A DNA stretch of 64,000 nucleotides, taken from assembly GCA_045589455.1 (NCBI GenBank), contig JAZNPC010000010.1, positions 149-64,148 on the forward strand, given 5' to 3'. The stretch is from Kiritimatiellia bacterium. GTDB taxonomy: Bacteria; Verrucomicrobiota; Kiritimatiellia; RFP12; UBA3636. The position numbers were made by a program, and so were the translations under genes. The notes below the pieces were generated by a model, which made no database searches, had not been told where the DNA came from, and saw nothing but the letters and a program-made list of their open reading frames with translations. Of this stretch, positions 1 to 64,000 are shown one piece after another; the stretch's first letter is position 1; each line of letters begins with the position of its first letter.

Positions 1-98
1 GAAATCGCTAACGGAAATCATTTTTTGCTTGCAAAAATTACCGAAAAGGTGGAAAATTAAAGCATCTAAATTAAGTTATTTAAAAAAAGGATTTCAAA

Positions 99-1112
99 AT
101 GGCTGACATAGATTGGACAAAATTAGGCTTTGGTTATAGAGACACAAATTGTCATATTCGTTATACATGGAGAGACGGTAAGTGGGATAATGGCGAGCTT
201 GTGAAGGAGCCTTTTATCAATTTGCATATTGGTGCAGCATGCCTACACTACGGACAGGAAGCATTCGAGGGGATGAAGGCATTCCGTTGCAAGGACGGTA
301 AGGTGCGTATTTTTAGACCATTTGAAAATGCAAATCGTATGTTCCGTACAGCAAATCGTGCTTGCATGGCACCTGTTCCACCAGAGATGTTCGTTGATGC
401 AGTAAAGCGTGTAGTTCGAGCCAATGAAGAATTTGTTCCTCCATATGGTACAGGTGGCTCACTTTATATTCGCCCTCTATTGATTGGCTCTGGTATTCAG
501 ATTGGTGTTGCTCCTGCTAAGGAATACACATTTATCGTGATGGTAATGCCTGTTGGTGCATATTATAAGGGAGGTTTAAAGCCTGTCCGTGCAATTATTT
601 ATGATGAGTTCGATCGTGCAGCCCCTCTTGGAACTGGTGATATTAAGATTGGTGGCAACTATGCGGCAAGCCTTTATGCTCACGAAAAGGCAAAGGCAGC
701 TGGCTACCCAGTAGAGCTATACTTGGATTCAAAGAGCCATACATACGTAGAAGAGTTTGCTACATCAAACTTTTTGGGAATTAAGAAGGATGGAACTTAT
801 GTAACGCCAGATTCAACATCAGTATTGCCAAGTGTTACAAATCTAACACTAAAGCAGATTGCTGCCGACTCTGGGCGCAAGGTTGAGGTTCGCCCAATCC
901 CATTTACAGAGCTAGAAGATTTTGCTGAGATAGCAGCTTGTGGTACAGCTGTTGTTGTAACTCCAGTTTATGAGATAACACGCGGAGACAAGGTTATTAC
1001 ATTAGGTGATAGTGATTCTTGTGGTCCTGTTGTTCAGGAGTTATACGAAAAGGTACAAGCAATCCAGTATGGCGAAGCACCTGATATTTACGGTTGGTGC
1101 GAAGAAATTTAA
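99..1112 (+). CDS. ilvE: Branched-chain amino acid aminotransferase (class IV PLP-dependent aminotransferase)
   Basis: 337-aa ORF with BCAT-type sequence throughout (EGMKAF, YIRPLLIGSG, GTGDIKIGGNYAAS motifs). An AAAGGA RBS lies upstream of the ATG at 99. Confidence 0.93.
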   Translation: MADIDWTKLGFGYRDTNCHIRYTWRDGKWDNGELVKEPFINLHIGAACLHYGQEAFEGMKAFRCKDGKVRIFRPFENANRMFRTANRACMAPVPPEMFVDAVKRVVRANEEFVPPYGTGGSLYIRPLLIGSGIQIGVAPAKEYTFIVMVMPVGAYYKGGLKPVRAIIYDEFDRAAPLGTGDIKIGGNYAASLYAHEKAKAAGYPVELYLDSKSHTYVEEFATSNFLGIKKDGTYVTPDSTSVLPSVTNLTLKQIAADSGRKVEVRPIPFTELEDFAEIAACGTAVVVTPVYEITRGDKVITLGDSDSCGPVVQELYEKVQAIQYGEAPDIYGWCEEI

Positions 1113-1194
1113 GTGCCAAGCTTTAACCTAAGATAATATATTTATTTCTTTACCCAGGAGGGTAGCGAAGCCACTCGGTGTTTCTAGGGAGAGA

Positions 1195-2160
1195 GACGCG
1201 AGACAATTAGACAGTGAAAAGCTAATTGTTGTTAGTCGCGTTGCTTATTGCTTTCGCCTAACACGGACACACATAGTGTGATTTTTACGGAGGACAATGG
1301 AGAATTGTACTAGCTTCCAATACTCCAAGAATCCCTCCGTGCCTCCTTACCTCTTTTTTCTCCGCGTTTCGCCGAAGGCTATAGCGAGAGCGCTTAAATA
1401 GTTGCACTTATTGCTTTCGCCTAACACGGAGGCTGGGGAGAACGGAGGCACGGAGAGGTTTGGGAAGATATTGGAGAAAGGGACTACAGCCCTTTGTGTG
1501 CTGACAGTATGACAGTTTGACAGAGCAGATGAGGGTGGCTTTGCCGCCCTAGACTCCCAACTGTCAAACTTTCCAACTCGCCCACTCGCAAACTGTCAAA
1601 CTTTCCAACACCTAAACAGTTCCATTTTTTTTGTATAGTTTGACAGTATGACAGTTTGATAGAGAAGATGAAGGTGGCTTTGCCGCCCTAGACCCCCAAC
1701 TGTCAAACTTTCCAACTCGCCCACTCGCAAACTGTCAAACTTTCCAAGCCTCAACACCTAAAAAGTTCCATTTTTTTATAGTTTGACAGTATGATAGTAT
1801 GACAGTTTGAGAGAGAAGATGAAGGTGGCTTTGCAGCCTCTCGCTTTCTCCCAAAACCCCATCACCCCTCCGTGCCTCCGTTCTCTTTATCCTCCGCGTT
1901 TCGCCGAAGGCTCAAGCGAGAGCGTTTAAATCGTTTCACTCATTGCTTTCGCCTAACACGGAGTACGGAGGTAAGGAGGAAAACTGCAAACAATAAAAAC
2001 CCCAGCAACTCTCCGTGTCTCCGTTCTCATGAAAATCACACTACGTGTGCTCCGCGTTTCGCCGAAGGCTATAGCGTCAGCTTGAAATCTGTCTTGTCGT
2101 CTAGCGTCTAACGTCACGATAGTCTTATCGTCTAATTGTCCTTGCGATAGTGCTTTAACA
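1195..2160. repeat. Mosaic intergenic repeat array 1, built from at least four recurring modules. R1 is a ~70 bp unit (ctccgcgtttcgccgaaggct…gcgtttaaatcgtt…ttgctttcgcctaacacgga), R2 is cacggacacacatagtgtgatttttacggagg, R3 is a ~135 bp unit rich in gacagtttgacag / ctgtcaaactttcc inverted repeats and present here in 2.5 tandem copies, and R4 is gaggctggggagaacggag…ggagaaaggg
   Basis: Read directly: the R1 copies lie at roughly 1364-1432, 1888-1960 and 2048-2080. The R3 tandem copies lie at roughly 1500-1629, 1630-1769 and 1770-1850. The same modules recur in the 6.6-7.9 kb array. Confidence 0.85.
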
Positions 2161-2277
2161 CCACGATTTAACATATTGCTTTTTCCCCCATGAGGGGGGC
2201 GACAATGACTCCGACTCTATAATGCTCTGTATTCTAGTTGCTTATCCAAGCACTTGTATGTGTTTAAGTGAAATTTC

Positions 2278-2308
2278 TTGACAAATATATGGTTGCTTAT
2301 GGTATTAT
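2278..2308 (+). promoter_or_regulatory. Candidate sigma70-like promoter for the large surface-protein gene, with a perfect TTGACA at 2278-2283 and a TATTAT-like -10 at 2303-2308
   Basis: The hexamers were read from the sequence. The spacing of about 19 bp is suboptimal. No experimental support. Confidence 0.2.
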
Positions 2309-2359
2309 TCAATCATAGTGAAATTTACTTTCTATATGATTATACTTGTGAGGTTAAAT

Positions 2360-5300
2360 ATGAAATTGTTAGAAAAATTTTTACTAGTTATACTTTGTTC
2401 CGTTAGTGTAATAACTCTTGCAGATACTACATATCGTGCTGGCTTACTCCAGAGTAAATTAAATCTTCAAAATAATGCAACTGGGGCTTTACCAACAGTA
2501 GACCTTGAACGCGTGCCTGGAACAGTAATGGCAAATATTTATGTCCCTAATGATAATGATGCTCCCAATGTTGGCTATTATAATGAATGGACTGGTAATA
2601 CAACATACTACAATACTCAAAATACGACCTTCGGTTATGCTGGACAAATGTGGTTTGTCAAAGATATCGAATATGTTTTTGGTAAGTATTTTGATGATTT
2701 CGGCTATGTGAAAATAGGTGATTCGGTAATCATTAACAACTCAAATTGGGAAGCTTTTGCTGTAGGTAATTTTACTCCAACTAGAACAGGATGGTATGAT
2801 GTAGAGTTTCGTGTTGGTGATGGAAATGGTGGTAAGGGCCCTAATGGTGGTGATTGGGGGCGCGATTTGGGTCTTGCTTGGAATACTAATGGTGTTACAA
2901 CTATGTCACCAAAGGATTCTTGGAATAAGATTGAAGACGATGGCTCAATGACATTTCTTCGCTGTATCACAGATGAAACCTTTGGAACACTAACTGATCT
3001 TAAACTAACAGATACAGGAGTTGATTTTTATATAACTGCTCCTGAAGTTTCAGATGTTTCTGCTACAATTTATTTTGGCTCAACAACGGGCATATTAGGC
3101 GATCCTTCCTCTTGGCAAAATGCATCCCAAACAGTAAATATTCCTGCTGGGGAAACGGGTGTCGTTGCCATTGAATGTACTGAAGGAGATTACCCTTTGT
3201 TTACAATATGTTGTTGTGGCGAATACAACGGAAATTTTGAACAATGGACTCCTGTTGTTTCCTCAGGAACATCTGCAACAGCTATTATTTCTGTAGCAGA
3301 TGTTCAATACACAAATGCAACTTGTGTGGTTACAATTGATAGCCTAGGAACTGGAGCAGAAATAGCAGATTTGTCTATAGAAATTAGTGAAACACCAGAT
3401 TTTGCTGGTGCTATACAATCAATTCCTTATGGTTCACAAATTTCAGATATTGGTCAATATTCTGTTGGGATTCCGAGCCTTTCAACTAATTGTATGTATT
3501 GGGCTCGTGCAGTTGTCGTAAATAATTTAGGTTCAACATTTCGTAGCAATCCAATCGATTTCAAGACTTTGTTGCCTGGTACACCTGTGTGTGGAATAGA
3601 GGCTCTTTCTAGAAGCTTTACTTCATTTACATTTGATCTGTCTGTCTCTGAATTTGGTGTAGGTGGAGAAAATGCAACAATTTCATTAGAGGTGTCAGAG
3701 ACAGAGGATTTCTCAGAAAAACTTACCTTTGGTGAAGCCTTTGTAACTAGTGCTCCTATAAAGAAATCAATTACGGCTACTAATTTGGACCCAGCTAAAA
3801 CCTATTATGTTCGAGGTAAGATTGTAAATTTCTGGGGAGTTGAGAATTTTTCTTTGACAGAAATTTTTTCCACAACAGATACTCCTGTAAAAATGTCTCA
3901 AATTTCATCAGTGTCTGGAGAAAATAATTCGGTTGTGCTCTCAATTAGTTCTATTGAGATGACTCCAGGCACAACCTATAATGTTGCATTCTATGTTGAC
4001 GGAAGGGTGATTGAAACTTTTGAGAATATGACTACACTTTCCTCTTTTTCTACAGAGTGGAGTGGTGCAAAAGGGTCTGAACATGAGTTAAAGATTGTTG
4101 TTGATTGCCTTTGGGGTGAAGAACAGTATTCTAATGAGTATTTGACAACCTTTATTGTTGGCTCATCAGTTGTCGGACTTGACTCAATCTCAAGCCTATC
4201 TACACAGGTATTGTTTGTTGGAGATAAAATAATGCTTCCAGAAGCAATAGGCACAGAGTTCTATAGCTGGAATACAAATTCAGTAATTAATGTTAATGGT
4301 AATGTTGTAAGTACATTAGAACCAGGCTGCAACATATTCAGACTTATAGCAAATGACAGTATAACAGGAGAAAGAACAGTAAAGGAAACTGGTATACTAA
4401 TTGTTGCTCCTGCACGAGAAACAATTAAAGGAGGTTTGTTCGTCCGTAGTGCTGATGGTAATTTTGATTGGAATAAGGCAGAGTCATGGGAGAGAATTTT
4501 AGGTACCAGCGACTATCCAAATAATCCAGACGATGTCGTTATGATTTATGGAGAGTTCTCTGGAGATAGAACAATCAATTTGAAGGAGGACATAACGATT
4601 GGATATTTGGGGGTAGGCGATTTGTCTACAAACAATAGAAAAGTAACACTTGGATCCTCTGGGTCACTAACGTTTAAAACCTCTGATGGAACAGCCTCGT
4701 GGATACGTTTGCCAGGAAAAATTAGTAATCCATGGATAGCATTTAATCGACCTGTTTCAATGGAGAATGATTTAGTTATTGATGGAATGTGTGGAGAAAG
4801 AATGCTTATTGATTTCTCGTCAACACTGACGGTTAATGAGTATCGTCTTTCCGCTACTCGTGTTGAGTGGTATGGTGGTGGGGCAGAATTTACTGATGGA
4901 CAATTTAGGCTTTATGGAGATGTTATTGGCTCTGGAATTATAGAAATTTATGCTAATACATTGATGACGCATAGAAATGTAAATACCAAATCATTCACAG
5001 GTATATGGAAAATTATGAATGGCCCTCATGATGGAAATTATGGTGGTGCAGGTCTATTTTTAGGTGGCACATATCTTTATAATGCAAAAGAATTGATAAT
5101 CGGCGGTGCATGGATGTCAAACAAAGAACGCCGTCTGGGTGCAAATGTTCAAACGGGTTGGCATAATGGATATCAATACGGAGCAATGACAAATGAGTGG
5201 AAAAATGTATTCCCTTCTCATGTTGTCATAGATGGAGGTAGGTTGCAGCTACTAAACGAAGGTCCTTTGGGCGGTGCTTCTTATAATGCGTATGTTGCAA

Positions 5301-6415
5301 CAGGTATTAGAGAGGATTATTTGGAAACAGATACATTGGAAATATCAAGTGGTCCAATGGGTAGCCTAGTCTCGAAGGTTGCAAAGCATCATCCTGGTAC
5401 ATATCCAAATGTAACTTCCACGATAACAAATCTTGTAGTAAGGAAGGGTGGTTCTGTTGCATTTGATATAAATACTATAGATAATGCTGGCTCTGCATAC
5501 CCTTTACTTACAAATTCAATGTATGTGGTTAATTCGCCAGAAGGTGTTTGGACTTCTCCCGATGGCTCCTATCAGGTGCTCCAATTCTTTAGCAAGAATA
5601 TTGAAGCAGAGACACATTATATTGCAATAAGAGATACTGCTACAGGAAAGATTAGCTTAACCAACTCCGTTACAACGAGGGGCTCATCGGGTAATTTCCG
5701 CGTTATTGATAAGTGGGACAATCCTAAAGAGGAAAGCTTCCCTGATGGGACAGAGTTTGTTTCCCTTTCTCTTTATCAAGAACGCAAGGTTGTTTTCTCT
5801 GAGCCAAATGCAACCATTAAGATTCTTTCTGGGTATTTGACAATGCCACATAATTCAGAATTTGGTAAATTGGATGATCCAAATACAGAAAGTGGAACTC
5901 TTGATTTTGGTGAAATAACTGGATATGTTTATTCAAGCTTCCAAAATAATTCTCCAGCAAAAATCGGGTGCAGAATTGTGGGCTCAAATGGATTGGTAAA
6001 ATCTGCTGGTGGAAAACTTGAATTATACCAACCATTGGATCAATTGTCTGGCGGTGTTTATGTAAATTGTGGTAGCCTAATTATGAAGAATGCCGCGACC
6101 TTTGGTGAAAATGATGTATATGTTTACGCAGGAGGAAAGGTAAGTATTTCTGGACAAAATCCGTTTAACACTAGAGCTACGCTTTATCTTGAAGAGCGTG
6201 ATTGGCTTCCTTGTTATAGTAAGCTTGATTTAGCAACAAGCGAGGAGGTAAAGGTTGGCAAGCTAATGGTAAATGGAACTTCTGTTCCTCGTGGTACTTA
6301 TGGTTCATCGCTCTCAAATGCAGAATTTGTAGATGACAATTTGTTTGAGGGTACAGGTGTAATAAAAGTATTAAGTGATGATTGCTTGCAACCAACTATT
6401 ATATTGATGAAGTAA
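2360..6415 (+). CDS. Very large secreted repetitive surface protein, a putative adhesin or beta-rich cell-surface protein of about 1350 aa
   Basis: The long ORF runs 2318..6415. The likely start is the ATG at 2360, which has a GAGG RBS and a signal-peptide-like N-terminus (MKLLEKFLLVILCSVSVITLA). The protein is Thr/Ser/Gly/Asn-rich with internal repeats (ISETPDFAG…, VSETEDFSE…). It contains no LRRs. Confidence 0.85.
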   Translation: MKLLEKFLLVILCSVSVITLADTTYRAGLLQSKLNLQNNATGALPTVDLERVPGTVMANIYVPNDNDAPNVGYYNEWTGNTTYYNTQNTTFGYAGQMWFVKDIEYVFGKYFDDFGYVKIGDSVIINNSNWEAFAVGNFTPTRTGWYDVEFRVGDGNGGKGPNGGDWGRDLGLAWNTNGVTTMSPKDSWNKIEDDGSMTFLRCITDETFGTLTDLKLTDTGVDFYITAPEVSDVSATIYFGSTTGILGDPSSWQNASQTVNIPAGETGVVAIECTEGDYPLFTICCCGEYNGNFEQWTPVVSSGTSATAIISVADVQYTNATCVVTIDSLGTGAEIADLSIEISETPDFAGAIQSIPYGSQISDIGQYSVGIPSLSTNCMYWARAVVVNNLGSTFRSNPIDFKTLLPGTPVCGIEALSRSFTSFTFDLSVSEFGVGGENATISLEVSETEDFSEKLTFGEAFVTSAPIKKSITATNLDPAKTYYVRGKIVNFWGVENFSLTEIFSTTDTPVKMSQISSVSGENNSVVLSISSIEMTPGTTYNVAFYVDGRVIETFENMTTLSSFSTEWSGAKGSEHELKIVVDCLWGEEQYSNEYLTTFIVGSSVVGLDSISSLSTQVLFVGDKIMLPEAIGTEFYSWNTNSVINVNGNVVSTLEPGCNIFRLIANDSITGERTVKETGILIVAPARETIKGGLFVRSADGNFDWNKAESWERILGTSDYPNNPDDVVMIYGEFSGDRTINLKEDITIGYLGVGDLSTNNRKVTLGSSGSLTFKTSDGTASWIRLPGKISNPWIAFNRPVSMENDLVIDGMCGERMLIDFSSTLTVNEYRLSATRVEWYGGGAEFTDGQFRLYGDVIGSGIIEIYANTLMTHRNVNTKSFTGIWKIMNGPHDGNYGGAGLFLGGTYLYNAKELIIGGAWMSNKERRLGANVQTGWHNGYQYGAMTNEWKNVFPSHVVIDGGRLQLLNEGPLGGASYNAYVATGIREDYLETDTLEISSGPMGSLVSKVAKHHPGTYPNVTSTITNLVVRKGGSVAFDINTIDNAGSAYPLLTNSMYVVNSPEGVWTSPDGSYQVLQFFSKNIEAETHYIAIRDTATGKISLTNSVTTRGSSGNFRVIDKWDNPKEESFPDGTEFVSLSLYQERKVVFSEPNATIKILSGYLTMPHNSEFGKLDDPNTESGTLDFGEITGYVYSSFQNNSPAKIGCRIVGSNGLVKSAGGKLELYQPLDQLSGGVYVNCGSLIMKNAATFGENDVYVYAGGKVSISGQNPFNTRATLYLEERDWLPCYSKLDLATSEEVKVGKLMVNGTSVPRGTYGSSLSNAEFVDDNLFEGTGVIKVLSDDCLQPTIILMK

Positions 6416-6515
6416 TAATCATATTATCCGTTTACAGCAAGCTAGTGCTATCGCACCAGAGCCGTAAACTAAACAGTGCTCTGCTTTTGCTATTGCAACT
6501 AGAGTGCCTCTCAAG

Positions 6516-6554
6516 GAGCCAATTCATTGACTGTGTCAGTTAATGAATTGGCTC
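6516..6554 (+). terminator. Putative terminator hairpin downstream of the large surface-protein gene. The stem is a perfect 13 bp (gagccaattcatt / aatgaattggctc) with a 13-nt loop
   Basis: The inverted repeat was read from the sequence. The downstream T-tract is weak (ttctcgttcc). Confidence 0.4.
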
Positions 6555-6604
6555 TTCTCGTTCCATGGGTGTCGGGTGATTGTCCTTGTGCTAGTGCTTT
6601 GTTG

Positions 6605-7885
6605 TGATGCGAGACTTTAGACGTTGAACGGACGCGAGACAATCAAACGTTGAAAGCTAATTGTCGTTAGTCGCGTTGCTTGTTGCTTTCGCCTAACACG
6701 GACACACATAGTGTGATTTTTACGGAGGACAAGGGAGCATTGTGCCAACAATCATTCCAGTACCCCAATCACCCCTCCGTGTCTCCGTTCCTCCAGAAAA
6801 CCACACTACGTGTGCTCCGTGTTTCGCCGATGGCTCAAGCGAGAGCGTTTAAATCGTTACACTTGTTGCTTACGCTCAACACGGAGTACGGAGGTAAATG
6901 GAGTACTATACTAACAATCATTATAATAACCCCAGCACCTCTCCGTGTCTCCGTTCTCTTAATCCTCCGCGTTTCGCCGAAGGCCACAGCGGGAGCGTTT
7001 AAATCGTTGCACTCGTTGCTTTCGCCTAACACGGAGACGCGGAGGCGCGGACAAAAGTGCTAGCAATCATTAACAACAACCCCATAACTCCCTCCGTGCC
7101 TCTGAGCCTCTTAATCCTCCGCGTTTCGCCGAAGGCTAGAGCGGGAGCGTTTAAATCGTTTCACTCATTGCTTACGCCTAACACGGAGGCTGGGGAGAAC
7201 GGAGACGCGGAGAGGTTTGGGAAGATATTGGAGAAAGGGGCTACAGCCCTTTGCGTGCTGACAGTATGACAGTTGGAGAGTGAAGATGAGGGTGGCTTGC
7301 CGCCCTAGACCCCCAACTGTCAAACTTTCCAACTCGCCCACTCGCAAACTGTCAAACTTTCCAACACCTAAACAGTTCCATTTTTTTATAGTTTGACAGT
7401 TTGACAGTATGATAGTATGACAGTTAGATAGTTGGAGAGAGAAGATGAAGGTGGCTTTGCCTCCTCTCGCTTTCTCCCCAAACCCCAGCACCTCTCCGTG
7501 TCTCCGTTCCTCCAGAAAACCACACTACGTGTGCTCCGCGTTTCGCCGAAGGCTAGAGCGCCAGCGACAAATCACTCAGCTGCGTACCCATCATCCGTGC
7601 AAATTTGTGCAAATTCGTGTTCGCGCCGCAGGCCTGAGCGTCAGCGTTTAAATCGTTGCACTCGTTGCTTTCGCTCAACACGGAGTACGGAGAAAAGGGC
7701 GCATTGTGCTAATCGTTTCACTCGTTGCTTTCGCTTAACACGGACACACATAGTGTGATTTTTACGGAGGTAAGGAGAATTGTGCTAGCAATCATTCCAA
7801 TACCCCAGAATATTCTCCGTGCCTCTGAGCCTCTTAATCCTCCGCGTTTCGCCGAAGGCTCAAGCGAGAGCGTTTAAATCAATCC
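6605..7885. repeat. Mosaic intergenic repeat array 2. It uses the same R1, R2, R3 and R4 modules as the 1.2-2.2 kb array, with about seven R1-type copies and 1.5 R3 copies
   Basis: Read directly: the R1-like copies lie at roughly 6813-6885, 6962-7033, 7112-7190, 7535-7560, 7640-7690 and 7838-7880. R2 lies at 6698-6730 and 7739-7771. R3 lies at 7257-7388 and 7389-7460. Confidence 0.85.
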
Positions 7886-7924
7886 TATCTGTGTTTCTGC
7901 GGGAGATAATATTGCGAAGCTCAT

Positions 7925-7954
7925 TGTTATACAGAGTTGTTGACATACTATAAT
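7925..7954 (+). promoter_or_regulatory. Candidate promoter for the BspA-like gene, with a perfect TATAAT at 7949-7954 and a TTGTTA-like -35 near 7925
   Basis: The hexamers were read from the sequence. The spacing is ambiguous. Confidence 0.2.
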
Positions 7955-8012
7955 TTAAAGTGGTAACATATTGCCATATTCAATGTTAGATAGTTTTTTA
8001 AGGAAAGAAATT

Positions 8013-10397
8013 ATGAAAAAATTTATATTCTTGATTCTACTTGCTGTGGCAACGTGTTCTTTTGGCGCTTGGAGATATGTTGAAGATCCAGGCAAATGGA
8101 ATAATGCTGGCGATAAATCATATACCGGTTATATCACCGACGATACTACTTGGACTATCTACGTTCTTCAGCTATCTGATGGTACATGGCAGCTAGGTGC
8201 AGGTACATTTGGTGTTGACTATGGCTCTGGAGGTGGTTCTTGTAATGCAGGCAGACCAAGTGGTTCTTTAGAATCAAACCAAAAAACAGACACTGGTATA
8301 GGTTCTGGAGTCTTGGACCTTTGTGAGGCTTTTGACGATTTGCCAGATATGCAATTTACAGCAATCGGTCCTAGATGCTTCTATAATCATAAGCAAATTA
8401 CAGGAATTGTTATTCCTGCAGAAATTAAGGTGCTTAAAACCAGCGCATTTCAAGGCAGTTCTTTGACAAGTATAACATTTGAGGCAGGTTCTCAATTAAC
8501 AACTATTCAGGATTCTGTATTTAGAAGCGCACAAAGCATAAAGATACTTAATCTAAAGGACACAAAATTGGAAAGCATTGGATCTGGTTGCTTTGATGCT
8601 GCATTAGGTTTTAGAGAAATCTCTTTACCAAGCACCTTAACAACTCTTTCAAGCAGTGCTTTCTCTTACATTACAGACTCTGATATGGTATATCATTTCG
8701 CTGGTTCTATTCCAACAAGTATTGGCAGCTCTGCATTTCGTCCTAGAAGCTTAAGTGAAAAAATCAAATGGGCTTTTTACGTTGATGTAAATACAAAAGG
8801 AACTTGGCCAATCAGAACTGATGTTGCATTTGCAGATGCAACTCTTCCTATGGTAGATGGCGTTACTTTTGCCGAAGAAGATTATCTTGGTTATTTGTAT
8901 TTGTCAGATTTGCCTGGCAATAATATTAACAGCCCACAAAAGGTTTGGATATTTAAAGAAGGCGTATTAAGTGCTATAGTTCCTCCTTCTATCTCTGCAA
9001 TTACTCAGACAGGAAGAAAAGATGTTTCCATCGATTTGGCATTGGATATGGGAACTGCAGATGTAGCATCAATGGAAGTAACTCTGAATGATACAACAAT
9101 CACAAAAGAAGGAACAGAAGACGGTACTTACGATTTTTATTTTGATGAACTTTCCCTTGAAACAACATATTCATGGGTTGCAATTCTTAAGGATGCAAAT
9201 GGTGATATTGTTCAACAAATTGTTGGTTCAGCAACAACTCTTCCTCCAGATATTTCTCTAGGTAAAACTTCATATACACAGCCAGCTGATGGTCTTTCAG
9301 CAACTGTATATGTTGAGATTGTTGAATTAAAAGGAGAGTCAGCTGAGATTGCTTTTACCTTTGATGGGAATGACGCCGTGACACAAACAGTTACATCGGC
9401 AGGAAAATATGGTTTTGATGTTACCAATTTGACTTTAGGTGAAAAATATAATTATTCATTTGTGGTTACATCTTCTCAAAATTCAGATGTCGCTTCTATT
9501 AATGGTGTGCTTGAAGCAGATTATTATCATTGGGTTTATACTGCTGCACCGGCAGGAAGTATCCGTAATGGTATGCCATATACAGGTGAACTAACTGATA
9601 GAAATTGGCGTTTATATATCTATTGCCCAGACCCAGAGAAGCCAGATGAGTTTTGGCTAGGCTGTGGTGGTGCAGGAACGTCTGCCACAGACGCAAATGG
9701 TAGAGGTGCTCTTGATCTTACTGCTGTCTATGCTGATACGTTAGCAGCGGGCACACCTGTAAAGATTATAGATGTCAATAGCTTTGCATTTGTAAGTAAT
9801 CAAAATCTTGAGAAGCTTGTCTTGCCTCGATTCACTCAGAATATTAGATCATATACTTTTTATGGATGTAGATCGCTAACAAGTGTTGATTTGTCTAAGA
9901 CACAAATTACTAATATTTCTGCTCGTGCTTTCCAAGATAACTATGGCTGTACAGAGTACTACTTGCCTAGAACATTGGTTAGTGTTGGAGCATGTGCATT
10001 TGCATGGGGTCCAGCCAAGCGTGCAATTCATTTCTTGGGAGATGTCCCAACTGTTGAAATTACAACACAGGCTACAGGTACTGGTAATGTAGGTGGCGAT
10101 CAGTCTTTCTATTCTGGTAATAATAATAATCAATGGGCTTATTGTGTTGATGCAAAGACATATCCACGTTGGAAGACAGATGCGTCCACAATTCTTTATA
10201 CTGATGAGAATCCTTTCCCTGCTGCTAGTGAGCAGACATGGATCCCTGAGAGTGTTCAATATGGCAAAGTGGATGGTTATGCAAAGCCATTTGGTAATTC
10301 TACACTTGGGCGTGGTTGGGATTCCTCTGCATTTGGTCGTGCATATTTGATTCAAGAGAATTACTATAATCCAGCAACAGTATTGATGATATTTTAA
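8013..10397 (+). CDS. BspA-type leucine-rich-repeat (LRR_5) cell-surface protein
   Basis: The ORF runs 7971..10397. The probable start is the ATG at 8013, which has an AAGGA RBS and a signal peptide (MKKFIFLILLAVATCSFG). BspA-like LRR units occur repeatedly (…LxxIxxxAFxxCxxLTSIxLPxxL…), for example IIDVNSFAFVSNQNLEKLVLPRF…FYGCRSLTSVDLS. Confidence 0.85.
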   Translation: MKKFIFLILLAVATCSFGAWRYVEDPGKWNNAGDKSYTGYITDDTTWTIYVLQLSDGTWQLGAGTFGVDYGSGGGSCNAGRPSGSLESNQKTDTGIGSGVLDLCEAFDDLPDMQFTAIGPRCFYNHKQITGIVIPAEIKVLKTSAFQGSSLTSITFEAGSQLTTIQDSVFRSAQSIKILNLKDTKLESIGSGCFDAALGFREISLPSTLTTLSSSAFSYITDSDMVYHFAGSIPTSIGSSAFRPRSLSEKIKWAFYVDVNTKGTWPIRTDVAFADATLPMVDGVTFAEEDYLGYLYLSDLPGNNINSPQKVWIFKEGVLSAIVPPSISAITQTGRKDVSIDLALDMGTADVASMEVTLNDTTITKEGTEDGTYDFYFDELSLETTYSWVAILKDANGDIVQQIVGSATTLPPDISLGKTSYTQPADGLSATVYVEIVELKGESAEIAFTFDGNDAVTQTVTSAGKYGFDVTNLTLGEKYNYSFVVTSSQNSDVASINGVLEADYYHWVYTAAPAGSIRNGMPYTGELTDRNWRLYIYCPDPEKPDEFWLGCGGAGTSATDANGRGALDLTAVYADTLAAGTPVKIIDVNSFAFVSNQNLEKLVLPRFTQNIRSYTFYGCRSLTSVDLSKTQITNISARAFQDNYGCTEYYLPRTLVSVGACAFAWGPAKRAIHFLGDVPTVEITTQATGTGNVGGDQSFYSGNNNNQWAYCVDAKTYPRWKTDASTILYTDENPFPAASEQTWIPESVQYGKVDGYAKPFGNSTLGRGWDSSAFGRAYLIQENYYNPATVLMIF

Positions 10398-10906
10398 GCT
10401 AAGTGCGTATAATAAGTAATTAACGTTATGCTTCTACCTTATGCTTAATATGCGGGCATTCGTGGAGCATACGTTGATTTGCGTGAACTTTTTCGGAGTG
10501 TTGGGGATTCAGCCCCAAACACTCCGTATTGCTTTATATACACCTACATACGCTATTGTGTCACCAGCACCACAATATAATCCACACAGGGCATTGCATT
10601 CTCTTAACACAGAGATGGTTGTAATTGCATTTGTGTAATTAAGTTATCCGTGTAAGTCATTCGTGTATGCACATTAGTGCAGTAAAACAGGATTAACAGG
10701 ATTGCTTGCGTTATAGCTTGAAGTGCGAGATTTTGTAATGTTTGGGGTTAGTCAGTGCTATCGCTTCAGGACTGAGCTATTCCGCTATATATTCCCTTAG
10801 TCTTTTAGAAAAATCGGTTGACTGCGGGGTGAGGGTATGGTAGAATCAAATGTGTTTTTTGCTAGTGTAAAGCAAAATGCTAATTTTTTCTAAAAAAGGA
10901 TTATAT

Positions 10907-12232
10907 ATGAAAACAAAGCTTGTAAAATTTATGTTTCTAATTAGTTGTTGTTGTCTAATGCCTACTCTATATGCAGCATGGACCCAGGATGGCTCCACTG
11001 CAACGGATGGAAATTGGATTTTAAGAATTGATACTAGTGATGGTGTTGTTAAAATTTTAGGGCCAAATGCTGGCTCAGGTGTTCTTGATATATCAACTAT
11101 CGCGAATGACTTGGGTTGCACTGGCGTGATTGTTGGAAATGAAGCTTTTATTGATAATAAAAATGTTACTGGATTGGTTCTCCCAGAAGACCTCATAGAG
11201 CTTTGTGATGGTGCATTTGAACGTTGCACAAATTTAGCTGGCGAGATCAGTACTACAGCAGCCTTCAAAATGTCTGGATATAATGCGTTTGATCGAACAG
11301 CAATTACCTCAGCTATCTTCCCGAATATGACAGGCTCTGTTGGTGCATGGGCATTTTATGAGTGTAAGCAACTAAAAACCGTTGTTCTTGGAGATGGGAT
11401 AACTTCTTTTGGAGAAAAAGCATTTTTCAGTTGTTCTGCACTTGAGTCTGTTTTGCCTAATACTTTGCAAAATGTTACTTTTATTGCTAACGAAGTATTC
11501 AAATATTGTTATGCATTAAAAAGTAGTATGTTTCTACCTAATGTTCGAGAAGTTAAATCTTTAGCATTTGAGGGTGTTGCTTGTGAAGAGATTTCTATGC
11601 CTTCTTGTACAAATATGGTGGGTGGTTGCTTTTATGGATCAAAGATTAAGAAAATTACTCATTCTCCTGATGTGCAGCTTAATGGAGATGTGTTCATTGG
11701 TTGTACTGAGTTAGAGGAGCTAGTTCCTGGAAAATTTAGGAATTTAAGTGTTATTCTAGATGGTACCTTTAAAAATTGCAATTCGCTAAAGAGTTTAGAT
11801 TTTACTGGTTGTACATTTACTTCTGTAAATATTAATTCAGCGCAGTATATGTATGAGATGAAGTATCTTGTGTTGCCAGAAACACTTACAGATATGGGAA
11901 ATTGGTCATTTGAGCGTATAAAGAATAGCGATGTTCTTTTCCGTGGCCCTAAACCAACAATTGGTGGCGGTAATGTTTTTGCTCATAATGGGAATAACCA
12001 AAAATTACGTAATAATATAATTTCTCTTGAAGAACATATTGCTTCATGGACAAATGCTAATTCTGGAGTAACTTTTACACCTCTAGCAAATGTCAGTGAT
12101 AATCAGAAGACAGATGACTATAAATATCCAACTACTAATATAGGGCGAGTTATTGGAACGGTTAACTTTGGTGCATCAACTCATTGGTTGTCTATTTTCA
12201 ATGAAATAGGCACAATTATATTTATAAGATAA
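10907..12232 (+). CDS. BspA-type leucine-rich-repeat surface protein, the smaller paralogue
   Basis: The ORF runs 10877..12232. The ATG at 10907 follows an AAGGA RBS and encodes a signal peptide (MKTKLVKFMFLISCCCLMPTLYA). It carries the same Cys-containing LRR_5-like repeats (GNEAFIDNKNVTGLVLPEDLIELCDGAFERCTNL…). Confidence 0.8.
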   Translation: MKTKLVKFMFLISCCCLMPTLYAAWTQDGSTATDGNWILRIDTSDGVVKILGPNAGSGVLDISTIANDLGCTGVIVGNEAFIDNKNVTGLVLPEDLIELCDGAFERCTNLAGEISTTAAFKMSGYNAFDRTAITSAIFPNMTGSVGAWAFYECKQLKTVVLGDGITSFGEKAFFSCSALESVLPNTLQNVTFIANEVFKYCYALKSSMFLPNVREVKSLAFEGVACEEISMPSCTNMVGGCFYGSKIKKITHSPDVQLNGDVFIGCTELEELVPGKFRNLSVILDGTFKNCNSLKSLDFTGCTFTSVNINSAQYMYEMKYLVLPETLTDMGNWSFERIKNSDVLFRGPKPTIGGGNVFAHNGNNQKLRNNIISLEEHIASWTNANSGVTFTPLANVSDNQKTDDYKYPTTNIGRVIGTVNFGASTHWLSIFNEIGTIIFIR

Positions 12233-12242
12233 TAATAAAAAA

Positions 12243-12288
12243 AAGGGGCTGTTGCAAAACTCAAAAGATTTGCAACAGCCCCTTTTTT
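12243..12288. terminator. Bidirectional rho-independent terminator between convergent genes, with stem ggggctgttgcaaa…tttgcaacagcccc and A/T tracts on both sides
   Basis: A perfect 14-bp inverted repeat with a ~10 nt loop. It is flanked by aaaaaaa on the plus side and tttttt on the minus side. Confidence 0.8.
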
Positions 12289-14593
12289 AGTCAGAGAAAA
12301 TCGCATCGGTAAATTCATCGATGCGGTTTTCTATGTCGGTAACAAGTGACATAGATAGCAAATCATTTGCATATTCTTCACATTGTTTAATTGTGAAGCG
12401 TGAAATTAATTCGCGAGCGCGTGGAATTTGAATTGCCTCTATACTGAAGTAGCGTAGGCCAATACCAATAAAGAATGGTATGTAGCGAGGGTCTCGACCC
12501 ATCTCACCACAAACAGATACATGCACTCCCTTGTCCTTTGCAACATCTGCAATTCTCTTTAAGCTCTTTAAAATTGCTGGATGATGTGGAAGATAGTAGG
12601 ATGCCACACTGTCATTTGTGCGGTCAACACCTAGTGTATATTGAATTAAATCGTTTGTTCCAATTGAGAAGAAGTCTGATTCCTCTGCAATTGTTTCTAG
12701 AACTGCGAGAATTGCCGGAATCTCAACCATTGTGCCAATGTTTGGAATGATAAGCTCTTTATCTCCTAGCTCAGCCTGAATGCTGTCTGCGCAGTCCCAT
12801 AGACGTTCTTTAGCCGCAATCATTTCCTCTACAGAAGAAATCATAGGGAACATAATGGAAGCGTTTTTACATTCTGTATATTGAATAGCACGTAGGATTG
12901 CGCGTAGCTGCTGATCCATTATATTTGTATAGCGTAGGGTAAAGCGCATTGAGCGTAAGCCCATCGCTGGATTCTCTTCCTTTGTCTTGTAAAGATATGG
13001 AAGAACCTTGTCGCCACCCGCATCAAGTGTTCTAAATGTAATAGGTTTACCATCTGCCTCTTGGATTAGGCGAGTGTAAATGTTTATCTGCTCAGCCTCT
13101 GTAGGGAGAGATTGGCGCATAATAAATGGAAATTCTGTTCTATATAAGCCAATGCCGTCAAAGTTTGCTTTGCGAGCATTCTGCACATCAGCAATTAGGT
13201 TGATGTTTGCCATTAGCATAATGCGTTCACCATCTAGGGTTACGGTTTCATTTGCATTGGCTAATTTATTTGTTGAAGCATTTAATTCATCAAGCTTTTG
13301 AGCCTGACTGCGGAGCTCAAAGTTGTAGCGACGCTCCTCGCTCGGGTTTACGTAAAGATAATCATTTGCACAATCAATAATTATTTGCTGACCCTTAGGA
13401 ATTCGGAGAAGGTCTAGCTCTTTAACAATGATTGTTGGAATGTCTAGTGAGCGAACAAGCAATGAAACATGTGCTGTAGCACCACCAGCGATTAAAGCAA
13501 TACCCTTAACATTGCCCTGAGCAATGCGTAGAATATCTGATGGAAGTAGCTTGTCGGCAATGATTATGTGTGGGCGAGTTAAAATACTATACTCTGGAGT
13601 TTCTTCAGAAACAGCTTCTAGAACTTGAAGAGTTAAATCCTCAACATCACGTGCCTTCTCCTGCATATACTCGTCATCACTTGACTCAAATAGCTTAATA
13701 AATTCGTTTCCTACCTCAACAATAGCTTGTGGGATAGAGTAGCCCTTTTCTGCAACAAGTGCCTTGATTTTCCCAAGGAAATTATCGTCGCGCATAATCA
13801 TTGCGCTAGATTCAAAAATCAAGGATGCTGCCTCTGGAAGGCGCTCATTTAGTGCTTCTGTGGATTCCTTAAGCTTTTTCTCAACAAGCTCAATTGCTTC
13901 ATCTATAGAGCGAACAGTTTCTGTTGGAAGCTGATTAGGATTTAAACGAGAATATTTTCGTGCAAATATGTGCGCCACGCCAATGCCCCAACCATGGGAT
14001 ACTGATGAACCACGATAGGATAGCTCCCCAGTAATCTCTAGAGGGCGCATACCACGCTCAATATCGCGCTTTGCAGATTCAATAGAAATCAATGCACTTG
14101 CATTCTGAATTGCGGAAACAACGTCGTTTGCATTCTCGCGGATGGAGCTAATTTCTTCTGCTAGGAATGGCTCACCAGTAGGACGAAGCAAAAGTATTGC
14201 ACCTACACGCTCCTTTCCCTGCAATAGAGGCACTGCTAGGTAGGTCTGGGTGTCATCATCTGGGAAATTGTGATGGCGAATATAGCCACGCATTGAAGAG
14301 GCACTTTCGGTATAGATTGTGCGACGTTCAGCAAGTGCTCTACCAATTAACCCCTCGCCAATCTTCAAAATGATTCGTGCTTTAGGGAACATTGGGAAGC
14401 CACATGCTGCCTTTTGCGTAAATTCACGGGTTACATTATCGTAGATAAAGATTGAGCCCTTAACAGCGCTATAGGTGTTTACAAAGTACTCTAACACATT
14501 TTGCAAAAATGCCTGAGTGCCATTGCTCTGGGAAATAATTTCCTTGAGCAATGGTTGGGCATTCTTTTGTTTTGTTAAAGTAAAATCAAACAT
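12287..14593 (-). CDS. ptsP: GAF-domain phosphoenolpyruvate-protein phosphotransferase (enzyme I-Ntr type)
   Basis: 768 aa with an N-terminal GAF-like region. Enzyme I signatures are present: GGATAHVSLLVRSLDIPTIIV (phospho-His region), LYRTEFPFIM, and CGEMGRDP. Confidence 0.85.
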   Translation of the reverse strand: MFDFTLTKQKNAQPLLKEIISQSNGTQAFLQNVLEYFVNTYSAVKGSIFIYDNVTREFTQKAACGFPMFPKARIILKIGEGLIGRALAERRTIYTESASSMRGYIRHHNFPDDDTQTYLAVPLLQGKERVGAILLLRPTGEPFLAEEISSIRENANDVVSAIQNASALISIESAKRDIERGMRPLEITGELSYRGSSVSHGWGIGVAHIFARKYSRLNPNQLPTETVRSIDEAIELVEKKLKESTEALNERLPEAASLIFESSAMIMRDDNFLGKIKALVAEKGYSIPQAIVEVGNEFIKLFESSDDEYMQEKARDVEDLTLQVLEAVSEETPEYSILTRPHIIIADKLLPSDILRIAQGNVKGIALIAGGATAHVSLLVRSLDIPTIIVKELDLLRIPKGQQIIIDCANDYLYVNPSEERRYNFELRSQAQKLDELNASTNKLANANETVTLDGERIMLMANINLIADVQNARKANFDGIGLYRTEFPFIMRQSLPTEAEQINIYTRLIQEADGKPITFRTLDAGGDKVLPYLYKTKEENPAMGLRSMRFTLRYTNIMDQQLRAILRAIQYTECKNASIMFPMISSVEEMIAAKERLWDCADSIQAELGDKELIIPNIGTMVEIPAILAVLETIAEESDFFSIGTNDLIQYTLGVDRTNDSVASYYLPHHPAILKSLKRIADVAKDKGVHVSVCGEMGRDPRYIPFFIGIGLRYFSIEAIQIPRARELISRFTIKQCEEYANDLLSMSLVTDIENRIDEFTDAIFSD

Positions 14594-14633
14594 CTTTACA
14601 ATTTAAACGATATAACGACTATAAAATAATTAA

Positions 14634-15620
14634 TTATTTCTCAGATACAACAACCTCTTTGATGTTGTAAATTGGCTTGTTCTGTGATTCGTGGTATGTA
14701 CGAGTTGTTAACTCTGCAAGCAAACCAAGAACGATAAATTGTAAGCAGAAGCCTAGGAACATCAAAGGAGTGATAATCCAGAATGGGCGCTTTACCAAAA
14801 TTGCTCCACCAAACCAAGGAGCCTTAAATAGACCACAAGCTCCTCCTAGTGCTTCTACGCCAACAACACCAAGAAGAATCATTGCAAAAGCACCAAAGTA
14901 TAGACCAATTTTGCCGAATACTTGGATAGGACGTGTGCTATAGCTTAGTAAGAACTTAACGGTTAGAAGGTCTAGTACAACGCGAAGTGTGCGAGAAATT
15001 CCATATTTAGTTTTACCAAATTGGCGAGCATGGTGCTTAACTGGCATTTCTGTTACCTTGCCACCAACCCAGCTTGCATGAGCTGGAATAAAGCGGTGCA
15101 TCTCACCATAAAGATTTACTTGGCTAATAATCTCGCGGCGATAAGCCTTAAGAGAGCAGCCATTATCATGAATCTTTACGCCTGTCATTTTAGCGATTAG
15201 GCGATTTGCTATCATTGATGGTAGCTTGCGGTTTACAAAGGTGTCCTTGCGATATTTGCGCCAGCCACAAACAACATCATATCCTTCATCAAGCTTATCA
15301 AGCATAGCAGGAATATCTTCTGGATCATTTTGTAGGTCAGCATCAAGAGTAATTACTATTTCACCAGATGATTCCTTAATGCCTGCGCTCATAGCAGCTG
15401 TCTGACCAAAGTTTTTGCGGAACTTGATAAGCTTTAGGCATGGATACTTCTTTGCTTGCTCTAGTAATACATTCCAAGAGGAGTCTGTACTGCCATCGTC
15501 AACAAGAACAATCTCATAGGTCTTATTGAGCTTTGACAAAACATTGTGCAATTTTTCACAAAGAAATGGGATGCTTTCCTCTTCGTTATGAATTGGTGCT
15601 GTTACGCTAATGTCAATCAT
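14634..15620 (-). CDS. Family 2 glycosyltransferase, of the polyprenyl-phosphate sugar transferase type with C-terminal TM helices
   Basis: Carries the VLVDDGSTD and DADLQNDPEDIP motifs typical of GT2 (DPM1, ArnC or GtrB-like), plus a hydrophobic C-terminal region. Confidence 0.85.
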   Translation of the reverse strand: MIDISVTAPIHNEEESIPFLCEKLHNVLSKLNKTYEIVLVDDGSTDSSWNVLLEQAKKYPCLKLIKFRKNFGQTAAMSAGIKESSGEIVITLDADLQNDPEDIPAMLDKLDEGYDVVCGWRKYRKDTFVNRKLPSMIANRLIAKMTGVKIHDNGCSLKAYRREIISQVNLYGEMHRFIPAHASWVGGKVTEMPVKHHARQFGKTKYGISRTLRVVLDLLTVKFLLSYSTRPIQVFGKIGLYFGAFAMILLGVVGVEALGGACGLFKAPWFGGAILVKRPFWIITPLMFLGFCLQFIVLGLLAELTTRTYHESQNKPIYNIKEVVVSEK

Positions 15621-15666
15621 ATATTCCTCCTCTTGGAGTATTATAGGTGGTAGATATTAAATAAGC

Positions 15667-17277
15667 TTACTTGTTTGCTTTACGATAGCGCTCGATTAGA
15701 GCGTTTGTAGAAGAATCATGTGCAAGTGGTGAATCAGAAGCTAGCTCAGGAGCAATCTTTGCTGCGAGTAGCTTACCTAGCTGTACACCCCACTGATCAA
15801 ATGAGTAGATGTTCCATAGAACGCCTTGTGTGAATACCTTGTGCTCGTATAGAGCAACAAGAGCACCAAAGGTCTCAGGAGTTAGCTCGTCTGCTAGAAT
15901 TGTTGAAGTAGGGCGATTGCCATCAAATACCTTGTGAGGAACTAGCTCCTCGCTTGCACCCTCTGCGCGAACCTCGTCAGCTGTCTTACCAAAAGCAAGA
16001 GCCTCTGTCTGAGCGAAGAAGTTTGCCATTAGGTTGTCGTGGTGAGGAGGAATTGCATTGTGAGAGCGGCAGAAGCCGATGAAATCAGCAGGAATTAGCT
16101 TTGTGCCCTGGTGAATTAGCTGATAGAAAGCATGCTGTCCATTTGTACCTGGCTCACCCCAGATGATTGGACCAGTCTGGTAGCTTACGCGGTTGCCCTG
16201 CTTATCAACATACTTACCATTGCTCTCCATATCTAGCTGCTGCAAATATGCTGGGAAGCGGGCTAGGTATTGATCGTATGGAAGAACAGCGTGGCTCTGT
16301 GCATTGTGGATGTTATTGTAAACAATGCCGATTAGAGCCATGATTACAGGTAGATTCTGCTCATATGGAGCCTCAGCAAAGTGCTTGTCCATTGCATGGT
16401 AGCCATCTAGCATGCGATAGAAGTTTTCTGGACCAATTGAAAGCATTAGTGGTAGGCCAATTGCAGAAGGAAGAGAGTAGCGACCGCCAACCCAGTTCCA
16501 GAAGCCAAACATATTAGCTGTATCGATACCAAACTTTGATACCTCTTCTGCATTTGTGGAAACAGCAACAAAGTGCTTTGCAACTGCTTCGTCTGCCTTT
16601 AAAGCGTCTAGTAGCCATGCGCGTGCTGTATGAGCATTTGTCATTGTCTCAAGAGTTGTAAAGGTCTTAGATGCAACGATGAATAGAGTTTCCTCTGGAT
16701 CCTTGCCATAAACTGCCTCAGCGAAGTGTGTTGCATCAATGTTTGATACAAACTCAAATACTAGGTCGCGCTGAGCATATGGCTTTAGTGCCATAGTTGC
16801 CATTGCTGGGCCAAGATCAGAGCCACCGATACCGATATTGATGATGTTCTTAATCTTCTTGCCTGTGTAGCCCTTCCACTCACCAGAGCGAACGCGGTCA
16901 GCAAAGCCAGCCATCTTCTCTAGAACCTCATTTACGTCTGGCATTACATCCTTACCATCAACATAAATAGGTGTGTTGGAGCGATTACGTAAAGCGATGT
17001 GTAGTACTGGGCGACCCTCTGTTACGTTGATTTTCTCGCCGGAGTACATTGCCTTGATAGCCTCATCAAGCTTGCATGTGCGAGCCATAGCAAATAGCTC
17101 CTGCATCATCTTGCGAGAAACAAGGTTCTTTGAATAGTCAAGTGTTAGGCCTGCGCCTTCAACTGTCATGTCCTGTGCGCGTGCAGCATCCTCAGCAAAT
17201 AGCTGACGTAGGGTAGTAGACTTTAGCTGCTCAGCCTCTGCGCATACATTCTTCCACTCTGGTAAATCCTGAAACAT
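15667..17277 (-). CDS. pgi: Glucose-6-phosphate isomerase
   Basis: 536 aa with classical PGI sequence throughout ([39 protein letters not shown]). Confidence 0.95.
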
Positions 17278-17491
17278 GGTTTATAACCTTTCTATATCCT
17301 TATAATATATTACTCCGAATATGTTTTGGGGGCTATATATCTAGATTTGTGTAATTTAAATATTATTGTTTTTGTTTGTTTCTTTAAAATCGAAAAAAGG
17401 ACGCGTATTAAACCATTTTTCTGCCAAAAAAGCAAGATTAAACGAGTGTTTAAATTGAAAAGTTGGCAGAAAAATGATTTTTGCCTGTTTT

Positions 17492-18721
17492 TTAGGCTTC
17501 CATTGCGTCTGCAAGAGCTTGACCGAACTCACTGCACTTTAGCTCTGTAGCGCCATCCATTAGACGAGCAAAGTCATAGGTTACCTTCTTCTCAGAAATT
17601 ACCTTATCCATTGCCTTAATGATTAAATCAGCAGCCTCTGTCCAGCCCATATAGCGAAGCATCATCTCACCAGATAGGATTAGAGAGCCAGGATTTACCT
17701 TGTCTAGGTTTGCGTACTTTGGAGCAGTACCATGAGTTGCCTCAAATACAGCAGTACCTGTTGTGTAGTTGATGTTACCACCAGGAGCAATACCAATACC
17801 ACCTACGCATGCAGCAAGAGCATCAGATGCATAGTCACCATTTAGATTTAGAGTTGCGATCACGCTATACTCTGCAGGGCGAGTAAGAATCTGCTGCAAG
17901 AATGCATCGCAGATGCAATCCTTGATAACAATCTCTTTACCTGTCTTAGGATTCTTGAAGCTGCACCATGGACCATCACCGATTATCTCTGCACCAAACT
18001 CCTCACGAGCTAAAGCATAACCCCAATCACGGAAGCCACCCTCAGTGAACTTCATGATGTTGCCCTTGTGAACTAGAGTAACATTTGGTCTATCGTTCTC
18101 AATAGCGTAGTTGATAGCTGCGCGGATTAGACGCTCTGAGCCTTCCTTAGAAACTGGCTTAATACCAATAGAAGAAGTCTCTGGGAAGCGAATCTTCTTT
18201 ACGCCCATCTCGTTCTGTAGGAAATCGATTACCTTTTGTGCATTCTCTGTGCCCTGCATCCACTCAATACCAGCATAGATATCCTCTGTGTTTTCACGGA
18301 AGATAACCATGTCTGTTAGCTCTGGGTGCTTAACAGGAGAAGGAACACCTTGGAACCAGCGTACAGGACGCAAGCATACATACAAATCAAGCTCCTGTCG
18401 TAGAGCAACATTTAGAGAGCGGATACCGCCACCAACAGGAGTAGTTAGAGGACCCTTGATGCCAACTAGATACTTGCGAAATGCTTCAAGTGTCTCAGGT
18501 GGTAGCCAAATATCCTTGCCAGCTAGCTTGTTTGCTTTCTCGCCAGCATAAACCTCTAGCCAATCAATTTTACGCTTGCCGCCATATGCCTTCTCAACAG
18601 CTGCATTCCATACAACCATTGCTGCACGTGTGATGTCTGGACCAGTTCCGTCACCCTCAATAAATGGGATTGTTGGATTATCTGGTACATTTAATTTGCC
18701 GTCACAAATTGTAATTTGCAT
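17492..18721 (-). CDS. icd: NADP-dependent isocitrate dehydrogenase
   Basis: The ORF extends to 18802. The likely start is the internal ATG at 18721 ([10 protein letters not shown]…), preceded by an AAGGG RBS. IDH/IMDH family motifs are present ([33 protein letters not shown]). Confidence 0.9.
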
Positions 18722-18802
18722 TATGAACCCTTTGTTTTTTACTTTATTTTTGTTGCTGCGATGCTTCGATGGAAGCATCGTAGCGTTATTAAAATTAATC
18801 AA

Positions 18803-20692
18803 TTATAGATCGTTTGCAACAACCTTATCGAACTCATCAGTGATTTCCTTGCTTGGTGCCTTTGTTAGCAAGCTAATAACAACAATTGTGATGAGTGATA
18901 GAACAAAGCCAGGAACGATTTCGTATAGCTTGAAGATAGTTACATCAGGGAAGTTAGCTGCGAATACAAACTTCCAAACAATCGCTGTTACTGCACCAAC
19001 AACCATACCGGCTGCAGCACCAAAAATGTTTGTGCGCTTCCAGAATAGAGCAAGTAGAATTACAGGACCAAATGCAGCACCAAAGCCAGCCCATGCAAAT
19101 GAAACAATATCCATAACTTTGCTTAGGAATGTATTTGGTGTGTTTGAGCTAATCTCTTCTTTACCTTCATTTTTTAGCCCTTCTAGAATTTCTTTAGAAA
19201 CATTGATACTGGAAGCATTAGAATCTCTATATTTTGTACCGTTCCCTAGAGCAACAAACTCAATCACGTATTCTTTGTTTTCTATATCGAAGCAAACAGT
19301 AGAAAGAGATAAATTATCTTGATTTTCCACTTTTATTATTTTTTCTTCAATTGTTTGACGAATTTGCTTGCCGTTTTGTTGAGCTAGTTCGAATGTAGAT
19401 ATTTTATATTCTTTTACAACATTAGGATCAACCATCCAGTTCAAGGAAATTGAATTGTCCTCCATAAATTTACCATTGACTTTAGGTGCTTCATGCTTAC
19501 GTAAATCTTGGACTGTCATTGCTGCAGCAACTACTGCGATAACAGCAACAGACAAGCGGCTAACAAGAACAAGCTCCTTGTTGCTTGCGCCCTTGTGAAT
19601 CCACTTCTTGTAGATATCATTTGAGAAAGCAGAAGCAGATACAAGTAGCTGAGAGTCTGCTGTACTCATGATAGCAGCCAAAATTGCTGACATCATTACA
19701 CCAACGATTGCTGGGTGGAATAGCTGCTTAATCATATGCATAAAGATGTTCTCTGCATCTTTAACCTCAACACCGTGCTGGCTAGCAAAGATGTGACCTA
19801 GAACACCAACTGCGATTGCTGCAACTAGAGAAATAACAACCCATGTCATAGCGATGCGACGAGATTCTGTAATCTGGCGTGGGCTCTTGATAGCCATAAA
19901 GCGAACAAGAATGTGTGGCATACCAAAATAGCCAAGTCCCCAACCGATGTTAGAAATAATATCTGTTAGGAAGGAAACAGATTTGCCATTTTCTGCATTA
20001 GTAAATAGGTTCAAGTAGTAAGGATTTGCTGTGTTTAGATTATCAACAGTTGAAGCCCAACCACCAGCCTGGTAGATAACAAGAGCAGGAACAACAACAA
20101 TTGCAAAGAACATTAGAGTTCCCTGAATTAGGTCTGTCCAACAAACAGCCATGAAGCCACCTAGTAGTGTGTAGGAAACAATCACAATTGCACCAATAAT
20201 TAGAGCAACCATTGGAGAAATTCCAAAGGTTGTTGTGAATAGCTTTGTGCAAGCAACGAATCCAGATACTGTGTAGAATAGGAAGAATGTAAGAATGATT
20301 AGCGCTGCAACACCGCGTAGAACGCCTGAATTATCGTGGAAACGATTTGAGAAGAACTCAGGAATTGTCACAGAGTCATTACATGCGTGGGAATATGTGC
20401 GTAGGCGCTTTGCAACTATTTTCCAGTTAAGGTATGTGCCGATAACTAGACCAACACCGATCCAGGAAGCGCTTAGACCAGAGGCGTAGACTGCACCAGG
20501 AAGACCCATTAAAAGCCAACCACTCATATCTGATGCCTGAGCAGATAGAGCAACTACCCACTTATTCATTTTGCGGTCACCTAGATAGTAATCTCCAAGT
20601 GTTGATGATTTTTTACTGAATAGGAAACCAATTCCTAGCATGATGATTAGATAAACGACGAATGCGCCAATAATGTAATATTGATATTGCAT
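18803..20692 (-). CDS. Sodium:solute symporter family transporter (PutP or OpuE-like) with a ~140-aa hydrophilic insertion
   Basis: 629 aa with an SSF-like N-terminus (MQYQYYIIGAFVVYLIIMLGIGF…GDRKMNKWVVALSAQASDMSGWLLMGLPG) and multiple TM helices. A long polar insertion (…RKHEAPKVNGKFMED…GLKNEGKEEISSNT…) precedes the last helices. The stop abuts the icd start, so the two are probably co-transcribed. Confidence 0.8.
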   Translation of the reverse strand: MQYQYYIIGAFVVYLIIMLGIGFLFSKKSSTLGDYYLGDRKMNKWVVALSAQASDMSGWLLMGLPGAVYASGLSASWIGVGLVIGTYLNWKIVAKRLRTYSHACNDSVTIPEFFSNRFHDNSGVLRGVAALIILTFFLFYTVSGFVACTKLFTTTFGISPMVALIIGAIVIVSYTLLGGFMAVCWTDLIQGTLMFFAIVVVPALVIYQAGGWASTVDNLNTANPYYLNLFTNAENGKSVSFLTDIISNIGWGLGYFGMPHILVRFMAIKSPRQITESRRIAMTWVVISLVAAIAVGVLGHIFASQHGVEVKDAENIFMHMIKQLFHPAIVGVMMSAILAAIMSTADSQLLVSASAFSNDIYKKWIHKGASNKELVLVSRLSVAVIAVVAAAMTVQDLRKHEAPKVNGKFMEDNSISLNWMVDPNVVKEYKISTFELAQQNGKQIRQTIEEKIIKVENQDNLSLSTVCFDIENKEYVIEFVALGNGTKYRDSNASSINVSKEILEGLKNEGKEEISSNTPNTFLSKVMDIVSFAWAGFGAAFGPVILLALFWKRTNIFGAAAGMVVGAVTAIVWKFVFAANFPDVTIFKLYEIVPGFVLSLITIVVISLLTKAPSKEITDEFDKVVANDL

Positions 20693-21067
20693 TTCTTTTC
20701 TTTTCTTTCCCTATAAGTTATAATTTTTTATTTATTAAAAAAATGTGCGATTGAAAATACTATACCATTTATTATAGGGGTTATGCAAGGATTTTAGAAG
20801 GAAGCCACATGCAAAGCTCGTAAATGCGGGGAATGAACTAGAATCATAGAAGTAGAACTAAAAGGAAAATAAAAGCGCCCATATGGAGCGCTAGTGCTCG
20901 CTCTGCGCATCTCTATCTTCGGGAGAATCTCTCGTACTTCTAGCCATCCCACCCTCCCAAACTCCCAATATTCTTCAGACGAGAGCCAGCGTAGGATTAG
21001 CCGCCACGTGCATCACATCAGTAGAATTAGTACCTAATTACTGAATTCAATACAGATAGGGTGAATA

Positions 21068-21095
21068 ACACAAATGCGCCAAAACACATTTGTGT
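21068..21095. promoter_or_regulatory. Perfect 9-bp inverted repeat (acacaaatg-N10-catttgtgt) upstream of the efflux operon, a candidate operator
   Basis: Read from the sequence. It lies about 15 bp upstream of a TTGACA hexamer at 21109-21114. Confidence 0.3.
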
Positions 21096-21108
21096 ACGAG
21101 TATTCTGA

Positions 21109-21138
21109 TTGACAAAAGTGCTTCACAAAGGTTAGAAT
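21109..21138 (+). promoter_or_regulatory. Candidate promoter of the HlyD-ABC operon, with TTGACA at 21109-21114 and a TAGAAT-like -10 about 18 bp downstream
   Basis: The hexamers were read from the sequence. Confidence 0.25.
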
Positions 21139-21190
21139 TATAGGAAAAATCCACATATAGGTGGCAATTAATAGTGATATCGGGGTAGAT

Positions 21191-22912
21191 ATGAAGAAAA
21201 AGGTAATTTTTGTTGCTTTGGTGATTGCAATTGCTGCAATTGGATTTGTTTTTTGGGGAAGAGAAAAAGCAAATCCACTTGAAAACGAGATTTTATATAC
21301 GGTTACTAATGGTCCGTTAGTTATTAATGTGACTGAAGCTGGTACAATTAAACCGCAAGAACAAATAATTTTAAAGAGTGCGGTTGAAGGCCGTAGGTCT
21401 ATTATTTATCTTATTCCAGAAGGTTCTTTTGTTAAAAAAGGTGATTTGCTTGTAGAGCTAGATGTTTCTGAGTTAGAAACAAAACGCGCAGACCAAGAAA
21501 TTATCGTTCAAAATGCTGAGACTGAGAAATTAATTAAGGCAGATGATCTAATTGTGGCTCAAAATCAAGCGAAGGCAGATATTGAGCTTGCAGAGCTAAA
21601 GGTACGCTTTGCTAGAGAAGATTTGCTTAAATATATTGAAGGTGAATATCCTAAAAACCTTTCAGAGGCAGAAGGAAGCATAAAGCTTGCTGAAGAAGAA
21701 TTAGAGCGTGCAAGAGATAAGATGGAATGGTCAAAAAGACTTTATGAAGAAAAATACCTTTCTGAAACAGAAATGCGTAGTGATGAGCTTTCTTGGAAGC
21801 GTGCAGAGCTAAATTTAAGAACAGCAAGAGGAAATTTAGATCTTTTACAGAATTACACCTATAAGCGTCAGGTTGCTCAGCTTGAGAGTGACCTTTCTCA
21901 AGCAGAAATGTCATTAGAGCGCACAAAGCGCAAAGCAAATGCAAGCGTAAGCTCTGCAGAAGCTACGCTTCGTGCAAAGGAGCTAGAGTATTCTCGCCAA
22001 CTTGAGCGATTAAAATATTATGAGAGACAAGTAGCTAATGCAAAAATTTATGCACCAATGGATGGTCTTGTAATATATGCTACAAGTGCAAATAATCGTT
22101 GGGGAAATAGAGAACCTTTATCCGAGGGTATTGAAGTCCACGAACGTAATGAGCTTATATATTTGCCAACAACAGCATCTTTTCAGGCAGAGATAGAGGT
22201 TCATGAAAGTAATTTAAGAAAGATAGTTCCTGGATTGCCTGTGCGAGTTCGTGTTGATGCAGTTGATAGAGCCTTTAATGGTGTTGTTTCTCAAGTATCT
22301 CCATTACCTGATGCCCAGAAGATGTGGCAAAATCCAGACCTCAAGGTTTATAAAACAATCATTAAGCTAGATGGAGGCGGGGATTTATTAAGATCTGGTA
22401 TGAATTGCGTTGCTGAAATCATTATTGAGCAATTTGTTGAAACACTTTATATTCCAATACAATGTGTTGTAATGGTAAATGGTGAAAGTGTTGTTTATGT
22501 TGTTGATTCTGAAGGAAATCTTGAGCAGAGAAAGGTTGAGCTTGGGCTAGATAATGGTCGTTTTGTTCAAGTAATTTCTGGACTTTCCGAGGGAGAAAGG
22601 GTTATGGAAAATCCTCCATTAGATGGTTCAGAGTCTGAAACAAGTAAAACCTTGGCCCATGAAGGAACTACACCTGTGAATGCTCCTAATGCTCCAATAG
22701 TGCCTGCATCTACAGCTATTCAAACACCTCCATCTCAAGCCACGCCTCAGCAAGAAGCAGCGGCACCAAATGCGAAGCCTACAGAACAAGCAAAGGCAGT
22801 AGAGGAGGCTGTTGAACAGCCTAGTGCTGCTTTAGATCAACCTATTGTGGAAGCACCTACAAATACAACTATTGAGGCAACTACTGTAGTAGCGACAGAT
22901 GTACAAGAATAG
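21191..22912 (+). CDS. HlyD/MacA-type periplasmic adaptor (membrane fusion protein) with a Pro/Ala/Thr/Gln-rich C-terminal tail
   Basis: Has an N-terminal TM anchor (MKKKVIFVALVIAIAAIGFVFW), a coiled-coil hairpin region, and beta-barrel/MP-domain-like sequence. The last ~100 aa are low-complexity. An alternative GTG start lies at 21161. Confidence 0.8.
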   Translation: MKKKVIFVALVIAIAAIGFVFWGREKANPLENEILYTVTNGPLVINVTEAGTIKPQEQIILKSAVEGRRSIIYLIPEGSFVKKGDLLVELDVSELETKRADQEIIVQNAETEKLIKADDLIVAQNQAKADIELAELKVRFAREDLLKYIEGEYPKNLSEAEGSIKLAEEELERARDKMEWSKRLYEEKYLSETEMRSDELSWKRAELNLRTARGNLDLLQNYTYKRQVAQLESDLSQAEMSLERTKRKANASVSSAEATLRAKELEYSRQLERLKYYERQVANAKIYAPMDGLVIYATSANNRWGNREPLSEGIEVHERNELIYLPTTASFQAEIEVHESNLRKIVPGLPVRVRVDAVDRAFNGVVSQVSPLPDAQKMWQNPDLKVYKTIIKLDGGGDLLRSGMNCVAEIIIEQFVETLYIPIQCVVMVNGESVVYVVDSEGNLEQRKVELGLDNGRFVQVISGLSEGERVMENPPLDGSESETSKTLAHEGTTPVNAPNAPIVPASTAIQTPPSQATPQQEAAAPNAKPTEQAKAVEEAVEQPSAALDQPIVEAPTNTTIEATTVVATDVQE

Positions 22913-22915
22913 GCA

Positions 22916-23629
22916 ATGGAACAATCTACCATGATGAAAATAGATCCTTCGCGTACTTATGCTGTAAAGTTTGAAAATCTATCCAAGCATTATGATTTTG
23001 GTGGTCAGATTGTTCGCGCACTAGATGGAGTAACCGCTTGTTTTGAAAAGGGAAGCTTTTGGGCTATTATGGGTGCTAGCGGTTCTGGCAAAAGTACAAT
23101 GTTGAATATTCTAGGTTGCTTAGATAGACCTACAACAGGACAGTATTTCCTTGATGGGAAGGATGTTTCTAGATTAAATGATGATGATTTAAGTGATATT
23201 CGCTTAAATTACCTTGGATTTGTTTTTCAGAGTTTTAATTTGATTCCTCAATTGACTGTTGCAGAAAACATTGCTCTTCCTTTGTATTACAGGGGAGTTT
23301 CAGAGGAAGGGTGTTTAATTAAGGCAAAGGAAATGGCGGAGGTCGTGGGGCTCTCAAATCGATTAGAGCATAGACCAATGCAGCTTTCTGGTGGCCAACA
23401 GCAGCGTGTAGCAATTGCCCGAGCATTATCAACAGATCCAGTTGTTTTGCTTGCTGACGAGCCAACAGGCAACCTAGACTCTACCACAAGTGTAGAAATT
23501 ATGAAGCTTTTGGACGAAATGAACCGCTATGGTAAAACAGTAATTATGGTTACTCATGAGCCTGATATTGCTGAATTTGCACAGCATCGATTGATTATGA
23601 AGGATGGCAAAATAGATAGGATTAGTTAA
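22916..23629 (+). CDS. ABC transporter ATP-binding protein of MacB or LolD type
   Basis: Walker A (GASGSGKST), ABC signature ([15 protein letters not shown]), Walker B ([11 protein letters not shown]) and H-loop (VTHE) are all present. Confidence 0.92.
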
Positions 23630-23630
23630 G

Positions 23631-24908
23631 ATGATTAATTTAAGCTATACTTCATTTAAGCGAAATGTTCGCCTAGGAATAAAGAATCTACTATTGCATA
23701 AGCTTCGCTCAATGCTGACGATGCTTGGCCTTGTTTTTGGTGTTGGTAGTGTTATTGCCATGTTAGCAATTGGTGAAGGAGCAAGTGAGGAGGCTCTAGA
23801 ACAAATCCGTATGCTAGGAAGTAAAAATATTATTATTACTTCAGTTAAGCCTGTAGAAGAAAATGCAAAACAAAATAATAATATCCGGCTCAGTGTTTAT
23901 GGATTGTTGTATAATGATTTTTATGCGATTAGTGAAACAATACCAACGGTTTCTTGTGTGGTGCCTGTAAAGGCCATGGAAAAGGTCGCAAGATATGAAG
24001 ATTCCTCAAGTAATTTAAGAATTGTTGGCACAACAAAGGATTGGTTTAAACTGGTTGATAGAGAAAAACTAATTGGCCGAGTTTTAACAGAGAATGATGT
24101 GGTAGAAAGCCGTTCTGTTGCTGTGTTAACGGAATCAGGAGTTCGTAAGCTATTGGCCAACGAAAATGCTGTAGGTGAATTTCTTCGAATTGGCGGAAAT
24201 TCGTATGAAATTGTTGGTGTTATTAAAACAGAAAAGCTAGCAGACTCTGGAATGCAAATGCCTGATAGAGAGGCAGATGTATATATACCAATATCAACAG
24301 TTCGACTACACTATGGAGATAGATATACTCAAAATAAGGAAGGCACTAGAATTAGTGAATTGGTTCAACTACACCAAATTATTGTTGAGGTAAGTGAAGA
24401 GAGTAAAGTAGAAGCAACTGCAAAAACTATAGAACGTTTGTTATCTATTTCACATTCTAAGAAGGATTATGAATTAAGTGTGCCATTGTCTTTGTTGCGC
24501 CAAGTAGAAGCCACTAAACGAACCTTTTCTATTGTATTGGGAGCCATTGCCGGAATTAGCCTTCTTGTAGGTGGTATTGGTATTATGAACATTATGCTTG
24601 CTACAGTTACAGAGCGCACTCGTGAAATCGGCATTCGAAGGGCAATTGGTGCAAAACGCAATCAAATTGTTATGCAATTTTTGATAGAAACACTTGTATT
24701 GTCAATTACTGGAGGTGTTATAGGTGTTTGTTTCGGTATTTTTATACCATATATGGTAACAATTTTTGCTGGCATGCCAACAGTTATAACAGTTTGGAAT
24801 TTAGTGCTATCGCTAGGAATAAGTACATTGACTGGTATTGTTTTTGGCCTTTATCCAGCAATTAGAGCCGCAAAGCTAGATCCAATTATCGCTTTGCGTC
24901 ATGAGTAG
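23631..24908 (+). CDS. ABC transporter permease of FtsX/MacB family
   Basis: 425 aa with an N-terminal TM segment, a large periplasmic domain, and a C-terminal FtsX-like four-helix region (GIGIMNIMLATVTERTREIGIRRAIGA). Confidence 0.9.
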   Translation: MINLSYTSFKRNVRLGIKNLLLHKLRSMLTMLGLVFGVGSVIAMLAIGEGASEEALEQIRMLGSKNIIITSVKPVEENAKQNNNIRLSVYGLLYNDFYAISETIPTVSCVVPVKAMEKVARYEDSSSNLRIVGTTKDWFKLVDREKLIGRVLTENDVVESRSVAVLTESGVRKLLANENAVGEFLRIGGNSYEIVGVIKTEKLADSGMQMPDREADVYIPISTVRLHYGDRYTQNKEGTRISELVQLHQIIVEVSEESKVEATAKTIERLLSISHSKKDYELSVPLSLLRQVEATKRTFSIVLGAIAGISLLVGGIGIMNIMLATVTERTREIGIRRAIGAKRNQIVMQFLIETLVLSITGGVIGVCFGIFIPYMVTIFAGMPTVITVWNLVLSLGISTLTGIVFGLYPAIRAAKLDPIIALRHE

Positions 24909-24989
24909 CTTGGATAGCTATAAATTAGATAATTAGATTTTATATTTCTATCGGGGTGGCGTATGTGATGGCTAGGGCGACGGCTAATC

Positions 24990-25330
24990 CTACGCTGGCT
25001 CACGCGGAGACGCAGAGACGCAGAGCTAGCGTGATGCACGTGACGCCGAAGGGACGCAGAGACGCTGAGGGCGCGGAGGACGCGGGGCTGGTGTGATGGG
25101 TGTGGTGTTGGGGCGCGAATGCGCACATTACCGCTTGTTGTTGCCTTGTCTTATTGCGAAATCTAACGAAGCAATAAGGCAACTGCCAAGCGCTAATGTG
25201 TACGACCCACCAAGGCTTTTAAGACGAGGAGCGTGATGCACGTGATGGTGTTTTGGATGCACCAAGCTTGGTTGTGCGCTGCGCCGCGTGCGGCGCAGAG
25301 AACGCGCTTGTGTGATGGCTAGAAGTGCTA
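24990..25330. repeat. GC-rich ~260 bp intergenic repeat element, copy A. It contains a gacgcagag heptamer/nonamer tandem, gtgatgcacgtgacgccgaagggacgc, the hairpin cttattgcgaaatctaacgaagcaataag, and the GC hairpin ctgcgccgcgtgcggcgcag
   Basis: About 93% identical to 50247-50510 by direct reading. It is placed immediately 3' of the ABC permease gene. Confidence 0.85.
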
Positions 25331-25487
25331 GTTTCAGCGGGTGAACTACTCAGATGTATCTTTACTTAATATATTTAAAACCTATTGTTGAAAATAGGGG
25401 CGTTTTTTGCTAAAATTTATAGAAATAAATTTTTTATTTTTGTGTGAGTTTAAAGAATACTATAGATAAGAGATAAAGGATTAAAAG

Positions 25488-25880
25488 ATGAAGAAAATTC
25501 TAATGATTTGTTCTGTAGCCATGTCAGTCATGTTAATGGTAGTAATGTTGTCCGGGTGTGAATCTGCAGATGGTTATTCTATTGAGGTAAATGCTTCCTC
25601 ATATTCTGTAGGAAATGGTGGCACTGTCTATCTTTCGGCTTCTGGTTGGGATGATTATACTTGGTCGCTAAGTGATAACTCATTAGGTTATTTAAATAAG
25701 CTTAATGGTTCAAGTGTGATTTACACCTCACGTGCAGCATCTGGCACACAAAAGATAACTATTGTTGCACGTGGTTCTGGTGCCGTTGCAGAAACTCCAA
25801 CAGATAATAATTCAAGTAATAAGACACAAAAAGTCACCTCATCTCCTTTGGTTAGAACAATTGAGATTACACATAAATAA
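25488..25880 (+). CDS. Small lipoprotein of unknown function
   Basis: Signal peptide with lipobox (…MLSGC↓ES). About 130 aa and Ser/Thr/Gly-rich. There is an RBS-like AAAGGA upstream. Confidence 0.6.
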   Translation: MKKILMICSVAMSVMLMVVMLSGCESADGYSIEVNASSYSVGNGGTVYLSASGWDDYTWSLSDNSLGYLNKLNGSSVIYTSRAASGTQKITIVARGSGAVAETPTDNNSSNKTQKVTSSPLVRTIEITHK

Positions 25881-25911
25881 TTTTGATAATTAAGATTAAG
25901 GATTTTTAAAT

Positions 25912-27933
25912 ATGGATAAAAGAAGAATTGTGGTAACCTCTGCGTTACCTTATGCAAATGGTGATATACATTTGGGCCATTTGGTAGAGTATCTACAGAC
26001 AGATTTTTGGGTTCGTTATCAGAAGCTTCGAGGCAATGAGTGCACATATGTTTGCGCTGATGATACACACGGCACACCAATTATGATTCGTGCAAAGAAG
26101 GATGGTATCACACCTGAAGAGCTAATTGCAGAGAGCTACAAGCGCCACACTGCAGATTTCTCTGAGTTTCAGATTAAATTTGATAATTTTTACTCTACAA
26201 ATTCTCCAGAGAACCTTGAGTTTTGTAAGCAGATTTATGCAAAGCTAAAGGAAAATAATGCGCTAGATTTCCGTAGTATTCCTCAGCTTTATTGCCCAAC
26301 AGATAAGATGTTCCTCCCAGATCGTTTTGTACGCGGCACTTGCCCTAAGTGCGGTGCAGAGGATCAGTATGGTGATTCCTGCGAGAAGTGTGGTGCAACT
26401 TATAACCCAACAGATTTGAAGGATGTTCACTGTTCTGTTTGTGGTGAGCGTAAGCTAGAAACTCGTGAGAGCGAGCACATCTTTTTCAATCTTGAGCAGT
26501 TTAAGGAATACCTACGCTCATGGTTAAAGGACCATACAGCAGAGGATGTTGCTAACAAGCTTTATGAGTGGTTTGATGAAGGTACAACTCTAATGCCATG
26601 GGATATTTCTCGTGATGCTCCATACTTTGGCTTTGAGATTCCTGATCATCCTGGCAAGTATTTCTATGTATGGCTAGATGCACCAGTAGGCTACATGGCT
26701 TCATTAAAGAATTGGTGTACCAAGAATAATGAGGATTTTGATGCTTGGTGGAATAATCCAGATGCAGAGCTTTATCATTTCATTGGTAAGGATATTGTCC
26801 GTTTCCACTGCTTGTTCTGGCCAGCAATGCTTCATGCAGCAGATTTTAAGGGCCCATCACAGGTATTTGTACATGGCTTCTTAACAGTTAACGGCAAGAA
26901 GATGAGTAAGTCACGCGGTACATTTATTAGTGCTCGTACATACTTGGATTGCCTAGACCCAGCATTCTTGCGTTACTACTATGCTTGCAAGCTAAATAAC
27001 ACAACTGATGACGTAGATTTAAATCTTGAGGATTTTGTACAGCGCGTAAATAGCGATCTTGTTGGTAAAATCACCAACCTCGCTTCACGTGGTGTTCAGA
27101 TGCTTAATAAGCGCCTAGACGATGGTATGGGTGTAATGGACGAAGAGGGCTTGAAGCTACGTGAGGAATTCTTGTCCCGTGCAGAGACTATAGCCGCTCA
27201 CTATGAAGCTCGCCGTTTCTCACAGGTTCCTGTTGAGGTATGTCGTCTAGCAGATTTGGCTAATGAATACTTTGATGCAAAGCAGCCATGGGCAACAATT
27301 AAGACAGACCCAGAGGCAACTCGCATTACATTGACCAACATCTTAAATCTCTTCCGCATAATGGCAATTTACCTCTCACCAATTCTTCCTGTTTATGCAG
27401 AGAAGGCAGCAGCGCTATTTGGTGAGCAGCCATATACATGGGATGATATCAATAAGAAGCTAGAAAATCAGAAGGTTGCTAAGTATGAATATTTGGCTTC
27501 TCGCGTACCACCTGAGAAGGTTGAAGAGATGGTAGAGAAGTCAAAGGTTCAGGCTGAAGCAGCAGCTGAGGCTCCTGCAGTACCTGCAATTCCTCTTAAG
27601 GCTGAGGTTGAATTCCCAGAATTTGATAAGGTAGATATGCGTGTGGCGCTAGTTGAGTCTGCAAGCTTTGTAGAAGGCTCAACAAAGCTACTTCAATTCA
27701 CCTTGGACCTTGGTCCTTTAGGTAAGCGCAATATCTTCTCTGGTATTCGTGCATACTATCCTGACCCACAGGTGTTGGTTGGCAAGAAGCTAATAGTTGC
27801 GGCTAATCTAAAGGCTCGTAAGATGCGCTTTGGCGTTTCTGAGGGTATGATTCTTTCTGCAGGCTCAGAGGAGAAGGGCTTCTCTGTTCTTACAGTTATG
27901 GATGATGCACAACCAGGTGATTTAGTTTCCTAA
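25912..27933 (+). CDS. metG: Methionyl-tRNA synthetase with a C-terminal tRNA-binding (EMAP/Trbp111-like) domain
   Basis: Carries the HLGH motif, a Zn-knuckle (CPKCGAEDQYGDSCEKCG), KMSKS, and a C-terminal domain (…VDMRVALV…GKKLIVAANLKARKMRFGVSEGMIL). Confidence 0.95.
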   Translation: MDKRRIVVTSALPYANGDIHLGHLVEYLQTDFWVRYQKLRGNECTYVCADDTHGTPIMIRAKKDGITPEELIAESYKRHTADFSEFQIKFDNFYSTNSPENLEFCKQIYAKLKENNALDFRSIPQLYCPTDKMFLPDRFVRGTCPKCGAEDQYGDSCEKCGATYNPTDLKDVHCSVCGERKLETRESEHIFFNLEQFKEYLRSWLKDHTAEDVANKLYEWFDEGTTLMPWDISRDAPYFGFEIPDHPGKYFYVWLDAPVGYMASLKNWCTKNNEDFDAWWNNPDAELYHFIGKDIVRFHCLFWPAMLHAADFKGPSQVFVHGFLTVNGKKMSKSRGTFISARTYLDCLDPAFLRYYYACKLNNTTDDVDLNLEDFVQRVNSDLVGKITNLASRGVQMLNKRLDDGMGVMDEEGLKLREEFLSRAETIAAHYEARRFSQVPVEVCRLADLANEYFDAKQPWATIKTDPEATRITLTNILNLFRIMAIYLSPILPVYAEKAAALFGEQPYTWDDINKKLENQKVAKYEYLASRVPPEKVEEMVEKSKVQAEAAAEAPAVPAIPLKAEVEFPEFDKVDMRVALVESASFVEGSTKLLQFTLDLGPLGKRNIFSGIRAYYPDPQVLVGKKLIVAANLKARKMRFGVSEGMILSAGSEEKGFSVLTVMDDAQPGDLVS

Positions 27934-27955
27934 CAACTAATAGCCTAATAGCCAA

Positions 27956-28726
27956 ATGAAGCCTTATCCGCCACTTATTTTTGCACAATGGAAGCAGTCC
28001 TTATCGTTGCTACGAGAGGCACAGCAAAGCATTGGCACAGAGGGGCAGGATAAGGCTGTTTTGCGTGCGGCAGCATATATGCAGGCCTCAGCAGATGAGC
28101 ATTTACGGAGGCTTGCTGAGCTCTTGCATGTAGGGATGACTGGTGCCGAATTTCTTTGTGTGCTTGTGCCTGTGGAGCGTGTGGCTTCTCGAGACCATGT
28201 CACCGATGCTACTATGCTTGCAGAGGTAACGACAGACGATGCTGAGCAACCTTTAGCTCAGACTCTTCCTCTAATCGTTATTCTTGATAATTTACGCTCA
28301 GCTATCAATTTAGGCGGAATATTTCGTACCTCAGAATTTTTTGGTGTTTCAGAAATTTGGCTTTGTGGCTACACTGCCACACCAGAGCATGAGCATGTGG
28401 CAAAGTCAGCAATGGGAACAGACAAATTGGTCGCATGGCGCTATTTCGAAAATACATCAGAAGCAATTCTTGAAGCAAAGAAGCAGGGCTATCATTGCTA
28501 TGCTTTAGAAACCTCTCCAAATGCCAAAAATATAAATGAATTTAAATTTTCCTTCCCATGTGTGTTAGTTTTGGGTAATGAGAGATTTGGTGTCTCACAG
28601 GATGCATTAGCTTGCTGTGATGAGTTATTGGCAATACCGGGATTTGGTCGAAAGAATTCAATTAATGTAGCCAGTGCTTTTGCAATTGCAGCAAATCAAA
28701 TTAGTCATGCTTTTCGTAGTAGGTAG
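27956..28726 (+). CDS. TrmH/SpoU-family RNA 2'-O-methyltransferase
   Basis: SpoU methylase motifs are present (ILDNLRSAINLGGIFRTSEFFGV; LVLGNERFGVS; SINVASAFAIA). Confidence 0.8.
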   Translation: MKPYPPLIFAQWKQSLSLLREAQQSIGTEGQDKAVLRAAAYMQASADEHLRRLAELLHVGMTGAEFLCVLVPVERVASRDHVTDATMLAEVTTDDAEQPLAQTLPLIVILDNLRSAINLGGIFRTSEFFGVSEIWLCGYTATPEHEHVAKSAMGTDKLVAWRYFENTSEAILEAKKQGYHCYALETSPNAKNINEFKFSFPCVLVLGNERFGVSQDALACCDELLAIPGFGRKNSINVASAFAIAANQISHAFRSR

Positions 28727-28731
28727 AATTT

Positions 28732-29352
28732 ATGGAACTCGGAGCAATTAAAAATCTAGCCTATGAGCTAATTGGCAATAAGGAAGAAGTTCCTCACGGA
28801 GTGGGATACCGCCTTGCTCATGGTTATAGAGTTGGTGCAATTGCAGAATGGATTGCACATGAGCTAGGAGAGAGCGATGAGCTACTTTTTGTTGCTGGCA
28901 TACTTCATGACATTGGTAAGGATAAGGCAGGACATCCAGAGGATGATGGAATAATGCATGGTCCGCGCGGAGCCGAGATTATTCGCAAGCAATTTATTCA
29001 TTTTATGAGCATAAATGAGCTTCAAAGAGTTGCTACAATGGTTGAAAATCATAATGCTCGCCCCAAAAGTAAGTGGTTTATCGATAAAGAGAAGCCACAG
29101 CATTCAACTGAGGTCTTAATACTTCAGGATGCAGATTTGCTAGATCATTTTGGTGAAGAAGGCATAAATATTACACTTAATTGGGGACGTTTTTTCAAAA
29201 AAACTCGCGAACAAATCCTTAAGGAATGGAAATATGGTGAGAGAGTAGCTCGAATGCATGAAGAGGTGCGCCGCTCTCTTAATTTTGATGTGTCAGTTCG
29301 TGAGTTTGATCGACGCCTAAAAATCATGCAGGATTACTTTTTAAAATTTTGA
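28732..29352 (+). CDS. HD-domain phosphohydrolase
   Basis: Has the HD motif (GILHDIGKD) and downstream His/Asp residues (LQDADLLDHFGEEG). Confidence 0.8.
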   Translation: MELGAIKNLAYELIGNKEEVPHGVGYRLAHGYRVGAIAEWIAHELGESDELLFVAGILHDIGKDKAGHPEDDGIMHGPRGAEIIRKQFIHFMSINELQRVATMVENHNARPKSKWFIDKEKPQHSTEVLILQDADLLDHFGEEGINITLNWGRFFKKTREQILKEWKYGERVARMHEEVRRSLNFDVSVREFDRRLKIMQDYFLKF

Positions 29353-29475
29353 TTTGTCAGTTTTAGGGTTTTAATTACGTATTAATACTATAGCAGGATT
29401 GTTTTGCTAAATTTTGATTTGTCAGTTTTGGGGTTTTAATTACGTATTAATACTATAGCAGGATTGTTTTGCTAA
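29344..29475. repeat. Two tandem copies of a ~64 bp direct repeat (attttgatttgtcagtttt[a/g]gggttttaattacgtattaatactatagcaggattgttttgctaa), followed by a truncated third start
   Basis: Read directly. The first copy overlaps the stop codon of the HD-domain gene. Confidence 0.85.
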
Positions 29476-29570
29476 ATTTTGATGCTGTGTTTTAACGAAT
29501 AATAAGCACATACATATAGGCGATTTAGTAGTTTTGTTTTTTTGTTTTAAAAAAAGAAAGGGATATAATA

Positions 29571-30422
29571 ATGTTTACAATAGCATGTGGCAAATGTGGT
29601 CAGAATTATGAGGTTGATCAAGAGTATTGCGGTGCTTCATTTGAATGTGTTAGTTGTGGCGAGACAATAGTTGTGCCAATGCTGGAACAAGACAATAGCA
29701 AGGTATTTGTTCAACCTCAACCTCAACCTCGACCTCAGCAGCAGCCGTCACGGTTGAATTCTCAGCCGGTAGGAAATAGTTCTAAGTTAGTAATAAATAA
29801 AACAAGACCCCAAAGCCCTTCTAGAGTGTCTTCTACTTATTCTTCACCTTCCTCCTTCAAAAATCCATATTTATCCCAACGACCTAATCGTTCTAGCAAC
29901 ACATGGTTTAAACTAATATTTTTTATTATTGTTCTAGGATTAATAGGTGGTGGAGTTTACTTTTTTGTAAACGATTCAAAGAAGGATACTTCTACAAATG
30001 TTAGTGATAACAATGCTTCTGGGAAAAATAATGGAGGAGAAAGTAGAGATGATTCAACAATAGATATAAACGACTATAATGCACGTAAAAAATACGAGTC
30101 TAAGGATGCATCAAATGTTCCATTTAGAATTATGCAAGTGTTAAAAAGCGATGTAGAATCCGGCTTTACTTTTGTCTTGTGTGTACTACAGGAGCCAACA
30201 TCTGGAGGCAGATTTATGGATACAGAGGTCGTATTTGGTTTAATGTTTGACGGGAGTGACGTTTCGTCTATAAACTTTTCAAAAACATGGGTGGACGATC
30301 TGTATTGGGCGGGGTACTACACATATACAACTGTTGAAAATAAAGAAAACACGATTAAAATATTTACCGTTGATTTAGATCTATCGGTGGGGGCTTTGAA
30401 GGCACAAGGACTTCTTGATTAG
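29571..30422 (+). CDS. Zinc-ribbon domain membrane protein of unknown function
   Basis: The N-terminus carries CxxC…CxxC (MFTIACGKCG…CVSCG). A Pro/Gln/Ser-rich linker and a single TM (WFKLIFFIIVLGLIGGGVYFFV) follow, then a C-terminal domain. An AAGGGA RBS lies upstream. Confidence 0.6.
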   Translation: MFTIACGKCGQNYEVDQEYCGASFECVSCGETIVVPMLEQDNSKVFVQPQPQPRPQQQPSRLNSQPVGNSSKLVINKTRPQSPSRVSSTYSSPSSFKNPYLSQRPNRSSNTWFKLIFFIIVLGLIGGGVYFFVNDSKKDTSTNVSDNNASGKNNGGESRDDSTIDINDYNARKKYESKDASNVPFRIMQVLKSDVESGFTFVLCVLQEPTSGGRFMDTEVVFGLMFDGSDVSSINFSKTWVDDLYWAGYYTYTTVENKENTIKIFTVDLDLSVGALKAQGLLD

Positions 30423-30589
30423 TTATGTAATCACAAGACATATTGTAATCTATTTTAGAAATTCATTCTATTTTTTCTGGGGGAGGCAAAATGTATTTGG
30501 TTGTATTTGACTTATTTACCCATTAATACCCTGCATTTCTAACAATTAACCGTATTACGCTCCTCATCTCAAAAATCTTGTGTGCGTAC

Positions 30590-30900
30590 ACACTGGCGCT
30601 TGGCAGTTGCCTTATTACTTCGAAGATTTCGTAATAGCAAGGCAATAACAAGCGCCAGTGTTTTTGTCGTTGTATCCACCACGAGAGCTCTGCGCCCCAG
30701 CGTCTTCCCCGACCACCATCCTGTCCACCGTCCTGTCCACCATCCTGTCCACCGTAGTTTTAACGTAGGTGGAAGTTTTAACGTAGGTGGAAGCCTTGGC
30801 GTAGGTGGTTGCGTCCTTTGGGCCCACGTAAGCCATCATTATAGCATTGCATCGAATTTAGGCCGATACTGCCCAATTAGCATTGAAACAGTAGTAAATC
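30590..30900. repeat. Degenerate, inverted copy of the ~260 bp repeat element, plus local tandem repeats: a 12-mer (catcctgtccac) in about 3.5 copies and an 18-mer (gttttaacgtaggtggaa) in 2 copies
   Basis: cttggcagttgccttatt…gcaataacaagcgc matches the reverse complement of the 25.14-25.19 kb segment. The tandem repeats were read directly at about 30711-30830. Confidence 0.7.
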
Positions 30901-30968
30901 TATGGTAAAATAAAATTTCAAATTATGTAATAGAATTTCGTTAAAAATACAGTATTAAGGATAATAAA

Positions 30969-32210
30969 ATGGAAACAACAAAAAAGAATGTTGGTTTTAA
31001 TGGTAAGCAAATGATTATTTGGCTTGCTGCTCTAGTAATTGGTATCGTTGTAGGATTATGCTTTGCTTCAGATGGTGCAGTTATAAAGTTTTGTGACTTT
31101 ATAGCAGGTATCTATACTCGTTTATTTAAGTTTGTTGCTGTACCAACAATTGCACTTGTTATCACAACAACATTGGCTTCCCTAGGTGGTCAGAAGAATA
31201 CAGGTAAAATCTTTGGTTTTACAATTATGTATACAATTTTAACAACACTTGTTGCTTCAATTTTGGGAGCTGTTCTTTATGAGGTGATTGCTCCAAGATC
31301 AATCCCTCCGAAAATGATCGCTAGCAGTGCAGAGAAGGTTGCTAAGTATGAGGGTGATGTTTCTGGTGTGTATGAGCATATCCTAAATATTGTTCCAGAC
31401 AATGTAATCAATCCTTTTAGCAGTGGCAGTGTATTAAGCATCCTAATCATTGCTGCAGCTGTTGGTCTATCTCTAGCATTCATTAAGCGCACAGAAAATA
31501 CAGAGGCATTACTAAAGGGAATCAATGGTCTTCAGGAGGTTTTCTTTGCAATCATTCGTGCACTAGTATGGGCATTGCCACTAGGTATTATCGCGTTTGC
31601 TGCTCAGCTAGCAGTTCAGATGTCTGGCGAGATGGCTGTTGATTCAATTGGTAAGTATGTTGCTGTTGTTCTAGGTGGAAACCTAATTCAGTTCTTCATC
31701 ATTCTCCCATTGTTCCTACTAATCTCAGGTATCAATCCTCTACGCGTATTCAAGAATATGCTTCCAGCTGTATTGATGGCATTCTTTACAAAGAGCTCAA
31801 CAGCAACTCTTCCTGTAACAGTGGCTTCTGCAGAGAATAACATGAAGGCAAAGCCAGAGGTTGCTCGCTTTGTTCTACCTATGTGCTGCACAATCAATAT
31901 GAATGGCTGCGCTGCATTTATTCTTGTTACATCTCTATTTGTAATGCAGAATGGCGGCATTGAGTTGTCTATTGCAACAATAGCTATTTGGGTGTTGATT
32001 TCTGTTATTTCAGCAATTGGTAATGCTGGTGTGCCAATGGGTTGCTTCTTCCTAACACTATCCTTGATGTCAAGTGTTGAAGGAGCTCCTCTAGGTGTGC
32101 TAGGTGTAATTCTACCAATCTATGCAATTATTGATATGGTTGAGACAGGCGTTAACGTATGGTCTGACTCCTGCGTTTGCGCTATGGTAAATAAAAAGCT
32201 AGATAAATAA
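30969..32210 (+). CDS. Dicarboxylate/amino acid:cation symporter (DAACS family; GltP or SstT-like)
   Basis: 413 aa and polytopic, with DAACS-like motifs (FFTKSSTATLPVT, hairpin-loop-like NMNGCAAF, GVPMGCFFLTLSLM). Confidence 0.8.
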   Translation: METTKKNVGFNGKQMIIWLAALVIGIVVGLCFASDGAVIKFCDFIAGIYTRLFKFVAVPTIALVITTTLASLGGQKNTGKIFGFTIMYTILTTLVASILGAVLYEVIAPRSIPPKMIASSAEKVAKYEGDVSGVYEHILNIVPDNVINPFSSGSVLSILIIAAAVGLSLAFIKRTENTEALLKGINGLQEVFFAIIRALVWALPLGIIAFAAQLAVQMSGEMAVDSIGKYVAVVLGGNLIQFFIILPLFLLISGINPLRVFKNMLPAVLMAFFTKSSTATLPVTVASAENNMKAKPEVARFVLPMCCTINMNGCAAFILVTSLFVMQNGGIELSIATIAIWVLISVISAIGNAGVPMGCFFLTLSLMSSVEGAPLGVLGVILPIYAIIDMVETGVNVWSDSCVCAMVNKKLDK

Positions 32211-32235
32211 CTAAATTTCTATAGGGGAGGTATCT

Positions 32236-32697
32236 ATGATTAAAGACAAAATTTCAAATTCAGCACTTTATTTAAATGCACATCCTTTATTTGCAAAGGC
32301 ATTTGAATGGCTTAAAGAATTTGGGGCAACAGCACCAGATGGTAAGGTCTTTATCGAGGGCGAGGATTTAATTGCTATCCCTCAGCATTATACCTCTCAT
32401 CCATATACTGATGATAAGTATGAAACCCACAAGCGCTACATCGATATTCAGGTAGTGCTAGAGGGTGAGGAGCTTGTTTATTTAGGTAATCCAGATCAGA
32501 TGCCAGTAAATATACCATTCGATGTAGAGAAGGATATTGATTTTCGTACTGGCTTTGGAGAGCCTACAACCCTAAGTGCTGGTGAGTTTATGGTTATCTA
32601 TCCACATGAGGCACATGAGCCTGGTGTTTCAACTGCAGCTGGAGATAAGCTTGTTCACAAGATTATCTTCAAGGTTGCTGTTAGTCGCCTAAAGTAA
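32236..32697 (+). CDS. YhcH/YjgK/YiaL (DUF386) family protein
   Basis: 153 aa with overall similarity to the family (…FIEGEDLIAI…YETHKRYIDIQVVLEGEE…). Confidence 0.65.
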   Translation: MIKDKISNSALYLNAHPLFAKAFEWLKEFGATAPDGKVFIEGEDLIAIPQHYTSHPYTDDKYETHKRYIDIQVVLEGEELVYLGNPDQMPVNIPFDVEKDIDFRTGFGEPTTLSAGEFMVIYPHEAHEPGVSTAAGDKLVHKIIFKVAVSRLK

Positions 32698-32706
32698 AGC
32701 GCAACT

Positions 32707-33597
32707 ATGGAAGGCTGTTGTAATTGTAATCACAGCCATGTGCATACACATGGCACAAATGATTCGCATACTAGCGCAATAAGTAAAATTGCTGTGCAGG
32801 ATTGTGCAGTTTGTGTCCGTGATGTATGCTTTTCATATCAAGGACCTGAAGTGCTGCACAATGTGTCTTTTGAGATTCCAAAGAAATCGCTAGTAGCAGT
32901 AATTGGTCCTAACGGAGGAGGTAAGACAACCTTGCTTCGCCTTTTACTTGGCGATTTAAAGCCTCGCTACGGAAGGATTGAGATATTTGGAAAAGAGCCT
33001 AGCTCCCAACGCACACGCATAGGACTTGTTCCTCAACAAATTAATTTTGATAATCAATTTCCTATTTCTGTTCTTGAAGCAGTAATGACAGGCTGCATTG
33101 GTTCAAAAGTTTTCGGTGGCTTCTCTAATGCTGATAAAAAAGCTGCTCTTGGTGCAATCAAGAAGGTAGGACTAGAGGGCTTTGAAAAGAAGCGCTTTTC
33201 AGAGCTATCCGGAGGTCAACGTCAGCGTGTCATAATAGCACGAGCGCTTTCAAATAATCCTGATTTATTATTCCTTGATGAGCCTACAGCAAATGTAGAC
33301 TCTGCCACAGAGCTCGAGTTGTTTAAATTGTTTCAGGAGCTCGCAAAGGAAAAAACGCTTATAATGGTTTCCCATAATGTACGCGTTGTTATTTCCCACG
33401 CTACACATTTGCTATGTGTAAACCATACTGCACATCTACACGATTTGGTTGAGGGAATTAATGTTGATACAGAGCTGATACCTCTAAATAAAATTGGAGA
33501 TTTAAAGAGCTTTGTTCATGAGCATACCCCATCTCATGTTCAGCATTTGATGGAGGCTTTATATAAGCCACATAATGCTGAAAAGCAGAGTGATTAG
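32707..33597 (+). CDS. Metal-type ABC transporter ATP-binding protein (ZnuC or MntB-like), with no cognate permease or substrate-binding protein adjacent
   Basis: Walker A (GPNGGGKTT), signature (LSGGQRQRVIIARAL), Walker B (LFLDEPTANVD) and a His-rich N-terminus (CNCNHSHVHTHG). The neighbours are a YhcH-family gene and glgB. Confidence 0.8.
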   Translation: MEGCCNCNHSHVHTHGTNDSHTSAISKIAVQDCAVCVRDVCFSYQGPEVLHNVSFEIPKKSLVAVIGPNGGGKTTLLRLLLGDLKPRYGRIEIFGKEPSSQRTRIGLVPQQINFDNQFPISVLEAVMTGCIGSKVFGGFSNADKKAALGAIKKVGLEGFEKKRFSELSGGQRQRVIIARALSNNPDLLFLDEPTANVDSATELELFKLFQELAKEKTLIMVSHNVRVVISHATHLLCVNHTAHLHDLVEGINVDTELIPLNKIGDLKSFVHEHTPSHVQHLMEALYKPHNAEKQSD

Positions 33598-33618
33598 ATT
33601 TTGTTTTAAGGAGCTTTT

Positions 33619-35622
33619 ATGCAGCTAGCACAGCTAAAGGATGATATGGCATTACAACCTTATATGCCAAAATTAAAGGAACGTAAGCAGCGCCTTGCAG
33701 CATTAAAGAAGAAGCTTGCCCCAAAAGGGAAGCTTGCAAGCTTTGCTTGCGGTCATGAATATTATGGTTTACACCATTTGAAGGGCGGAGGCTGGTGCTT
33801 TCGAGAGCTTGCCCCTAATGCGACAGGTATGTGGTTAGTGGGTGATTTTTCCAATTGGGAGCGTCAGCCTACCTATGAAGTAAAGCGCATTAATGATGAA
33901 GGTGTTTGGGAGTTAAATCTTCCTGAGGAGGCCATTCACCATGGACAGCACTATCAGCTTCAGCTTACTTGGAATGGCGGAGAAGGACAGCGCTTGCCAA
34001 GCTATGTAAGGCGCGTGGTACAAGACGTTGCCACAAACATTTTTTCTGCTCAAGTTTGGGCTCCAGAGCAGCAATATATTTGGAAAAATCCAAAATTTAA
34101 AATTACCTTTAAAACACCATTAATCTATGAGAGCCATATTGGCATGGCTCAGGAGGAGATGCGTGTTGGCACATACAATGAATTTAGAGAGCACACCCTG
34201 CCACGAATAGCAAAGGCGGGCTATAATACCGTTCAGCTGATGGCTATTATGGAGCACCCGTACTATGGCTCCTTTGGTTATCAGGTGGCTAATTTCTTTG
34301 CTTGCTCTTCACGTTTTGGAACTCCAGAAGAATTGAAGCAGCTTATTGATGAAGCACATAGCATGGGAATTGCCGTGATTATGGATATTATCCATTCTCA
34401 CTCTGTGCGCAATGAAAATGATGGCTTGGCACGCTTCGATGGCACAGATTACCTCTATTTCCATGGAGGAGAGCGTGGTCATCACCCAGTGTGGGACTCA
34501 TCATGCTTTGATTATGGCAGACTATCAACACTTCATTTACTTCTATCAAATTGCCGCTATTGGCTAGATGAATTCCATTTTGATGGCTTCCGCTTTGATG
34601 GTGTTACAAGTATGCTTTATTTGCACCATGGCTTAGGTGTAGATTTTGTTAGCTATGACCAATACTTTGATAGCCAAGTAGACGAAGATGCTTATACTTA
34701 TCTTGGTCTAGCAAATCAGGTGATTCATGAGGTTCGCCCTGATGCAATAACAATTGCTGAGGATGTTAGTGGAATGCCAGGGCTTGGTGCTCCTCAAAAG
34801 GATGGTGGTGCAGGGTTTGATTATCGCCTTGCAATGGGTATTACAGAGGCATGGGGTAAGCTAGCACGTGAGGTTAAGGATGAGGATTGGTACATCCCAT
34901 GGCTATGGCATGAGCTAACAAATCGTCGTGCTGATGAAAAGACGATTAGTTACGTGGAGTGTCACGATCAGGCTCTTGTTGGTGGTAAAACACTTTTCTT
35001 TGAAATGACAGGTCCAGCAATCTATGATTCAATGCATAAGCGCTCCGGCAATCTAACGATTGAGCGCGCAGTTGCATTGCATAAGCTTGCACGCCTAGCC
35101 ACGCTTGCTACTGCGGGTCATGGCTATCTCAATTTTATGGGCAACGAATTTGGTCATCCAGAGTGGATTGATTTTCCTCGTGAAGGAAATAATTTCTCAT
35201 ACAAGCATGCTCGTCGTCAGTGGAGTATCCGTGATAATCCATTGCTTCAGTTCTCTGTACTCGCAGACTTTGATGAGGCAATGCTAAAGCTATTTAATGA
35301 AAATAGCGAGGCGCTTACAGAGATTCCACGTCAGCTTTATGCTAGCGGGGAAGAGAAGCTACTTGCATTTTCACGCGGAGAGCTATTCTTTATCTTTAAT
35401 TTCCACCCAACGCAATCCTACACCGATTGGAAGCTTATGGTTCCTCCAGGAGATTATAAGCTAATGCTTACAACTGATTCAGTAAGATTTGGTGGACATG
35501 AAAGAGTATCTCTTCCGCAGACATATTTTACAATGCCATCACTTTGGGGTAATGAACAGGTGCTTCATATAAGCATGTATGTTCCATCTCGCTGTGCATT
35601 GGTATTAAAGCGCAATGATTAA
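33619..35622 (+). CDS. glgB: 1,4-alpha-glucan branching enzyme (GH13)
   Basis: 667 aa with GH13 catalytic regions (GFRFDGVTSMLY, IAEDVSGMPG, YVECHDQALVG) and an N-terminal CBM48-like region. Confidence 0.9.
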   Translation: MQLAQLKDDMALQPYMPKLKERKQRLAALKKKLAPKGKLASFACGHEYYGLHHLKGGGWCFRELAPNATGMWLVGDFSNWERQPTYEVKRINDEGVWELNLPEEAIHHGQHYQLQLTWNGGEGQRLPSYVRRVVQDVATNIFSAQVWAPEQQYIWKNPKFKITFKTPLIYESHIGMAQEEMRVGTYNEFREHTLPRIAKAGYNTVQLMAIMEHPYYGSFGYQVANFFACSSRFGTPEELKQLIDEAHSMGIAVIMDIIHSHSVRNENDGLARFDGTDYLYFHGGERGHHPVWDSSCFDYGRLSTLHLLLSNCRYWLDEFHFDGFRFDGVTSMLYLHHGLGVDFVSYDQYFDSQVDEDAYTYLGLANQVIHEVRPDAITIAEDVSGMPGLGAPQKDGGAGFDYRLAMGITEAWGKLAREVKDEDWYIPWLWHELTNRRADEKTISYVECHDQALVGGKTLFFEMTGPAIYDSMHKRSGNLTIERAVALHKLARLATLATAGHGYLNFMGNEFGHPEWIDFPREGNNFSYKHARRQWSIRDNPLLQFSVLADFDEAMLKLFNENSEALTEIPRQLYASGEEKLLAFSRGELFFIFNFHPTQSYTDWKLMVPPGDYKLMLTTDSVRFGGHERVSLPQTYFTMPSLWGNEQVLHISMYVPSRCALVLKRND

Positions 35623-36387
35623 GTGATGACAAAGCTAATAATTTTTGATTTAGATGGCACCGTGTATCTAGGTGAAAAAGAGGTGCCTGGTGCAGCAGCG
35701 TATATTAAGGATTGCCATGCCAAGGGGATTCGCACGATGTTTGTAACAAATCGTTCTAATCGTGTGCCGGAGCTTGTTCTGGAGCAACTACAGGGTTATG
35801 GTATACCATGTGAACTTTCCGATGTAATGACTACAGCACTTGCATCTGCCGCTTATATAAAAGAGCCATCTAAGGTCTATATTATCGGTGAGGCAGGCTT
35901 ACGCATTGCTTTAGAAAATGCTGGTCACACAGTGGTAGAGGATGAGCAACCAGACTACGTTGTAGTAAGTATAGATCGCGAATTTACTTATGCAAAGCTT
36001 GCTAAGGCTGCAGATTATATTCTTAAGGGCGCAAAATTTATTGCAACAAATCCAGACCATCGCTTGCACCTAAATGGGCGCGTATGCCCAGGCTCAGGTA
36101 CAATCGTTGCAGCAGTCGAGACAGCAACAGATGTTAAACCAATTATGCTTGGCAAACCAGAGCGTGCTTTAATTGATGCAGCACTTGAGGCTGCTGGAGT
36201 TTCTTCAGATGAGGCGATTGCAATTGGAGACAATTTAGAGACAGATATTCCAGCTGCTGCCACTGCCGGTGTGCGTAGTGTGCTTATTCTAACAGGCTAT
36301 TCGAAGCGCGAGGACTGTGCCACAGCAAGGTTTAAGCCAGATTACATTGTGGAGGATTATTCAGAGCTATCACAGCTAGCATTATAA
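35623..36387 (+). CDS. HAD-IIA family hydrolase (NagD-like sugar phosphatase)
   Basis: Carries DLDGTVY motif I and a C-terminal GDNLETDI motif. The ORF runs directly on from the glgB stop. Confidence 0.8.
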   Translation: MMTKLIIFDLDGTVYLGEKEVPGAAAYIKDCHAKGIRTMFVTNRSNRVPELVLEQLQGYGIPCELSDVMTTALASAAYIKEPSKVYIIGEAGLRIALENAGHTVVEDEQPDYVVVSIDREFTYAKLAKAADYILKGAKFIATNPDHRLHLNGRVCPGSGTIVAAVETATDVKPIMLGKPERALIDAALEAAGVSSDEAIAIGDNLETDIPAAATAGVRSVLILTGYSKREDCATARFKPDYIVEDYSELSQLAL

Positions 36388-36426
36388 GGTCTATCACAGC
36401 TTAGCGCGTAAGAAATAGAGGTGAAT

Positions 36427-37134
36427 ATGTTTGATTTTAAGGATAAGGTAGTTGTAATTACTGGTGGAGCAAGAGGTATTGGAAAACAAATTCGTAAGTC
36501 CTTTGAAGAAGCCGGTGCTAAGGTTTGTATTGTTGACCTTTTAGAAAACGACTATTTTGTTGGTGATATATCAGATAAGGCAACCCTAGAGCGCTTTGCA
36601 GAAAAGGTAATTGCTGATTATGGTAAGGTTGATTTCTTAATCAACAATGCAGCGCCTAAAATGTGTGGCATTACAGAGGGAAGCTACGAGGATTTTGAGA
36701 ATGCTTTGAGTGTAGGTGTAGTTGCACCATTTTACCTTTCAAAGCTATTTGCTCCACATTTTGTTGAAGGTGCAAGTATAGTTAATATATCCTCTTCCCG
36801 TGATCGTATGAGTCAGCCAGAAACAGAGAGCTACACTGCTGCAAAAGGCGGAATACATGCATTAACTCATGCGCTTGCTGTAAGCTTGGCAGGTAAGGTG
36901 CGTGTAAATTCAATTTCTCCTGGCTGGATTGATACTAATTTTGTTACATATGAAGGCCCAGATGCTGTTCAACAGCCAGCGGGAAGGGTAGGTAATCCAA
37001 ATGATATAGCCAATATGGTGTTGTATCTCTGCTCTGATATGTCTGGCTTTATTACAGGTGAAAACATTTGCATTGATGGTGGAATGACCAAGCAAATGAT
37101 TTACCACGGCGATTATGGTTGGACACTGAAATAG
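36427..37134 (+). CDS. Short-chain dehydrogenase/reductase (SDR)
   Basis: TGGARGIGK Rossmann motif, NNAA, and a catalytic YTAAK. The track start is a GTG at 36421. The ATG at 36427 follows an AGAGGTG RBS. Confidence 0.85.
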   Translation: MFDFKDKVVVITGGARGIGKQIRKSFEEAGAKVCIVDLLENDYFVGDISDKATLERFAEKVIADYGKVDFLINNAAPKMCGITEGSYEDFENALSVGVVAPFYLSKLFAPHFVEGASIVNISSSRDRMSQPETESYTAAKGGIHALTHALAVSLAGKVRVNSISPGWIDTNFVTYEGPDAVQQPAGRVGNPNDIANMVLYLCSDMSGFITGENICIDGGMTKQMIYHGDYGWTLK

Positions 37135-37379
37135 GTGCGATTTTTTCGACAGAATTCTCTAGATTTCTGCGGATGCTGTGCCGTGCGTGATGGCTAATCC
37201 TACGCTGGCTCCCGCCTAAGGGAAGATTGGGAGCTTGCCTCATGCTAACCATCATAAGGTTTTGGTGAACAATTCAAATGTTTTTCACTTCCTAAATTTA
37301 GAAAAAAGTGTGGTAATATCTTGGTTTTTTTTGTATAATCTTTACTTATTTTGTTACAACCTTATATGAAAGAATTTAT

Positions 37380-38390
37380 ATGAAACTAAATCCAGCATTG
37401 AAAAAGCGCTCCCTAATGTCTCTAAATGACTTTTCTGATGCAGAAATGCTTGAGCTTATTGATTTAGCAATTGCTCTTAAAGAGCGTCGTGACAACGGTA
37501 TACGTGGAGAATTGTTGAAGCGAAAGAATTTTGCATTAATATTTGAAAAAAGCTCAACGCGTACTCGTTGTTCAGCAACAATTGCTGCTCAGGATGAAGG
37601 TGGCTATGCTACCTACCTAAATGGGAATGATATCCATCTTGGTGCAAAGGAATCTGTGAAGGATACAGCTCGCGTTCTTGGCCGCATGTTTGATGGTATT
37701 ATGTTCCGTGGTTTTGCTCAGGATACAGTTGAGCAGCTACGCGAATTTTCTGGCATTCCTGTATGGAATGGCTTGACAGATGATTACCATCCGACACAGA
37801 TTCTTGCTGATTTAATGACAATGAAGCAGTGCTTTGGCTCAGTAAAGGGTAAGAAGCTTGTTTACATTGGCGATGGTAGAAATAATGTTGCAAACTCTCT
37901 AATGCTTGGTTGTGCTAAGGCTGGTGTTAACTATGTTAACTGTACACCACCTGAGCTAAATCCACTTCCTGAGTTAGTTGAACACGCTCGCGAAATTGCT
38001 GCTAGAAATGGCTCAACAGTTGAGGTGATGCATGACCCAGAGGAGGCTGTTGTTGGTGCAAATGCTCTTTATACAGACGTTTGGGTGTCTATGGGTGAGG
38101 AAGCAAAGAAGGCAGAGCGCCTAAAGCTACTTGCTCCATACCAAATTACTATGGATTTGATGAAAAAGACGGGTAATGCAGATGGAGAACTAATATTCCT
38201 ACATTGCTTGCCAGCATTCCATGATAATCAAACAACTGCGTCAAAGGATACTGGTGCTCTTGAAGTGACTGATGAGGTTTTTGAATCAAAATACTCAAAG
38301 GTATTTGATGAGGCAGAAAATCGCATGCATACAATCAAGGCATTGTTTGTTTCCTCATTAACATCAGCAGACGAATTTGAGACTAAGTAA
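37380..38390 (+). CDS. argF: Ornithine carbamoyltransferase
   Basis: Carries STRTRCS (carbamoyl-phosphate binding), HPTQ, DVWVSMGEE (the OTC-specific DxxxSMG) and HCLP. An alternative start lies at Met13 (37416). Confidence 0.85.
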   Translation: MKLNPALKKRSLMSLNDFSDAEMLELIDLAIALKERRDNGIRGELLKRKNFALIFEKSSTRTRCSATIAAQDEGGYATYLNGNDIHLGAKESVKDTARVLGRMFDGIMFRGFAQDTVEQLREFSGIPVWNGLTDDYHPTQILADLMTMKQCFGSVKGKKLVYIGDGRNNVANSLMLGCAKAGVNYVNCTPPELNPLPELVEHAREIAARNGSTVEVMHDPEEAVVGANALYTDVWVSMGEEAKKAERLKLLAPYQITMDLMKKTGNADGELIFLHCLPAFHDNQTTASKDTGALEVTDEVFESKYSKVFDEAENRMHTIKALFVSSLTSADEFETK

Positions 38391-38414
38391 GCATTTGGAA
38401 GGGACTAAATTATT

Positions 38415-39485
38415 ATGAATTTAACAGATTATACATGGGAAGAATTTAGTCAACTACCAATGCCTACTAAGGTTGAATGCTTTAAAAGAGAGGATGGGTT
38501 TCCTGCCCATACTCTTTTTGCGCAGCAATTTGACCGTGAGACATTGGATAGACTTTGTGATTTAGCAACAAAAATCCGTAAGATTGCAAAGAAGCGCGAC
38601 GGAATGCTTTTCCTAAATAGCCTTTTGGCTCATAAACGCGCAATGCTATATTTCTCTCAGCCTAGTTCACGTACATTCTTGTCCTTCTATTCTGCTTGCC
38701 AGATTATGGGCTTAAAGGTTGCTGAAGTGCGTGATGCAGCAACATCATCAGAATTTAAGGGTGAATCAAAGGAGGATTCAATTCGTACCTTTAGTTCATA
38801 CTTTGATTTGATTATTATGCGTACACAGGAGAAGGGACTTGCAGAGCATATGGCATGGACGTTATCCAATTCAGAGCGTCCTTTACCAATCATTAATGCG
38901 GGCTCTGGAAAGGATCAGCACCCAACTCAAGCACTTCTTGATATCTACACTCTAAAGCGTAGCTTTGAGGATAATGGAGGTCTGAAGAATCGCGCTATTA
39001 TGTATGTAGGTGATTTGCTACGTGGTCGTACAGTTCGCTCGCTTTCCAATTTACTTATGAATTACGAAGGTATTGAGCATATATTTGTTGCTCCAAAAGA
39101 GCTACAAATTAAGCAAGATATTCTAGATATGCTAGAAGCAAAAGGTTCGAAGTATTCTGTGCTTACAGATATGCGTGAGCGCCTTGCTGATGTTGATGCT
39201 GTCTATATGACACGTATTCAGGATGAGTGGGATAAAACAAAGGGAGAGAGCGCAAGCATTGATATTTCTGCATATAAGATTGGTAAGGCAGAAATGGACA
39301 TGATGAAGCCAACCTCTGTACTTCTACACCCATTGCCACGCCGCGATGAAATTTCTACTGATTGCGATCATGATCCTCGTGCCATGTACTGGCGTCAGAT
39401 GCGCAATGGTATGTGGATACGTGCTGCTCTCATTGCTGCAACCTTTGGTTTAACAAAAACAATTCTAGCTTATGATGCTGAATAG
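38415..39485 (+). CDS. pyrB: Aspartate carbamoyltransferase catalytic-chain homologue with an atypical carbamoyl-phosphate motif (SSRTF instead of STRTR)
   Basis: Aligns by eye with E. coli PyrB across its length (QHPTQALLDIYT, VGDLLRGRTVRSL, VYMTRIQDE, LHPLPRRDEIS). No pyrI follows. Confidence 0.75.
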   Translation: MNLTDYTWEEFSQLPMPTKVECFKREDGFPAHTLFAQQFDRETLDRLCDLATKIRKIAKKRDGMLFLNSLLAHKRAMLYFSQPSSRTFLSFYSACQIMGLKVAEVRDAATSSEFKGESKEDSIRTFSSYFDLIIMRTQEKGLAEHMAWTLSNSERPLPIINAGSGKDQHPTQALLDIYTLKRSFEDNGGLKNRAIMYVGDLLRGRTVRSLSNLLMNYEGIEHIFVAPKELQIKQDILDMLEAKGSKYSVLTDMRERLADVDAVYMTRIQDEWDKTKGESASIDISAYKIGKAEMDMMKPTSVLLHPLPRRDEISTDCDHDPRAMYWRQMRNGMWIRAALIAATFGLTKTILAYDAE

Positions 39486-39554
39486 GTATCAGCAAGCATA
39501 GTGGTATTGCATTAGTATAATTTAATTAAAAATTCAGTTTTAGAGAAATAATAA

Positions 39555-40379
39555 ATGGAAACTTTTTTTTGTGGATTACCAGTTGTTGATGCATTTATGA
39601 CATCAGATTGGATGGGAAAATTTATCGTTATATTATTAATAATTTTCTCTAGCTATAGCTTTGTGAAGATAGTTGTTCGTTACTCAATTTATAAAGCTAC
39701 AGATGCAGAACATCAAAGGCTAATGTCAATTTATAGACAGTATAAGCATCCAGCCGGAATAATTTATGAAGGCTTAGTTAAGGGTATTTGTAATGTTGAA
39801 ATCTATAGAACTGTGATGCTTGAGCTTGTTCCAAAGCTAGAGCAACATGGGATATCTTCTGAGCAGCTTCGTCGCTGGAAGGGTGACACGCCATTGCCAA
39901 GCCTATCCATTCAAGAATTGTCAAAAATTAAGGTTATTGCTGAGAGTGAATTGGCTAAACAGCTTCGTTACCTTGAAAATGATTTAAGCACAATTGGAAC
40001 AATTTCTGTGATTGCTCCATCATTAGGCTTGTTTGGCACTGTTTGGGGTGTGCTACTTTCCTTTATGAGCATGGCTGATGGTTCTGGTGCTGCTATCATT
40101 ACAAACGTTGCACCTGGTATCGGTGGTGCATTGTTGACAACAGTGGCAGGCTTGGTTGTGTCTATCCCAACAACTCTTGTATATAATATTCTTTGTACTA
40201 AGCTACGCATATATACAGGTCAGGCAGAGAGCTTTGTTGATAGATTGATTGCAGACATATATTTATATCATTCACCAAAGGAGAATTTGGTTCAGATTGC
40301 CCAGTTATCAGCAATTCCACAGCAGCCTCAATATACAGCAGCAGAAAATTATGAAGTAGGAGGCAAGTATAATGCCTAG
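39555..40379 (+). CDS. exbB: MotA/TolQ/ExbB-family proton-channel protein
   Basis: Three TM segments with a conserved C-terminal helix region (GLFGTVWGVLLSF…APGIGGALLTTVAGL). It overlaps the downstream ExbD gene. Confidence 0.8.
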   Translation: METFFCGLPVVDAFMTSDWMGKFIVILLIIFSSYSFVKIVVRYSIYKATDAEHQRLMSIYRQYKHPAGIIYEGLVKGICNVEIYRTVMLELVPKLEQHGISSEQLRRWKGDTPLPSLSIQELSKIKVIAESELAKQLRYLENDLSTIGTISVIAPSLGLFGTVWGVLLSFMSMADGSGAAIITNVAPGIGGALLTTVAGLVVSIPTTLVYNILCTKLRIYTGQAESFVDRLIADIYLYHSPKENLVQIAQLSAIPQQPQYTAAENYEVGGKYNA

Positions 40380-40773
40380 ACGCCATAAGGCTGGCTATAA
40401 GCCAGTAGCGGAAATGAATCTCACCCCGCTTATGGATTTGACCTTCATTCTGCTAATAACATTTATCATTACGTTCCCTTTAATAGAAAACGGGATACCT
40501 ATCAAATTACCTCAAGGGAAGTCTAAGCCAATTGATGTGTCTCAAAAATCAGTTTCTATTACGGTTGATAAGGAAGGGCGTTATTTTATCGGAGATGAGA
40601 TTGTTTCGATTGATGAACTAAGAGCAAATTTGCAAAATCAAAAAGCAGAGAGTCCAGATTTACGTGTTATAATTCGCGGAGATGTTAAGGCTGAGTATGG
40701 TTCAATTGCTGAGATTGCAAAGCTATTAAGTGAAATGGGAATTAAAAATACATCTCTTGCTTTACAGGAGTAG
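40372..40773 (+). CDS. exbD: ExbD/TolR biopolymer transport protein
   Basis: 133 aa with a single TM (LTPLMDLTFILLITFIITFPL) and an ExbD-like periplasmic domain. Confidence 0.8.
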   Translation: MPRRHKAGYKPVAEMNLTPLMDLTFILLITFIITFPLIENGIPIKLPQGKSKPIDVSQKSVSITVDKEGRYFIGDEIVSIDELRANLQNQKAESPDLRVIIRGDVKAEYGSIAEIAKLLSEMGIKNTSLALQE

Positions 40774-40779
40774 ATATAA

Positions 40780-41559
40780 ATGAATATTAAGCAGGTAGAA
40801 AAAAAAGCCTACATAATTTCATTTATTGTACATGCAGTACTAATAGTGGGGCTTGTTGTGGCTTCGATAATTAACGAGTTTTCTTGTACTCAAGAGCCCG
40901 TTGATGATGCCATGCCAATAGAGTTCACTGTTGACGTATCTTCTTTTGAGCAACAAGACGAACCAGTGGGAGATTTAATTGATGATTTAGAGCCCGAACC
41001 AGAACCCGAGCCAGAGCCAGAGCCAGAACCCGAGCCAGAGCCTGAGCCAGAGCCAGACCCTGATGCAGTGTCTGAGCCAGAGCCAGAGCCTCAACCTGAA
41101 AGACCTAGGCGCAAGCCTATTCAGACTTCTGATAAGGTTGTTATGATTAACCAGCCAAATATTCAACCACCTCCTTCTACACCTTCTCCAAGGGAAAGAA
41201 GTGATGATCTTACAGAAGAAGAGGTTAAGAAGCTTCTTGAAATTGGAGCAACAGCATCGGATCATACTTCGGTCCCTGGCGAACGTGAGCGTTGCCTTGC
41301 ATTGGTGTATAAGAAATTCTATGAAGCATGGCGTCGTCCAAGTCTCGCACCAACAGATGTTGCACGTGGTGCTGAGTTGACAATTTGGTTGGGCGATAAT
41401 GGTAGTATAAAAAAATATGAGCTTACTCGTTCTTCCGGTAATCGTCAGCTTGATGCTTCTGTTAAAGATGCTGCTCGTGTTGTTCGCCGTATACCAGGAT
41501 TAACATCAGGATTTATTAGAGATAATAGGACTTTAACAATCGAATTTAACCTCGAATAA
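40780..41559 (+). CDS. tonB: TonB-like energy transducer with a (Pro-Glu)n rigid spacer
   Basis: N-terminal TM (IISFIVHAVLIVGLVVASII), a long EPEPEPEP… tract and a Pro-rich segment, then a C-terminal TonB-like domain (…GSIKKYELTRSSGNRQLDASVKDAA…). Confidence 0.7.
   Translation: MNIKQVEKKAYIISFIVHAVLIVGLVVASIINEFSCTQEPVDDAMPIEFTVDVSSFEQQDEPVGDLIDDLEPEPEPEPEPEPEPEPEPEPEPDPDAVSEPEPEPQPERPRRKPIQTSDKVVMINQPNIQPPPSTPSPRERSDDLTEEEVKKLLEIGATASDHTSVPGERERCLALVYKKFYEAWRRPSLAPTDVARGAELTIWLGDNGSIKKYELTRSSGNRQLDASVKDAARVVRRIPGLTSGFIRDNRTLTIEFNLE
40981..41055 (+). repeat. Hexanucleotide tandem repeat (gagcc[a/n] ×~12) encoding the TonB (PE)n spacer
   Basis: Read directly: gagcccgaaccagaacccgagccagagccagagccagaacccgagccagagcctgagccagagccagac. 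Confidence 0.8.
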
Positions 41560-41573
41560 GGATAAGATGATTT

Positions 41574-42380
41574 ATGAAATCGAGCTATATAAAATTTACA
41601 ATTGCTTTAATTGCATTTACATCTTCATTGCTATTTTCATATGCCAAGCAGCCTCCAGCAAATATTTCTTCTGATGCAGCTACTTATGAGGAAAATCTCT
41701 TAACAAACGAGCAGCGTGACACTCTACAGGTCGAAATGATAAGCCTTCAGCGTGATATTATTGCTGCAAATAGAGCTATAGATGAGATTCCTGAAGTTAA
41801 AGCAGCAAAGGAAGAAATGTATCGTTTAACAAAGGAAAAGGCTCCAAAATCTGAGATTGTTGCAGCAAGAGCAAGATATAATGAGCTAAGGTTTGCAGAG
41901 CAAAAAAAAGATCCAATACTTGTGAAAAAACTTGAGCGTTATGAATATATCGCGTCATTGCTTGAATATGACAAGCTTAGAAATAAGGTTGCAAGAGCGC
42001 GTATGCCAGCAGAGGATGTGGCGGCAGAGAGACCTGTTGTTCAGATGGCTCGACCAGCATACGAGGTTCAAGTGGCACGCGAGTTGGAGGAACAAAAGCA
42101 AGGTGCAGAAGAGGCTTTAGACGAAGATATAACAACTTCAGAAAATGAGTTGCCACATAATGTTGTAAAATTATTTGAGAATAATGAGGTGCATATAGCA
42201 GGCAAAATTGTCCAATGGGATGAATTGGCAGTTGCATTTGAAGAATTATATAAGCAAGAGCCTGAGCTTGAACTCCAAATGGATGGTGAGGTAGAGACAC
42301 CTGTTTCAAAGCTAATGGAAATGATGAGGCTTGCACGAGAAGCAGGCTTTAAGGATGTATCTATTCGGAGACTATTTTAA
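41574..42380 (+). CDS. Secreted coiled-coil protein of unknown function
   Basis: 268 aa with a signal peptide (MKSSYIKFTIALIAFTSSLLFSYA) and charged, helix-prone sequence. It is positioned after exbB-exbD-tonB. Confidence 0.55.
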   Translation: MKSSYIKFTIALIAFTSSLLFSYAKQPPANISSDAATYEENLLTNEQRDTLQVEMISLQRDIIAANRAIDEIPEVKAAKEEMYRLTKEKAPKSEIVAARARYNELRFAEQKKDPILVKKLERYEYIASLLEYDKLRNKVARARMPAEDVAAERPVVQMARPAYEVQVARELEEQKQGAEEALDEDITTSENELPHNVVKLFENNEVHIAGKIVQWDELAVAFEELYKQEPELELQMDGEVETPVSKLMEMMRLAREAGFKDVSIRRLF

Positions 42381-42397
42381 TTGTAGGAAGGGATAAA

Positions 42398-42790
42398 ATG
42401 TTTCAGAGTAAATTATCTATAGAGCAACAGGAGTTTCGCTTTAAGGAAGCTTTAAAAGCAATACCTGTAAAGAATACTCAAGCTCGTATTGTGGAAAAGG
42501 ACGAGGTTACAGGAGAACTTCATATAAAGGTTGTTCTTGTTTATAAAGGAACAATCATGAACTTCCTTCGTAGAATTTTAAAAGCAAATACTGAGAAAAC
42601 CTATGTTTTAGACTCAATAGGTACTCAGGTTTATGAAATGATAGACAATAAGAGTACATTTGAGCAATTAATTGACAAATTCTGTGAAAAGGAAAAGCTA
42701 ACCTTTTTAGAGGCTAGAGCATTGCTAGGACAATATTTCCAAACTCTTACCCGTCGAGGTATAATTGTTCCTATGGTTCCTAAAAAATAG
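42398..42790 (+). CDS. Hypothetical protein of 130 aa
   Basis: The ORF has a reasonable RBS (AGGAAGGG). I recognise no motifs. Confidence 0.5.
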   Translation: MFQSKLSIEQQEFRFKEALKAIPVKNTQARIVEKDEVTGELHIKVVLVYKGTIMNFLRRILKANTEKTYVLDSIGTQVYEMIDNKSTFEQLIDKFCEKEKLTFLEARALLGQYFQTLTRRGIIVPMVPKK

Positions 42791-42816
42791 CTAGAGCAAT
42801 TTAAGTTTTATATAGA

Positions 42817-43746
42817 ATGATAGAAGAGAAATATCTTGTTGAGCCTTTTGAAGGTAAATCTCCTAGAGCGGATGCTTGGCTAGCTAAGACAAGTGAACAC
42901 TCACGTTCTCGCATTCAAAAGCTTTTTGAGCAAGGAAATATATTGTGTAATGGTGTTCCTTTGGATACATTGTCACATAGATTACAATTTGGCGAATGCT
43001 ATACAATAACTATTCCAGATGCAGCACCTACAGGAATTCAGCCAGAAAATATACCTTTAGACATCTTGTATGAGGATGATGCAATTGTTGTTGTGAATAA
43101 GCCACCTCAGCTTGTTGTTCACCCAGCACCAGGTCATGAGAGTGGAACGCTTGTTAATGCATTGCTTTATCATTATCCAGGAATCTTTTCTATAGGAGGA
43201 GAGGATCGTCCAGGAATTGTGCATCGCCTAGATCAGGACACCTCTGGAGCTTTAATTGTTGTCAAGACGGATAAAGCAATTGTAGCTCTTCAAGAGGCTT
43301 TCCAAAAAAATGAAGTAAAAAAGACTTATAAAGCCTTGGTTCATGGAGTGCCTTATCCAATAGCAGGTCGCATAGAGACCAATATAGGGCGCAACCCACA
43401 GGATCGAAAAAAGATGTGTGTATTGCAGGAGCATGGTAGAAATGCTATTACTGAGTACACAACTGAGCGCGACTTTGGTAATGCTTCTCTTGTAAGCGTA
43501 AATATTGAGACGGGACGCACGCATCAGATCCGTGTGCACATGAACTATTTGGGCAATCCGGTAATAGGCGATCAGACCTATGGTAGCTTCCGTAGGGATA
43601 TGCGTATGCCAATAAAGCTAAAGCGTCAGATGCTTCATGCAGCTAAGCTAGAGTTTATGCATCCTGTGCGCAAGCGAGAGCGAGTAGTGGTAGAGGCCCC
43701 GCTTCCAGCAGATATGCTTGAGCTAATCGAAGCATTAAAGGCGTAG
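42817..43746 (+). CDS. rluD: RluA/RluD-family 23S rRNA pseudouridine synthase
   Basis: S4-like N-terminus, the catalytic HRLDQDTSGALIV motif, and GRTHQIRVH. Confidence 0.9.
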   Translation: MIEEKYLVEPFEGKSPRADAWLAKTSEHSRSRIQKLFEQGNILCNGVPLDTLSHRLQFGECYTITIPDAAPTGIQPENIPLDILYEDDAIVVVNKPPQLVVHPAPGHESGTLVNALLYHYPGIFSIGGEDRPGIVHRLDQDTSGALIVVKTDKAIVALQEAFQKNEVKKTYKALVHGVPYPIAGRIETNIGRNPQDRKKMCVLQEHGRNAITEYTTERDFGNASLVSVNIETGRTHQIRVHMNYLGNPVIGDQTYGSFRRDMRMPIKLKRQMLHAAKLEFMHPVRKRERVVVEAPLPADMLELIEALKA

Positions 43747-43821
43747 TGTGGCGCACGTGACGCTAAAGGGACGCCTTGCACACCAAGTGCGCACTCATTT
43801 TAAGAAATCCTATGCTTTTTG

Positions 43822-45228
43822 TTATTCCTGCGAGTTATCGTCAATTGGATTTCCACCAAAGGCGGTGAATATTTCTACTGCATATGCTGAAAGTGCTTGA
43901 TTGTGTAAAATAATTGCTTTTTCTGCGTTTAAATAGTTGCGCTGATGAGTTAGTACGGTAACAAAATCACATTCTCCTTGCTCATAAAGTAGCTGTGATG
44001 CAGTAACACATTCTTCATAATATTTTAGTGCTTCCTCAAGCTTTTCCTCACGCTCATATTCGTGCCGGTAATTACTTAGAGCAGTCTCTGCCTCAGTTAC
44101 AGCATTAATAACAGTCTCCTCATATCTAAGTAGAGCTTCATTTGCTTTTTCCTCTGCTGCCTCTTGTGCTGCCTTTAGTTTTCCTCCTTCAAACAAAGGT
44201 ATACTAATGCGCGGGCCAAATCCTGCTGTACGTAGTCCATCAGACCAGCTAGACAACGAATCTGCAGCTGCACCTATGCTTGCACTAATAGAAATCTGAG
44301 GGAAACGATTTGCCTTTGCCACACCAATTCGTGCTGTTGCAGCATTAAGCGCTTCCTCCGCTTGGCGAATGTCTGGCCTACGTTCAAGTAGTGCTGCAGG
44401 AGTGGAAGCTGGGAATAAGCCATTTCGAGGAATTGGTGCCTTCTCTTCCAATAGCTCTGTATATTCACCAGGATATTTCCCAAGCAGCTGCTCAATCAAG
44501 TATTGCTGTGCATTAAGCTTTGCTCTCATATTAGGTAGCTCGGCTTCTGCTGTGCGAACCTGAGCTTCTGCGGCAATAACATCAATTCCTGTTGTAAAAC
44601 CAGCCTCACCCTTAGCCCTAGAAATTTCTAAAGACTGCTTTTGAAGCTCAAGGTTTTTTTCTGCAATTTCATATTGAGCTTGTAGTGAACGATAGCTGAA
44701 ATAGGCTTGAGCAACCTCAGCGCATAGAATTAGCTTTGCATCTCTTACAGAATAACCAGCTGCATTTAGCTCTGCTGTTGCTGCTTCAATAGAGCGACGA
44801 TTTGCTCCAAAGAAATCTAGTACCCATGAAGCAGAAACACCAACAGAGTAGTTCCCTCCAGAGGAATCTGGATTCCAACGCTTCTCTTCAGAGCCACTTC
44901 CAGTTGCAGAAATAGAAGGGTAGAGCGATGCCCCAGTTTGTTGAAGTGTTAGCTCTGCTTGCTTAAAGCGTGAAACAGCTTGCTGCAATGATAAATTGCT
45001 ATCAATTGCTTCCTTCATCAGCTGCACAAGAATCGGATCATTAAAGCTTTCCCAAAAATTGATAGAAAGTAGAACGTTTTCATCCTCCTCGTTAGTAGGA
45101 TTGAGAGAAAGGTTTTCATAATTTTCTGGATGATTTTTTAGTGTCGGTCTTACAGCATTTGGTCCAAGAAGACAACCAGAGGTAAGTAATGCAGGTAAAA
45201 CGATTGCAAATAATGATAACTTTTTCAT
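43822..45228 (-). CDS. TolC/NodT-family outer-membrane efflux lipoprotein
   Basis: The ORF extends to 45267. The likely start is Met14 (MKKLSLFAIVLPALLTSGC, with lipobox). It has two repeated alpha/beta halves typical of outer-membrane factors. Confidence 0.85.
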   Translation of the reverse strand: MKKLSLFAIVLPALLTSGCLLGPNAVRPTLKNHPENYENLSLNPTNEEDENVLLSINFWESFNDPILVQLMKEAIDSNLSLQQAVSRFKQAELTLQQTGASLYPSISATGSGSEEKRWNPDSSGGNYSVGVSASWVLDFFGANRRSIEAATAELNAAGYSVRDAKLILCAEVAQAYFSYRSLQAQYEIAEKNLELQKQSLEISRAKGEAGFTTGIDVIAAEAQVRTAEAELPNMRAKLNAQQYLIEQLLGKYPGEYTELLEEKAPIPRNGLFPASTPAALLERRPDIRQAEEALNAATARIGVAKANRFPQISISASIGAAADSLSSWSDGLRTAGFGPRISIPLFEGGKLKAAQEAAEEKANEALLRYEETVINAVTEAETALSNYRHEYEREEKLEEALKYYEECVTASQLLYEQGECDFVTVLTHQRNYLNAEKAIILHNQALSAYAVEIFTAFGGNPIDDNSQE

Positions 45229-45244
45229 AATAAATCTCCTTTCC

Positions 45245-46603
45245 TTATTCATAGCGAAGTGCATCAATTGGATTTAGACGCGCTGCACGCCATGCTGGGT
45301 AAAAACCAAAGCATACACCGATAGTGGCAGACACTGCCACAGCCATTGCTATTGCGCCAATAGATGGAGCAACTGGCCAGCCATTCATGCTTGAAACAAT
45401 TGTAGAACAAAGTCTTCCACCCAAAATTCCTAGCAAACCTCCAAGTAAGCAAAGTATCAATGATTCTACAAGAAATTGTATTAGAATATCCTTGCCCTTT
45501 GCTCCAACTGCCATTCTTAATCCAATTTCACGTGTGCGTTCAGTAACAGAAACAAGCATAATATTCATGATACCAACGCCACCCACAATTAGAGAAATAA
45601 GTGCAACAATTAACAATAGACTTGTCATTAACTCTGAGGTTTGAGTAAATGTGTTAAGAAGCTCAGTCATATCGCGAATTTCAAAGTCATTAGGCTCATC
45701 ATCAGCAAGCTTGTGACGTCTCCGCAATAGCTCTGTTATTTCATCAACAGCGCTTTGAATTGAGCTGGCATCTGTTGCAGCAACCATAATTTGATTGATG
45801 TTATTAAAGCGAATAGGCATTAGGTAGTTTTTGGATTGGGTAGCATCGCGAGTAGGATACAATTGTACAGCTTTTGTTGGGTAGCGATCTCCTCGAGAAT
45901 AACTACTAGAGCTTGATGAAGCTGTTGCTGCCATTCCTCCACCACGAGAAAGTCTGTTTCGCATAGTGGTCCATGGGATGACGATTAAATCATTTTGGTC
46001 CATGCCCATGAGATTAGCGCCTTTAGGAGCTAGTGTGCCACGTACGGTAAATATTACATTGTTCAAGCGGATGGTTTGTCCAATAGGTGAATCTTCTCCA
46101 AATAACTCTTTAACTACAGTTTGACCTAGCATACAAACACAGGCTGCTGTATTAACATCTAGTGCTGTGAAAAATTCTCCCTCAGCAAGCTCCCATTCAT
46201 TAACATCAAAATATTGCTCATTACCAGATGCAATCTGTCCTGGAGTCCAGTTTTTATTTCCATAAACTGCTTGAACCGTTGCTCCACGTACAACAGGTGT
46301 TGCTGCTTTAACAGATGGACACTCACGAATGATTGCATCGCAGTCTGCACTAGTAAGTGTAATGCCAGTGCCTGAACCAGTACTAACACCTCCAGTACGT
46401 ATCGATGTAGGGGAAATCATGAGCATATTTGAACCCATATTTGAAATTGAGGTTTCAATTTGCCCTTTAACACCAGAGCCGATTTCCATCATCGTAATTA
46501 CGGCTGCAATACCAATTACAATGCCTAACATTGTAAGGATAGATCTTGTTATATTTCTACGCAATGCCTTGATTGCTGTTATAAAGGGTTGTGTAATATT
46601 CAT
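45245..46603 (-). CDS. MacB/FtsX-family ABC permease
   Basis: 452 aa with the same architecture as the 23631..24908 product (GGVGIMNIMLVSVTERTREIGLRMAVGA). Confidence 0.9.
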   Translation of the reverse strand: MNITQPFITAIKALRRNITRSILTMLGIVIGIAAVITMMEIGSGVKGQIETSISNMGSNMLMISPTSIRTGGVSTGSGTGITLTSADCDAIIRECPSVKAATPVVRGATVQAVYGNKNWTPGQIASGNEQYFDVNEWELAEGEFFTALDVNTAACVCMLGQTVVKELFGEDSPIGQTIRLNNVIFTVRGTLAPKGANLMGMDQNDLIVIPWTTMRNRLSRGGGMAATASSSSSSYSRGDRYPTKAVQLYPTRDATQSKNYLMPIRFNNINQIMVAATDASSIQSAVDEITELLRRRHKLADDEPNDFEIRDMTELLNTFTQTSELMTSLLLIVALISLIVGGVGIMNIMLVSVTERTREIGLRMAVGAKGKDILIQFLVESLILCLLGGLLGILGGRLCSTIVSSMNGWPVAPSIGAIAMAVAVSATIGVCFGFYPAWRAARLNPIDALRYE

Positions 46604-46604
46604 T

Positions 46605-47306
46605 TTACACCTCCTTTATTAAATCGCTATTAGCGATAAGTCCATCCTTGATATGAATTGTGGTTTTTGTATAATCACAAACCTCAGCATCATGTGTTAC
46701 AAGAATAATTGTAATATTATCCTCTTTATTGAGCTGCTGAAACATTCTTAAAATTTCATCGGTTGTAACAGAATCAAGATTTCCAGTTGGCTCATCAGCA
46801 AAAAGAATTTTTGGTCGATTAATCAGTGCTCGGGCTATTGCAACACGCTGCTGCTGTCCACCGGAAAGCTGAGCAGGGTGATGGTGCATTCGTTCCTTTA
46901 GACCAAGCCTTATTAATAGCTCTTCTGCCCATTCTTTGTTTTCCTTCTTGCTTGCTCTTGTTTTGCTATATTCGAGTGGCATTAGCACATTTTGGAGCGC
47001 AGATGTACGAGAAAGCAAATTGAAGTTTTGAAATACAAAACCAATTCTGCCAGAACGAAGCTCAGCACGCTCATTTGCGGAAATGTTAGCCACATTTTTA
47101 CCATCTAACCAATATTCGCCAGAGGTTGGGTTGTCAAGAAAACCAAGAATATTCATAAGAGTTGATTTTCCAGATCCAGAGGCACCCATAAGAGCAACTA
47201 GATCGCCCTGTGCAATGCTAAGGGAAATTCCTTTTAGAACAGGAACTTCTAGCCCACCATTAAGCTTATAGGTTTTTGTAAGGTTTTTTAACTCAATTAA
47301 ACTCAT
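46605..47306 (-). CDS. ABC transporter ATP-binding protein (MacB-type)
   Basis: Walker A (GASGSGKST), signature ([15 protein letters not shown]), Walker B ([11 protein letters not shown]). Confidence 0.92.
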
Positions 47307-47373
47307 ATTTTCCTCCTTTCCAAATTAATGCAAAGGCTTATTAATGATAGTAGTGTATATACTATTACTATTG

Positions 47374-48654
47374 TTAGCGGCGAGGAGAACTACCTGAGCC
47401 TCTCTTAGGCTTTGGCATATTTGGCATAAATGGATTCTTTGTTTCAGATTTACTATCATCTTCAGATATTACTTTTGATGATGTAATGATTTCCATTCCT
47501 TCAACAAGCTCAGGCGATTCAATCGCTGCCATTGTGCCATTATTGAGTATTACATTAACCTTAATTGGGCGGATGTTGCCATTTGCTTCTTTAATATGAA
47601 CAATTGCTTCATTTGGGGCTATATCTGGTAAAGGAGCTCCAGCAGGTCTCCATCTAATAGCTCTAGCAGGGATGATTAGAGCATCTTCTGCCTTTTCAAT
47701 TTCAAAAAGAACATTAGCTGTTAGATAAGGTATTAGTTCCATATTTGCATTGTCCACATCAATCTCAACGATGTAGGTAACAACATTGGAGGTTATTGTT
47801 GCATTGTAGCGTATACGTTTAACTGTTCCCTCATATACTTTTCCTGGGAATGAGTCAACAGAGAAAGAAACAGACATGCCTTCTTTTATGCTACCTACAT
47901 CTGCCTCATTTACAGCAGCCCAAATTTGCATTTTATCTAATTCTTTTGCTACTAAAAACATTGATGATACAGACATACTAGAGACAACGGTTTGTCCTAG
48001 GTTTACTCTACGATCAATAACAACACCATCAACGGGAGATGATATTGTGCAATAAGCAAGATTTCTTTCTGCCTTTTCTACATTTGCCCTAGCTTGCACC
48101 ACCTGAGCTTCAGCTTGAAGAATTTTGGCTTCAGCTGAAATTTTGTCAGCAACAGCAATTTTATAGCTTGCTTCATATGCATCATATGAGCTTTGTGAAA
48201 GAGCAGGGCCAACACCAATCTTTTGTGCTCTATTCCAATCCTTTTCTGCTTGCCATAAACGAGCCTCTGCTTGTTGAACAGCAGCCTGTGCAGCTGTAAC
48301 ATTTGCTAGTGCATTACTATATGAAGCTTGAGCAACTTCAAAATCTGCTAGATATGTCACATCATCAAGTTTGGCAAGAATCATTCCATTTGTAACAGTA
48401 GAACGATAATCTATTGTGTTGCCATTTGTATCCGTACCAAATGATATAATTTGTCCAGAAACTTGAGCACCCACGTCAATTAGTTCCTCTGGTTCTAGAG
48501 TGCCAGATGCAGAGATAGTTGTCGCTATTGTACCGCGAGATAGCTTCTCTGTTGTATAAACTGTTACTTCTTCGTTACCTTTGAGTAGTACAGGTAGCGT
48601 AATTGCTCCTATTATAGCAATCCCTAATATTATAAATATAACCTTCTTTTTCAT
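47374..48654 (-). CDS. HlyD/MacA-type periplasmic adaptor
   Basis: N-terminal TM anchor and a coiled-coil region (AAQAAVQQAEARLWQAEKDWNRAQ). It is the first gene of a four-gene minus-strand efflux operon that ends with the TolC-like gene. Confidence 0.85.
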   Translation of the reverse strand: MKKKVIFIILGIAIIGAITLPVLLKGNEEVTVYTTEKLSRGTIATTISASGTLEPEELIDVGAQVSGQIISFGTDTNGNTIDYRSTVTNGMILAKLDDVTYLADFEVAQASYSNALANVTAAQAAVQQAEARLWQAEKDWNRAQKIGVGPALSQSSYDAYEASYKIAVADKISAEAKILQAEAQVVQARANVEKAERNLAYCTISSPVDGVVIDRRVNLGQTVVSSMSVSSMFLVAKELDKMQIWAAVNEADVGSIKEGMSVSFSVDSFPGKVYEGTVKRIRYNATITSNVVTYIVEIDVDNANMELIPYLTANVLFEIEKAEDALIIPARAIRWRPAGAPLPDIAPNEAIVHIKEANGNIRPIKVNVILNNGTMAAIESPELVEGMEIITSSKVISEDDSKSETKNPFMPNMPKPKRGSGSSPRR

Positions 48655-48916
48655 ATTGCTTCTCCTCGTTTATTTGAATTTGCATTCATAATAGTGAATT
48701 TATATTCATTTGTCAAGTGGCTTTTTTTATTTTTTTTCTATGTTTTGTTAAGCATCAAAGTTGTTTGCCATTTAAACCTAGCACTTTTAGCCACCACGTG
48801 CCATGGTATTGATTGCGAGGTTTAGATGTATTCTGTTGATAATTGAGAGCCCCATAAGTATGTTGATAGTAAATTGATAATTTGATAAAATGATTCTAAT
48901 AAATAGGGGAATAAAT

Positions 48917-50239
48917 ATGAAAAAGTTTTTACTCTTTGTTGTTTTATTAGCACTTTCAGTGAATGTATTTGCTGAAAATAAATTTAGTCCTGAAACAGTA
49001 GCCGCGCAAGAGGCTTTTATAAATGATGGTTTTGGTATTTTTATTCATTGGGGTATTTATGCAATTCATGGGAAGGGCGAGTGGTGGCTTAATAAATCAA
49101 AAATGCCTTTAGAGGAATATGAGGCTGTAGCATCTCAATTTAATCCAACAAATTTTGATGCAAATGCTTGGGCTGAAGCTTTTGCTGATGCTGGTGCACG
49201 CTATGTAACAATTACCTCACGCCACCATGATGGCTTTTCTATGTTCGCTACCACAAATACAACCTACGATATTGTGGATGCAACACCATATAAGCGCGAT
49301 CCGATGGCTGAGCTTGCTACAGCATGTAAGAAGCATAACTTGAAGCTAGGCTTCTATTATTCTCTCCTTGATTGGCGCCGAGAGGATTTTCCTCATTATA
49401 AAGGCCGCGGAGATTATGATTCATATTATGCCTTTATGAAGGGGCAGCTGGGAGAGCTCTTAACTAATTATGGACCAATTAATTGCATATGGTTTGATGG
49501 GCAATGGGCGCGCACTGACGCTGGCTTTGATTGGCGCTTGCCTGAGCTATTTGATTATGTTCGCTCAATTCAACCATCCTGCTTAGTTGGTAATAATTCA
49601 CATGTATCACTTCAGCCTGGTGAGGATTTCCAAATTTGGGAAATTAATTATCCAGGAGGTCACACAGGTCACATGAATGATAAGCAAACCATTGCAACAA
49701 ATGTACCTTTGGAATGCTGCTGGTCAATGACCTCTGATGCATGGGGATATCAGCCTAATGATTTGATGGAAAAGAATCCATCAAAGGAGCTCATTCGAAA
49801 GCTAGTGCGCACTCGTTTTCTTGGCGCAAATCTTCTACTAAATGTTGCTCCTGCTCCAGATGGATCCATTCCTGAACCCGCATTAGAGCGTCTCAAGGAT
49901 ATTGGAGAGTGGATGGATAAGTATGGCGATACCATTATAGATGCAAAGCCTGGTCATATTTATTTGGGAGGTCACAAGGAGTTCTCTAATGTAATTTCTA
50001 CTATCTCTGAGGATGGTAAAACAATACATTTGCATATTTTAACAGATGGCAAGAAGGATTTTGGATTATGGATCCCATTCCCAGATACAATTGTAGCAAT
50101 CACCAATCGCATGACAGGTGCTGAGCTACCATTTGTGCAGAAAATGCATCATTCAAAGCGCTACTTATCTCTACACCTAGATTTAGAGGCTGATGTGCCA
50201 GACACAATTCTCGACATCACTATCGACCCTTCAAACTAA
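48917..50239 (+). CDS. Alpha-L-fucosidase (GH29)
   Basis: Signal peptide (MKKFLLFVVLLALSVNVFA). GH29 core motifs are present (FGIFIHWGIYAI, ITSRHHDGFSMF, WFDGQW). The ATG at 48917 follows an AGGGGA RBS. Confidence 0.85.
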   Translation: MKKFLLFVVLLALSVNVFAENKFSPETVAAQEAFINDGFGIFIHWGIYAIHGKGEWWLNKSKMPLEEYEAVASQFNPTNFDANAWAEAFADAGARYVTITSRHHDGFSMFATTNTTYDIVDATPYKRDPMAELATACKKHNLKLGFYYSLLDWRREDFPHYKGRGDYDSYYAFMKGQLGELLTNYGPINCIWFDGQWARTDAGFDWRLPELFDYVRSIQPSCLVGNNSHVSLQPGEDFQIWEINYPGGHTGHMNDKQTIATNVPLECCWSMTSDAWGYQPNDLMEKNPSKELIRKLVRTRFLGANLLLNVAPAPDGSIPEPALERLKDIGEWMDKYGDTIIDAKPGHIYLGGHKEFSNVISTISEDGKTIHLHILTDGKKDFGLWIPFPDTIVAITNRMTGAELPFVQKMHHSKRYLSLHLDLEADVPDTILDITIDPSN

Positions 50240-50246
50240 TCTCTAG

Positions 50247-50510
50247 CAGCTAGCGTGATGCACGTGACGCCGAAGGGACGCAGAGACGCAGAGACGCAGA
50301 GCTAGCGTGATGCACGTGACGCCGAAGGGACGCAGAGACGCAGAGGGCGCGGAGGACGCGGGGCTGGTGTGATGGGTGTGGTGTGGGGCGCGAATGCGCA
50401 CATTCCCGCTTGTTGTTGCCTGGGTTTATTGCGAAATCTAACGAAGCAATAAGGCAACTGCCAAGCGCTAATGTGTATGACCCACCAAGGCTTTTGAGGT
50501 TGGGGGCGTG
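50247..50510. repeat. GC-rich ~260 bp intergenic repeat element, copy B. It has an internal duplication of the agctagcgtgatgcacgtgacgccgaagggacgcagagacgcagag segment
   Basis: Near-identical to 24990-25230. It lies immediately 3' of the fucosidase gene, at the transition to the AT-rich island. Confidence 0.85.
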
Positions 50511-51192
50511 AAAAACAATCAACAATCAACAGTCTACTGCCAACAATGGAGTCTTAACGTCTAATGTCGTTCAATTGTCTATCGTCTAATTGTCACATAG
50601 GAACACCCGTTTGGTGAAGGCAACCCGCCTACTAGCTCAGGAGAAATATAGTCTATCTCCACATCTTCCTTAGGCGTGAGCCATCGCAGACGCCATCTCC
50701 GCTCGAGATGTAAAATCTATAATTGATAATTCTTGAATTATCATTTTATAAGTGATAATATATCGCTACAAAATGTTAAAAGATTGATTTTATACGCTTA
50801 GCGTAATTCGTCTTCGTGAAAATCGCCAAATTTAAACGAGTATGGACGGACAAGCGCGTGCAAGGTGTATTGTACCATTTGCGCGTCTCTATGTTTGCTC
50901 ATACAAGGTGTTTGGCGATACCTCACGGAGGCAAATTTTAGGGACGCGTTTTTTTATTCTCTAAAATAGGCTTCCATGCTAAGAAATAAAAATTATATCT
51001 ATTGGCATAAGTTTTTTATTACTAAATAGGAATAAATATAGAAATCGGTATCTGTTTGTAGAGTTAAACATAGGAGAAAATTATGCGTGACGATATAAAT
51101 TTTGATGAAGAAAAGCTAAAAAAGAGCAGTCCAAGTATGCCCCAAAGGATGAGAATGAGATTAAAGAGAAGGTTTTAAATAAAGAAGAAAAG

Positions 51193-51504
51193 TTGAATAG
51201 CAAGTTTTCTACAATAGAAAAGTTAAAGCCTTATTGGGACGATTTTAAAACAATTTTCTCTATGATTAAGGATTGCGTTACTGGAAAGTATAAAGAAACA
51301 CCATTTACAACAATTGCTAGCTTAGCTGGTGTATTAATTTATGTTCTTTCTCCAATTGATTTAATGGCTGATTTCATTCCACTTCTAGGATATGTGGATG
51401 ATGCTGCAATCTTGGGTCTTGCCATTAAACTAGCTGCTGCAGATATTGAAAAATATCGTCAGTGGAAAAAGACAATAGATGTAGAAGAAAAGCAGGTCAA
51501 CTAA
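51193..51504 (+). CDS. YkvA/DUF1232-family small membrane-associated protein. The frame is disrupted relative to an upstream ATG
   Basis: Carries the SPIDLMADFIPLLGYVDDAAILG motif characteristic of DUF1232. The annotated frame begins with TTG. A strong AGGAG RBS plus ATG at 51083 lies in the +1 frame, and the two frames would join if the A6 run at 51118-51123 were A7. Confidence 0.6.
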   Translation: MNSKFSTIEKLKPYWDDFKTIFSMIKDCVTGKYKETPFTTIASLAGVLIYVLSPIDLMADFIPLLGYVDDAAILGLAIKLAAADIEKYRQWKKTIDVEEKQVN

Positions 51505-51584
51505 TTTTCCCCAAAGAGCAAATCTAGCCTAGATTTCTTAGCTAGATTTGCTTTCCCCATAAATATATTCAAGAAATTGTAATT

Positions 51585-52172
51585 ATGAATAACATAGATA
51601 CTGGCCACGGAGCTGAAATTGCAGTAGGCTTAAGGAGTTGCTCTTCGATTATCCTTGTCCCTATTATTGCAATATGCTCAGGCATTATCATTGGTAAAGA
51701 GTACGGAACAGTTGTTGGTATTCTTGGTGGTATTGTTTGTAGCTCTATCTTTTTTAAGCTTTACCATAGGTTTATCGCTACGCAGATTAAAGGACTTACA
51801 GTACTAGACTGCTTGATTCCGTTTTTAGTTTCACTCGTTTCTGGTGTCATTTTTGCTCCAGTGTCACTTTTTTCAGCTAGTGTCTTTTCAATAGCCACAT
51901 GTATTTACTCTGGAGTACTATTGTCAGCAACACTATTCTTGTATAAGGCACAAAAAGTGTCTGTAGGATACCTTGTATTCCCATTTCTAGTCTTTATGTA
52001 TGAAATATTACCTATAGAGCTACCAACGGATCTAGATAACATATTTGCGCTTTCTGGTAATACAGTTCATCAGTTTATTGCATTAACTGCAGCTAAGATG
52101 AAAAAATCGCTCTCTAATGATTCTCCTACCTCAACAGATGACGAGACCATTATTGATGTCGACCCAGAGTAG
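51585..52172 (+). CDS. Polytopic membrane protein of unknown function
   Basis: 195 aa with 4-5 hydrophobic helices and an acidic C-terminal tail. It lies within the AT-rich island. Confidence 0.5.
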   Translation: MNNIDTGHGAEIAVGLRSCSSIILVPIIAICSGIIIGKEYGTVVGILGGIVCSSIFFKLYHRFIATQIKGLTVLDCLIPFLVSLVSGVIFAPVSLFSASVFSIATCIYSGVLLSATLFLYKAQKVSVGYLVFPFLVFMYEILPIELPTDLDNIFALSGNTVHQFIALTAAKMKKSLSNDSPTSTDDETIIDVDPE

Positions 52173-52248
52173 AAGCATATTTGGTAAATATATTTTATTT
52201 TGCATAGTATCATTTCTATGATGTAATAAAGAAATAAAGAAAGTTTTT

Positions 52249-53868
52249 ATGTGTTTATGGATTGTTGTTGGTTCTATTTTAGCATTTATTATAACAATAT
52301 GTATTATGTATTGGAATGTTGTTAAAATTTTATTAATTATAGTTGCTATAATTTATGTGCTATCTTTATTAGTCAGCTTAATTAAAAAAGTAATTAAAAA
52401 GGTTGAGCATGAAAATGAGTTGAAATTATTTGCTATAAATGAAGAGAATAAAACCGAAGAAAAAAAACAAAACATAAATTTCAAAAAGTTGTCAAATATA
52501 CTTTTTGTATCAACAATAGATTTAAGAGAGCATCCATTAAAAAACGAAAAGTATAAAAAACGTAAACAATATTTTGAAGTATTAATGTTTCTAATTAATA
52601 ATTCAGTGATTTCAGAAAAATTGAAAGATTTTACTGAAGGTCGTTTATCTATGTATTTTGATTGTTTGTTGCCTGAATTGATGTCTGAAAAGAGTGAAAT
52701 ATTAAATCAAAAAATAGAAGAAAAGGTTTTTATAAAAAAATTAATGCCTTTGTTTTATTTTGCTAATGTAAAGTATTCATATATATTTCTGTCAGATTTG
52801 TGTTTGTTTCTTCAAGAAGAATCGCTAATTTCATATGCAATAGTTGTATTAAAACGATATCTACCCAAATTTATGTGGGCAAAAATAGATAAAAAATATT
52901 ATAGAATTAAAAATTTATCAGTAATATCTGAAAAATATAAGCAGATTGCTGTTTTAATAGAGCAATATAAAACCAATATTGAATTTTTTGCTAGAAAGGA
53001 AAAAAGGGTAATTGTTACAGCTCTTGTTAGTGCAGGAAAATCAACACTAATTAATTCTTTAATTGGAGAAAGATTAACTAGAACAAAATCGGAAATTTGT
53101 ACAAGTAATTTGGCATACATATATAATAAAGCCTATAATGATGGGACCCTTCATTTTTATCAAAATGATAATAAAAAATCTTCTATAAACCAATGTGTGT
53201 GCTTTAATGCAAGTGAAGATGACATAAATACTTATGATATAAATGAAAAAATAAATGTTTCTGCATCGTTTTTAGGTGTTTACTCAAATTGGTCTAGAAT
53301 TTGTTTAATAGATACACCAGGGGTTGATGCTGCTATTAATGTGGAACATGGGGAGTGTACAAAAAAAGCTCTTTTAAATGAGTGTTATGATATGATTCTT
53401 TATGTGGTAAGTCCAAATCAAATAAGTACGGATTCACAAAAAGAATATTTAAAATGGATATTAAATAATCTTCCTAAAAAAAAGATAGTTTTCGTTATTA
53501 ATAAATTAGATACATTAAAACCTAAAGAAGATAGTATAGCTGATACAATATTTAATTTTTATAAAGATTTATGTGATATCGGTTTTAAGAATCCTACTAT
53601 TTGTCCAATATCTTCTTATTTTTCTTTCTTATTAAAGCAAAAAATATCAGGAAAAGACTTTTCCGAAGATGAAATTGACGATTTTAGGTTTTATAGTAGT
53701 AGGTTTTCTAAACCATTTTATAATTTATCAGGATATTATAACGAAGAATTAGAAGATATTAATCTTGAAATAAATGATTTATTGCAATTAAGCAAACGTT
53801 GTGGTTTATATGGTATTGAAAAAATAATAAATGAGGAAATAAATGAAAAAAATATTTATAAAATATAA
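52249..53868 (+). CDS. Bacterial dynamin-like GTPase 1, N-terminally membrane-anchored
   Basis: Two N-terminal TM helices. The dynamin-type G domain has G1 (ALVSAGKSTLINSLIG), G3 (LIDTPGVD) and G4 (FVINKLD) motifs. The 3' end overlaps the next gene. Confidence 0.8.
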   Translation: MCLWIVVGSILAFIITICIMYWNVVKILLIIVAIIYVLSLLVSLIKKVIKKVEHENELKLFAINEENKTEEKKQNINFKKLSNILFVSTIDLREHPLKNEKYKKRKQYFEVLMFLINNSVISEKLKDFTEGRLSMYFDCLLPELMSEKSEILNQKIEEKVFIKKLMPLFYFANVKYSYIFLSDLCLFLQEESLISYAIVVLKRYLPKFMWAKIDKKYYRIKNLSVISEKYKQIAVLIEQYKTNIEFFARKEKRVIVTALVSAGKSTLINSLIGERLTRTKSEICTSNLAYIYNKAYNDGTLHFYQNDNKKSSINQCVCFNASEDDINTYDINEKINVSASFLGVYSNWSRICLIDTPGVDAAINVEHGECTKKALLNECYDMILYVVSPNQISTDSQKEYLKWILNNLPKKKIVFVINKLDTLKPKEDSIADTIFNFYKDLCDIGFKNPTICPISSYFSFLLKQKISGKDFSEDEIDDFRFYSSRFSKPFYNLSGYYNEELEDINLEINDLLQLSKRCGLYGIEKIINEEINEKNIYKI

Positions 53869-56134
53869 CCCTTATTATTTGGAAACAAAATTTACTATAG
53901 ATGGTAAATCTCTTCCTACAAATAGTGAAATTAATGCACGTATTAATCAACCTGATGTGCGTCTACAAGAGTGGATAGAAGATTTACCTCAGCTTTTGAT
54001 TGATGAATGTAACGATAAGAAGTTTGACATTCAATTTCATGGTACTATATTAGATTACGAAGATGTTAAAGAGGTGTTTGAATGTGCTTCTAATGAAGAA
54101 AAGTTAGAGGTGAAGCTAGATAGAATACCTGCAAAAGAAACATCTGAAAAGGAATCTTTAATTGAAGATGTATTTAAAGAAATACAAAATGGACCTATTG
54201 ATGAACTACGTGATGAGAAAATAATTAATGCATTTAATAATGCAAAAAATAGTGAGTTTGAAATTTGTGTTGTAGCTACAATGAGTGCAGGTAAGTCTAC
54301 ATTGATAAATTCAATGCTTGGAGACAAAATGATGCCTTCAAGTCAAGAGGCTTGCACGGCCATTATTACTAGAATTAAAGATGTTGATTCAAATGTTAAT
54401 TGGCATGCTAAAGTATTTGGAAAAGATAACGAACTATTAGAATCAGTTGAAAGTCTTACATATGAAGAGATGGATAGATTTAATAGAGATTCTAAAGTAT
54501 CTTTAATACAAGCCGAAGGTAATATTCCTTTTGTAACCTCACAAAAAACTTCACTAGTTTTAATTGATACTCCTGGTCCAAATAATTCTAGAGATAAAGA
54601 ACATGAAAAAGTTCAAAGTAGATTTTTAGGTAAGTCGTCTAAAGCACTTGTCCTTTATATTATGGAAGGGACATATGGAAATAATGACGACAATGAATTG
54701 CTTCGTAAGGTTGCAGAGAGTATGAAGTCAGGCGGAAAGCAATCTAAAGACCGTTTCCTTTTTGTTATAAATAAGGTTGATGATCGTAAGCAAGAAGATA
54801 GTAAAATGGAGGATATGCTTTTAAGAATTAAGGACTATTTACAAATACATGGAGTTAAAAATCCAAATTTATATCCTGCAGCAGCTTTACCCGCACTTAA
54901 CATAAGATTAATGCAATCACATAATGACATTCTTGATGAAGACATTCTTGATGAAACAGAATTTAAAGTTAAAAAGTTAAATAGAAATGTTGATTTGCAT
55001 TTAGAAAAGTATTCTTCATTACCATTAAGCCTTAGAAGAAAAATTGATTCTGATTTAGAAATTGCTAAAAATAATGGAGATGTGTTTACACAGGCCTTAA
55101 TTCATACAGGAATAGTTTCTGTTGAGACGGCGATTCGTCAATATGTTGAAAAATATGCAAAAACAGCGAAAATTAAAAATATTGTAGATACTTTTAAAGG
55201 AAAATTAGAGGCTGTTTCTTATGAACAAGAAATGAAGAAAGAGATTGCTAAAAATGAAGAAGAGTGTGAAAAGATTACTGCACAAATAAGTTCGATAGAG
55301 AGTCAAATTAAAGACGGAAAAAATGCTCAAGTATTTAAAAAAGAAGTTTCAAAAGCATTGAAAAAAGTTAAAAAAGAAATAGAGGAAAAGATTAATCAAA
55401 ATGTAGAAGAGTTTCAAAATGAATTATTGGAAATAATTAACACATATGGGAATGATGATATTCCCGTTGAAAAAATCTCTTCAATTTTGTCTCAGGTAAG
55501 TAAAAAGGTAAAGTCAATCGAAGCAAATTTTCAAGTTGCTTTAGAGGGATCAATCAATACTGGATTAATATCAACAAGTAAATATCTTTTAGAAGAGTAT
55601 AAAACAAAACTATCATCGTTAACAAAAGATATAGATTTGAAAAACCTTTCAGGAGTTTTTATTGACCCATTGAAGTTAATGTCAGGTAGTGTTCCAAGTA
55701 TAGATAGCTTAAATATTGATGTAGAAGAAAAAGAAGAGGTAGTAGGTGAAGAATGGATTGAAAATACAAACAAAAAATGGTGGAAGTTTTGGACTTGGTT
55801 TGATGATCCTGGTCATTATATAACAAAGTATAAAACTGTAAAATATGTTTTAGGTAGCGAATTAGCTCAAGAAATGCTCGCACCTATAGAGGATACATTA
55901 ATTCAAAACGGAGAATCTGCATTAAAACAAGCGTTATATCAATCTCAAAGAATAGCGGAAAAATATGAGAAAGAGTTTGTTCGTTTAGATGATGTATTGA
56001 CAAAAAAATTGCGTGAGTTAAAACAAATTACTTCTGATAAAACAAACAAAGAGAAGTTGATTAACGATGCACAAGGAAAATTAAATTGGTTAGATAATAT
56101 TAAGAAAAGAGTTGATTCGATTCTTGAAATATAA
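53843..56134 (+). CDS. Bacterial dynamin-like GTPase 2 with a long helical stalk
   Basis: G1 (VATMSAGKSTLINSMLG), G3 (LIDTPGPN) and G4 (FVINKVDD). There is about 440 aa of charged, coiled-coil-like C-terminal sequence. The start overlaps the preceding DLP gene by 26 nt. Confidence 0.85.
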   Translation: MKKIFIKYNPYYLETKFTIDGKSLPTNSEINARINQPDVRLQEWIEDLPQLLIDECNDKKFDIQFHGTILDYEDVKEVFECASNEEKLEVKLDRIPAKETSEKESLIEDVFKEIQNGPIDELRDEKIINAFNNAKNSEFEICVVATMSAGKSTLINSMLGDKMMPSSQEACTAIITRIKDVDSNVNWHAKVFGKDNELLESVESLTYEEMDRFNRDSKVSLIQAEGNIPFVTSQKTSLVLIDTPGPNNSRDKEHEKVQSRFLGKSSKALVLYIMEGTYGNNDDNELLRKVAESMKSGGKQSKDRFLFVINKVDDRKQEDSKMEDMLLRIKDYLQIHGVKNPNLYPAAALPALNIRLMQSHNDILDEDILDETEFKVKKLNRNVDLHLEKYSSLPLSLRRKIDSDLEIAKNNGDVFTQALIHTGIVSVETAIRQYVEKYAKTAKIKNIVDTFKGKLEAVSYEQEMKKEIAKNEEECEKITAQISSIESQIKDGKNAQVFKKEVSKALKKVKKEIEEKINQNVEEFQNELLEIINTYGNDDIPVEKISSILSQVSKKVKSIEANFQVALEGSINTGLISTSKYLLEEYKTKLSSLTKDIDLKNLSGVFIDPLKLMSGSVPSIDSLNIDVEEKEEVVGEEWIENTNKKWWKFWTWFDDPGHYITKYKTVKYVLGSELAQEMLAPIEDTLIQNGESALKQALYQSQRIAEKYEKEFVRLDDVLTKKLRELKQITSDKTNKEKLINDAQGKLNWLDNIKKRVDSILEI

Positions 56135-56145
56135 AGGAGTATATT

Positions 56146-56664
56146 ATGCCTTTAACTAAAGCATTTTATGAAGCAATAAGAACAAAAAATGTTCGTCGAG
56201 TTAGAATAATGTTAAAAAATAGCCTTGTTGTTGATCCATCCTTTTCTGAATATAAATCAATGATTGATATTGCATCTAATTTAGAAGGATTGTTTGATGA
56301 GCATGATGGAAAGATTTTTAATAATGAAAAAAGTTTTTGGAACGATGAATATGTAAGTAAAGAAATGGCAAGACTTATTTCTAATTTTTCTAAGGAAAGA
56401 ATTGATCATTTAAAGGATGTTATTCGTTTCTTGAATCCGATGAATACTAATCAACAAAAGCATTATGGTAAATCCAAAAGGTTTTCACATCAAAAGAGAA
56501 AAATAATTACAGGAGCAGTTGTTGGTGCTACAATTGGTGCATTGTTAGGTAATGTAATAAATGACGAGAATGGAATTGTGTCAGTATTATTCGGAGTTGC
56601 AGGAGCTATAGCTGGTAGTGTTGTTGTGAATTGTATCTCTAATGAGGATAAAGGAAATGAGTGA
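56146..56664 (+). CDS. Small protein with a C-terminal glycine-zipper membrane segment
   Basis: 172 aa. The N-terminal ~120 aa form a soluble domain, followed by ITGAVVGATIGALLGNV…VLFGVAGAIAGSVVV (GxxxG repeats). There is an AGGAG RBS. Confidence 0.6.
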   Translation: MPLTKAFYEAIRTKNVRRVRIMLKNSLVVDPSFSEYKSMIDIASNLEGLFDEHDGKIFNNEKSFWNDEYVSKEMARLISNFSKERIDHLKDVIRFLNPMNTNQQKHYGKSKRFSHQKRKIITGAVVGATIGALLGNVINDENGIVSVLFGVAGAIAGSVVVNCISNEDKGNE

Positions 56665-59600
56665 TAGAGTTGTTTTGGTCAAAGACCATAATTTGAACAA
56701 TTCAATTTTGACGGATGATAATCTTATTGGACAAGGAGAGGGTAAATTTCCTTCGATAACTAAATTGGAGTCAAATTTAAAAGAATCAAGTAAGCTTGTA
56801 CAAGATATTGTTTTGAAAAATTATTTACACAAGTTAAAAGATTTAGAAGTTGTTCCTTTGCCCAATGAATTCAAAGATATAAATAAGCTTCGAATTTTTG
56901 AAATAAACGAAATGGTTTATCAAAAGGATGAATATTCAACCTATAAATTTGCTTCTGTTTTTAGCTCTTTACAAAGCTTAGATTGTGGAGTGTTTATTAT
57001 TGTCAATAGCAATGGAGAAAAAACAGATTTTTATATGGGAGTTCGTTCTAAAGATAATAATCGTACTACTAAATCTTTAAAAGATACTTTGAAAAATGCT
57101 TTGATTGGGCATTTCCCTGGTGTTAAAGTGAAAGATATGTTAGACCCAGAAGTAGAGGATTTTTTATCTGAAATTTCAAAAAATAATGTATCTTCAGTAT
57201 CATGTATTGCTAATAATAAAGATGAAGATTTTAAGAATAATGATAATTTTATCCAAGGTCTTGAAAAATTGGCTTTAGCAATGCAAGGGAAAAAATATAC
57301 TGCTATAGTGCTAGCAAACTCTATTAATAATAGTCAAATTTCGGATGTTCGGAGTGCTTATGAAACCATTTACACTCAGATATCTCCTTTTGCTAATATG
57401 CAACTTTCATATGGGACGAATACTGCTTTAAGTATTTCTGATGCTTTGTCTAAAGGAGCTACAACAGGAAGTTCTTATTCTAAAAATATAGGTACTTCTA
57501 GAGGAACTTCAACATCAAGTGGGGATACATATTCCGAATCAGCTTCAAAGCCTGACATTTTATCTTCTGGATTAAAGATTGCGGGGGCTGCTATTTTAGG
57601 AGCCGCTGCTATAGCTACTGCTATTCCTACAGGAGGGGTTAGTTTAGCAGTAGCTGGAGCAGCTATAGTGAATTCAATTCCAATGGTAACCAAAACCAAA
57701 GGTCGTTCTCACTCAAAAAACAAATCTCAAAGTGTAACATCTAACGAAGGTGAAACATTTGGAGAAAATTCTAGTACTTCTGAAAATGCTACCCATACTA
57801 TAGGAGAAACCATTGGAAAAACAGAAAATATGCAGTTAACAATGCAAAATAAAACATTGTTAAATACATTGGAGAAAATAGATTGTCAGTTACAACGTCT
57901 TAATGAGTGTGAAAGTTTAGGGATGTGGGAATGTGCTGCGTATTTTATGTCAGATAGTTTAGAAACTGTTGAGATGGCCGCAGGAACATATAAGGCTTTA
58001 ATGAAAGGCTCTAAATCAGGTGTTGAAACATCCGCAATTAATACTTGGGGATGGTATGAAAAAAATAAAATTCCAATATTATGTGAATATATTACAAATT
58101 TTATACACCCAATATTTGCCTACCCTACAGATGGAGAATTTATCCCAGTGACTCCAGCATCAATGGTAAGTAGTAATGAGCTTGCAATTCAAATGGGGTT
58201 GCCTAGGAAATCTGTATGTGGTTTTCCTGTTGTTGAACATGCTGAATTTGGAAAAGAGGTTGTTTCTAACTTAGACATTAAATCCTCAAGAACTATTCCT
58301 ATTGGGAATATTTTTTCTATGGGTTCAGAAACAAAAACACCAGTTAAATTAAGTATAGATTCATTGACAATGCATACATTTGTGACTGGTTCAACAGGTT
58401 CAGGTAAGAGTAATACATTATATGAGATTTTGTATCAATTGCATAATTTCAATAATGTCCCTTTTCTAGTAATAGAACCAGCAAAAGGTGAGTATAAAAA
58501 CATTTTTGGAAATTCTCATAATGTGTCAGTATATGGAACGAATGCAAAGAAAACTGAGGTCTTAAAAATAAACCCTTTTAGTTTCCCAGATGATATTCAT
58601 GTATTAGAGCATTTGGATAGACTAGTAGAAATATTTAATGTATGTTGGCCAATGTATGCTGCGATGCCCGCAATTTTGAAGGAAGCAATTGAAAAGGCAT
58701 ATATTTCTGTTGGTTGGGATTTGATTGATTCAATAAATGTCAATGGAAATATATTCCCAAATTTCACTGATGTTTTAGAACAAATTGAGATTGTTATTAA
58801 TGAGTCTCAATATTCAAAAGATTGTAAAGGAGATTATTCTGGTGCTTTAACAACGAGAATTCGCTCTATGACAACAGGTTTAAATCGTCTTATTTTTACA
58901 CAAAATGAAATTTCTAATTCTGATTTATTTGATAAAAGTGTTATTGTTGATTTAAGTAGAGTTGGATCTACAGAAGAGAAAGCTTTAATTATGGGAGTTC
59001 TTGTAATGAAGCTGAATGAATATAGAATGACATCAGGGAAGATAAATAGCTCATTGTCTCACATAACAGTTTTGGAAGAAGCACATAATTTGTTGAAGCG
59101 TACATCAACAGAACAAAGCTCAGAGAGTTCAAACCTTCTTGGTAAATCAGTAGAAATGCTCTCAAATTCTATCGCAGAAATGCGTACATATGGAGAGGGA
59201 TTTATTATTGCTGATCAAGCACCAGGTTTGTTAGACATGTCTGTAATACGAAATACAAATACAAAAATTATACTTCGTTTGCCAGAGAAAAGTGATAGAG
59301 AATTAGTTGGTTATGCTGCTTGTTTAAAGGATAATCAGTTAGATGAAATCTCTAAGCTGCATAGAGGCGTTGCGGTAATATATCAAAATGATTGGATAGA
59401 GCCAGTTCTTGTACAGATTAGAAAATGCAATTTAGAAGAGAATTCTTATTCATACAACCCGCCATCAAAACAAACATCAAAACCGAATGTCTTGAAGCAA
59501 TTGATAAATTTTTTAATATGTAATAATGTTAGGGAAAAATTAGATTTCTCTATTGCAGATATAGAGCAAGGAATAGATTTTTTAGCTTTGTCTTCGTCAA

Positions 59601-59950
59601 ATTTAAATTTTATTAAAAAACTACTTGGAGAATATAAAAAGTTTAATTCATTAGAAATATGGAGTAACCATAAATATAATTCACTTGCTTTAAATATAGT
59701 GAATATTCTTAATCTTAGAAATAAAATTGAGCAATTAGTTTTAAATTCATCTAATAACTCATCGTTAACACATGATTTAAAAGAAATTGTTTTAGATATA
59801 TTCCCAAAATCTTCTGAATCATTTATTATGACTTTAATACATTTGTTTATGAAGGACTTTAGTTTAAGTCGAGAGGAAAATGAACAACGTACTAAAATAT
59901 ATTTAAATTGGTTAAGTTATATTACAAAATATGGAGTAAAAAATGATTAA
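56657..59950 (+). CDS. Large fusion protein with an N-terminal unknown domain, a Gly/Ser/Thr-rich glycine-zipper hydrophobic segment, and a C-terminal HerA/FtsK-superfamily (DUF87-like) ATPase
   Basis: The ORF runs from 56642. The ATG at 56657 has an AAAGGA RBS. The hydrophobic Gly-zipper segment is LKIAGAAILGAAAIATAIPTGGVSLAVAGAAIV. Walker A (VTGSTGSGKSNTLYEIL) is encoded at about 58384-58410, and Walker B (ITVLEEAHNL) at about 59059-59085. The 3' end overlaps the next ORF by 8 nt. Confidence 0.8.
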   Translation: MSDRVVLVKDHNLNNSILTDDNLIGQGEGKFPSITKLESNLKESSKLVQDIVLKNYLHKLKDLEVVPLPNEFKDINKLRIFEINEMVYQKDEYSTYKFASVFSSLQSLDCGVFIIVNSNGEKTDFYMGVRSKDNNRTTKSLKDTLKNALIGHFPGVKVKDMLDPEVEDFLSEISKNNVSSVSCIANNKDEDFKNNDNFIQGLEKLALAMQGKKYTAIVLANSINNSQISDVRSAYETIYTQISPFANMQLSYGTNTALSISDALSKGATTGSSYSKNIGTSRGTSTSSGDTYSESASKPDILSSGLKIAGAAILGAAAIATAIPTGGVSLAVAGAAIVNSIPMVTKTKGRSHSKNKSQSVTSNEGETFGENSSTSENATHTIGETIGKTENMQLTMQNKTLLNTLEKIDCQLQRLNECESLGMWECAAYFMSDSLETVEMAAGTYKALMKGSKSGVETSAINTWGWYEKNKIPILCEYITNFIHPIFAYPTDGEFIPVTPASMVSSNELAIQMGLPRKSVCGFPVVEHAEFGKEVVSNLDIKSSRTIPIGNIFSMGSETKTPVKLSIDSLTMHTFVTGSTGSGKSNTLYEILYQLHNFNNVPFLVIEPAKGEYKNIFGNSHNVSVYGTNAKKTEVLKINPFSFPDDIHVLEHLDRLVEIFNVCWPMYAAMPAILKEAIEKAYISVGWDLIDSINVNGNIFPNFTDVLEQIEIVINESQYSKDCKGDYSGALTTRIRSMTTGLNRLIFTQNEISNSDLFDKSVIVDLSRVGSTEEKALIMGVLVMKLNEYRMTSGKINSSLSHITVLEEAHNLLKRTSTEQSSESSNLLGKSVEMLSNSIAEMRTYGEGFIIADQAPGLLDMSVIRNTNTKIILRLPEKSDRELVGYAACLKDNQLDEISKLHRGVAVIYQNDWIEPVLVQIRKCNLEENSYSYNPPSKQTSKPNVLKQLINFLICNNVREKLDFSIADIEQGIDFLALSSSNLNFIKKLLGEYKKFNSLEIWSNHKYNSLALNIVNILNLRNKIEQLVLNSSNNSSLTHDLKEIVLDIFPKSSESFIMTLIHLFMKDFSLSREENEQRTKIYLNWLSYITKYGVKND

Positions 59951-60896
59951 TAATTTTGACATTAGTAATATCAATAAATTTAACAATGAACTAAAGGATT
60001 GTAATTTATATAAGCAGATTGAAGGAGAAGATAAAAAAAAATCAGGAATAGAAAAATCTCTGGATAATGTTTGTACTCAAGAAACAAATCCAAGTGTTGA
60101 TGAACAAGGACATGTATATAGAAAAGAGAATGGAGATTTGCTCCCTAATAATAATTTCGTGATGGGTGAAAATACATTTAAAACAGATGATAATGGCAAA
60201 ATCTACGCTATAGATGGAAAACTTGTTCCAGAAAATAAGTATGAATTAAATTGTGCTTCGTATGAAACAGACGAATTGGGACGTATTAGAAAAGTAGTTG
60301 CTCAAGACTTAAAGATAACACCAGAAAACTTAAGAGATTCCACAGCACAAACTTTAGTTGGCGGCAAAGATAGATTGCTAGGAGATAATGGCGGTCATTT
60401 GGTTGCTCGTATACATGGGGGCGATGCTGGTATTGGAAATCAAGTAGCTGTTCGCGACGTAATTAATAAAGGTGATTGGAAGATTGATGAGAATACAATA
60501 AGTGATTTAATAAAAAAAGGTAAAAATGTCAGGACGGAAGCGGAAATTTTTTATGATGGTAATTCTGAGCGACCATCTAAAATAGAGATTTCAATCTATT
60601 CTAATGGAGAAAAAATAAGCGAAGCTGTTTATGATAACAATATTGGATCGAAGGATTTATTAGGATTGGAAAAACTTAAAGATATATTAAGCCCTAGTGA
60701 TTATCAAAACCTTTGCGATGAAATTTCTCAATTAGAAAAAAATGGAGATAAGGTTAGTATTACTTCTGTAACATTTAAGTCAGGAGAAGATCCTTCAATA
60801 GCAGTGAGAAATGAAACAACGGAAAAAACTTGTTATTGGCCATGGAATACACGCAATGAAGGAAAAACATTGAGTGATGTATTTCACAATTCATAA
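59943..60896 (+). CDS. Putative effector protein translationally coupled to the HerA-like ATPase. It carries a His/Gly/Asp-rich patch compatible with a metal-dependent (His-Me-finger-like) nuclease or hydrolase
   Basis: 317 aa with a GGAG RBS. The conserved-looking segment is KDRLLGDNGGHLVARIHGGDAGIGNQVAVRD. The functional call is speculative. Confidence 0.55.
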   Translation: MINNFDISNINKFNNELKDCNLYKQIEGEDKKKSGIEKSLDNVCTQETNPSVDEQGHVYRKENGDLLPNNNFVMGENTFKTDDNGKIYAIDGKLVPENKYELNCASYETDELGRIRKVVAQDLKITPENLRDSTAQTLVGGKDRLLGDNGGHLVARIHGGDAGIGNQVAVRDVINKGDWKIDENTISDLIKKGKNVRTEAEIFYDGNSERPSKIEISIYSNGEKISEAVYDNNIGSKDLLGLEKLKDILSPSDYQNLCDEISQLEKNGDKVSITSVTFKSGEDPSIAVRNETTEKTCYWPWNTRNEGKTLSDVFHNS

Positions 60897-60916
60897 ACAA
60901 CAGGTAGGTGTAAATA

Positions 60917-61309
60917 ATGGAAATAACTATAACCTATGAAGAGGTTTCTAATATAATAAAAACCAAATCTAATGTAAATGCGACATTTACAATGATTGAC
61001 AGCGAATCAATAAGTGTTAAAGTTAAACCTGGATTGCTTATTCCTGCGGTTAATATAACCTTAAAATTAGAAAAAGATGCTAAAGAGTATAAAATTCGTT
61101 ATGGCTCTGGTGTTGTGTCTCTTCTAGTAACAAAAATAGTAAATTTGTTCGTAAATGATAAACTACCTGAATTTGTCAGATTAGATACATCGAATAATAC
61201 TTTATCTTTTGATTCTACAATTAAGCATAATGGGATTGTTGTAGATATTAAGGATATTACATTTTTAGAAGAAAAAATTTCAATATCTTTATTTTTAAAA
61301 GATTTGTAA
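60917..61309 (+). CDS. Small hypothetical protein of 130 aa immediately downstream of the putative effector, a possible partner or immunity-like protein
   Basis: ORF with an AGGTG RBS. No motifs recognised. Confidence 0.5.
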   Translation: MEITITYEEVSNIIKTKSNVNATFTMIDSESISVKVKPGLLIPAVNITLKLEKDAKEYKIRYGSGVVSLLVTKIVNLFVNDKLPEFVRLDTSNNTLSFDSTIKHNGIVVDIKDITFLEEKISISLFLKDL

Positions 61310-61734
61310 AATTATCAGTCATCTCATATTGCTCAACCTAAATTCGGTGTTGCGCATCTGAGTTATTCACCAGATTATTCTAATGTCAAAATCATCACTT
61401 AACAAAATCAATGACCGGCTTTAATTATGCTACAATGAAGGGTTAAAAAAAGCAACAATCAAAGCATTGTCTCCTAAGTATTATGTATTTGTAGAAGTTT
61501 GATAGGTTTTTGGAATAAAAATCATTGTCTATTTTATTAGAGTTAGTATTGTGATTTGTAAGCATTTGTAGTTGTATTTTTGTTCCACCTTCCATAAGAT
61601 TTATTCGTCAAATGAGGAATAAACAAATGTAGGCGGGATGTGCTGCTAGGGTTCCGTGAAATCGCCAAGGCCGTATTTCGGCAATATGATGAATGACCTA
61701 ACACCATTCCGCTTACTTCTTTTAAGGAGATTAT

Positions 61735-62451
61735 ATGAACGAAAACATTTTGCAAGCAAAACTAGATAAATTGTTTGATAATTGGAAGGCAGCAATAGAT
61801 GCTTGTCCAGAAATTCCTGCAGAAATTAAGGAATGCTTCGTGCGCGATGGCTTCTATCCAGGCTACCTAAACCAAAAGTGTAAGGTGCTGTTTGTGGCTC
61901 GCGAATCACTTAGTGTTGAAGGAGATTATATAAAAGAGGTTTTTGATGCATATAAAAGTAAACGTGTTGGTGGCAAAAATATCAATCAGTATCAATTCCA
62001 TGCGTTAATGATGTATATAGCATATGCTCTAAATAATAATTGCTTTGATTGGAATAGCATTCCTTGGGCAGAAAAGCTCTGCGAGACATTTGGTACGCCT
62101 GGCGGACTTAGCTTCGCTTTTATGAATTTGTCTAAATTCAGTAATTGGTCGAAATCTAGTTGGCAAAGTAATTGGAATTTGATAAATTCTTCTCTAAATG
62201 TTAGTGGCAACGATTCTTTCATCAAACAGGAAATTGAATTGCTAGACCCAGATGTAATTATTACTATGAATTTAGATGGTAATTTAAGTTACTTGGGTGA
62301 AATGCGCAAGATTGTTAATACCACCGATATCAATAAATATGCTTACAAGATCAATGGTAAGGAAATACCTCTCTACGATATGTGGCATTTTTCTGCCCCA
62401 AGTAAGTCGCCAAGAGGAAATTATTTGGAGCCACTTAGTAAATTAGTTTAA
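61735..62451 (+). CDS. Hypothetical protein of 238 aa
   Basis: Strong AAGGAG RBS and AT-rich codon usage consistent with the island. It has a weak resemblance to a nucleotide-binding-fold N-terminus (KVLFVARES) and a WHFSAPS segment. No confident assignment is possible. Confidence 0.55.
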   Translation: MNENILQAKLDKLFDNWKAAIDACPEIPAEIKECFVRDGFYPGYLNQKCKVLFVARESLSVEGDYIKEVFDAYKSKRVGGKNINQYQFHALMMYIAYALNNNCFDWNSIPWAEKLCETFGTPGGLSFAFMNLSKFSNWSKSSWQSNWNLINSSLNVSGNDSFIKQEIELLDPDVIITMNLDGNLSYLGEMRKIVNTTDINKYAYKINGKEIPLYDMWHFSAPSKSPRGNYLEPLSKLV

Positions 62452-62465
62452 AAGGGAGAAAAAAC

Positions 62466-62666
62466 ATGGCAAAGCAACGTGTTGATTTGACAGATAAGAA
62501 GTGTGCTACCTGTCGTTGGTGGCAAGGTGATCGTGAGGTGATATTTTGGTCTCGTAAGCCATTTAAAGTCGAGTGCGATGCACAAGGTATGTGTCCATCC
62601 TGCAAGCAAAATAAGACCTATAGCTTTAGCTGCAGAAATTGGGTTCCATGGGAAAAGCTTCCATAA
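62466..62666 (+). CDS. Small zinc-ribbon protein with CxxC…CxxC
   Basis: 66 aa with KKCATCRWW…GMCPSCKQNK. A GGGAG RBS precedes it, 14 nt after the preceding gene. Confidence 0.5.
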   Translation: MAKQRVDLTDKKCATCRWWQGDREVIFWSRKPFKVECDAQGMCPSCKQNKTYSFSCRNWVPWEKLP

Positions 62667-62749
62667 TGCTACGTTTGACAGTTAATTACTGAATTTAGAT
62701 TAAAAATATAAATGAGGTTTTATAACTTAAAGTAAGGAAAAAAGTAATA

Positions 62750-64000
62750 TGAGAAGTTGTCTAACTGTGTTTTTAGGAATCGTTATTATTGGTGCTATTC
62801 TTCTGATATATTTCTTTTGGGAAGCAATAATAGCGTTATTATTAGCGTTGTTACAAATAGTTTTGACATTTATTGCAATAGTGGTGGGAATTGTGGTAAT
62901 GATTGCTGTAGTAAGTTATTTTAGGAAAAGAAAAATAAAAGAATTAGCACGCTTAGAGCGGGAAAGAAATGCTACATTAGAAAATAGAATTCGAGAAGAA
63001 GTTTATATACCGGTTCCTGAATATGCAGTTACATCTAACAATTATTATGAATGCTTACACATTCTTGAAGAAGCTGCAGATTATAAAAGAAGGATTGAAA
63101 ATGCTTCATCAAAGCTTGAAAAGAGCCAATTAAAAAATGAGTTGTCTAATTTCAGGCTTAAATCATTCTATGTTATTTCTCTACGTCATGAAGTTGATGA
63201 AGAAAAATGGGCGTCTTATGAAACAAAGATTAATAATATTTTATCTAAAAATGGTGATTGGAATTTGCTAAGAATAGAAGATAATGAAAAATCATTAGTT
63301 ACTGGAAAATACGAAGCTAAAGTAAAAAATAATTTAGGTAATATAACATTGAGGCTTGAGGATAATAATATCGATGATGTCATTAAAAGAGTTGATTTGA
63401 TTAAAGATTTTGATACATCAGGTATTTTTACAACGCACAGTTTGACTAAGCTTAATGATAAAACAGAACAAATGACTAAATGTTATGATTCTATTGAGAA
63501 GAGGTATAAAGAGCTATCGGATGTGGGTGAAATAACTAATAAGATTTTGGTAGAAGCTCGTGGTGCTGCATATCGGAATATTTTCTTAGGTGTAGAACTT
63601 TTGAATTATATTAGAGATAATTCTGGAGGAACGGGGCTAAAGGTTCAACATGATTCGGTTGATATGCAAGAAATTAATCTTTCAACAGATATTCCATTAA
63701 GTAGTTTGAATATTGATTTTGGAGAAGTTTTGAAAGTGGGTTTGTTTAACAAAGAAGGCACTAAAGCTATTTCAAGAATTTTGAAAAATCCTAAGAGTAT
63801 TGGTTACAATAGTGCTTTAATTGGCATTTCTGTTGCAAAAGAACTTTTAAAAGCACGTAATAAAGCAATTCAGGCAAATATAAAACAACAAAAGGAACTG
63901 ATAAAATGTATTGACGATGCTTGTAAAAATTATACAAATACTCGTGCTCAAATGTTTAGAGCAATTGAAATAGTTAAAGCGATTGTTCATTCAAATGCAG
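62750..64000 (+). CDS. N-terminally membrane-anchored protein of unknown function (partial; it continues beyond the window)
   Basis: ATG at 62750 after an AAGGA RBS. Two N-terminal TM helices (LTVFLGIVIIGAILLIYFFWEAIIALLLALLQIVLTFIAIVVGIVVMIAVV), then more than 350 aa of charged sequence. There is no stop before the window end. Confidence 0.6.

Follow-up and report, generated by a model that had tools for sequence, protein, structure and literature searches.

Mosaic intergenic repeat arrays around a surface-protein cassette in Kiritimatiellae and their resemblance to known mosaic repeats

The two repeat arrays that flank the gene for a 1351-residue protein in this Kiritimatiellia genome are best explained, with a probability of roughly 0.6, as lineage-specific intergenic mosaic repeats of animal-gut Kiritimatiellae, similar in architecture to Neisseria intergenic mosaic elements (NIMEs) and to E. 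coli BIMEs, the mosaics formed by repetitive extragenic palindromes (REPs), that are reshuffled by recombination and provide junctions for cassette exchange. Mosaic repeats of this kind are known from Neisseria and E. coli; what is new is the example in Kiritimatiellae, for which a role as a dedicated adhesin switch is not supported. In the analyzed stretch of 64 kb (the window), array A (1190-2156) lies between the stop codon of ilvE (1112) and a 1351-aa gene starting at 2360, which we call the giant gene, and array B (6572-7893) lies between the stop of the giant gene (6415) and the start of a BspA-like gene (8013). In agreement with the original prediction that both arrays are built from common modules in differing orders, BLAST comparison of A and B showed that such modules cover 93% of A and 86% of B. 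Four key motifs gave 8, 9, 3 and 8 matches in the window vs 0.00 expected from 100 shuffles, all of them within the two arrays. The modules are all on the + strand and outside arrays A and B they are absent from the window; the G+C content of the arrays is 47-53%, as compared to 36-40% for the flanking genes. Smaller clusters of a related style adjoin the metG, SDF-transporter and fucosidase genes of the window. The coordinates of all features are given in Table 1.

Table 1. Genes, repeat modules and predicted signals around arrays A and B (positions in the window)
Feature	Position	Strand	Remarks
Giant gene, 1351 aa, between the arrays	2360-6415	+	signal-peptide-like N-terminus, no Pfam domain
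BspA1, first BspA-like gene (LRR_5)	8013-10397	+	within high-identity cassette, dS 0.021
Array A, module order	1190-2156	+	HR' X M2' M4 S M1 M2 G K K K' SR M1 M2 S M4r M1 HL Hloop
Array B, module order, first part	6572-7893	+	Hloop HR X M2' M4 S M4r M1 M2 S M1 M2 S M1 M2 G
Array B, remainder after G	6572-7893	+	K K' SR M4r M1 T M2 M2' M4 S M1'
H right-arm fragment (1195-1220) + X (1221-1246)	1195-1246	+	
M2 3' half	1247-1267	+	follows X, not M1
M4 + S spacer hairpin	1268-1359	+	M4 CACAC-ATA-GTGTG-ATTTT; S of GGAG/CTCC words
Complete P (M1 1360-1392 + M2 1394-1431)	1360-1431	+	imperfect palindrome CTCCGCGTT...AACACGGAG
G module (GGCTGGGGAGAACGGAGGCACGGAGAGG...)	1431-1500	+	left arm of 20-bp-plus stem, right arm 1860-1891
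K block, 139-bp period, ~2.3 copies	1502-1850	+	GACAGTNT / CTGTCAAAC word hairpins
SR right arm (CTCCGTGCCTCCGTTCTC)	1851-1891	+	closes the G...K hairpin of array A
Complete P (M1+M2)	1892-1963	+	
S spacer hairpin + inverted M4 (2032-2049)	1964-2049	+	
M1	2050-2076	+	followed by H left arm in place of M2
H left arm (GTCTNNNC words) + H loop (2135-2156)	2081-2156	+	directly 5' of the giant gene's promoter region
Promoter-like site TTGACA ... TGGTATTAT	2279-2312	+	read from sequence, 120 bp 3' of array A
Strong stem-loop, then TTCTCGTT	6511-6555	+	5' of array B, unique; read as the giant gene's terminator
H loop copy (6579-6600) + H right arm (AGACGNNN words)	6579-6655	+	
M2 3' half	6683-6702	+	follows X
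M4 + S + inverted M4 (6797-6814)	6703-6814	+	
Complete P (M1+M2)	6815-6886	+	most diverged copy
S spacer hairpin	6887-6964	+	
Complete P (M1+M2)	6965-7036	+	
S spacer hairpin	7037-7116	+	GCGGAG-word variant
Complete P (M1+M2)	7117-7188	+	
G module, second copy	7188-7253	+	
K block, ~1.5 copies	7259-7470	+	includes 8-mer tandem 7390-7433
SR right arm + inverted M4 (7516-7533)	7471-7533	+	closes the G...K block of array B
M1	7534-7560	+	followed by terminal-type module T
T module	7566-7645	+	ATCCGTG / ATTTGTG words + TTCGCGCCGCAGGC, M1-like variant
M2	7647-7685	+	follows T
Solo M2	7711-7744	+	
M4 + S spacer hairpin	7745-7839	+	
Final M1 of array B	7840-7872	+	unit truncated at ~7893
Promoter-like TTGACA-18-TAACAT (with TG)	7940-7969	+	47 bp 3' of array B
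Small repeat remnant	10593-10707	+	M2-like ...TTAACACAGAG + ATCCGTG/ATTCGTG words

The constant element of the arrays is M1 (CTCCGYGTTTCGCCGAAGGC-N3-AGCG-N2-AGCG, ~33 nt), for which the information content over 84 copies is ~1.8-2.0 bits in the core, 0.8-1.5 bits in the AGCG blocks and 0.02-0.6 bits in the N3 and N2 positions. It follows either K blocks or S, the latter with or without M4, and at least four alternative continuations are found, i.e. M2, a terminus ACAAATCAC, H and X. The interchangeable modules are M2 (a diverged inverted copy of M1), S (a hairpin of GGAG words), M4 (a mini-hairpin of 17-21 nt), the G and K blocks, H (a hairpin of GTCT/AGAC words) and the end-type T; in total there are at least 10 module types. 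Most are imperfect palindromes with arms composed of runs of 7-8-nt words. The palindromic units measure 72 bp for the M1+M2 unit (P), ~78 bp for S and ~150 bp for H, with M4 (13 bp) as the sole short palindrome. The T module is a junction of element-end types that occur singly at another locus (L030). Like array A, array B opens with an H right arm and X (X at 6656-6681); the two H loops are 91% identical, and the H right arm of array B complements the left arm of array A with a score of 29 vs 13.5 ± 2.8 in shuffled sequences. Tandem Repeats Finder reported a 152-bp period with 2.5 copies at 6815-7188. The modules described earlier were largely recovered, with corrections to their number and size. 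The ~70 bp unit proposed to occur in at least 10 copies corresponds to P, which is real but complete in only five cases, with seven further partial copies. The hairpin unit cacacatagtgtgattttt has the three claimed copies and also three inverted ones that had been missed (2032-2049, 6797-6814, 7516-7533). The supposed ~135 bp unit of gacag repeats is indeed tandem in both arrays, with a period of 139 bp and ~2.3 copies in A and ~1.5 in B, and the ggagaacggag...ggagaaaggg unit is present once per array (1431-1500, 7188-7253).

Dispersed repeats may confuse or break assemblers, several of the copies in metagenome-assembled genomes (MAGs) are a few hundred bp or less from a contig end, and one contig (L033) carries M1 at both ends, as would be expected if the arrays were an artefact limited to this assembly. 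This reading has a negligible probability and is already refuted: at least 15 independent assemblies (L051, L058-L072) made with different assemblers have these modules, in unchanged order, on both sides of the giant gene, and the family also occurs in four MAGs. Each array arrangement was found in at least two and in some cases more than six independent samples, the comparison contigs being short-read metagenome assemblies in which mis-joins are possible at dispersed repeats. The junction of ilvE and array A was seen in the window only.

The modules constitute a non-coding repeat family that is specific to this lineage and dispersed over intergenic sites. The 20-mer of M1 matched 48 stretches in GTDB species genomes, of which 44 are intergenic and belong to four MAGs of gut Kiritimatiellae (RGIG4692, RGIG9845, RGIG990 and CALDQE01); the other four agree with the 20-mer itself only. 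Arrays in these MAGs reach 583 bp and follow other module orders. Every repeat region is intergenic, and the regions are located between tandem (21), convergent (4) or divergent (4) gene pairs (n = 29), and they occur in both orientations, which relative to the neighboring genes are mixed (~9 sense, 15 antisense). The neighbors represent 125 Pfam families, mostly housekeeping and including EF-G, RecA, GidA, PEPCK and an AAA ATPase, and no enrichment of LRR proteins was found among the leading neighbor families. The 5' extent of single elements varies, and their 3' end is constant and formed by M1 and ACAAATCAC..CCGTGTAC.

The suggestion that the modules are shuffled by recombination is supported by comparison of strains with a near-identical giant gene, in which the arrays differ in length and order. 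The interval between the giant gene and BspA1 is 1598 bp in the window vs 702 or 559 bp in the corresponding contigs L058-L067. In some strains in which the giant gene is 97-98% identical, array B has a third of its length in the window. In other strains array A is absent 5' of an intact, equally conserved giant gene, and in some a similar array is located after the BspA-like gene, with variable contexts on its 3' side among which chimeras of short-read contigs may occur. Alignment overlaps place the interval-length junctions inside homologous S-M1 or M2-M4-S units, and the copy number of the K module ranges among strains from ~1 to 4. A clean indel of 210 bp (S-M4r-M1-M2-G') is found at window position 10614/10615, within the remnant at 10593-10707, and exactly at this remnant site other strains possess either the 210-bp S-M4r-M1-M2-G block or a whole array. 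The gene context varies as well: the upstream neighbor of the giant gene is ilvE in the window and a homologue of the second BspA-like gene (BspA2) or a 938-aa gene elsewhere, the downstream neighbor is BspA1 or, in RGIG4692, the pst operon, and the synteny of core genes with the nearest relatives stops at 12284.

The giant gene retains 97-98% identity between genomes that differ by 14-16% in the DNA of their core genes. Its dS values are 0.024-0.032, and that of BspA1 is 0.021. Against the same MAG, ilvE has a dS of 0.91 and the gene at 61.7 kb one of 0.27; against the closest database genomes, PGI, GT2, PEP-utiliser and Iso_dh give 0.64-1.26. The contrast between cassette and core is 10- to 60-fold, with a core baseline (0.27-1.26) that is composed of seven usable genes only. 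The left boundary of the high-identity tract is at 2094-2125, in the H left arm, and the right one either at 10614 in the M2-like remnant or at 6715 in M4. In our best reading the arrays bracket a surface-protein cassette of ~8.5 kb (giant gene and BspA1) that was recently exchanged between species. The location of breakpoints at repeats is an association and not causation, and the arrays might accumulate at pre-existing hot spots; we infer a causal or facilitating role of the repeats in the exchange, and recognition of M1 by a protein. According to the proposed mechanism, the arrays would sit outside gene-proximal promoters and terminators and would grow, shrink and reorder through recombination or slippage between units. 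The same modules are found at many intergenic sites and therefore provide portable homology, so that chromosomal rearrangements and incoming DNA could be resolved within array modules.

Colonization of intergenic sites by mobile miniature elements, the alternative named in the original prediction, agrees with the dispersal over 44 loci in four MAGs, whereas neither the signature of terminal inverted repeats with target duplication nor a transposase was found in the sequences searched. In its full form this explanation holds that the arrays are active non-autonomous transposons (MITE- or REPIN-like) that form nested insertion hot spots and are mobilized in trans by a RAYT, an IS200/IS605-type HUH or an IS110-type enzyme recognizing M1 or the mini-hairpins, with recombination being secondary. 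Arguments for it are the spread in both orientations over many unrelated intergenic sites, the single elements with variable 5' and constant 3' ends, the orthologous sites L025 and L044 where the element has opposite orientations, and the nested build, in which the G/SR stem encloses K, H occupies a TTGAAA site, and M4 can be present or absent independently on each side of S. Moreover, the position-specific conservation of M1 is as expected for a protein recognition site. Nevertheless, we consider the transposon explanation rather unlikely. No transposase, RAYT or integrase gene, and no Ssn-like, phage integrase or IS110-type gene, was found among 78 neighboring genes or in the window. Y1_Tnp is absent from the neighbor Pfam families listed, and the 36 of 42 window ORFs of at least 150 aa that were scanned gave no match to Phage_integrase or another recombinase. 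A tblastn search with approximate RAYT and IS200 TnpA queries gave nothing below E = 0.19 in ~0.45 Mb, a small part of each genome, and viral contigs contained no copies of the repeats. A MITE assignment was also rejected: the sole clean indel (210 bp, contig L064 vs window 10614), which starts with TACGGAGG and ends with GCGGAG, has no terminal inverted repeats or target-site duplication but just a 3-nt GAG microhomology, and the sites of M4 presence and absence show no target duplication. By the criteria for REP elements (PMC3733652), the ends of M1 or P carry no GTAG or CGTC tag in any of 84 copies; GTAG is confined to the loop of inverted M4, and CGTC is found solely as a word inside H. 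A related proposal, which we regard as unlikely, is that M1 is the site of a dedicated putative enzyme, such as a site-specific recombinase or an Ssn-, RAYT- or IS110-type nuclease/transposase acting on single strands, that would drive a NIME-like exchange of surface-protein cassettes.

A role of the arrays in adhesin expression, by promoter or UTR switching or by sRNA production, had been proposed on the basis of their position. As cis-regulatory devices of the adjacent secreted-adhesin genes, the arrays would be expected where they are seen in the window, i.e. both large arrays 5' of secreted-protein genes and in sense orientation, and array length and order indeed vary among strains, while TTGACA words occur within the K modules. 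Elsewhere, however, the family shows no association with adhesin genes: its neighbors are mostly housekeeping genes in mixed orientation, and the smaller window clusters are near metG, SDF-transporter and fucosidase genes. The best sigma-70-like sites are downstream of the arrays. The promoter-like sites lie in unique DNA, the one at 2279-2312 that was read from the sequence being identical in L051, and strains that lack array A keep the giant gene intact. Rfam searches gave no match at gathering score in the 64 kb, which led to rejection of a known RNA family; in E-value mode only three miRNA models appeared, at chance level (E 0.13-0.79). A dedicated regulatory role for the adhesin genes is thus not supported by the sequence data and a cis-regulatory function appears highly improbable.

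A more general RNA function, similar to that of REP or BOX elements, would have the arrays co-transcribed with the upstream gene and their hairpins acting as 3'-end stabilizers, terminators or insulators. The predicted folds are very stable (-196 kcal/mol and z = -11.5 for 1411-1912; z = -4.6 for 6815-7190), M4 resembles a weak hairpin with a T-run in both orientations, 21 of 29 sites are between co-directional genes, and palindromic units would function in either orientation. We found no covariation, in contrast: 14 predicted pairs are invariant, variants in the right arm of S are unmatched on the left arm, and many arms are complementary word by word only. The giant gene has its own predicted strong terminator (6511-6555) 5' of array B, elements also occur in four divergent, promoter-only regions, and arrays are gained or lost among strains that are 97-98% identical across the giant gene-BspA1 block. 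An RNA role of this kind therefore seems distinctly unlikely.

The interpretation as recombination-reshuffled mosaic repeats invites comparison with known systems. Similar to integron attC sites, which separate promoter-less or mobile genes, the units are imperfect palindromes of ~60-150 bp, and the giant gene is located between two H-palindrome halves. An integron was nevertheless rejected, as no integrase match was found in the 64 kb (36 of 42 ORFs of at least 150 aa scanned), the cassette carries its own promoter-like site and predicted terminator, unlike promoter-less attC cassettes, and the arrays comprise ~1 kb of repeats instead of one attC per gene. Matches of H to the RYYYAAC/GTTRRRY cores are the chance yield of GTCTAAC-type words. 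CRISPR was also rejected, since the would-be spacers S and K are repeat families common to several loci and no cas-type domains were found in the window. In cyanobacteria, STRR heptamers and small dispersed repeats are reportedly intergenic tandem 7-nt words, and mini-elements of 21-27 nt are said to be nested in repeats or hairpins without target duplication. M4 and the word-built arms resemble such nested mini-elements and heptamer runs, but the phylum and the sequences are different, and we know of no M1-like constant linker or cassette bracketing described for the cyanobacterial repeats. Pneumococcal BOX elements (boxA-boxB(n)-boxC) and rhizobial RIMEs are modular intergenic elements with strong predicted structure and no coding capacity. 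The M1 arrays are likewise modular, intergenic and non-coding with a variable number of internal modules; whereas BOX has three module types in fixed order, the M1 arrays have at least 10 types in variable order with a constant linker.

REP, BIME and REPIN sequences, which occur with RAYT transposases in enterobacteria, Pseudomonas and other bacteria, are described in PMC3733652 (see also PMC3116915) as extragenic imperfect palindromes, often in inverted pairs and forming mosaics with linker motifs, that are lineage-specific, have conserved stems and variable loops and are mostly located between co-directional or convergent genes. The M1-family arrays are also lineage-specific, extragenic imperfect palindromes clustered into mosaics. 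They differ in the size of the units (72 bp for P and ~78 bp for S vs 20-40 bp for REPs), in having arms built of tandem 7-8-nt words, in the head-to-tail arrangement of arrays A and B in one orientation instead of alternating ones, and in the lack of a GTAG/CGTC tag and of a RAYT in the ~0.45 Mb and 78 neighbors searched.

In NIMEs, a constant element, which is dRS3 (ATTCCC-N8-GGGAAT) or NTS (CGTCATTCCCGCGMAVGCGGGAATCYRG) (PMC1797815, PMC11893778), separates many module families of 50-150 bp, and repeat number and length differ among strains (PMC1797815). NIMEs flank variable cell-surface protein genes, recombination tracts end there, and it was proposed that homologous recombination or a specific recombinase acts on them (PMC1797815). 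In its NTS form, dRS3 is a hairpin, which SsnA, a small GIY-YIG nuclease, cleaves in single-stranded DNA (PMC11893778). The M1 element has no similarity to dRS3 or NTS and consists of a 20-nt core and two AGCG blocks rather than a 6-bp terminal inverted repeat around an 8-nt center. It is present in tens and not hundreds of copies per genome, the family as a whole shows no bias to surface-protein genes, its neighbors being mostly housekeeping, and the Kiritimatiellae host is a PVC-group anaerobe. Like NIMEs, the constant M1 alternates with many module families in long intergenic arrays that are polymorphic among strains (1598/702/559 bp intervals, 1-4 copies of K, the 210-bp indel). At this locus, a surface-protein cassette is bracketed, with tract ends in H, M4 and the M2-like remnant, whereas the neighbors of the family as a whole are mostly housekeeping genes. 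If M1 were indeed the site of a dedicated enzyme, that enzyme and the arrays would constitute a NIME-like gene-shuffling system outside Neisseria, operating across uncultured gut Kiritimatiellae species, and the tandem-word hairpins would either have arisen as by-products of this machinery or serve as its binding arrays.

Sequence reading, repeat finders and a mutual BLAST search (covering 93% of array A and 86% of array B) bore out that arrays built of shared modules lie on both sides of the giant gene. Across the 64 kb, matches to the four diagnostic motifs number 8, 9, 3 and 8 and are confined to arrays A and B, with 0.00 expected from shuffled sequences. The G+C content is 47-53% in the arrays and 36-40% in the flanking genes. 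The module list of the original prediction is correct in substance, with two amendments: the unit of about 70 bp, for which at least ten copies had been claimed, occurs as five complete and seven partial copies, and three inverted copies of the small hairpin unit have to be added to those listed.

Features of the window with their positions; in module orders a prime marks a partial and r an inverted module
Feature	Position	Description	Basis
Array A	1190-2156	non-coding, between ilvE (99-1112) and the 1351-aa giant gene (2360-6415); HR' X M2' M4 S M1 M2 G K K K' SR M1 M2 S M4r M1 HL Hloop	sequence reading and repeat finders
Array B	6572-7893	non-coding, between the giant gene and BspA1, a BspA-type LRR gene (8013-10397; LRR_5); Hloop HR X M2' M4 S M4r M1 M2 S M1 M2 S M1 M2 G K K' SR M4r M1 T M2 M2' M4 S M1'	sequence reading and repeat finders
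Giant-gene terminator	6511-6555	strong hairpin, belongs to the giant gene	
BspA2	10877-12232	second BspA-like gene	
Second repeat family	25022-25248, 50249-50498	intergenic, about 230 bp; inner palindrome inverted at 30567-30707	
Tandem repeat	29344-29483	65 bp, 2.2 copies at 98% identity; flanked by an HD-domain gene and a 283-aa ORF without Pfam match	
Abutting tandem repeats	30713-30808	12-mer x3.4 (CCACCATCCTGT) and 18-mer x2.9 (AGTTTTAACGTAGGTGGA), giving a CCACC/GGTGG hairpin	
Hexamer run	40989-41090	AGAGCC x17 (30-bp super-period) inside a TonB_2 ORF (40780-41559); probably a Glu/Pro-rich TonB linker	
Dynamin/HerA cluster	52249-59950	two adjacent dynamin-family GTPase genes, a 172-aa ORF, then a 1102-aa HerA/DUF87-type ATPase; possibly defence or membrane remodelling	

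The 72-bp P unit consists of M1 (CTCCGYGTTTCGCCGAAGGC-N3-AGCG-N2-AGCG), a linker and M2, and is an imperfect palindrome because M2 ends (TTGCTTTCGCCTAACACGGAG) in an inverted, diverged version of the M1 core. Consecutive P units are separated by the spacer S of about 78 bp, which carries ACGGAG words on its left and CTCCGT words on its right. The mini-hairpin M4 (17-21 nt, CACAC-NNN-GTGTG-RTTTT) always adjoins a CGGAG word, and its presence to the left of S is independent of that to the right. The 139-bp K module, composed of GACAGTNT and CTGTCAAAC words, is present in 2.3 copies in array A, enclosed by a stem of >20 bp between the G module and the right arm of S. A reading of M1 as GNA/GNNA mini-hairpins, with stems of merely 2-3 bp, was dropped in favour of AGCG-N2-AGCG direct words because a three-copy AGCGGG variant was found in the comparison locus L013. 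Both the building of hairpin arms from tandem words and the position-specific pattern of conservation in M1 call for an explanation. The abutting 12-mer and 18-mer repeats elsewhere in the window are a further case of hairpin arms made from tandem short words.

As RNA, positions 1411-1912 have a predicted fold of -196 kcal/mol (z = -11.5), and the P-S-P stretch at 6815-7190 also folds stably by prediction (z = -4.6). Such folds fit a REP-like RNA role of the arrays, which we nevertheless consider unlikely: RNAalifold revealed no compensatory changes among 33 aligned units, the predicted stem comprising the invariant M2 end and M1 start alone. Rfam searches gave no match at the gathering score and chance-level miRNA matches only in E-value mode, and a structured RNA was thus rejected.

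The H hairpin is made of GTCT/AGAC words and is intact in one comparison contig (L002). In the window its left arm and loop close array A (2081-2156), and a second loop copy and the right arm open array B (6579-6655), so that the giant gene lies between two H halves, as it does in every strain examined. The complementarity score of the arms is 29, compared to 13.5 +/- 2.8 in shuffles. Both loop copies remain, along with weak traces of the arms next to the gene; the giant gene may have been inserted in the loop of one H hairpin or may be flanked by two half-eroded H elements. The giant gene has its own promoter-like site. Its product matches no Pfam domain and has just 8 database proteins at E <= 1e-10.

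The giant protein belongs to a 90% identity cluster of 21 members, and contigs with its gene come from at least 15 independent assemblies, among them the RGIG4692 MAG itself (L071). The genes in these contigs are 97-98% identical to those of the window and the arrays differ, in length, in presence and in module copy number, which agrees with the predicted rearrangement between strains. The interval between the giant gene and BspA1 measures 1598 bp in the window versus 702 bp (Hloop HR X M2' M4 S M1 M2 S M1') and 559 bp (L064) elsewhere. Junctions of the array B length variants fall inside homologous S-M1 or M2-M4-S units, as seen from alignment overlaps. Downstream of BspA1, L064 and the window differ by a clean indel of 210 bp (S-M4r-M1-M2-G'), flanked by ...TTAACACAGAG and ATGGTTGTAAT..., that has GAG microhomology and no terminal repeats. 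In other strains array A is missing 5' of an intact giant gene, part of the H left arm being kept; the upstream neighbour is then a BspA2 homologue or a 938-aa gene, and an M1-M2-G-K(1-4) array, of which the window has only a remnant, lies 3' of BspA1. In RGIG4692, M1-M2-G-K and then a pst operon come after the giant gene, and no BspA-like gene is called there. Every array arrangement was seen in at least two samples, and the outermost contexts of the contigs may include short-read mis-joins at dispersed repeats.

Synonymous divergence sets the block apart from its surroundings. Values of dS are 0.024-0.032 for the giant gene against RGIG4692-type contigs and 0.021 for BspA1 against contigs L058 and L068, as opposed to 0.91 for ilvE and 0.27 for the gene at 61.7 kb against the RGIG4692 MAG (L015 and L007, respectively) and 0.64-1.26 for the Iso_dh, PGI, GT2 and PEP-utiliser genes against the closest database genomes. 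The latter are 84-86% identical to the window over 8.5 kb at the nucleotide level, and core synteny with them breaks off where the BspA/giant block has its edge, at 12284. The high-identity tract starts at 2094-2125, inside the H left arm, and ends at 10614 at an M2-like remnant or, in RGIG4692, at 6715 in M4. The low dS of the cassette and the location of the tract ends thus indicate that about 8.5 kb moved between lineages long after their divergence, with ends in repeat modules.

The neighbouring BspA2, with a dS of 0.23 against L068, is 97% identical to it over 10911-11511 and 79-81% over 11511-12111, and is a recombinant mosaic relative to this contig. Other strains carry a BspA2 homologue or pseudogene fragments upstream of the giant gene, not downstream of BspA1. 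The dN/dS ratios of the giant gene (0.22-0.52, over 2360-6415) and BspA1 (0.59, over 8013-10397) are far above that of ilvE (0.02), which points to relaxed constraint or diversifying selection on these secreted proteins.

The modules belong to a dispersed repeat family that is specific to this lineage. A search of the GTDB species genomes for the M1 20-mer gave 48 stretches. Four MAGs from animal guts, RGIG4692 (roe deer), RGIG9845 (yak), RGIG990 (cattle) and CALDQE01, account for 44 of these; similarity in the other four stretches is limited to the 20-mer. The best homologues of the window's ilvE and PGI (95-96% protein identity) are labelled Kiritimatiellae by their sources. A phage or plasmid origin was rejected, M1 being absent from 2.9 million viral contigs and present in JGI metagenomes as six isolated matches, five of which are the 20-mer only in unrelated high-G+C contigs and the sixth (L055) has a related-looking left flank. 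All repeat regions of the MAGs are intergenic, between 21 tandem, 4 convergent and 4 divergent gene pairs and in both orientations, and their arrays, which differ in module order and include additional word-hairpin modules, are up to 583 bp long. Several M1 copies are no more than a few hundred bp away from the end of their contig, and both ends of contig L033 carry M1, which is the picture of repeats that break assemblies. Synteny breaks at the repeat in the empty-versus-filled comparisons L010/L016 and L033/L018. The contig with the closest ilvE (L049) stops 168 bp past this gene, and those 168 bp are free of array sequence.

The 78 genes neighbouring the repeats match 125 Pfam families, including EF-G, RecA, GidA, PEPCK, AAA ATPase and UxaC, and no LRR or BspA family is among the 25 leading Pfam families listed; in the window, smaller clusters of related style adjoin metG, transporter and fucosidase genes. 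Adhesin genes are thus not the specific partners of the family. Three findings contradict the proposal that the arrays regulate the adjacent adhesin genes, which we regard as very improbable: the distribution just described, where the promoter-like sites lie, and an intact giant gene in strains that have lost array A.

The neighbours also include some accessory or defence-type genes. Three AAA_14 + DUF4143 ATPases of the PADLOC candidate defence family PDC-S01 (L004:563-1777, L030:5873-7201 and L047:3298-4629), different proteins from different MAGs, each lie 120-450 bp from repeats, and an AbiEii toxin gene and a cytosine methyltransferase gene adjoin repeats as well; the repeats may border accessory or defence islands. 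The second repeat family, built of GCAGAGAC words around a conserved palindrome (...ttattgcgaaatctaacgaagcaataagg...), adjoins metG, SDF-transporter and fucosidase genes in the window and is shared with the MAG loci L031, L047, L010 and L006.

Information content was calculated from 84 M1 copies of five genomes for positions outside the 20-mer used in the search. It amounts to 0.06-0.6 bits in N3 and 0.02-0.04 bits in N2, and to 1.1-1.5 and 0.8-1.45 bits in the first and second AGCG. Since free positions are randomised and blocks kept, the copies are old and the blocks constrained or repeatedly homogenised in a sequence-specific manner, a pattern that would be expected of a protein recognition site. 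Active MITE- or REPIN-type transposition by an unseen enzyme, the main rival explanation and in our judgement a rather doubtful one, would account for this conservation and for the nesting of modules, but terminal repeats, target duplications and a transposase were not found. No integrase or transposase is among the 36 window ORFs or among the 25 leading families listed in each census (Pfam, PHROGs, PADLOC) of the 78 neighbouring genes, and tblastn searches of about 0.45 Mb with approximate RAYT and IS200 TnpA queries were negative. The strand bias expected from single-stranded DNA transposition was also discounted: the C-rich strand carries 46 copies and the G-rich strand 18 (roughly 22 versus 9 loci), a modest bias that is hard to separate from gene orientation, and M1 in the window lies in the rarer of the two orientations. 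At one orthologous intergenic site in two species (L025:5295-5486 and L044:6702-6861), with the same downstream gene, the M1-S element lies in opposite orientations and abuts an identical unique flank (ATTTGTGTAT...).

The best-supported reading is that the arrays form a NIME/BIME-like system of selfish or neutral mosaic repeats. Recombination between units would reshuffle the arrays, and the repeats would serve as portable homology where rearrangements and incoming DNA resolve. The dispersal of the repeats, their location between genes, the polymorphism with junctions within units, the breaks in synteny and the contrast in dS were observed directly; a promoting role of the repeats in exchange and their mode of reaching new sites are inferred. 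If the repeats do promote exchange, they would offer gut Kiritimatiellae a route to diversify and share large secreted or LRR proteins, and M1 would be a starting point in the search for the enzyme responsible. The repeats also break short-read MAGs and several copies lie near contig ends, so the accessory surface genes of this lineage are likely under-binned or mis-joined.

Studies of mosaic arrays of intergenic repeats have dealt with a few cultured Proteobacteria and Firmicutes. An analogous architecture to NIME is now found in an uncultured gut lineage of the PVC group, with direct population evidence for changing arrays and for their position at the borders of a surface-protein cassette, which is near-identical between genomes whose core genes are at or near synonymous saturation. 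Our literature search found no paper connecting such repeats with Kiritimatiellae. Integron attC sites were rejected because the cassette has its own promoter-like site and terminator and no integrase was seen in the 36 window ORFs scanned, CRISPR because the would-be spacers S and K are themselves repeat families shared between loci, and DNA uptake sequences because tens of copies per genome are too few. REP elements have a palindrome of 20-40 bp as their unit, carry a GTAG or CGTC tag and are associated with a RAYT gene (PMC3733652); the arrays lack such a unit and tag, and no RAYT gene turned up in the about 0.45 Mb searched. In NIME a constant 20-bp element flanks over 100 families of modules 50-150 bp long; according to the 2007 FAM18 genome paper (PMC1797815), no such arrays were known beyond Neisseria. 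The present arrays differ from NIME in sequence and copy number, and no counterpart of the Ssn nuclease, the partner known for NIME (PMC11893778), was seen in the window or among the families listed for the 78 neighbouring genes. Both systems combine a constant element with modules and form dynamic syntenic arrays; NIME arrays also flank surface-protein genes and contain the ends of exchanged tracts (PMC1797815), as the present arrays do at this locus, although the neighbours of the family as a whole are mostly housekeeping genes.

Follow-up and report, generated by a model that had tools for sequence, protein, structure and literature searches.

Gene content and composition of the locus

The window, by which we mean the whole 64,000-nt stretch of DNA analysed here, derives from the MAG of a Kiritimatiellae bacterium of gut or rumen, and its contig (65,090 nt) ends ~1 kb past it. 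Towards its right end the GC content drops to 0.25–0.35 from ~50.7 kb and remains there up to the window end, against 0.41 in the host sequence (0.407 for positions 1–50246). All thirteen 1-kb intervals between 51 and 64 kb have GC values of 0.250–0.346, the lowest of fifty host intervals being 0.351, and GC at third codon positions is 0.15–0.20 in the cassette genes versus 0.32–0.38 in metRS, glgB and a fucosidase gene. Eleven ORFs, all on the + strand, span 51193 to the window end (Table 1), with overlaps of 26 nt between the two dynamin-like GTPase genes (DLP1/DLP2), 23 nt between the glycine-zipper gene (GZ) and the ATPase gene, and 8 nt between the ATPase and nuclease genes. The original prediction had described this sharp change in composition and codon bias, the eleven co-oriented and packed or overlapping genes, and a repeated intergenic element on their left; as observations, all of these were confirmed, whereas the interpretation was partly supported. 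The repeated element is real and lies outside the module, at the point where host-type sequence ends ahead of the hotspot; it corresponds to families D8, D9 and D11. A flanking tRNA had been suggested as a check, and none was found anywhere within the 64-kb window.

Table 1 Features at the right end of the window.
Feature	Position	Strand	Evidence or remark
GC-rich repeated intergenic element of host	50247–50510		GC 0.598; second copy at 25002–25236, 91–100% identical
Left conserved hotspot flank	50708–51491	+	96% identical to L006 6808–7598
DUF1232/YkvA gene	51084–51504	+	Pfam E = 1.8e-12; split by 1-nt deletion in A-run
195-aa multi-pass membrane protein	51585–52172	+	Hydrophobic segments; hotspot-resident
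DLP1, shorter dynamin-like GTPase	52249–53868	+	Pfam Dynamin_N E = 8e-16
DLP2, long dynamin-like GTPase, 763 aa	53843–56134	+	Pfam Dynamin_N E = 1.3e-16
GZ, 172 aa	56146–56664	+	Conserved soluble N-domain and C-terminal glycine-zipper TM pair; overlaps ATPase start
HerA/VirB4-like ATPase, membrane-anchored, 1102 aa	56642–59950	+	Pfam DUF87/HerA E = 9e-15
Toxin, 317 aa	59943–60896	+	Pfam Endonuclea_NS_2 E = 1e-20; start overlaps ATPase stop
130-aa lineage-restricted orphan gene	60917–61309	+	99% identical in cassette-free L006–L010
135-nt remnant, 3' end of PDC-S29-like gene	61417–61550	+	97% identical to L006 8287–8421
Right conserved flank (238-aa gene and 66-aa Cys-rich gene)	61735–62666	+	94–97% identical in L005–L010
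ORF open at window end, ≥417 aa	62749–64000	+	N-terminal TM region (hydrophobic 1–61), then coiled coil

An acquired cassette in a variable hotspot

The eleven genes had been read as one horizontally acquired set. Acquisition and variable presence hold for ~52.2–60.88 kb only, as the remaining hotspot DNA is 94–97% identical in relatives, and five of the genes (those for DUF1232 and for the 195-, 130-, 238- and 66-aa proteins) are residents of the hotspot rather than cargo. We found the imported block of 8.7 kb (GC 0.300, compared to 0.32–0.34 in the conserved hotspot flanks) to carry DLP1, DLP2, GZ, the HerA/VirB4-like ATPase and the Endonuclea_NS_2 toxin, these being the five named of a gene count given as six. 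Its right junction lies at 60883, so that the toxin, which would naturally stop at about residue 307, takes its last four codons and its stop codon from hotspot DNA. There is good support for reading ~52.2–60.9 kb as a copy, gained by horizontal transfer, of a conflict module that is widespread and conserved and has no name so far. At least four further assemblies (L104–L107 among them) have the same arrangement at 97.6–98.7% identity, and it therefore persists in a population. The window copy has neither the WYL regulator nor the cognate immunity gene that are found in most of its relatives.

Among the resident genes, the DUF1232 gene is frameshifted by comparison with L005 and L006, which leaves an ORF of 103 aa from TTG 51193. 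The 195-aa protein is 57% identical to the product of a 186-aa gene at the equivalent position in the cassette-free L005. The 130-aa gene occupies the position of an immunity gene, yet is hotspot-resident and was not imported with the cassette: its product has no relative among 69 immunity-position proteins, and all relatives found in a search of 5.8 billion proteins are at least 92% identical. Clusters of the 238- and 66-aa proteins contain Kiritimatiellae MAG proteins. For the 195-, 130-, 238- and 66-aa proteins there was no family match in Pfam, PADLOC-DB 2.0 or NCBIfam, and a Zn ribbon is plausible for the 66-aa protein because of its six Cys and the lack of such a match.

The slot is filled differently in related Kiritimatiellae contigs, where one cargo is an IetA-like AAA ATPase (E = 1.4e-27) and another a PDC-S29-like gene, which is a PADLOC candidate (E = 4e-15). 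The 135-nt remnant in the window is the trace of an earlier occupant of the latter kind; it matches the end of a 230-aa gene in L006, where two copies lie on either side of the 130-aa gene. Homology with relatives stops at 62666, and the ORF beyond it (no Pfam or PADLOC match) marks a second variable slot, since relatives have a Peptidase_M15 gene there (gene lists of L005–L010 and L104). The locus is thus a variable hotspot, and defence or conflict hotspots behave in this way, with differing cargo in one slot.

Proteins of the cassette and conservation of the module

Pfam matches above cut-off agreed with the predicted identities of the DUF1232 protein, the two dynamin-like GTPases, the HerA-type ATPase and the nuclease-like effector. 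From ATG 52249, DLP1 is 539 aa long with an 80-aa two-TM extension absent in homologues, while an in-frame TTG at 52489 would yield 459 aa, the length of the homologues; it retains the G1 (SAGKST), G3 (DTPG) and G4 (NKLD) motifs and is 34–41% identical to DLP1 of loci L001–L003 from residue ~83 on. DLP2 is 51–58% identical over its full length to its counterparts in the same loci, and its closest solved relative is Nostoc BDLP (2j68, E = 2.6e-5). A conserved aromatic patch in DLP2 (KKWWKFWTWF, ~aa 637–646) is likely a membrane-insertion paddle. The glycine-zipper identity predicted for GZ was borne out in part: two C-terminal hydrophobic segments (120–138 and 142–166) are present, but the Pfam glycine-zipper and SLATT_1 matches are both sub-threshold. 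GZ is 38–45% identical to the same-position gene of L001–L003.

The ATPase comprises a conserved N-domain (~40–260), a Ser/Thr-rich linker with a hydrophobic hairpin (~265–400; hydrophobic Gly/Ala-rich segment at aa 306–350), an ATPase domain (~545–935, Walker A GSGKSN at 586–591) and a helical C-domain (~945–1098). Its core resembles both HerA and VirB4. The sequence places it in DUF87/HerA with no Pfam VirB4-family match, its nearest solved relatives by sequence are antiphage HerA proteins, and Foldseek support for a match of the N-domain to the VirB4 type was not significant.

At least 576 species genomes, most of them from Bacillota, encode a relative of this ATPase, and diderm carriers include E. 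coli, Veillonella, Fusobacterium, Synergistota and the Kiritimatiellae of the window. DLP1, DLP2 and GZ lie upstream of the ATPase gene in 53 of 65 loci with enough flank (GZ in one or two copies), toxin- and immunity-position genes lie downstream in 65/71 loci, and a WYL regulator gene lies upstream in 29/55. The same gene order is present on the Lactococcus plasmid p158B of L. cremoris and on an E. coli IncI plasmid. A full module of the form [WYL regulator]–DLP1–DLP2–GZ (one or two)–~1100-aa HerA/VirB4-like ATPase–toxin–immunity protein is therefore well supported.

Varied toxins behind a shared leader

The toxin consists of an N-terminal leader (aa 1 to ~45), an Endonuclea_NS_2 DNase domain (aa 99–220) with the catalytic DxGGH and downstream Asn motifs retained, and a C-terminal domain with a 7-residue gap. 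Its leader can be aligned with those of 75 related toxins, and the predicted coupling to the ATPase gene extends to these relatives, as toxin start and ATPase stop overlap by 4 or 1 nt in 57/75 loci. Among 76 toxin-position proteins, which matched 13 Pfam families, Colicin-DNase/WHH (33/76), Endonuclea_NS_2 (19/76) and LHH (9/76) were found together with rarer SprT-like or metallopeptidase, Gln_amidase and NERD domains. The gene after the toxin encodes DUF6985 (n = 19), SUKH/SMI1_KNR4 (n = 18), YezG-like (n = 3) or PoNi (n = 1) proteins. A common N-terminal motif precedes unrelated toxin domains. L050 and L057 each encode two toxins in tandem, which belong to different families and have their own leaders and immunity genes.

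Leader sequences vary together with the ATPase, not with the toxin domain that they precede: Spearman coefficients were 0.57 for leader and ATPase similarity, 0.08 for toxin domain and ATPase, and 0.08 for leader and toxin, and toxin and immunity similarities co-vary with rho = 0.35. Because the pairs are non-independent, these effect sizes are meaningful and the p-values are not.

Proposed role and competing explanations

We consider the best explanation of the whole to be an unnamed polymorphic-toxin machine, present here as an acquired copy and used for export in interbacterial antagonism, and give it about an even chance. With polymorphic toxin and immunity families in the slot and a machine-specific leader, the module is no less compatible with a toxin-trafficking system than with an antiviral one. 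We infer a leader–ATPase contact, a direction of transport and a role for the GTPases as follows. The ATPase, which its hydrophobic hairpin and GZ would keep at the membrane, would recognise the ~45-residue leader common to unrelated toxins and would use ATP to move them, while the two dynamin-like GTPases may remodel or reseal the membrane at this site. The toxin would be exported or packaged into membrane, with competing bacteria as the favoured target, the immunity protein would shield the producing cell and its kin, and the toxin–immunity pair would serve as an exchangeable cartridge behind the machine-specific leader. In type IV secretion systems a small VirB3 gene precedes the VirB4 ATPase gene, and the small two-TM gene immediately ahead of the ATPase gene is reminiscent of this arrangement. 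The LeoA dynamin of ETEC is a reported precedent for dynamins aiding toxin release (PMC4159319). Against export, the module has no outer-membrane-spanning component although it is found in diderms, and the toxins have no receptor-binding or entry domain.

Abortive-infection defence against phages is a close rival to export, which we favour slightly; it is a possible reading, if a somewhat doubtful one. The module would then act inside the cell, with the immunity protein silencing the toxin until phage-induced perturbation of membrane or DNA, whereupon dynamins would be recruited, the ATPase activated, the leader pulled and the nuclease freed from its immunity protein, destroying phage and host DNA. 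WYL repressors control BREX and CBASS, and the WYL regulator in about half of the loci, the defence-type alternates in the Kiritimatiellae slot and the defence-gene neighbours fit this equally or better. These neighbours include mad2/3/8, PtuA, AriA, AbiLi, PD-T4-6, DRT and methyltransferases (Mads, Septu, PARIS, Abi, R-M), and the dairy Lactococcus plasmid copy adjoins an Abi gene, but the neighbour survey is uncontrolled and many housekeeping genes are among its entries. The ATPase core is nearest to antiphage HerA by sequence, the two-dynamin system Eleos is reported to be antiphage, and DynA is reported to protect B. subtilis (PMC8844932). An intracellular mode of action also needs no envelope-specific parts, in agreement with the spread over monoderms and diderms. 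However, the SUKH, YezG and PoNi immunity families and the WHH, LHH, Colicin-DNase and Tox-PL1 toxin families are known from exported polymorphic toxins and not from Abi systems (PMC3482391, PMC3113570), tandem leader-bearing toxins of different kinds resemble multiple secretion substrates, and no named system in PADLOC-DB 2.0 or NCBIfam was matched at full length or above cut-off. The phage-defence island of the original prediction is not established, its effector and the gene that usually follows belonging to classical polymorphic toxin and immunity families.

Neither export nor antiviral defence explains an intact-looking nuclease with no recognisable immunity gene in the window copy. The cassette could be an inactive or decaying relic that arrived lacking both regulator and immunity gene, and the genome would tolerate it only because it is silent or its nuclease crippled; we regard this as unlikely. 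In line with decay, the toxin ORF overshoots its natural end by ~10 residues read from hotspot DNA and shows the C-domain gap, the adjoining DUF1232 gene is frameshifted, and the near-identical assemblies L105–L107 give a 911-aa ATPase owing to indels. Such indels may be errors of metagenome assembly, though, and all cassette ORFs in the window (again counted as six) are intact with GTPase G motifs, Walker A and nuclease catalytic motif kept, in an arrangement that persists in the population.

Two unrelated neighbouring systems, an Eleos-like dynamin pair and a separate HerA–nuclease pair, are very improbable. Eleos is defined as two genes, and PADLOC LeoA and LeoBC profiles match the DLPs and PADLOC HerA the ATPase, so that each half resembles a known two-gene system; yet the LeoA match covers 81/559 profile positions, NCBIfam scores are 38.7 bits for LeoA (cut-off 325) and 60 bits for HerA_antiphage (cut-off 800), and the order with overlapping genes is conserved in 53/65 loci across several phyla and plasmids. 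An assembly chimera of Kiritimatiellae and Bacillota-like DNA, suggested by the abrupt composition change and an ATPase 60–68% identical to Bacillota proteins, is effectively refuted by the independent assembly L104, which crosses the same right junction, and is also opposed by other samples' coverage of internal genes at 97.6–98.7% identity, Kiritimatiellae-type sequence on both sides of the block and the lack of any Bacillota relative closer than 68%.

Comparison with known systems

The cassette is present in hundreds of bacterial species, yet we came across no account of it as a system, and no name for it in PADLOC, NCBIfam or the literature searched, as the original prediction had anticipated for this combination. 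The polymorphic toxin systems surveyed by Zhang, Aravind and colleagues (2011–2012) likewise place a variable C-terminal toxin after a conserved N-terminal region for trafficking, with the immunity gene directly downstream; they share the toxin and immunity families of the module and occasionally have second or displaced toxin–immunity modules. The trafficking modes listed there do not include two dynamins with a HerA/VirB4-like ATPase, and the word "dynamin" was not found in the available text of either survey; compared with the toxins described there, those of the module are short and free of repeats or presentation domains.

Type VIIb systems (EssC/LXG; EsaD–EsaG, YeeF–YezG) differ in the three ATPase domains of EssC, compared to one in the module ATPase. 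The leader of the module is ~45 residues long, with no WXG100 or LXG among the 13 families of the toxin-position proteins, and the conserved cassette has two dynamins and GZ instead of Ess membrane components, with no Ess/Esa-type genes. Compared with VirB3–VirB4 of type IV secretion and conjugation systems, the cassette has no relaxase, coupling protein, VirB6/8 or pilus genes.

HerA–effector complexes (SIR2–HerA/Nezha, DUF4297–HerA, archaeal HerA–NurA) share the HerA-type ATPase core, giving the best PDB sequence and fold matches, and an adjacent exchangeable effector gene, commonly for a nuclease. Their HerA is soluble and ~500–600 aa long, whereas the module ATPase has ~1100 aa with a membrane hairpin, an extra helical C-domain and an N-domain that differs by fold search; the effectors of the module are polymorphic-toxin families with a common leader and immunity genes, and not SIR2 or DUF4297.

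Eleos (LeoA + LeoBC) and ETEC LeoABC also feature neighbouring genes for a shorter and a longer dynamin-like GTPase on mobile or accessory DNA, with matching GTPase motifs and a reported link of LeoA to toxin release. The PADLOC LeoA and LeoBC matches of the DLPs are partial and profile matches lie far under family cut-offs, and the module, unlike these systems, joins its dynamin pair to GZ, a ~1100-aa membrane ATPase, a toxin and an immunity gene.

Composition of the region and extent of the imported module

Base composition along the window confirmed a sharp AT-rich shift: GC content is 0.250–0.346 in every 1-kb window between 51 and 64 kb (thirteen windows), while the fifty preceding windows are all at least 0.351. 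Third-position GC (GC3) is 0.15–0.20 in the genes of the imported cassette versus 0.32–0.38 in host genes of the same window. The eleven co-oriented genes described for this region are present (plus-strand ORFs from 51193 to the window end, with overlaps in three pairs), as is the repeated intergenic element said to precede them, which is GC-rich and has a second copy (Table). Pfam matches above cut-offs were obtained for DUF1232, Dynamin_N (two genes), DUF87/HerA and Endonuclea_NS_2; the calls of a glycine-zipper protein and of a membrane segment in the ATPase can be made from hydropathy and sub-threshold matches only. Scanning the ten complete ORFs against PADLOC-DB 2.0, NCBIfam and Pfam, we likewise recognised no named system, with partial matches only to LeoA, LeoBC, HerA, mad8, CedD and ser_rich_anae_1; the NCBIfam matches all lie far under their cut-offs, and the PADLOC LeoA and LeoBC matches cover part of the profiles. 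The original prediction of an acquired, unnamed, membrane-associated gene set for conflict or defence holds in essence but has to be narrowed. We find an acquired, unnamed and membrane-associated conflict module in a hotspot, but five of the genes that had been included are residents of the site (the DUF1232/YkvA gene, the gene of a 195-aa membrane protein, and the 130-, 238- and 66-aa genes), and the evidence does not single out phage defence.

The host sequence also carries several families of GC-rich intergenic repeats (46–220 nt, 2–8 copies), some of them arrayed between genes. A 12-nt tandem repeat (GAGCCAGAGCCA...) within an ORF probably encodes a Pro/Glu-rich stretch, as judged from its sequence, and a 65-nt tandem duplication is intergenic (Table).

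Table. Coordinates of features in and around the imported module (window positions).
Feature	Coordinates	Remark
Imported DNA	~52.2–60.88 kb	DLP1, DLP2, GZ, ATPase and toxin genes
DUF1232/YkvA gene	51084–51504	1-nt deletion in an A7 run, at ~51118–51123
DLP1 start alternatives	52249–52491	ATG 52249; in-frame TTG 52489
Remnant of PDC-S29-like 230-aa gene	61417–61550	135 nt, 3' end; downstream of the 130-aa gene
238-aa and 66-aa gene pair	61735–62666	Right edge of the hotspot
Repeated intergenic element	50247–50510	Second copy 25002–25236
Repeat region	1218–2090	
Repeat region	6650–7910	
Repeat region	24959–25236	
Repeat region	50247–50511	
12-nt tandem repeat	40965–41099	Within ORF 40780–41559
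65-nt tandem duplication	29328–29457	Intergenic

A conserved gene order across Bacillota and on plasmids

The cassette encodes a shorter and a longer dynamin-like GTPase (DLP1 and DLP2), a glycine-zipper protein with two transmembrane (TM) segments (GZ), a 1102-aa HerA/VirB4-like ATPase with a membrane hairpin, and a 317-aa Endonuclea_NS_2 toxin. Database relatives of the ATPase number more than 1,500, and the best 120 are 60–68% identical over the full length. Contigs of Clostridium perfringens, of Paenibacillus and of an Oscillospiraceae MAG have one gene order: a WYL regulator, a ~435-aa dynamin, a ~763-aa dynamin, a ~200-aa protein, the ATPase, a nuclease gene overlapping the ATPase stop, and a gene of 92–125 aa. 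In a scan of one genome per species, ATPase relatives were found in at least 576 genomes, mostly of Bacillota, and the remaining carriers include Veillonella, Dialister, Fusobacteriota, Synergistota, a spirochaete and Succinivibrio. By applying purpose-built profiles to 80 fetched loci, we found DLP1, DLP2 and GZ upstream of the ATPase in 53 of the 65 loci whose flanks were long enough (14 loci have a duplicated GZ), genes in both the toxin and the immunity position (first and second after the ATPase) in 65 of 71, and a WYL regulator in 29 of 55. Four loci of one subclade (L015, L016, L021 and L023) have an extra DLP2-like gene of ~764 aa after the immunity gene; in the same four the DLP1 profile matches nothing upstream, but the first three have an unassigned ORF of ~480–520 aa just upstream of DLP2. 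The N-terminal domain of the ATPase forms 801 clusters at 50% identity among 1.84 billion representatives, with full-length members of ~1,000–1,200 aa. A search for diverse homologues with the N-terminal half of one relative (L086) returned five matches, a low number for which a Ser/Thr-rich stretch in the query may account.

Complete modules in the same order are carried by the conjugative plasmid p158B of Lactococcus cremoris (L091), where the module adjoins three zinc-ribbon genes, an Fst toxin, an Abi gene and a bacteriocin locus, and by the IncI conjugative plasmid pTW10590_133 of E. coli TW10590 (L092). A search of 5,426 complete E. coli genomes gave no second copy, even at low stringency, and we therefore draw no link to leoABC of strain H10407. 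A phage-borne system was rejected given its rarity in phage collections (2 of 50,697 phage records and 11 IMG/VR contigs). Roles in cell division, sporulation and conjugation were also rejected, as the cassette has no such partners, its distribution is patchy, and it is located on plasmids and in hotspots.

Components of the putative machine

DLP1 and DLP2 belong to the dynamin superfamily (Dynamin_N, 58.9 and 61.5 bits, cut-off 27) and have intact GTPase motifs (GKS/T, DTPG and NK[LV]D); their nearest solved relatives are Nostoc BDLP and mitofusins, with weak E-values. A conserved aromatic patch of DLP2 (KKWWKFWTWF) could insert into the membrane. Of the two possible starts of DLP1 (Table), the ATG adds an 80-residue two-TM extension that is absent in all Bacillota homologues and the TTG gives the homologue length; the extension, if real, would anchor the dynamin in the membrane of its new host. 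GZ has a conserved soluble N-terminal domain followed by two C-terminal glycine-zipper TM segments, as seen by hydropathy.

The ATPase contains a hydrophobic Gly/Ala segment (aa 306–350) within a Ser/Thr-rich linker and, C-terminal of it, a domain of the HerA family (DUF87, 55.8 bits versus a cut-off of 23.2). Its PDB profile matches are 8yho, 8wiv and 4d2i; fold searches with Foldseek gave E-values of ~1e-9. Modelling of the full-length protein gave a poor result (mean pLDDT 48.6; below 50 in the N-terminal half), but the ATPase core of this model matches antiphage SIR2-HerA and DUF4297-HerA, archaeal HerA, the VirB4 C-domain and DndH-C, in agreement with the PDB profiles. The N-domain was modelled separately from 84 diverse sequences, replacing the full-length model, and has its best fold matches in VirB4 and EccE, not HerA, with the Foldseek support for the VirB4 N-domain match not significant. 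In three near-identical assemblies from other samples (L105–L107), colinear with window 52630–59793, the ATPase is called as 911 aa owing to indels near its 3' end; the ATPase is either truncated in these population variants or the indels are errors of assembly.

Interchangeable toxins behind a common leader

At least six toxin families were found behind one common leader. The 76 toxin-position proteins include Colicin-DNase/WHH (33), Endonuclea_NS_2 (19) and LHH (9) domains, and also SprT-like or metallopeptidase, papain-fold glutamine deamidase, NERD and HNH domains; the 70 immunity-position proteins include DUF6985 (19), SUKH/SMI1_KNR4 (18), YezG-like (3) and PoNi (1). Surveys of exported polymorphic toxins catalogue these same families of toxins and immunity proteins (PMC3113570, PMC3482391). 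The leader, N-terminal and ~45 residues long, reads roughly F-K-D/E-V-x-E ... R-F-x-D/E-S/C-P-L-G-K ... Y/L-D-K-P-L/I whatever domain comes next. In 57 of 75 loci the toxin start codon and the ATPase stop share 4 or 1 nt. Pairwise similarities were modular, with Spearman coefficients of 0.57 for leader versus ATPase, 0.08 both for toxin domain versus ATPase and for leader versus toxin domain, and 0.35 for toxin versus immunity protein; as the pairs are non-independent, we relied on effect sizes alone. Two loci (L050 and L057) carry two complete tandem toxins, one of the peptidase/deamidase type and one WHH nuclease, each with its own leader and immunity gene. At the family level, then, a conserved N-terminal region is combined with variable toxin domains, and an immunity gene of a known family lies directly downstream, as in polymorphic toxins.

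Insertion into a hotspot with an earlier occupant

By exact-sequence look-up, the methionyl-tRNA synthetase and glycogen branching enzyme genes of the host belong to clusters named for Kiritimatiellae MAGs; the window makes up 64 kb of a 65,090-nt contig. Six related Kiritimatiellae contigs without the cassette (L005–L010) were found through the 66-aa gene. Comparing synteny, we could verify that the block is variably present: the flanks are 94–97% identical in the relatives, and the cargo between these anchors differs. Relative to L006, identity is 96% over window 50708–51491 (DUF1232) and 97% over 60883–62666 (130-, 238- and 66-aa genes). The cargo is a single 230-aa gene in L006–L009, a 186-aa membrane protein gene followed by four others in L005, and 9.4 kb in the window; since the 195-aa membrane protein is common to L005 (57% identity), the imported DNA begins at ~52.2 kb. 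Alternative cargo is defence-like, with an AAA protein of L005 matching PADLOC IetA (E = 1.4e-27) and the 230-aa protein of L006 matching the PADLOC candidate PDC-S29 (E = 4e-15). The site therefore qualifies as a hotspot, with conserved flanks and defence-type alternates (an IetA-like gene plus three genes, or a PDC-S29-like gene).

A remnant of the PDC-S29-like gene in the window (Table) indicates that the slot earlier held an occupant of the L006 type. In L006, two copies of the same 135-nt segment (8287–8421 and 8954–9086) flank the 130-aa gene, which thus looks like a small cassette inserted with duplication; the junction of the dynamin cassette, too, lies at the left edge of this small cassette (CACAATTCATAA). 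Window 57307–62675 aligns colinearly at 97.6% with an independent assembly (L104), and three further assemblies cover 52.6–59.8 kb at 98% or more, which together exclude a chimeric contig. No tRNA was found in the whole window, no integrase in its visible part and no Rfam family at 49–64 kb, and promoter and terminator scans performed no better than shuffles.

The flanks have features of their own. The DUF1232/YkvA gene has a 1-nt deletion in its A7 run relative to L005 and L006 that splits a 138-aa ORF; either the gene is truly a pseudogene or the assembly may be wrong at this homopolymer. The 238-aa gene and the 66-aa gene (six Cys), 94–97% conserved in every relative and without a family match, could contribute to the hotspot nature of the site. 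Homology to the relatives ends at 62666; the remaining 62667–64000 holds a TM and coiled-coil ORF with no family match, and a Peptidase_M15 gene is in the same place in the relatives and in L104, which suggests a second variable slot to the right of 62666.

An atypical copy in the window

The WYL gene is absent from the window copy. The toxin of this copy has retained both catalytic motifs (DxGGH and Asn) and, save for a 7-residue gap, the C-domain. The imported DNA ends ~20 nt past the natural end of the toxin, so that the ORF runs on into hotspot sequence. The 130-aa gene that occupies the immunity position is also found without the cassette in relatives, and its product has no relative among 69 immunity-position proteins; a database search returned only same-lineage copies at 92% identity or more. 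No cognate immunity gene was recognised in the window. The host may tolerate the nuclease because the cassette is silent or decaying, or because the 130-aa protein has a new function in immunity.

Toxin delivery or abortive infection

Since the leader is shared and co-varies with the ATPase, and the genes overlap, we propose that the ATPase would handle the toxin through its leader; the ATPase hairpin, the two-TM partner and the two dynamins would place this handling at the membrane. We favour export or delivery of the toxin, because exported toxins have the same families of toxin and immunity protein, several different substrates can share one leader, and the ATPase has traits of secretion ATPases. 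We give the overall explanation even odds, and export specifically slightly less than even. LeoA is a reported precedent for a dynamin promoting toxin release (PMC4159319). Delivery to other cells is a candidate function.

We hold abortive infection, in which the ATPase would on a trigger strip the immunity protein off the toxin, to be a close rival, though less likely than not. WYL regulators are typical of defence operons, the Kiritimatiellae slot is otherwise occupied by defence-type genes, and the module, which has no envelope-specific parts, passes between monoderm and diderm hosts. Components of Mads, Septu, PARIS, Abi, DRT and R-M are among its neighbours elsewhere, but a survey of 150 flanking proteins (family counts only) found defence and mobile-element genes mixed with housekeeping genes as well. 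Dynamins can also be antiviral, as reported for Eleos and for DynA (PMC8844932).

Returning to export or delivery, its boldest form, which we consider unlikely, is a categorically new apparatus in which a VirB4/HerA-like membrane ATPase would read the leader and pass interchangeable toxins to a membrane site, where the dynamins would cut or fuse membrane, by vesicle budding or by fusion with a neighbour. If true, no other dedicated system for toxin delivery would be known that is based on bacterial dynamins, and this one would work in single- as well as double-membrane bacteria. To our knowledge, bacterial dynamins are widespread and their cellular roles mostly unknown; dynamins locked in an operon with a pumping ATPase and recognisable toxins have a concrete, testable job. 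Toxin export would add a new route, common in gut and rumen Bacillota, to the few bacterial toxin-delivery systems, and an antiviral function would be a new defence architecture that takes its toxin-immunity pairs from interbacterial warfare. The module goes unannotated in at least 576 species genomes, under the labels 'ATP-binding protein' and 'dynamin family protein', and the plasmid copies in L. cremoris and E. coli are in culturable, genetically tractable hosts. The leader-plus-cartridge design suggests a means of directing chosen cargo proteins to the machine.

Comparison with known systems

Membership in Eleos was rejected on account of partial profile matches far under cut-offs and the number of genes. 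The PADLOC LeoA match covers profile positions 101–181 of 559, LeoBC matches DLP2 with E = 0.0013, and NCBIfam DLP_LeoA_gen gives 38.7 bits versus a cut-off of 325; Eleos consists of two genes, whereas the dynamin pair of the module continues into GZ, ATPase, toxin and immunity genes in 53 of 65 loci. Architecture and effectors also set the module apart from SIR2-HerA and DUF4297-HerA. NCBIfam HerA_antiphage gives 60 bits versus a cut-off of 800, antiphage HerA is soluble and ~550 aa long while the module ATPase has 1102 aa and a hydrophobic hairpin, and the 76 effector-position proteins match 13 Pfam families of which neither SIR2 nor DUF4297 is one.

Among secretion systems, EssC of T7SSb has tandem FtsK/SpoIIIE domains, whereas the module ATPase has one domain, with an FtsK_SpoIIIE match of 22.2 bits (below 24) in a single stretch (aa 558–630). 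WXG100 and LXG are absent from the 13 Pfam families of the 76 toxin-position proteins, and dynamins and a glycine-zipper protein take the place of the partners EssA, EssB and EsaA, so T7SSb was rejected. T4SS was rejected because mating-pair-formation partners, coupling protein and relaxase are absent from the conserved cassette; the ATPase has no VirB4-family Pfam match, and TrwB_AAD_bind matches aa 569–626 only. In the open full-text literature, we found no paper in which dynamins are linked to both a HerA/DUF87 ATPase and toxin-immunity genes. The trafficking apparatus of the module is not listed in the accessible parts of the 2011 and 2012 surveys of polymorphic toxin systems, the family-level features of which the module shares.

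Follow-up and report, generated by a model that had tools for sequence, protein, structure and literature searches.

Positions 52249–56134 of the window—the whole analysed stretch of 64,000 nucleotides from contig JAZNPC010000010.1 of a Kiritimatiellia bacterium—contain two genuine open reading frames, the products of which are assigned by their sequences to the dynamin superfamily of GTPases: the short DLP1 (539 aa; 52249..53868, +) and the long DLP2 (763 aa; 53843..56134, +). The first-pass annotation described here two frames with complete G1, G3 and G4 motifs overlapping by 26 nt, and both statements hold, the motifs being intact in both translations and the overlap amounting to exactly 26 nt; from this overlap, translational coupling of the two genes may be supposed. 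The profile search proposed at that stage gave matches to Pfam Dynamin_N well above its cut-off of 27 bits for both DLP1 (E=8e-16, 58.9 bits) and DLP2 (E=1.3e-16, 61.5 bits). The AT-rich island noted earlier is likewise evident, with a GC content of 0.25–0.35 from ~51 kb to the end of the window versus ~0.40 in the rest of it; the island of the pair has 25–34% GC and the chromosome ~40%.

DLP1 consists of a transmembrane hairpin (residues 1–50), a helical part (~83–250) and the G domain (~254–460), with no long stalk following the latter. Its motifs G1 (SAGKSTLINS; S261/G263/K264/S265), G3 (DTPG; 355–358) and G4 (NKLD; 418–421) have their GTPase residues invariant in 31 family members, and it shares 40–41% identity with DLP1 of the loci L001 and L004. 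Hydropathy supports the two N-terminal transmembrane helices claimed for residues ~1–50. Such hydrophobic helices are, however, lineage-specific, found in one of 73 DLP1 homologues, the others starting at about residue 83 of the window protein; the 82-codon extension is open in DNA of 25% GC, for which the chance probability was estimated at about 5e-4.

Concerning DLP2, its G domain (~138–345) carries G1 (SAGKSTLINS; G150–T153), G3 (DTPG; 242–245) and G4 (NKVD; 310–313), the motif residues being invariant in 41 family members. The long helical stalk expected from the sequence is seen in the AlphaFold2 model (pLDDT 81), which also exhibits an extra N-terminal alpha/beta domain of ~96 residues (1–96) and a beta-hairpin (628–670) beside a Trp-rich motif, WWKFWTWF. 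This motif, present in 58 of 83 DLP2 homologues, is likely a membrane-insertion element. Foldseek matched the fold to SynDLP, IniA, BDLP, dynamin, Cj-DLP1/2 and mitofusins (E 5e-13 to 1e-9), and the homologues at E<1e-30 fall into 636 clusters at 50% identity. Since proteins fusing both partners exist (P0003, P0121, P0131, P0132 and P0145), DLP1 and DLP2 appear to act together.

Composition and polymorphism of the cassette

The pair opens a conserved and mobile operon of six genes, in which DLP1 and DLP2 are followed by the small glycine-zipper membrane protein(s), a HerA/DUF87 ATPase of ~1100 aa, a putative toxin and a putative immunity protein. Elsewhere the cassette is headed by a WYL regulator—a WYL/HTH/WCX protein lies upstream in 28 of 31 loci—that is missing from this window. 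Upstream of DLP1 the island contains instead the genes of a small DUF1232 membrane protein (103 aa; 51193..51504, +; Pfam DUF1232 E=1.8e-12) and of a multi-pass membrane protein recognised by its hydropathy segments (195 aa; 51585..52172, +), the latter with no Pfam, PADLOC or NCBIfam match. It is uncertain whether either of them is part of the system: no counterpart of the former turned up in the other ~70 loci, whose upstream slot is held by the WYL regulator, and the latter is lineage-specific, being absent from the other loci.

The small membrane protein (172 aa; 56146..56664, +), present once or twice in almost every locus, combines a conserved cytoplasmic N-terminal domain of ~110 aa with a C-terminal glycine-zipper transmembrane hairpin (segments within 120–166); its Pfam matches, to glycine zipper 2TM and SLATT_1, are sub-threshold. 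The ATPase (1102 aa; 56642..59950, +; Pfam DUF87 E=9e-15) is built of a conserved N-terminal domain (~55–260), a Ser/Gly-rich region with a transmembrane hairpin (~306–350), a middle domain (~400–540), the core (~550–930) and a fast-evolving C-terminal tail (~935–1102). Its Walker A (GSTGSGKSN) and Walker B (VLEEAH) motifs are invariant in 34 sequences, and the hairpins predicted by hydropathy in this protein and in the small one point to membrane anchoring. With their catalytic motifs kept, both GTPases and the ATPase are probably active enzymes. HerA proteins are the closest PDB relatives of the core, which is also matched by the PADLOC HerA and mad8 models (HerA models E 1e-20 to 1e-12); NCBIfam HerA_antiphage gave 60 bits at a cut-off of 800. 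Similarity to the DNA translocases TrwB, FtsK/SpoIIIE and CedD is weak, all of these matches lying far under the curated cut-offs (CedD 89 bits versus 600).

The gene after the ATPase, overlapping it by 8 nt (0–8 nt across the loci), encodes a putative polymorphic toxin (317 aa; 59943..60896, +; Endonuclea_NS_2 E=1e-20) with a diverged N-terminal leader (~1–45) and an Endonuclease_NS_2 DNA/RNA nuclease domain (99–220). Across 50 loci this slot is taken by Colicin-DNase/WHH (24), NS_2 (7), LHH (7) and Gln_amidase (2) domains, so that deamidase types occur beside nuclease types and DNases make up 38 of the 50 effectors. The toxins measure ~190 aa, lack receptor-binding and translocation domains, and have neither a hydrophobic N-terminus indicative of a Sec signal nor any other export signal of known type. 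Unrelated toxin domains share a leader of ~45 aa (consensus MIxNF..E....RFADSPLGK), and cassettes nearly identical to each other have exchanged their C-terminal toxin domains, as in loci L009 and L022, where the ATPases are 90% identical and the toxin domains unrelated. The next gene (130 aa; 60917..61309, +) is presumed by its position to encode the cognate immunity protein and has no Pfam, PADLOC or NCBIfam match; among 46 loci this slot holds SUKH (15), DUF6985 (9), YezG (2) and PoNi (1) proteins.

The toxin leader co-varies with the ATPase tail: leader type A occurs only with tail cluster 0 (28/28) and type B only with cluster 1 (6/6), although this partly tracks the subfamily phylogeny and the data hold few independent swaps. 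In L001, the ATPase core is 66% identical to that of the window, yet the tail is swapped and the leader is not of type A.

Distribution and mobility

In about 70 loci the genes of the cassette are conserved and point the same way; these loci come from Clostridia, Bacilli, Synergistota, Spirochaetota and Proteobacteria. Monoderms as well as diderms are represented, the latter by E. coli, Treponema, Succinivibrio, Fretibacterium and also the host of the window, with its TolC, TonB and ExbD; even in the diderm hosts no outer-membrane component was found in the cassette. The cassette is carried by plasmid pB26B of Lactococcus cremoris, by pTW10590_133 of ETEC E. coli and by plasmids of Treponema and Bacillus, with a DLP2 identity of only 30–46%, and just one of 5426 complete E. 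coli genomes contains the cassette. Some loci lie on conjugative plasmids or have relaxase or recombinase genes alongside, whereas many are chromosomal without transfer genes. Among the neighbours sampled, housekeeping and recombinase genes prevail and defence matches are few, albeit the pB26B cassette is near an Abi gene, and a phage collection yielded no homologue.

Because the flanking genes vary between loci, plasmids carry the cassette and recombinases adjoin it, the DLP pair is a horizontally acquired, conflict-type module rather than a housekeeping one, in agreement with the first-pass annotation. The other conflict-type genes that it placed beside the pair are indeed present, not as mere neighbours but within the same operon.

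Relation to known systems

The pair had been ascribed an Eleos/LeoA-LeoBC-like architecture, Eleos/LeoABC being reportedly the anti-phage system of Millman et al. from 2022 and the leo operon of ETEC H10407. The likeness extends to two consecutive, horizontally acquired and conflict-linked dynamin-like genes with intact P-loops. Eleos is, however, an autonomous two-gene system that shields B. subtilis against jumbo phages and depends on the P-loops of both its GTPases (10.1101/2022.05.11.491447), whereas here a membrane protein, a HerA ATPase, a toxin and an immunity gene always follow the pair. NCBIfam LeoA/HP0731 reached 38.7 bits for DLP1 at a cut-off of 325, the PADLOC LeoA match covers only ~80 residues of the DLP1 G domain, the PADLOC LeoBC model matches DLP2 weakly (E=0.0013) and DLP1 as well, and among the solved structures matched by sequence profile or by fold LeoA does not appear. 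On both counts, the scores and the four further genes, identity with Eleos/LeoABC was rejected.

The best fold and sequence-profile matches of DLP2 belong to the BDLP/mitofusin branch (Nostoc BDLP 2J68, SynDLP 7ZW6, M. smegmatis IniA 6J73, Campylobacter Cj-DLP1/2 5OWV and B. subtilis DynA), at an identity of only 11–16%. Common to both are the G domain, the helical neck and trunk and the membrane-inserting tip, as well as the operonic pairing of Cj-DLP1/2 and, occasionally, the fusion known from DynA; the extra alpha/beta domain of DLP2 and its beta-hairpin with the Trp-rich motif, replacing the helical paddle, are not shared. We know of no BDLP whose operon also holds a HerA ATPase and a toxin/immunity pair, and, to our knowledge, no secretion system with two dynamin-like GTPases has been described.

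Toxins with a constant N-terminus for targeting and exchangeable C-terminal domains (nuclease or deamidase), together with adjoining SUKH- and YezG-type immunity genes, are features shared with polymorphic toxin systems (PMC3482391, PMC3113570). The membrane-anchored ATPase of the FtsK/HerA superfamily resembles that of T7SSb (EssC, LXG toxins and immunity), in which EssC C-terminal variants set substrate specificity (PMC5994694), similarly to the variable ATPase C-terminus matched here to substrate type. EssC/YueA possess multiple FtsK/SpoIIIE-type domains (three in the variant of PMC3482391) and the cassette ATPase a single DUF87/HerA-type one; moreover, unlike T7SSb, the cassette has a toxin leader of only ~45 aa and occurs in diderm phyla. 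No WXG100 or LXG domain was found among the 50 toxins and no Pfam T7SS component among the cassette proteins of the window. As in the anti-phage complexes Sir2-HerA and DUF4297-HerA, the gene of a HerA-family hexameric ATPase adjoins a toxic effector; the cassette ATPase has, however, double the length, its N-terminal half being novel, and it bears a transmembrane hairpin as well as a variable tail. Instead of Sir2 or DUF4297, its effectors are polymorphic-toxin domains paired with cognate immunity proteins. The cassette is covered by none of the PADLOC system models, and no description of a dynamin pair combined with a HerA ATPase and toxin/immunity was found in the searchable literature.

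Possible function of the cassette

The chances appear about even that the cassette is a machine for loading and delivering polymorphic toxins, in which the dynamin pair would remodel the membrane. The toxin would be made in the cytoplasm with the immunity protein already bound, and its leader, as the co-variation suggests, would dock on the variable tail of the hexameric ATPase, itself held at the membrane by its predicted hairpin and probably by the small 2-TM protein. ATP hydrolysis would push the toxin up to the membrane or across it, where a DLP1–DLP2 heteromer, inserting via the Trp-rich element of DLP2, would spend GTP on membrane bending, fusion or resealing and so free the toxin or pass it on while the producer survives; kin cells would live through their own immunity gene. 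That the toxin is exported, which way it is transported and what the dynamins do is what we infer, the gene content and order, their conservation, the domain identities, the toxin/immunity polymorphism, the leader–tail co-variation and the DLP fusions being observed. It should be noted that the want of a known export signal and of an outer-membrane component, and small toxins devoid of receptor-binding and translocation domains, speak against delivery, as do, in the window itself, the immunity protein with no family match and the diverged leader.

The main alternative, possible though less likely, is that the cassette serves abortive-infection or anti-phage (or anti-plasmid) defence as an ‘Eleos-plus’ system, the dynamins sensing or countering phage-induced membrane events and the ATPase stripping off the immunity protein, here an antitoxin, or otherwise activating the nuclease, so that DNA within the infected cell would be degraded and the leader would merely tether the effector to the ATPase. 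Compatible with defence are the Eleos precedent, the plasmid carriage, the Abi gene near the cassette on pB26B, the preponderance of DNases, the regulator upstream—WYL-type regulators occur with BREX and CBASS—and the HerA relatives and PADLOC matches of the ATPase core, several of those PDB relatives being presumably subunits of defence complexes; the unchanged cassette in monoderms and diderms also fits an intracellular role. Dedicated SUKH, YezG and PoNi immunity genes, as well as a constant leader with fast-swapped toxin domains, nevertheless typify toxins that are exported between bacteria, and not effectors of defence (PMC3482391). The partial or weak LeoA/LeoBC matches, the lack of a PADLOC system model that covers the cassette, the neighbourhoods with few defence matches and the absence of homologues from the phage collection argue in the same direction, and a defence role would leave unexplained why the ATPase and the small protein are anchored in the membrane.

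A contribution to mobile-element maintenance or DNA transfer seems improbable. The motor would then pump DNA (conjugation-like, in Ced-like uptake or in exclusion), the dynamins would help it cross the membrane, and the nuclease/immunity pair would stabilise the plasmid or island, toxin–immunity pairs being able to act as addiction modules. The similarity to translocases and the conjugative loci are in line with this, but those similarities are far under the cut-offs, many loci have no transfer genes, and an addiction module needs no four large accessory proteins; the leader conservation, the toxin-domain shuffling and the exported-toxin immunity families would find no explanation either. Least credible, and very improbable indeed, is housekeeping membrane repair or fusion in the manner of B. 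subtilis DynA with unrelated genes adjacent by accident. Both proteins are bona fide dynamin-like and fused relatives with two G domains recall DynA, but NCBIfam DynA gave 41 bits against an equivalog cut-off of 1600, the adjacency, kept across phyla down to 30% identity, already contradicts this reading, the occurrence is sporadic and island- or plasmid-borne, and the GC content of the island is far under that of the host.

The operon shared with the ATPase, toxin and immunity genes thus alters the functional reading of the DLP pair, and this context gives bacterial dynamins a testable job.

The dynamin-like pair

The two dynamin-like GTPases, DLP1 (52249–53868; 539 aa) and DLP2 (53843–56134; 763 aa), are encoded on the forward strand by reading frames that share 26 nt and lie exactly where the first-pass annotation had placed them, the motifs it had named—GKSTLINS, DTPG and either NKLD (DLP1) or NKVD (DLP2)—being found as well. 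The Pfam Dynamin_N search it had proposed yields 58.9 bits for the former and 61.5 bits for the latter against a cut-off of 27, and the GTPase motifs are invariant in the family alignments, which cover 31 relatives of DLP1 and 41 of DLP2. With Dynamin_N above its gathering score and all of G1, G2, G3 and G4 in place, each of the two carries the features that define the dynamin superfamily. Hydropathy also backs the N-terminal hydrophobic hairpin ascribed to DLP1; this hairpin is peculiar to the lineage of the window, being absent from 72 other DLP1 homologues, which begin at approximately residue 83 of the window protein.

The long helical stalk reported for DLP2 is seen in an AlphaFold2 model built from a 41-sequence alignment (pLDDT 81, pTM 0.65), the single-sequence run (pLDDT 38) having been unusable. 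The predicted structure consists of a small N-terminal α/β domain, the G domain, the stalk and a β-hairpin (residues 628–670) flanking the Trp-rich motif WWKFWTWF, a motif of this type occurring in 58 of 83 homologues. Over its full length, the model retrieves SynDLP, IniA, BDLP, dynamin, Cj-DLP1/2 and mitofusins in Foldseek (E-values from 5e-13 to 1e-9), with a probability of 1.00 for SynDLP, IniA, BDLP, dynamin and Cj-DLP1/2, so that the combination of a helical stalk and a G domain in a dynamin-like overall fold is present in the DLP2 model. The structural model concerns DLP2; DLP1 extends by only ~80 residues beyond its G domain. Judged from the sequences and this model, both proteins are members of the dynamin superfamily, on its BDLP/mitofusin side. 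The Trp-rich motif and hairpin of DLP2, together with the transmembrane hairpin of DLP1 in the window, suggest that the pair may contact the membrane.

The catalytic motifs kept in both proteins and the existence of natural DLP1–DLP2 fusions (the homologues P0003, P0121, P0131, P0132 and P0145) argue for the two GTPases working together. Two further homologues, P0130 and P0156 (1408 and 1464 aa), contain three G domains in one polypeptide, and a Fretibacterium locus (L008/L064; 10001–13306) encodes a DLP2 homologue of 1101 aa with a duplicated G domain.

The six-gene cassette and its genomic setting

The pair opens a run of six co-oriented and tightly packed genes (52249–61309), their junctions measuring −26, +11, −23, −8 and +20 nt. 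The third gene encodes a small membrane protein of 172 aa with a C-terminal glycine-zipper transmembrane hairpin; its match to the SLATT pore effectors stays sub-threshold (17 bits versus 26). It is followed by an ATPase of 1102 aa (56642–59950), the C-terminal half of which is a HerA/DUF87 P-loop ATPase and the N-terminal half of which has no family match and contains a Ser/Gly-rich transmembrane hairpin, and then by a 317-aa toxin with an Endonuclease_NS_2 domain (gene 5) and a presumed immunity protein of 130 aa (gene 6), all on the forward strand. Residues 410–928 of the ATPase match, below the cut-off (E=6e-24), the NCBIfam model NF033849 (‘serine-rich protein’, ser_rich_anae_1; 1163 aa), a hint that such Ser-rich, membrane-anchored ATPases of the HerA type form a broader, as yet uncharacterised family. 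An N-terminal extension of the Paenibacillus ATPase, considered as a fused copy of the small protein, bears no similarity to it and is probably an artefact of longest-ORF calling.

Relatives of DLP2 number in the thousands (636 clusters at 50% identity, E<1e-30), with 526 loci in species-representative genomes. The same gene order was found in ~70 loci fetched around homologues, their genes having been called by our own greedy longest-ORF procedure, so that the start sites are approximate and a few genes were missed (e.g. the toxin of one locus, L004). A typical locus begins with an upstream gene for a protein of ~320 aa, continues with DLP1 (~440 aa), DLP2 (~765 aa) and either one small membrane protein or two, and closes with the ATPase (~1100 aa) and genes for proteins of 160–340 and 90–160 aa. 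In 28 of 31 loci the upstream gene codes for a WYL/HTH/WCX regulator. The window lacks it and has in its position a DUF1232 protein and a multi-pass membrane protein of 195 aa (51193–52172); together with the gain of the DLP1 hairpin, this suggests that regulation or membrane anchoring has been rewired in this lineage. Current annotations name the cassette genes just ‘dynamin family protein’, ‘ATP-binding protein’, ‘HNH endonuclease’ or ‘hypothetical protein’.

Most hosts are Lachnospiraceae, Oscillospiraceae, Clostridium, Paenibacillus and Bacillus; the others include Fretibacterium (Synergistota), Spirochaetales, Planctomycetota, one betaproteobacterium and Succinivibrio. Four plasmids carry the whole cassette in their annotation—those of Lactococcus cremoris B26 (pB26B), enterotoxigenic Escherichia coli (ETEC) TW10590, Treponema saccharophilum and Bacillus sp. 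PGP15—with DLP2 identities of only 30–46%, and among 5426 complete E. coli genomes a single one has it. The divergent E. coli cassette resides on the ETEC virulence plasmid pTW10590_133 (NZ_CP035852.1, 49932–58331), with an IS66 element and the etpBA adhesin genes as neighbours, its DLP1 having only 324 aa and its small protein 290 aa. The phage collection yielded no homologue. Since each locus has different flanking genes, with recombinases, integrases and relaxases among them, the cassette is a mobile unit. It ends at gene 6, because the genes past the immunity gene are heterogeneous; additional toxin/immunity modules downstream were ruled out as a part of it, only 2 of 46 of these genes being extra WHH/Colicin-DNase frames. 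Three loci (L024, L026 and L076) have another DLP2-like gene, or another partial cassette, after the first, indicating that the system forms tandem arrays in some genomes. PADLOC matches are few and mostly generic among the 135 neighbour proteins sampled, and Pfam recognises mainly housekeeping genes, plus recombinases and integrases.

In agreement with the AT-rich island described previously, the GC content is 25–35% from ~51 kb to the end of the window versus ~40% elsewhere. The genes in the remainder of the window are chromosomal housekeeping ones from a diderm—MetRS, PGI, GlgB, PtsP, a MacAB-TolC-like efflux system, TonB/ExbD and a fucosidase—and this contrast with the low-GC region places the pair in a horizontally acquired island. 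The efflux operon, lying just upstream of the island on the reverse strand (43822–48654), is a full tripartite one with an outer-membrane factor, an FtsX/MacB permease, an ABC ATPase and an adaptor of the HlyD type; it seems to belong to the ordinary content of the chromosome and bears out the diderm nature of the host. Directly after the fucosidase gene, ~0.7 kb upstream of the drop in GC, the 46-nt GC-rich sequence AGCTAGCGTGATGCACGTGACGCCGAAGGGACGCAGAGACGCAGAG is present in two perfect copies (50248–50293 and 50300–50345; 52 nt from start to start), possibly a remnant of an insertion or attachment site. A 23-nt inverted repeat (59950–59972 and 61373–61395; 83% complementary) brackets the swappable toxin–immunity module, one arm lying 7 nt inside the toxin gene and the other 64 nt past the immunity gene; it could be due to chance in AT-rich DNA or a footprint of recombination. 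Beyond the cassette the island continues with a 238-aa reading frame (61735–62451), which has no match in Pfam, PADLOC or NCBIfam, and a Cys-rich frame of 66 aa (62466–62666), followed by ~1.3 kb of AT-rich DNA (62700–64000) with neither a reading frame above 60 aa nor an Rfam match. Rfam gave no match in the island as a whole, the window contains no tRNA genes, and scans of the AT-rich DNA for promoters and terminators returned the same counts as shuffled sequence.

Toxins, immunity proteins and the leader–tail association

The position of gene 5 is occupied by various toxin domains. Among 50 loci, Colicin-DNase/WHH (24), Endonuclease_NS_2 (7) and LHH (7) prevail, a papain-fold glutamine deamidase (2) and a metallopeptidase-like domain (1) being rarer, and gene 6 belongs, in 46 loci, to the SUKH (SMI1/KNR4; 15), DUF6985 (9), YezG-like (2) or PoNi (1) families, i.e. 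toxin and immunity families of the kind catalogued for polymorphic toxin systems (PMC3482391, PMC3113570). Toxins with unrelated catalytic domains (NS_2, WHH/Colicin-DNase and others) have in common a short hydrophilic N-terminal leader of ~45 residues with the consensus M-I-x-N-F-x-E-V-x-E-x4-R-F-A-D-S-P-L-G-K. The loci L009/L022 and L004/L022 illustrate this well, their ATPases being 86–90% identical and their leaders similar, yet their toxin domains unrelated; such a swap of domains behind similar leaders is the defining behaviour of polymorphic toxins. The cassette thus exhibits the conserved N-terminus and exchanged C-terminal toxin domains of polymorphic toxins sensu Zhang et al. (2012), and across the loci an immunity gene of a known superfamily is situated directly downstream. 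Judged by these sequence features, gene 5 codes for a polymorphic toxin and gene 6 for its immunity protein, the immunity assignment in the window being positional only, since its 130-aa protein matches no family. A Pfam scan of the 50 toxins revealed no known trafficking domain (WXG, LXG, PAAR, RHS or other), and the toxins checked have no hydrophobic N-terminus; we infer that they would be exported or handed to other cells.

The ATPase ends in a tail of ~170 residues that evolves faster than the core, showing, for example, 35–44% identity to the window where the core retains 62–72%. Leader type A (FADSPL-like, around position 16) is found only with tail cluster 0 (28 of 28), and leader type B (KAFEN) only with tail cluster 1 (6 of 6). 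The locus L001, despite a core 66% identical to that of the window, combines a cluster-1 tail with a non-A leader, and L074 and L081 present further changes of tail and leader. A co-variation of the tail with the catalytic domain of the toxin was rejected, the tail clusters following the leader type instead. These sequence patterns are suggestive of a link between ATPase and toxin through tail and leader, although not conclusive, because the association is partly phylogenetic. The matching parallels the type VIIb system, in which C-terminal variants of EssC set the substrate specificity (PMC5994694).

Relation to known systems and possible role

The pair had been compared with Eleos, the LeoA/LeoBC two-gene anti-phage system (10.1101/2022.05.11.491447), and this architecture does not hold: the curated LeoA/HP0731 family model NF041922 reaches 38.7 bits where 325 would be required, over residues 338–423 of DLP1 only, the PADLOC model of LeoA covers 81 residues of the DLP1 G domain, and the match of LeoBC to DLP2 is weak (E=0.0013). 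Whereas Eleos is an autonomous two-gene (or split three-gene) operon, the pair is here followed by four more genes, in ~70 loci; it is the front end of a six-gene dynamin–HerA–toxin–immunity operon, not Eleos. Membership in DynA, the fused double dynamin of the B. subtilis type, was likewise rejected (NF052648, 41.3 bits versus 1600), the window encoding two separate proteins, with fused relatives elsewhere. Type VII secretion does not fit either, for the ATPase has a single DUF87/HerA-type domain (FtsK_SpoIIIE, 22.2 bits versus a cut-off of 24), whereas EssC/EccC possess multiple FtsK/SpoIIIE domains and handle WXG100/LXG substrates. The anti-phage HerA equivalog NF042943 is equally distant (60 bits versus 800), and a search of the window and the sampled loci revealed no Sir2 or DUF4297 partner. 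Polymorphic toxin systems share the sequence-level features of the cassette, but it uses none of their listed trafficking modules. No dynamin is mentioned in PMC3482391, the joint occurrence of dynamin, HerA and toxin/immunity genes is not covered in PMC9424270 and PMC11381338, and no description of dynamin-like proteins together with HerA/DUF87 and toxin/immunity genes was found in a search that left most subscription journals outside, so that an earlier report may exist. Polymorphic toxin systems and bacterial dynamins are each known; their widespread mobile joint operon was not found described.

The anatomy of the cassette—a membrane-anchored motor of the FtsK/HerA superfamily, a small membrane partner, leader-tagged toxins that lack Sec signals and are encoded beside their immunity proteins, and two GTPases—points to a machine that would select polymorphic toxins and move them to or across the membrane, a reading for and against which we see the case as evenly balanced. 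The dynamin pair would serve as its membrane-remodelling part, supplying bending, fusion or resealing. A more tentative extension, to which we give a substantial though less than even chance, is a new protein-delivery pathway, in which a HerA-type hexameric motor would pick the leader-tagged toxins and the dedicated GTPases, by GTP-driven membrane fission, fusion or resealing, would set them free or hand them on to adjacent cells. The weak points of the toxin-handling machine as a reading are the lack of an outer-membrane component, even though the cassette occurs in diderms, the small size of the toxins and the upstream WYL regulator, which is of a type common in defence systems.

These points favour the main rival, abortive infection, in which the ATPase would unleash the nuclease inside the infected cell. 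The nearest PDB relatives of the ATPase core are solved HerA complexes. Eleos, moreover, offers the precedent of an anti-phage dynamin pair (10.1101/2022.05.11.491447). Against this stand the immunity families, which are of the exported-toxin type, the leader with its shuffled domains, the anchoring in the membrane, the failure of every PADLOC system model to match and the absence of a clear defence-island enrichment in the neighbour sample, and we regard abortive infection as rather unlikely. A role in DNA transfer or addiction is poorly supported and improbable, and a housekeeping, DynA-like one still more so. The earlier preference for a defence or membrane-repair role over a housekeeping one is thus upheld as far as the mobile cassette disfavours housekeeping, but loses its Eleos identity. 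The toxin-handling machine remains the preferred reading.

To our knowledge, the cellular roles of bacterial dynamin-like proteins are largely unknown, and we know of no defined cargo or partner machine for the best-studied ones (BDLP, DynA, LeoABC/Eleos, IniA and Cj-DLP1/2). The present cassette ties a large dynamin family to an ATPase motor and to a cargo that can be recognised, namely a toxin and the matching immunity protein, and makes the role of bacterial dynamins experimentally addressable, tractable hosts being L. cremoris (pB26B), E. coli with the ETEC plasmid, Bacillus and Paenibacillus. If it is a defence system, it would link Eleos-like dynamins to HerA–nuclease effectors. If the delivery pathway is true, it would represent the first system for secretion or delivery to be centred on bacterial dynamins, working in both monoderms and diderms and disseminated on plasmids and islands among communities of the gut, rumen, mouth and soil, as well as a new trafficking mode for polymorphic toxins, with a bearing on competition in the gut, the rumen and dairy environments.
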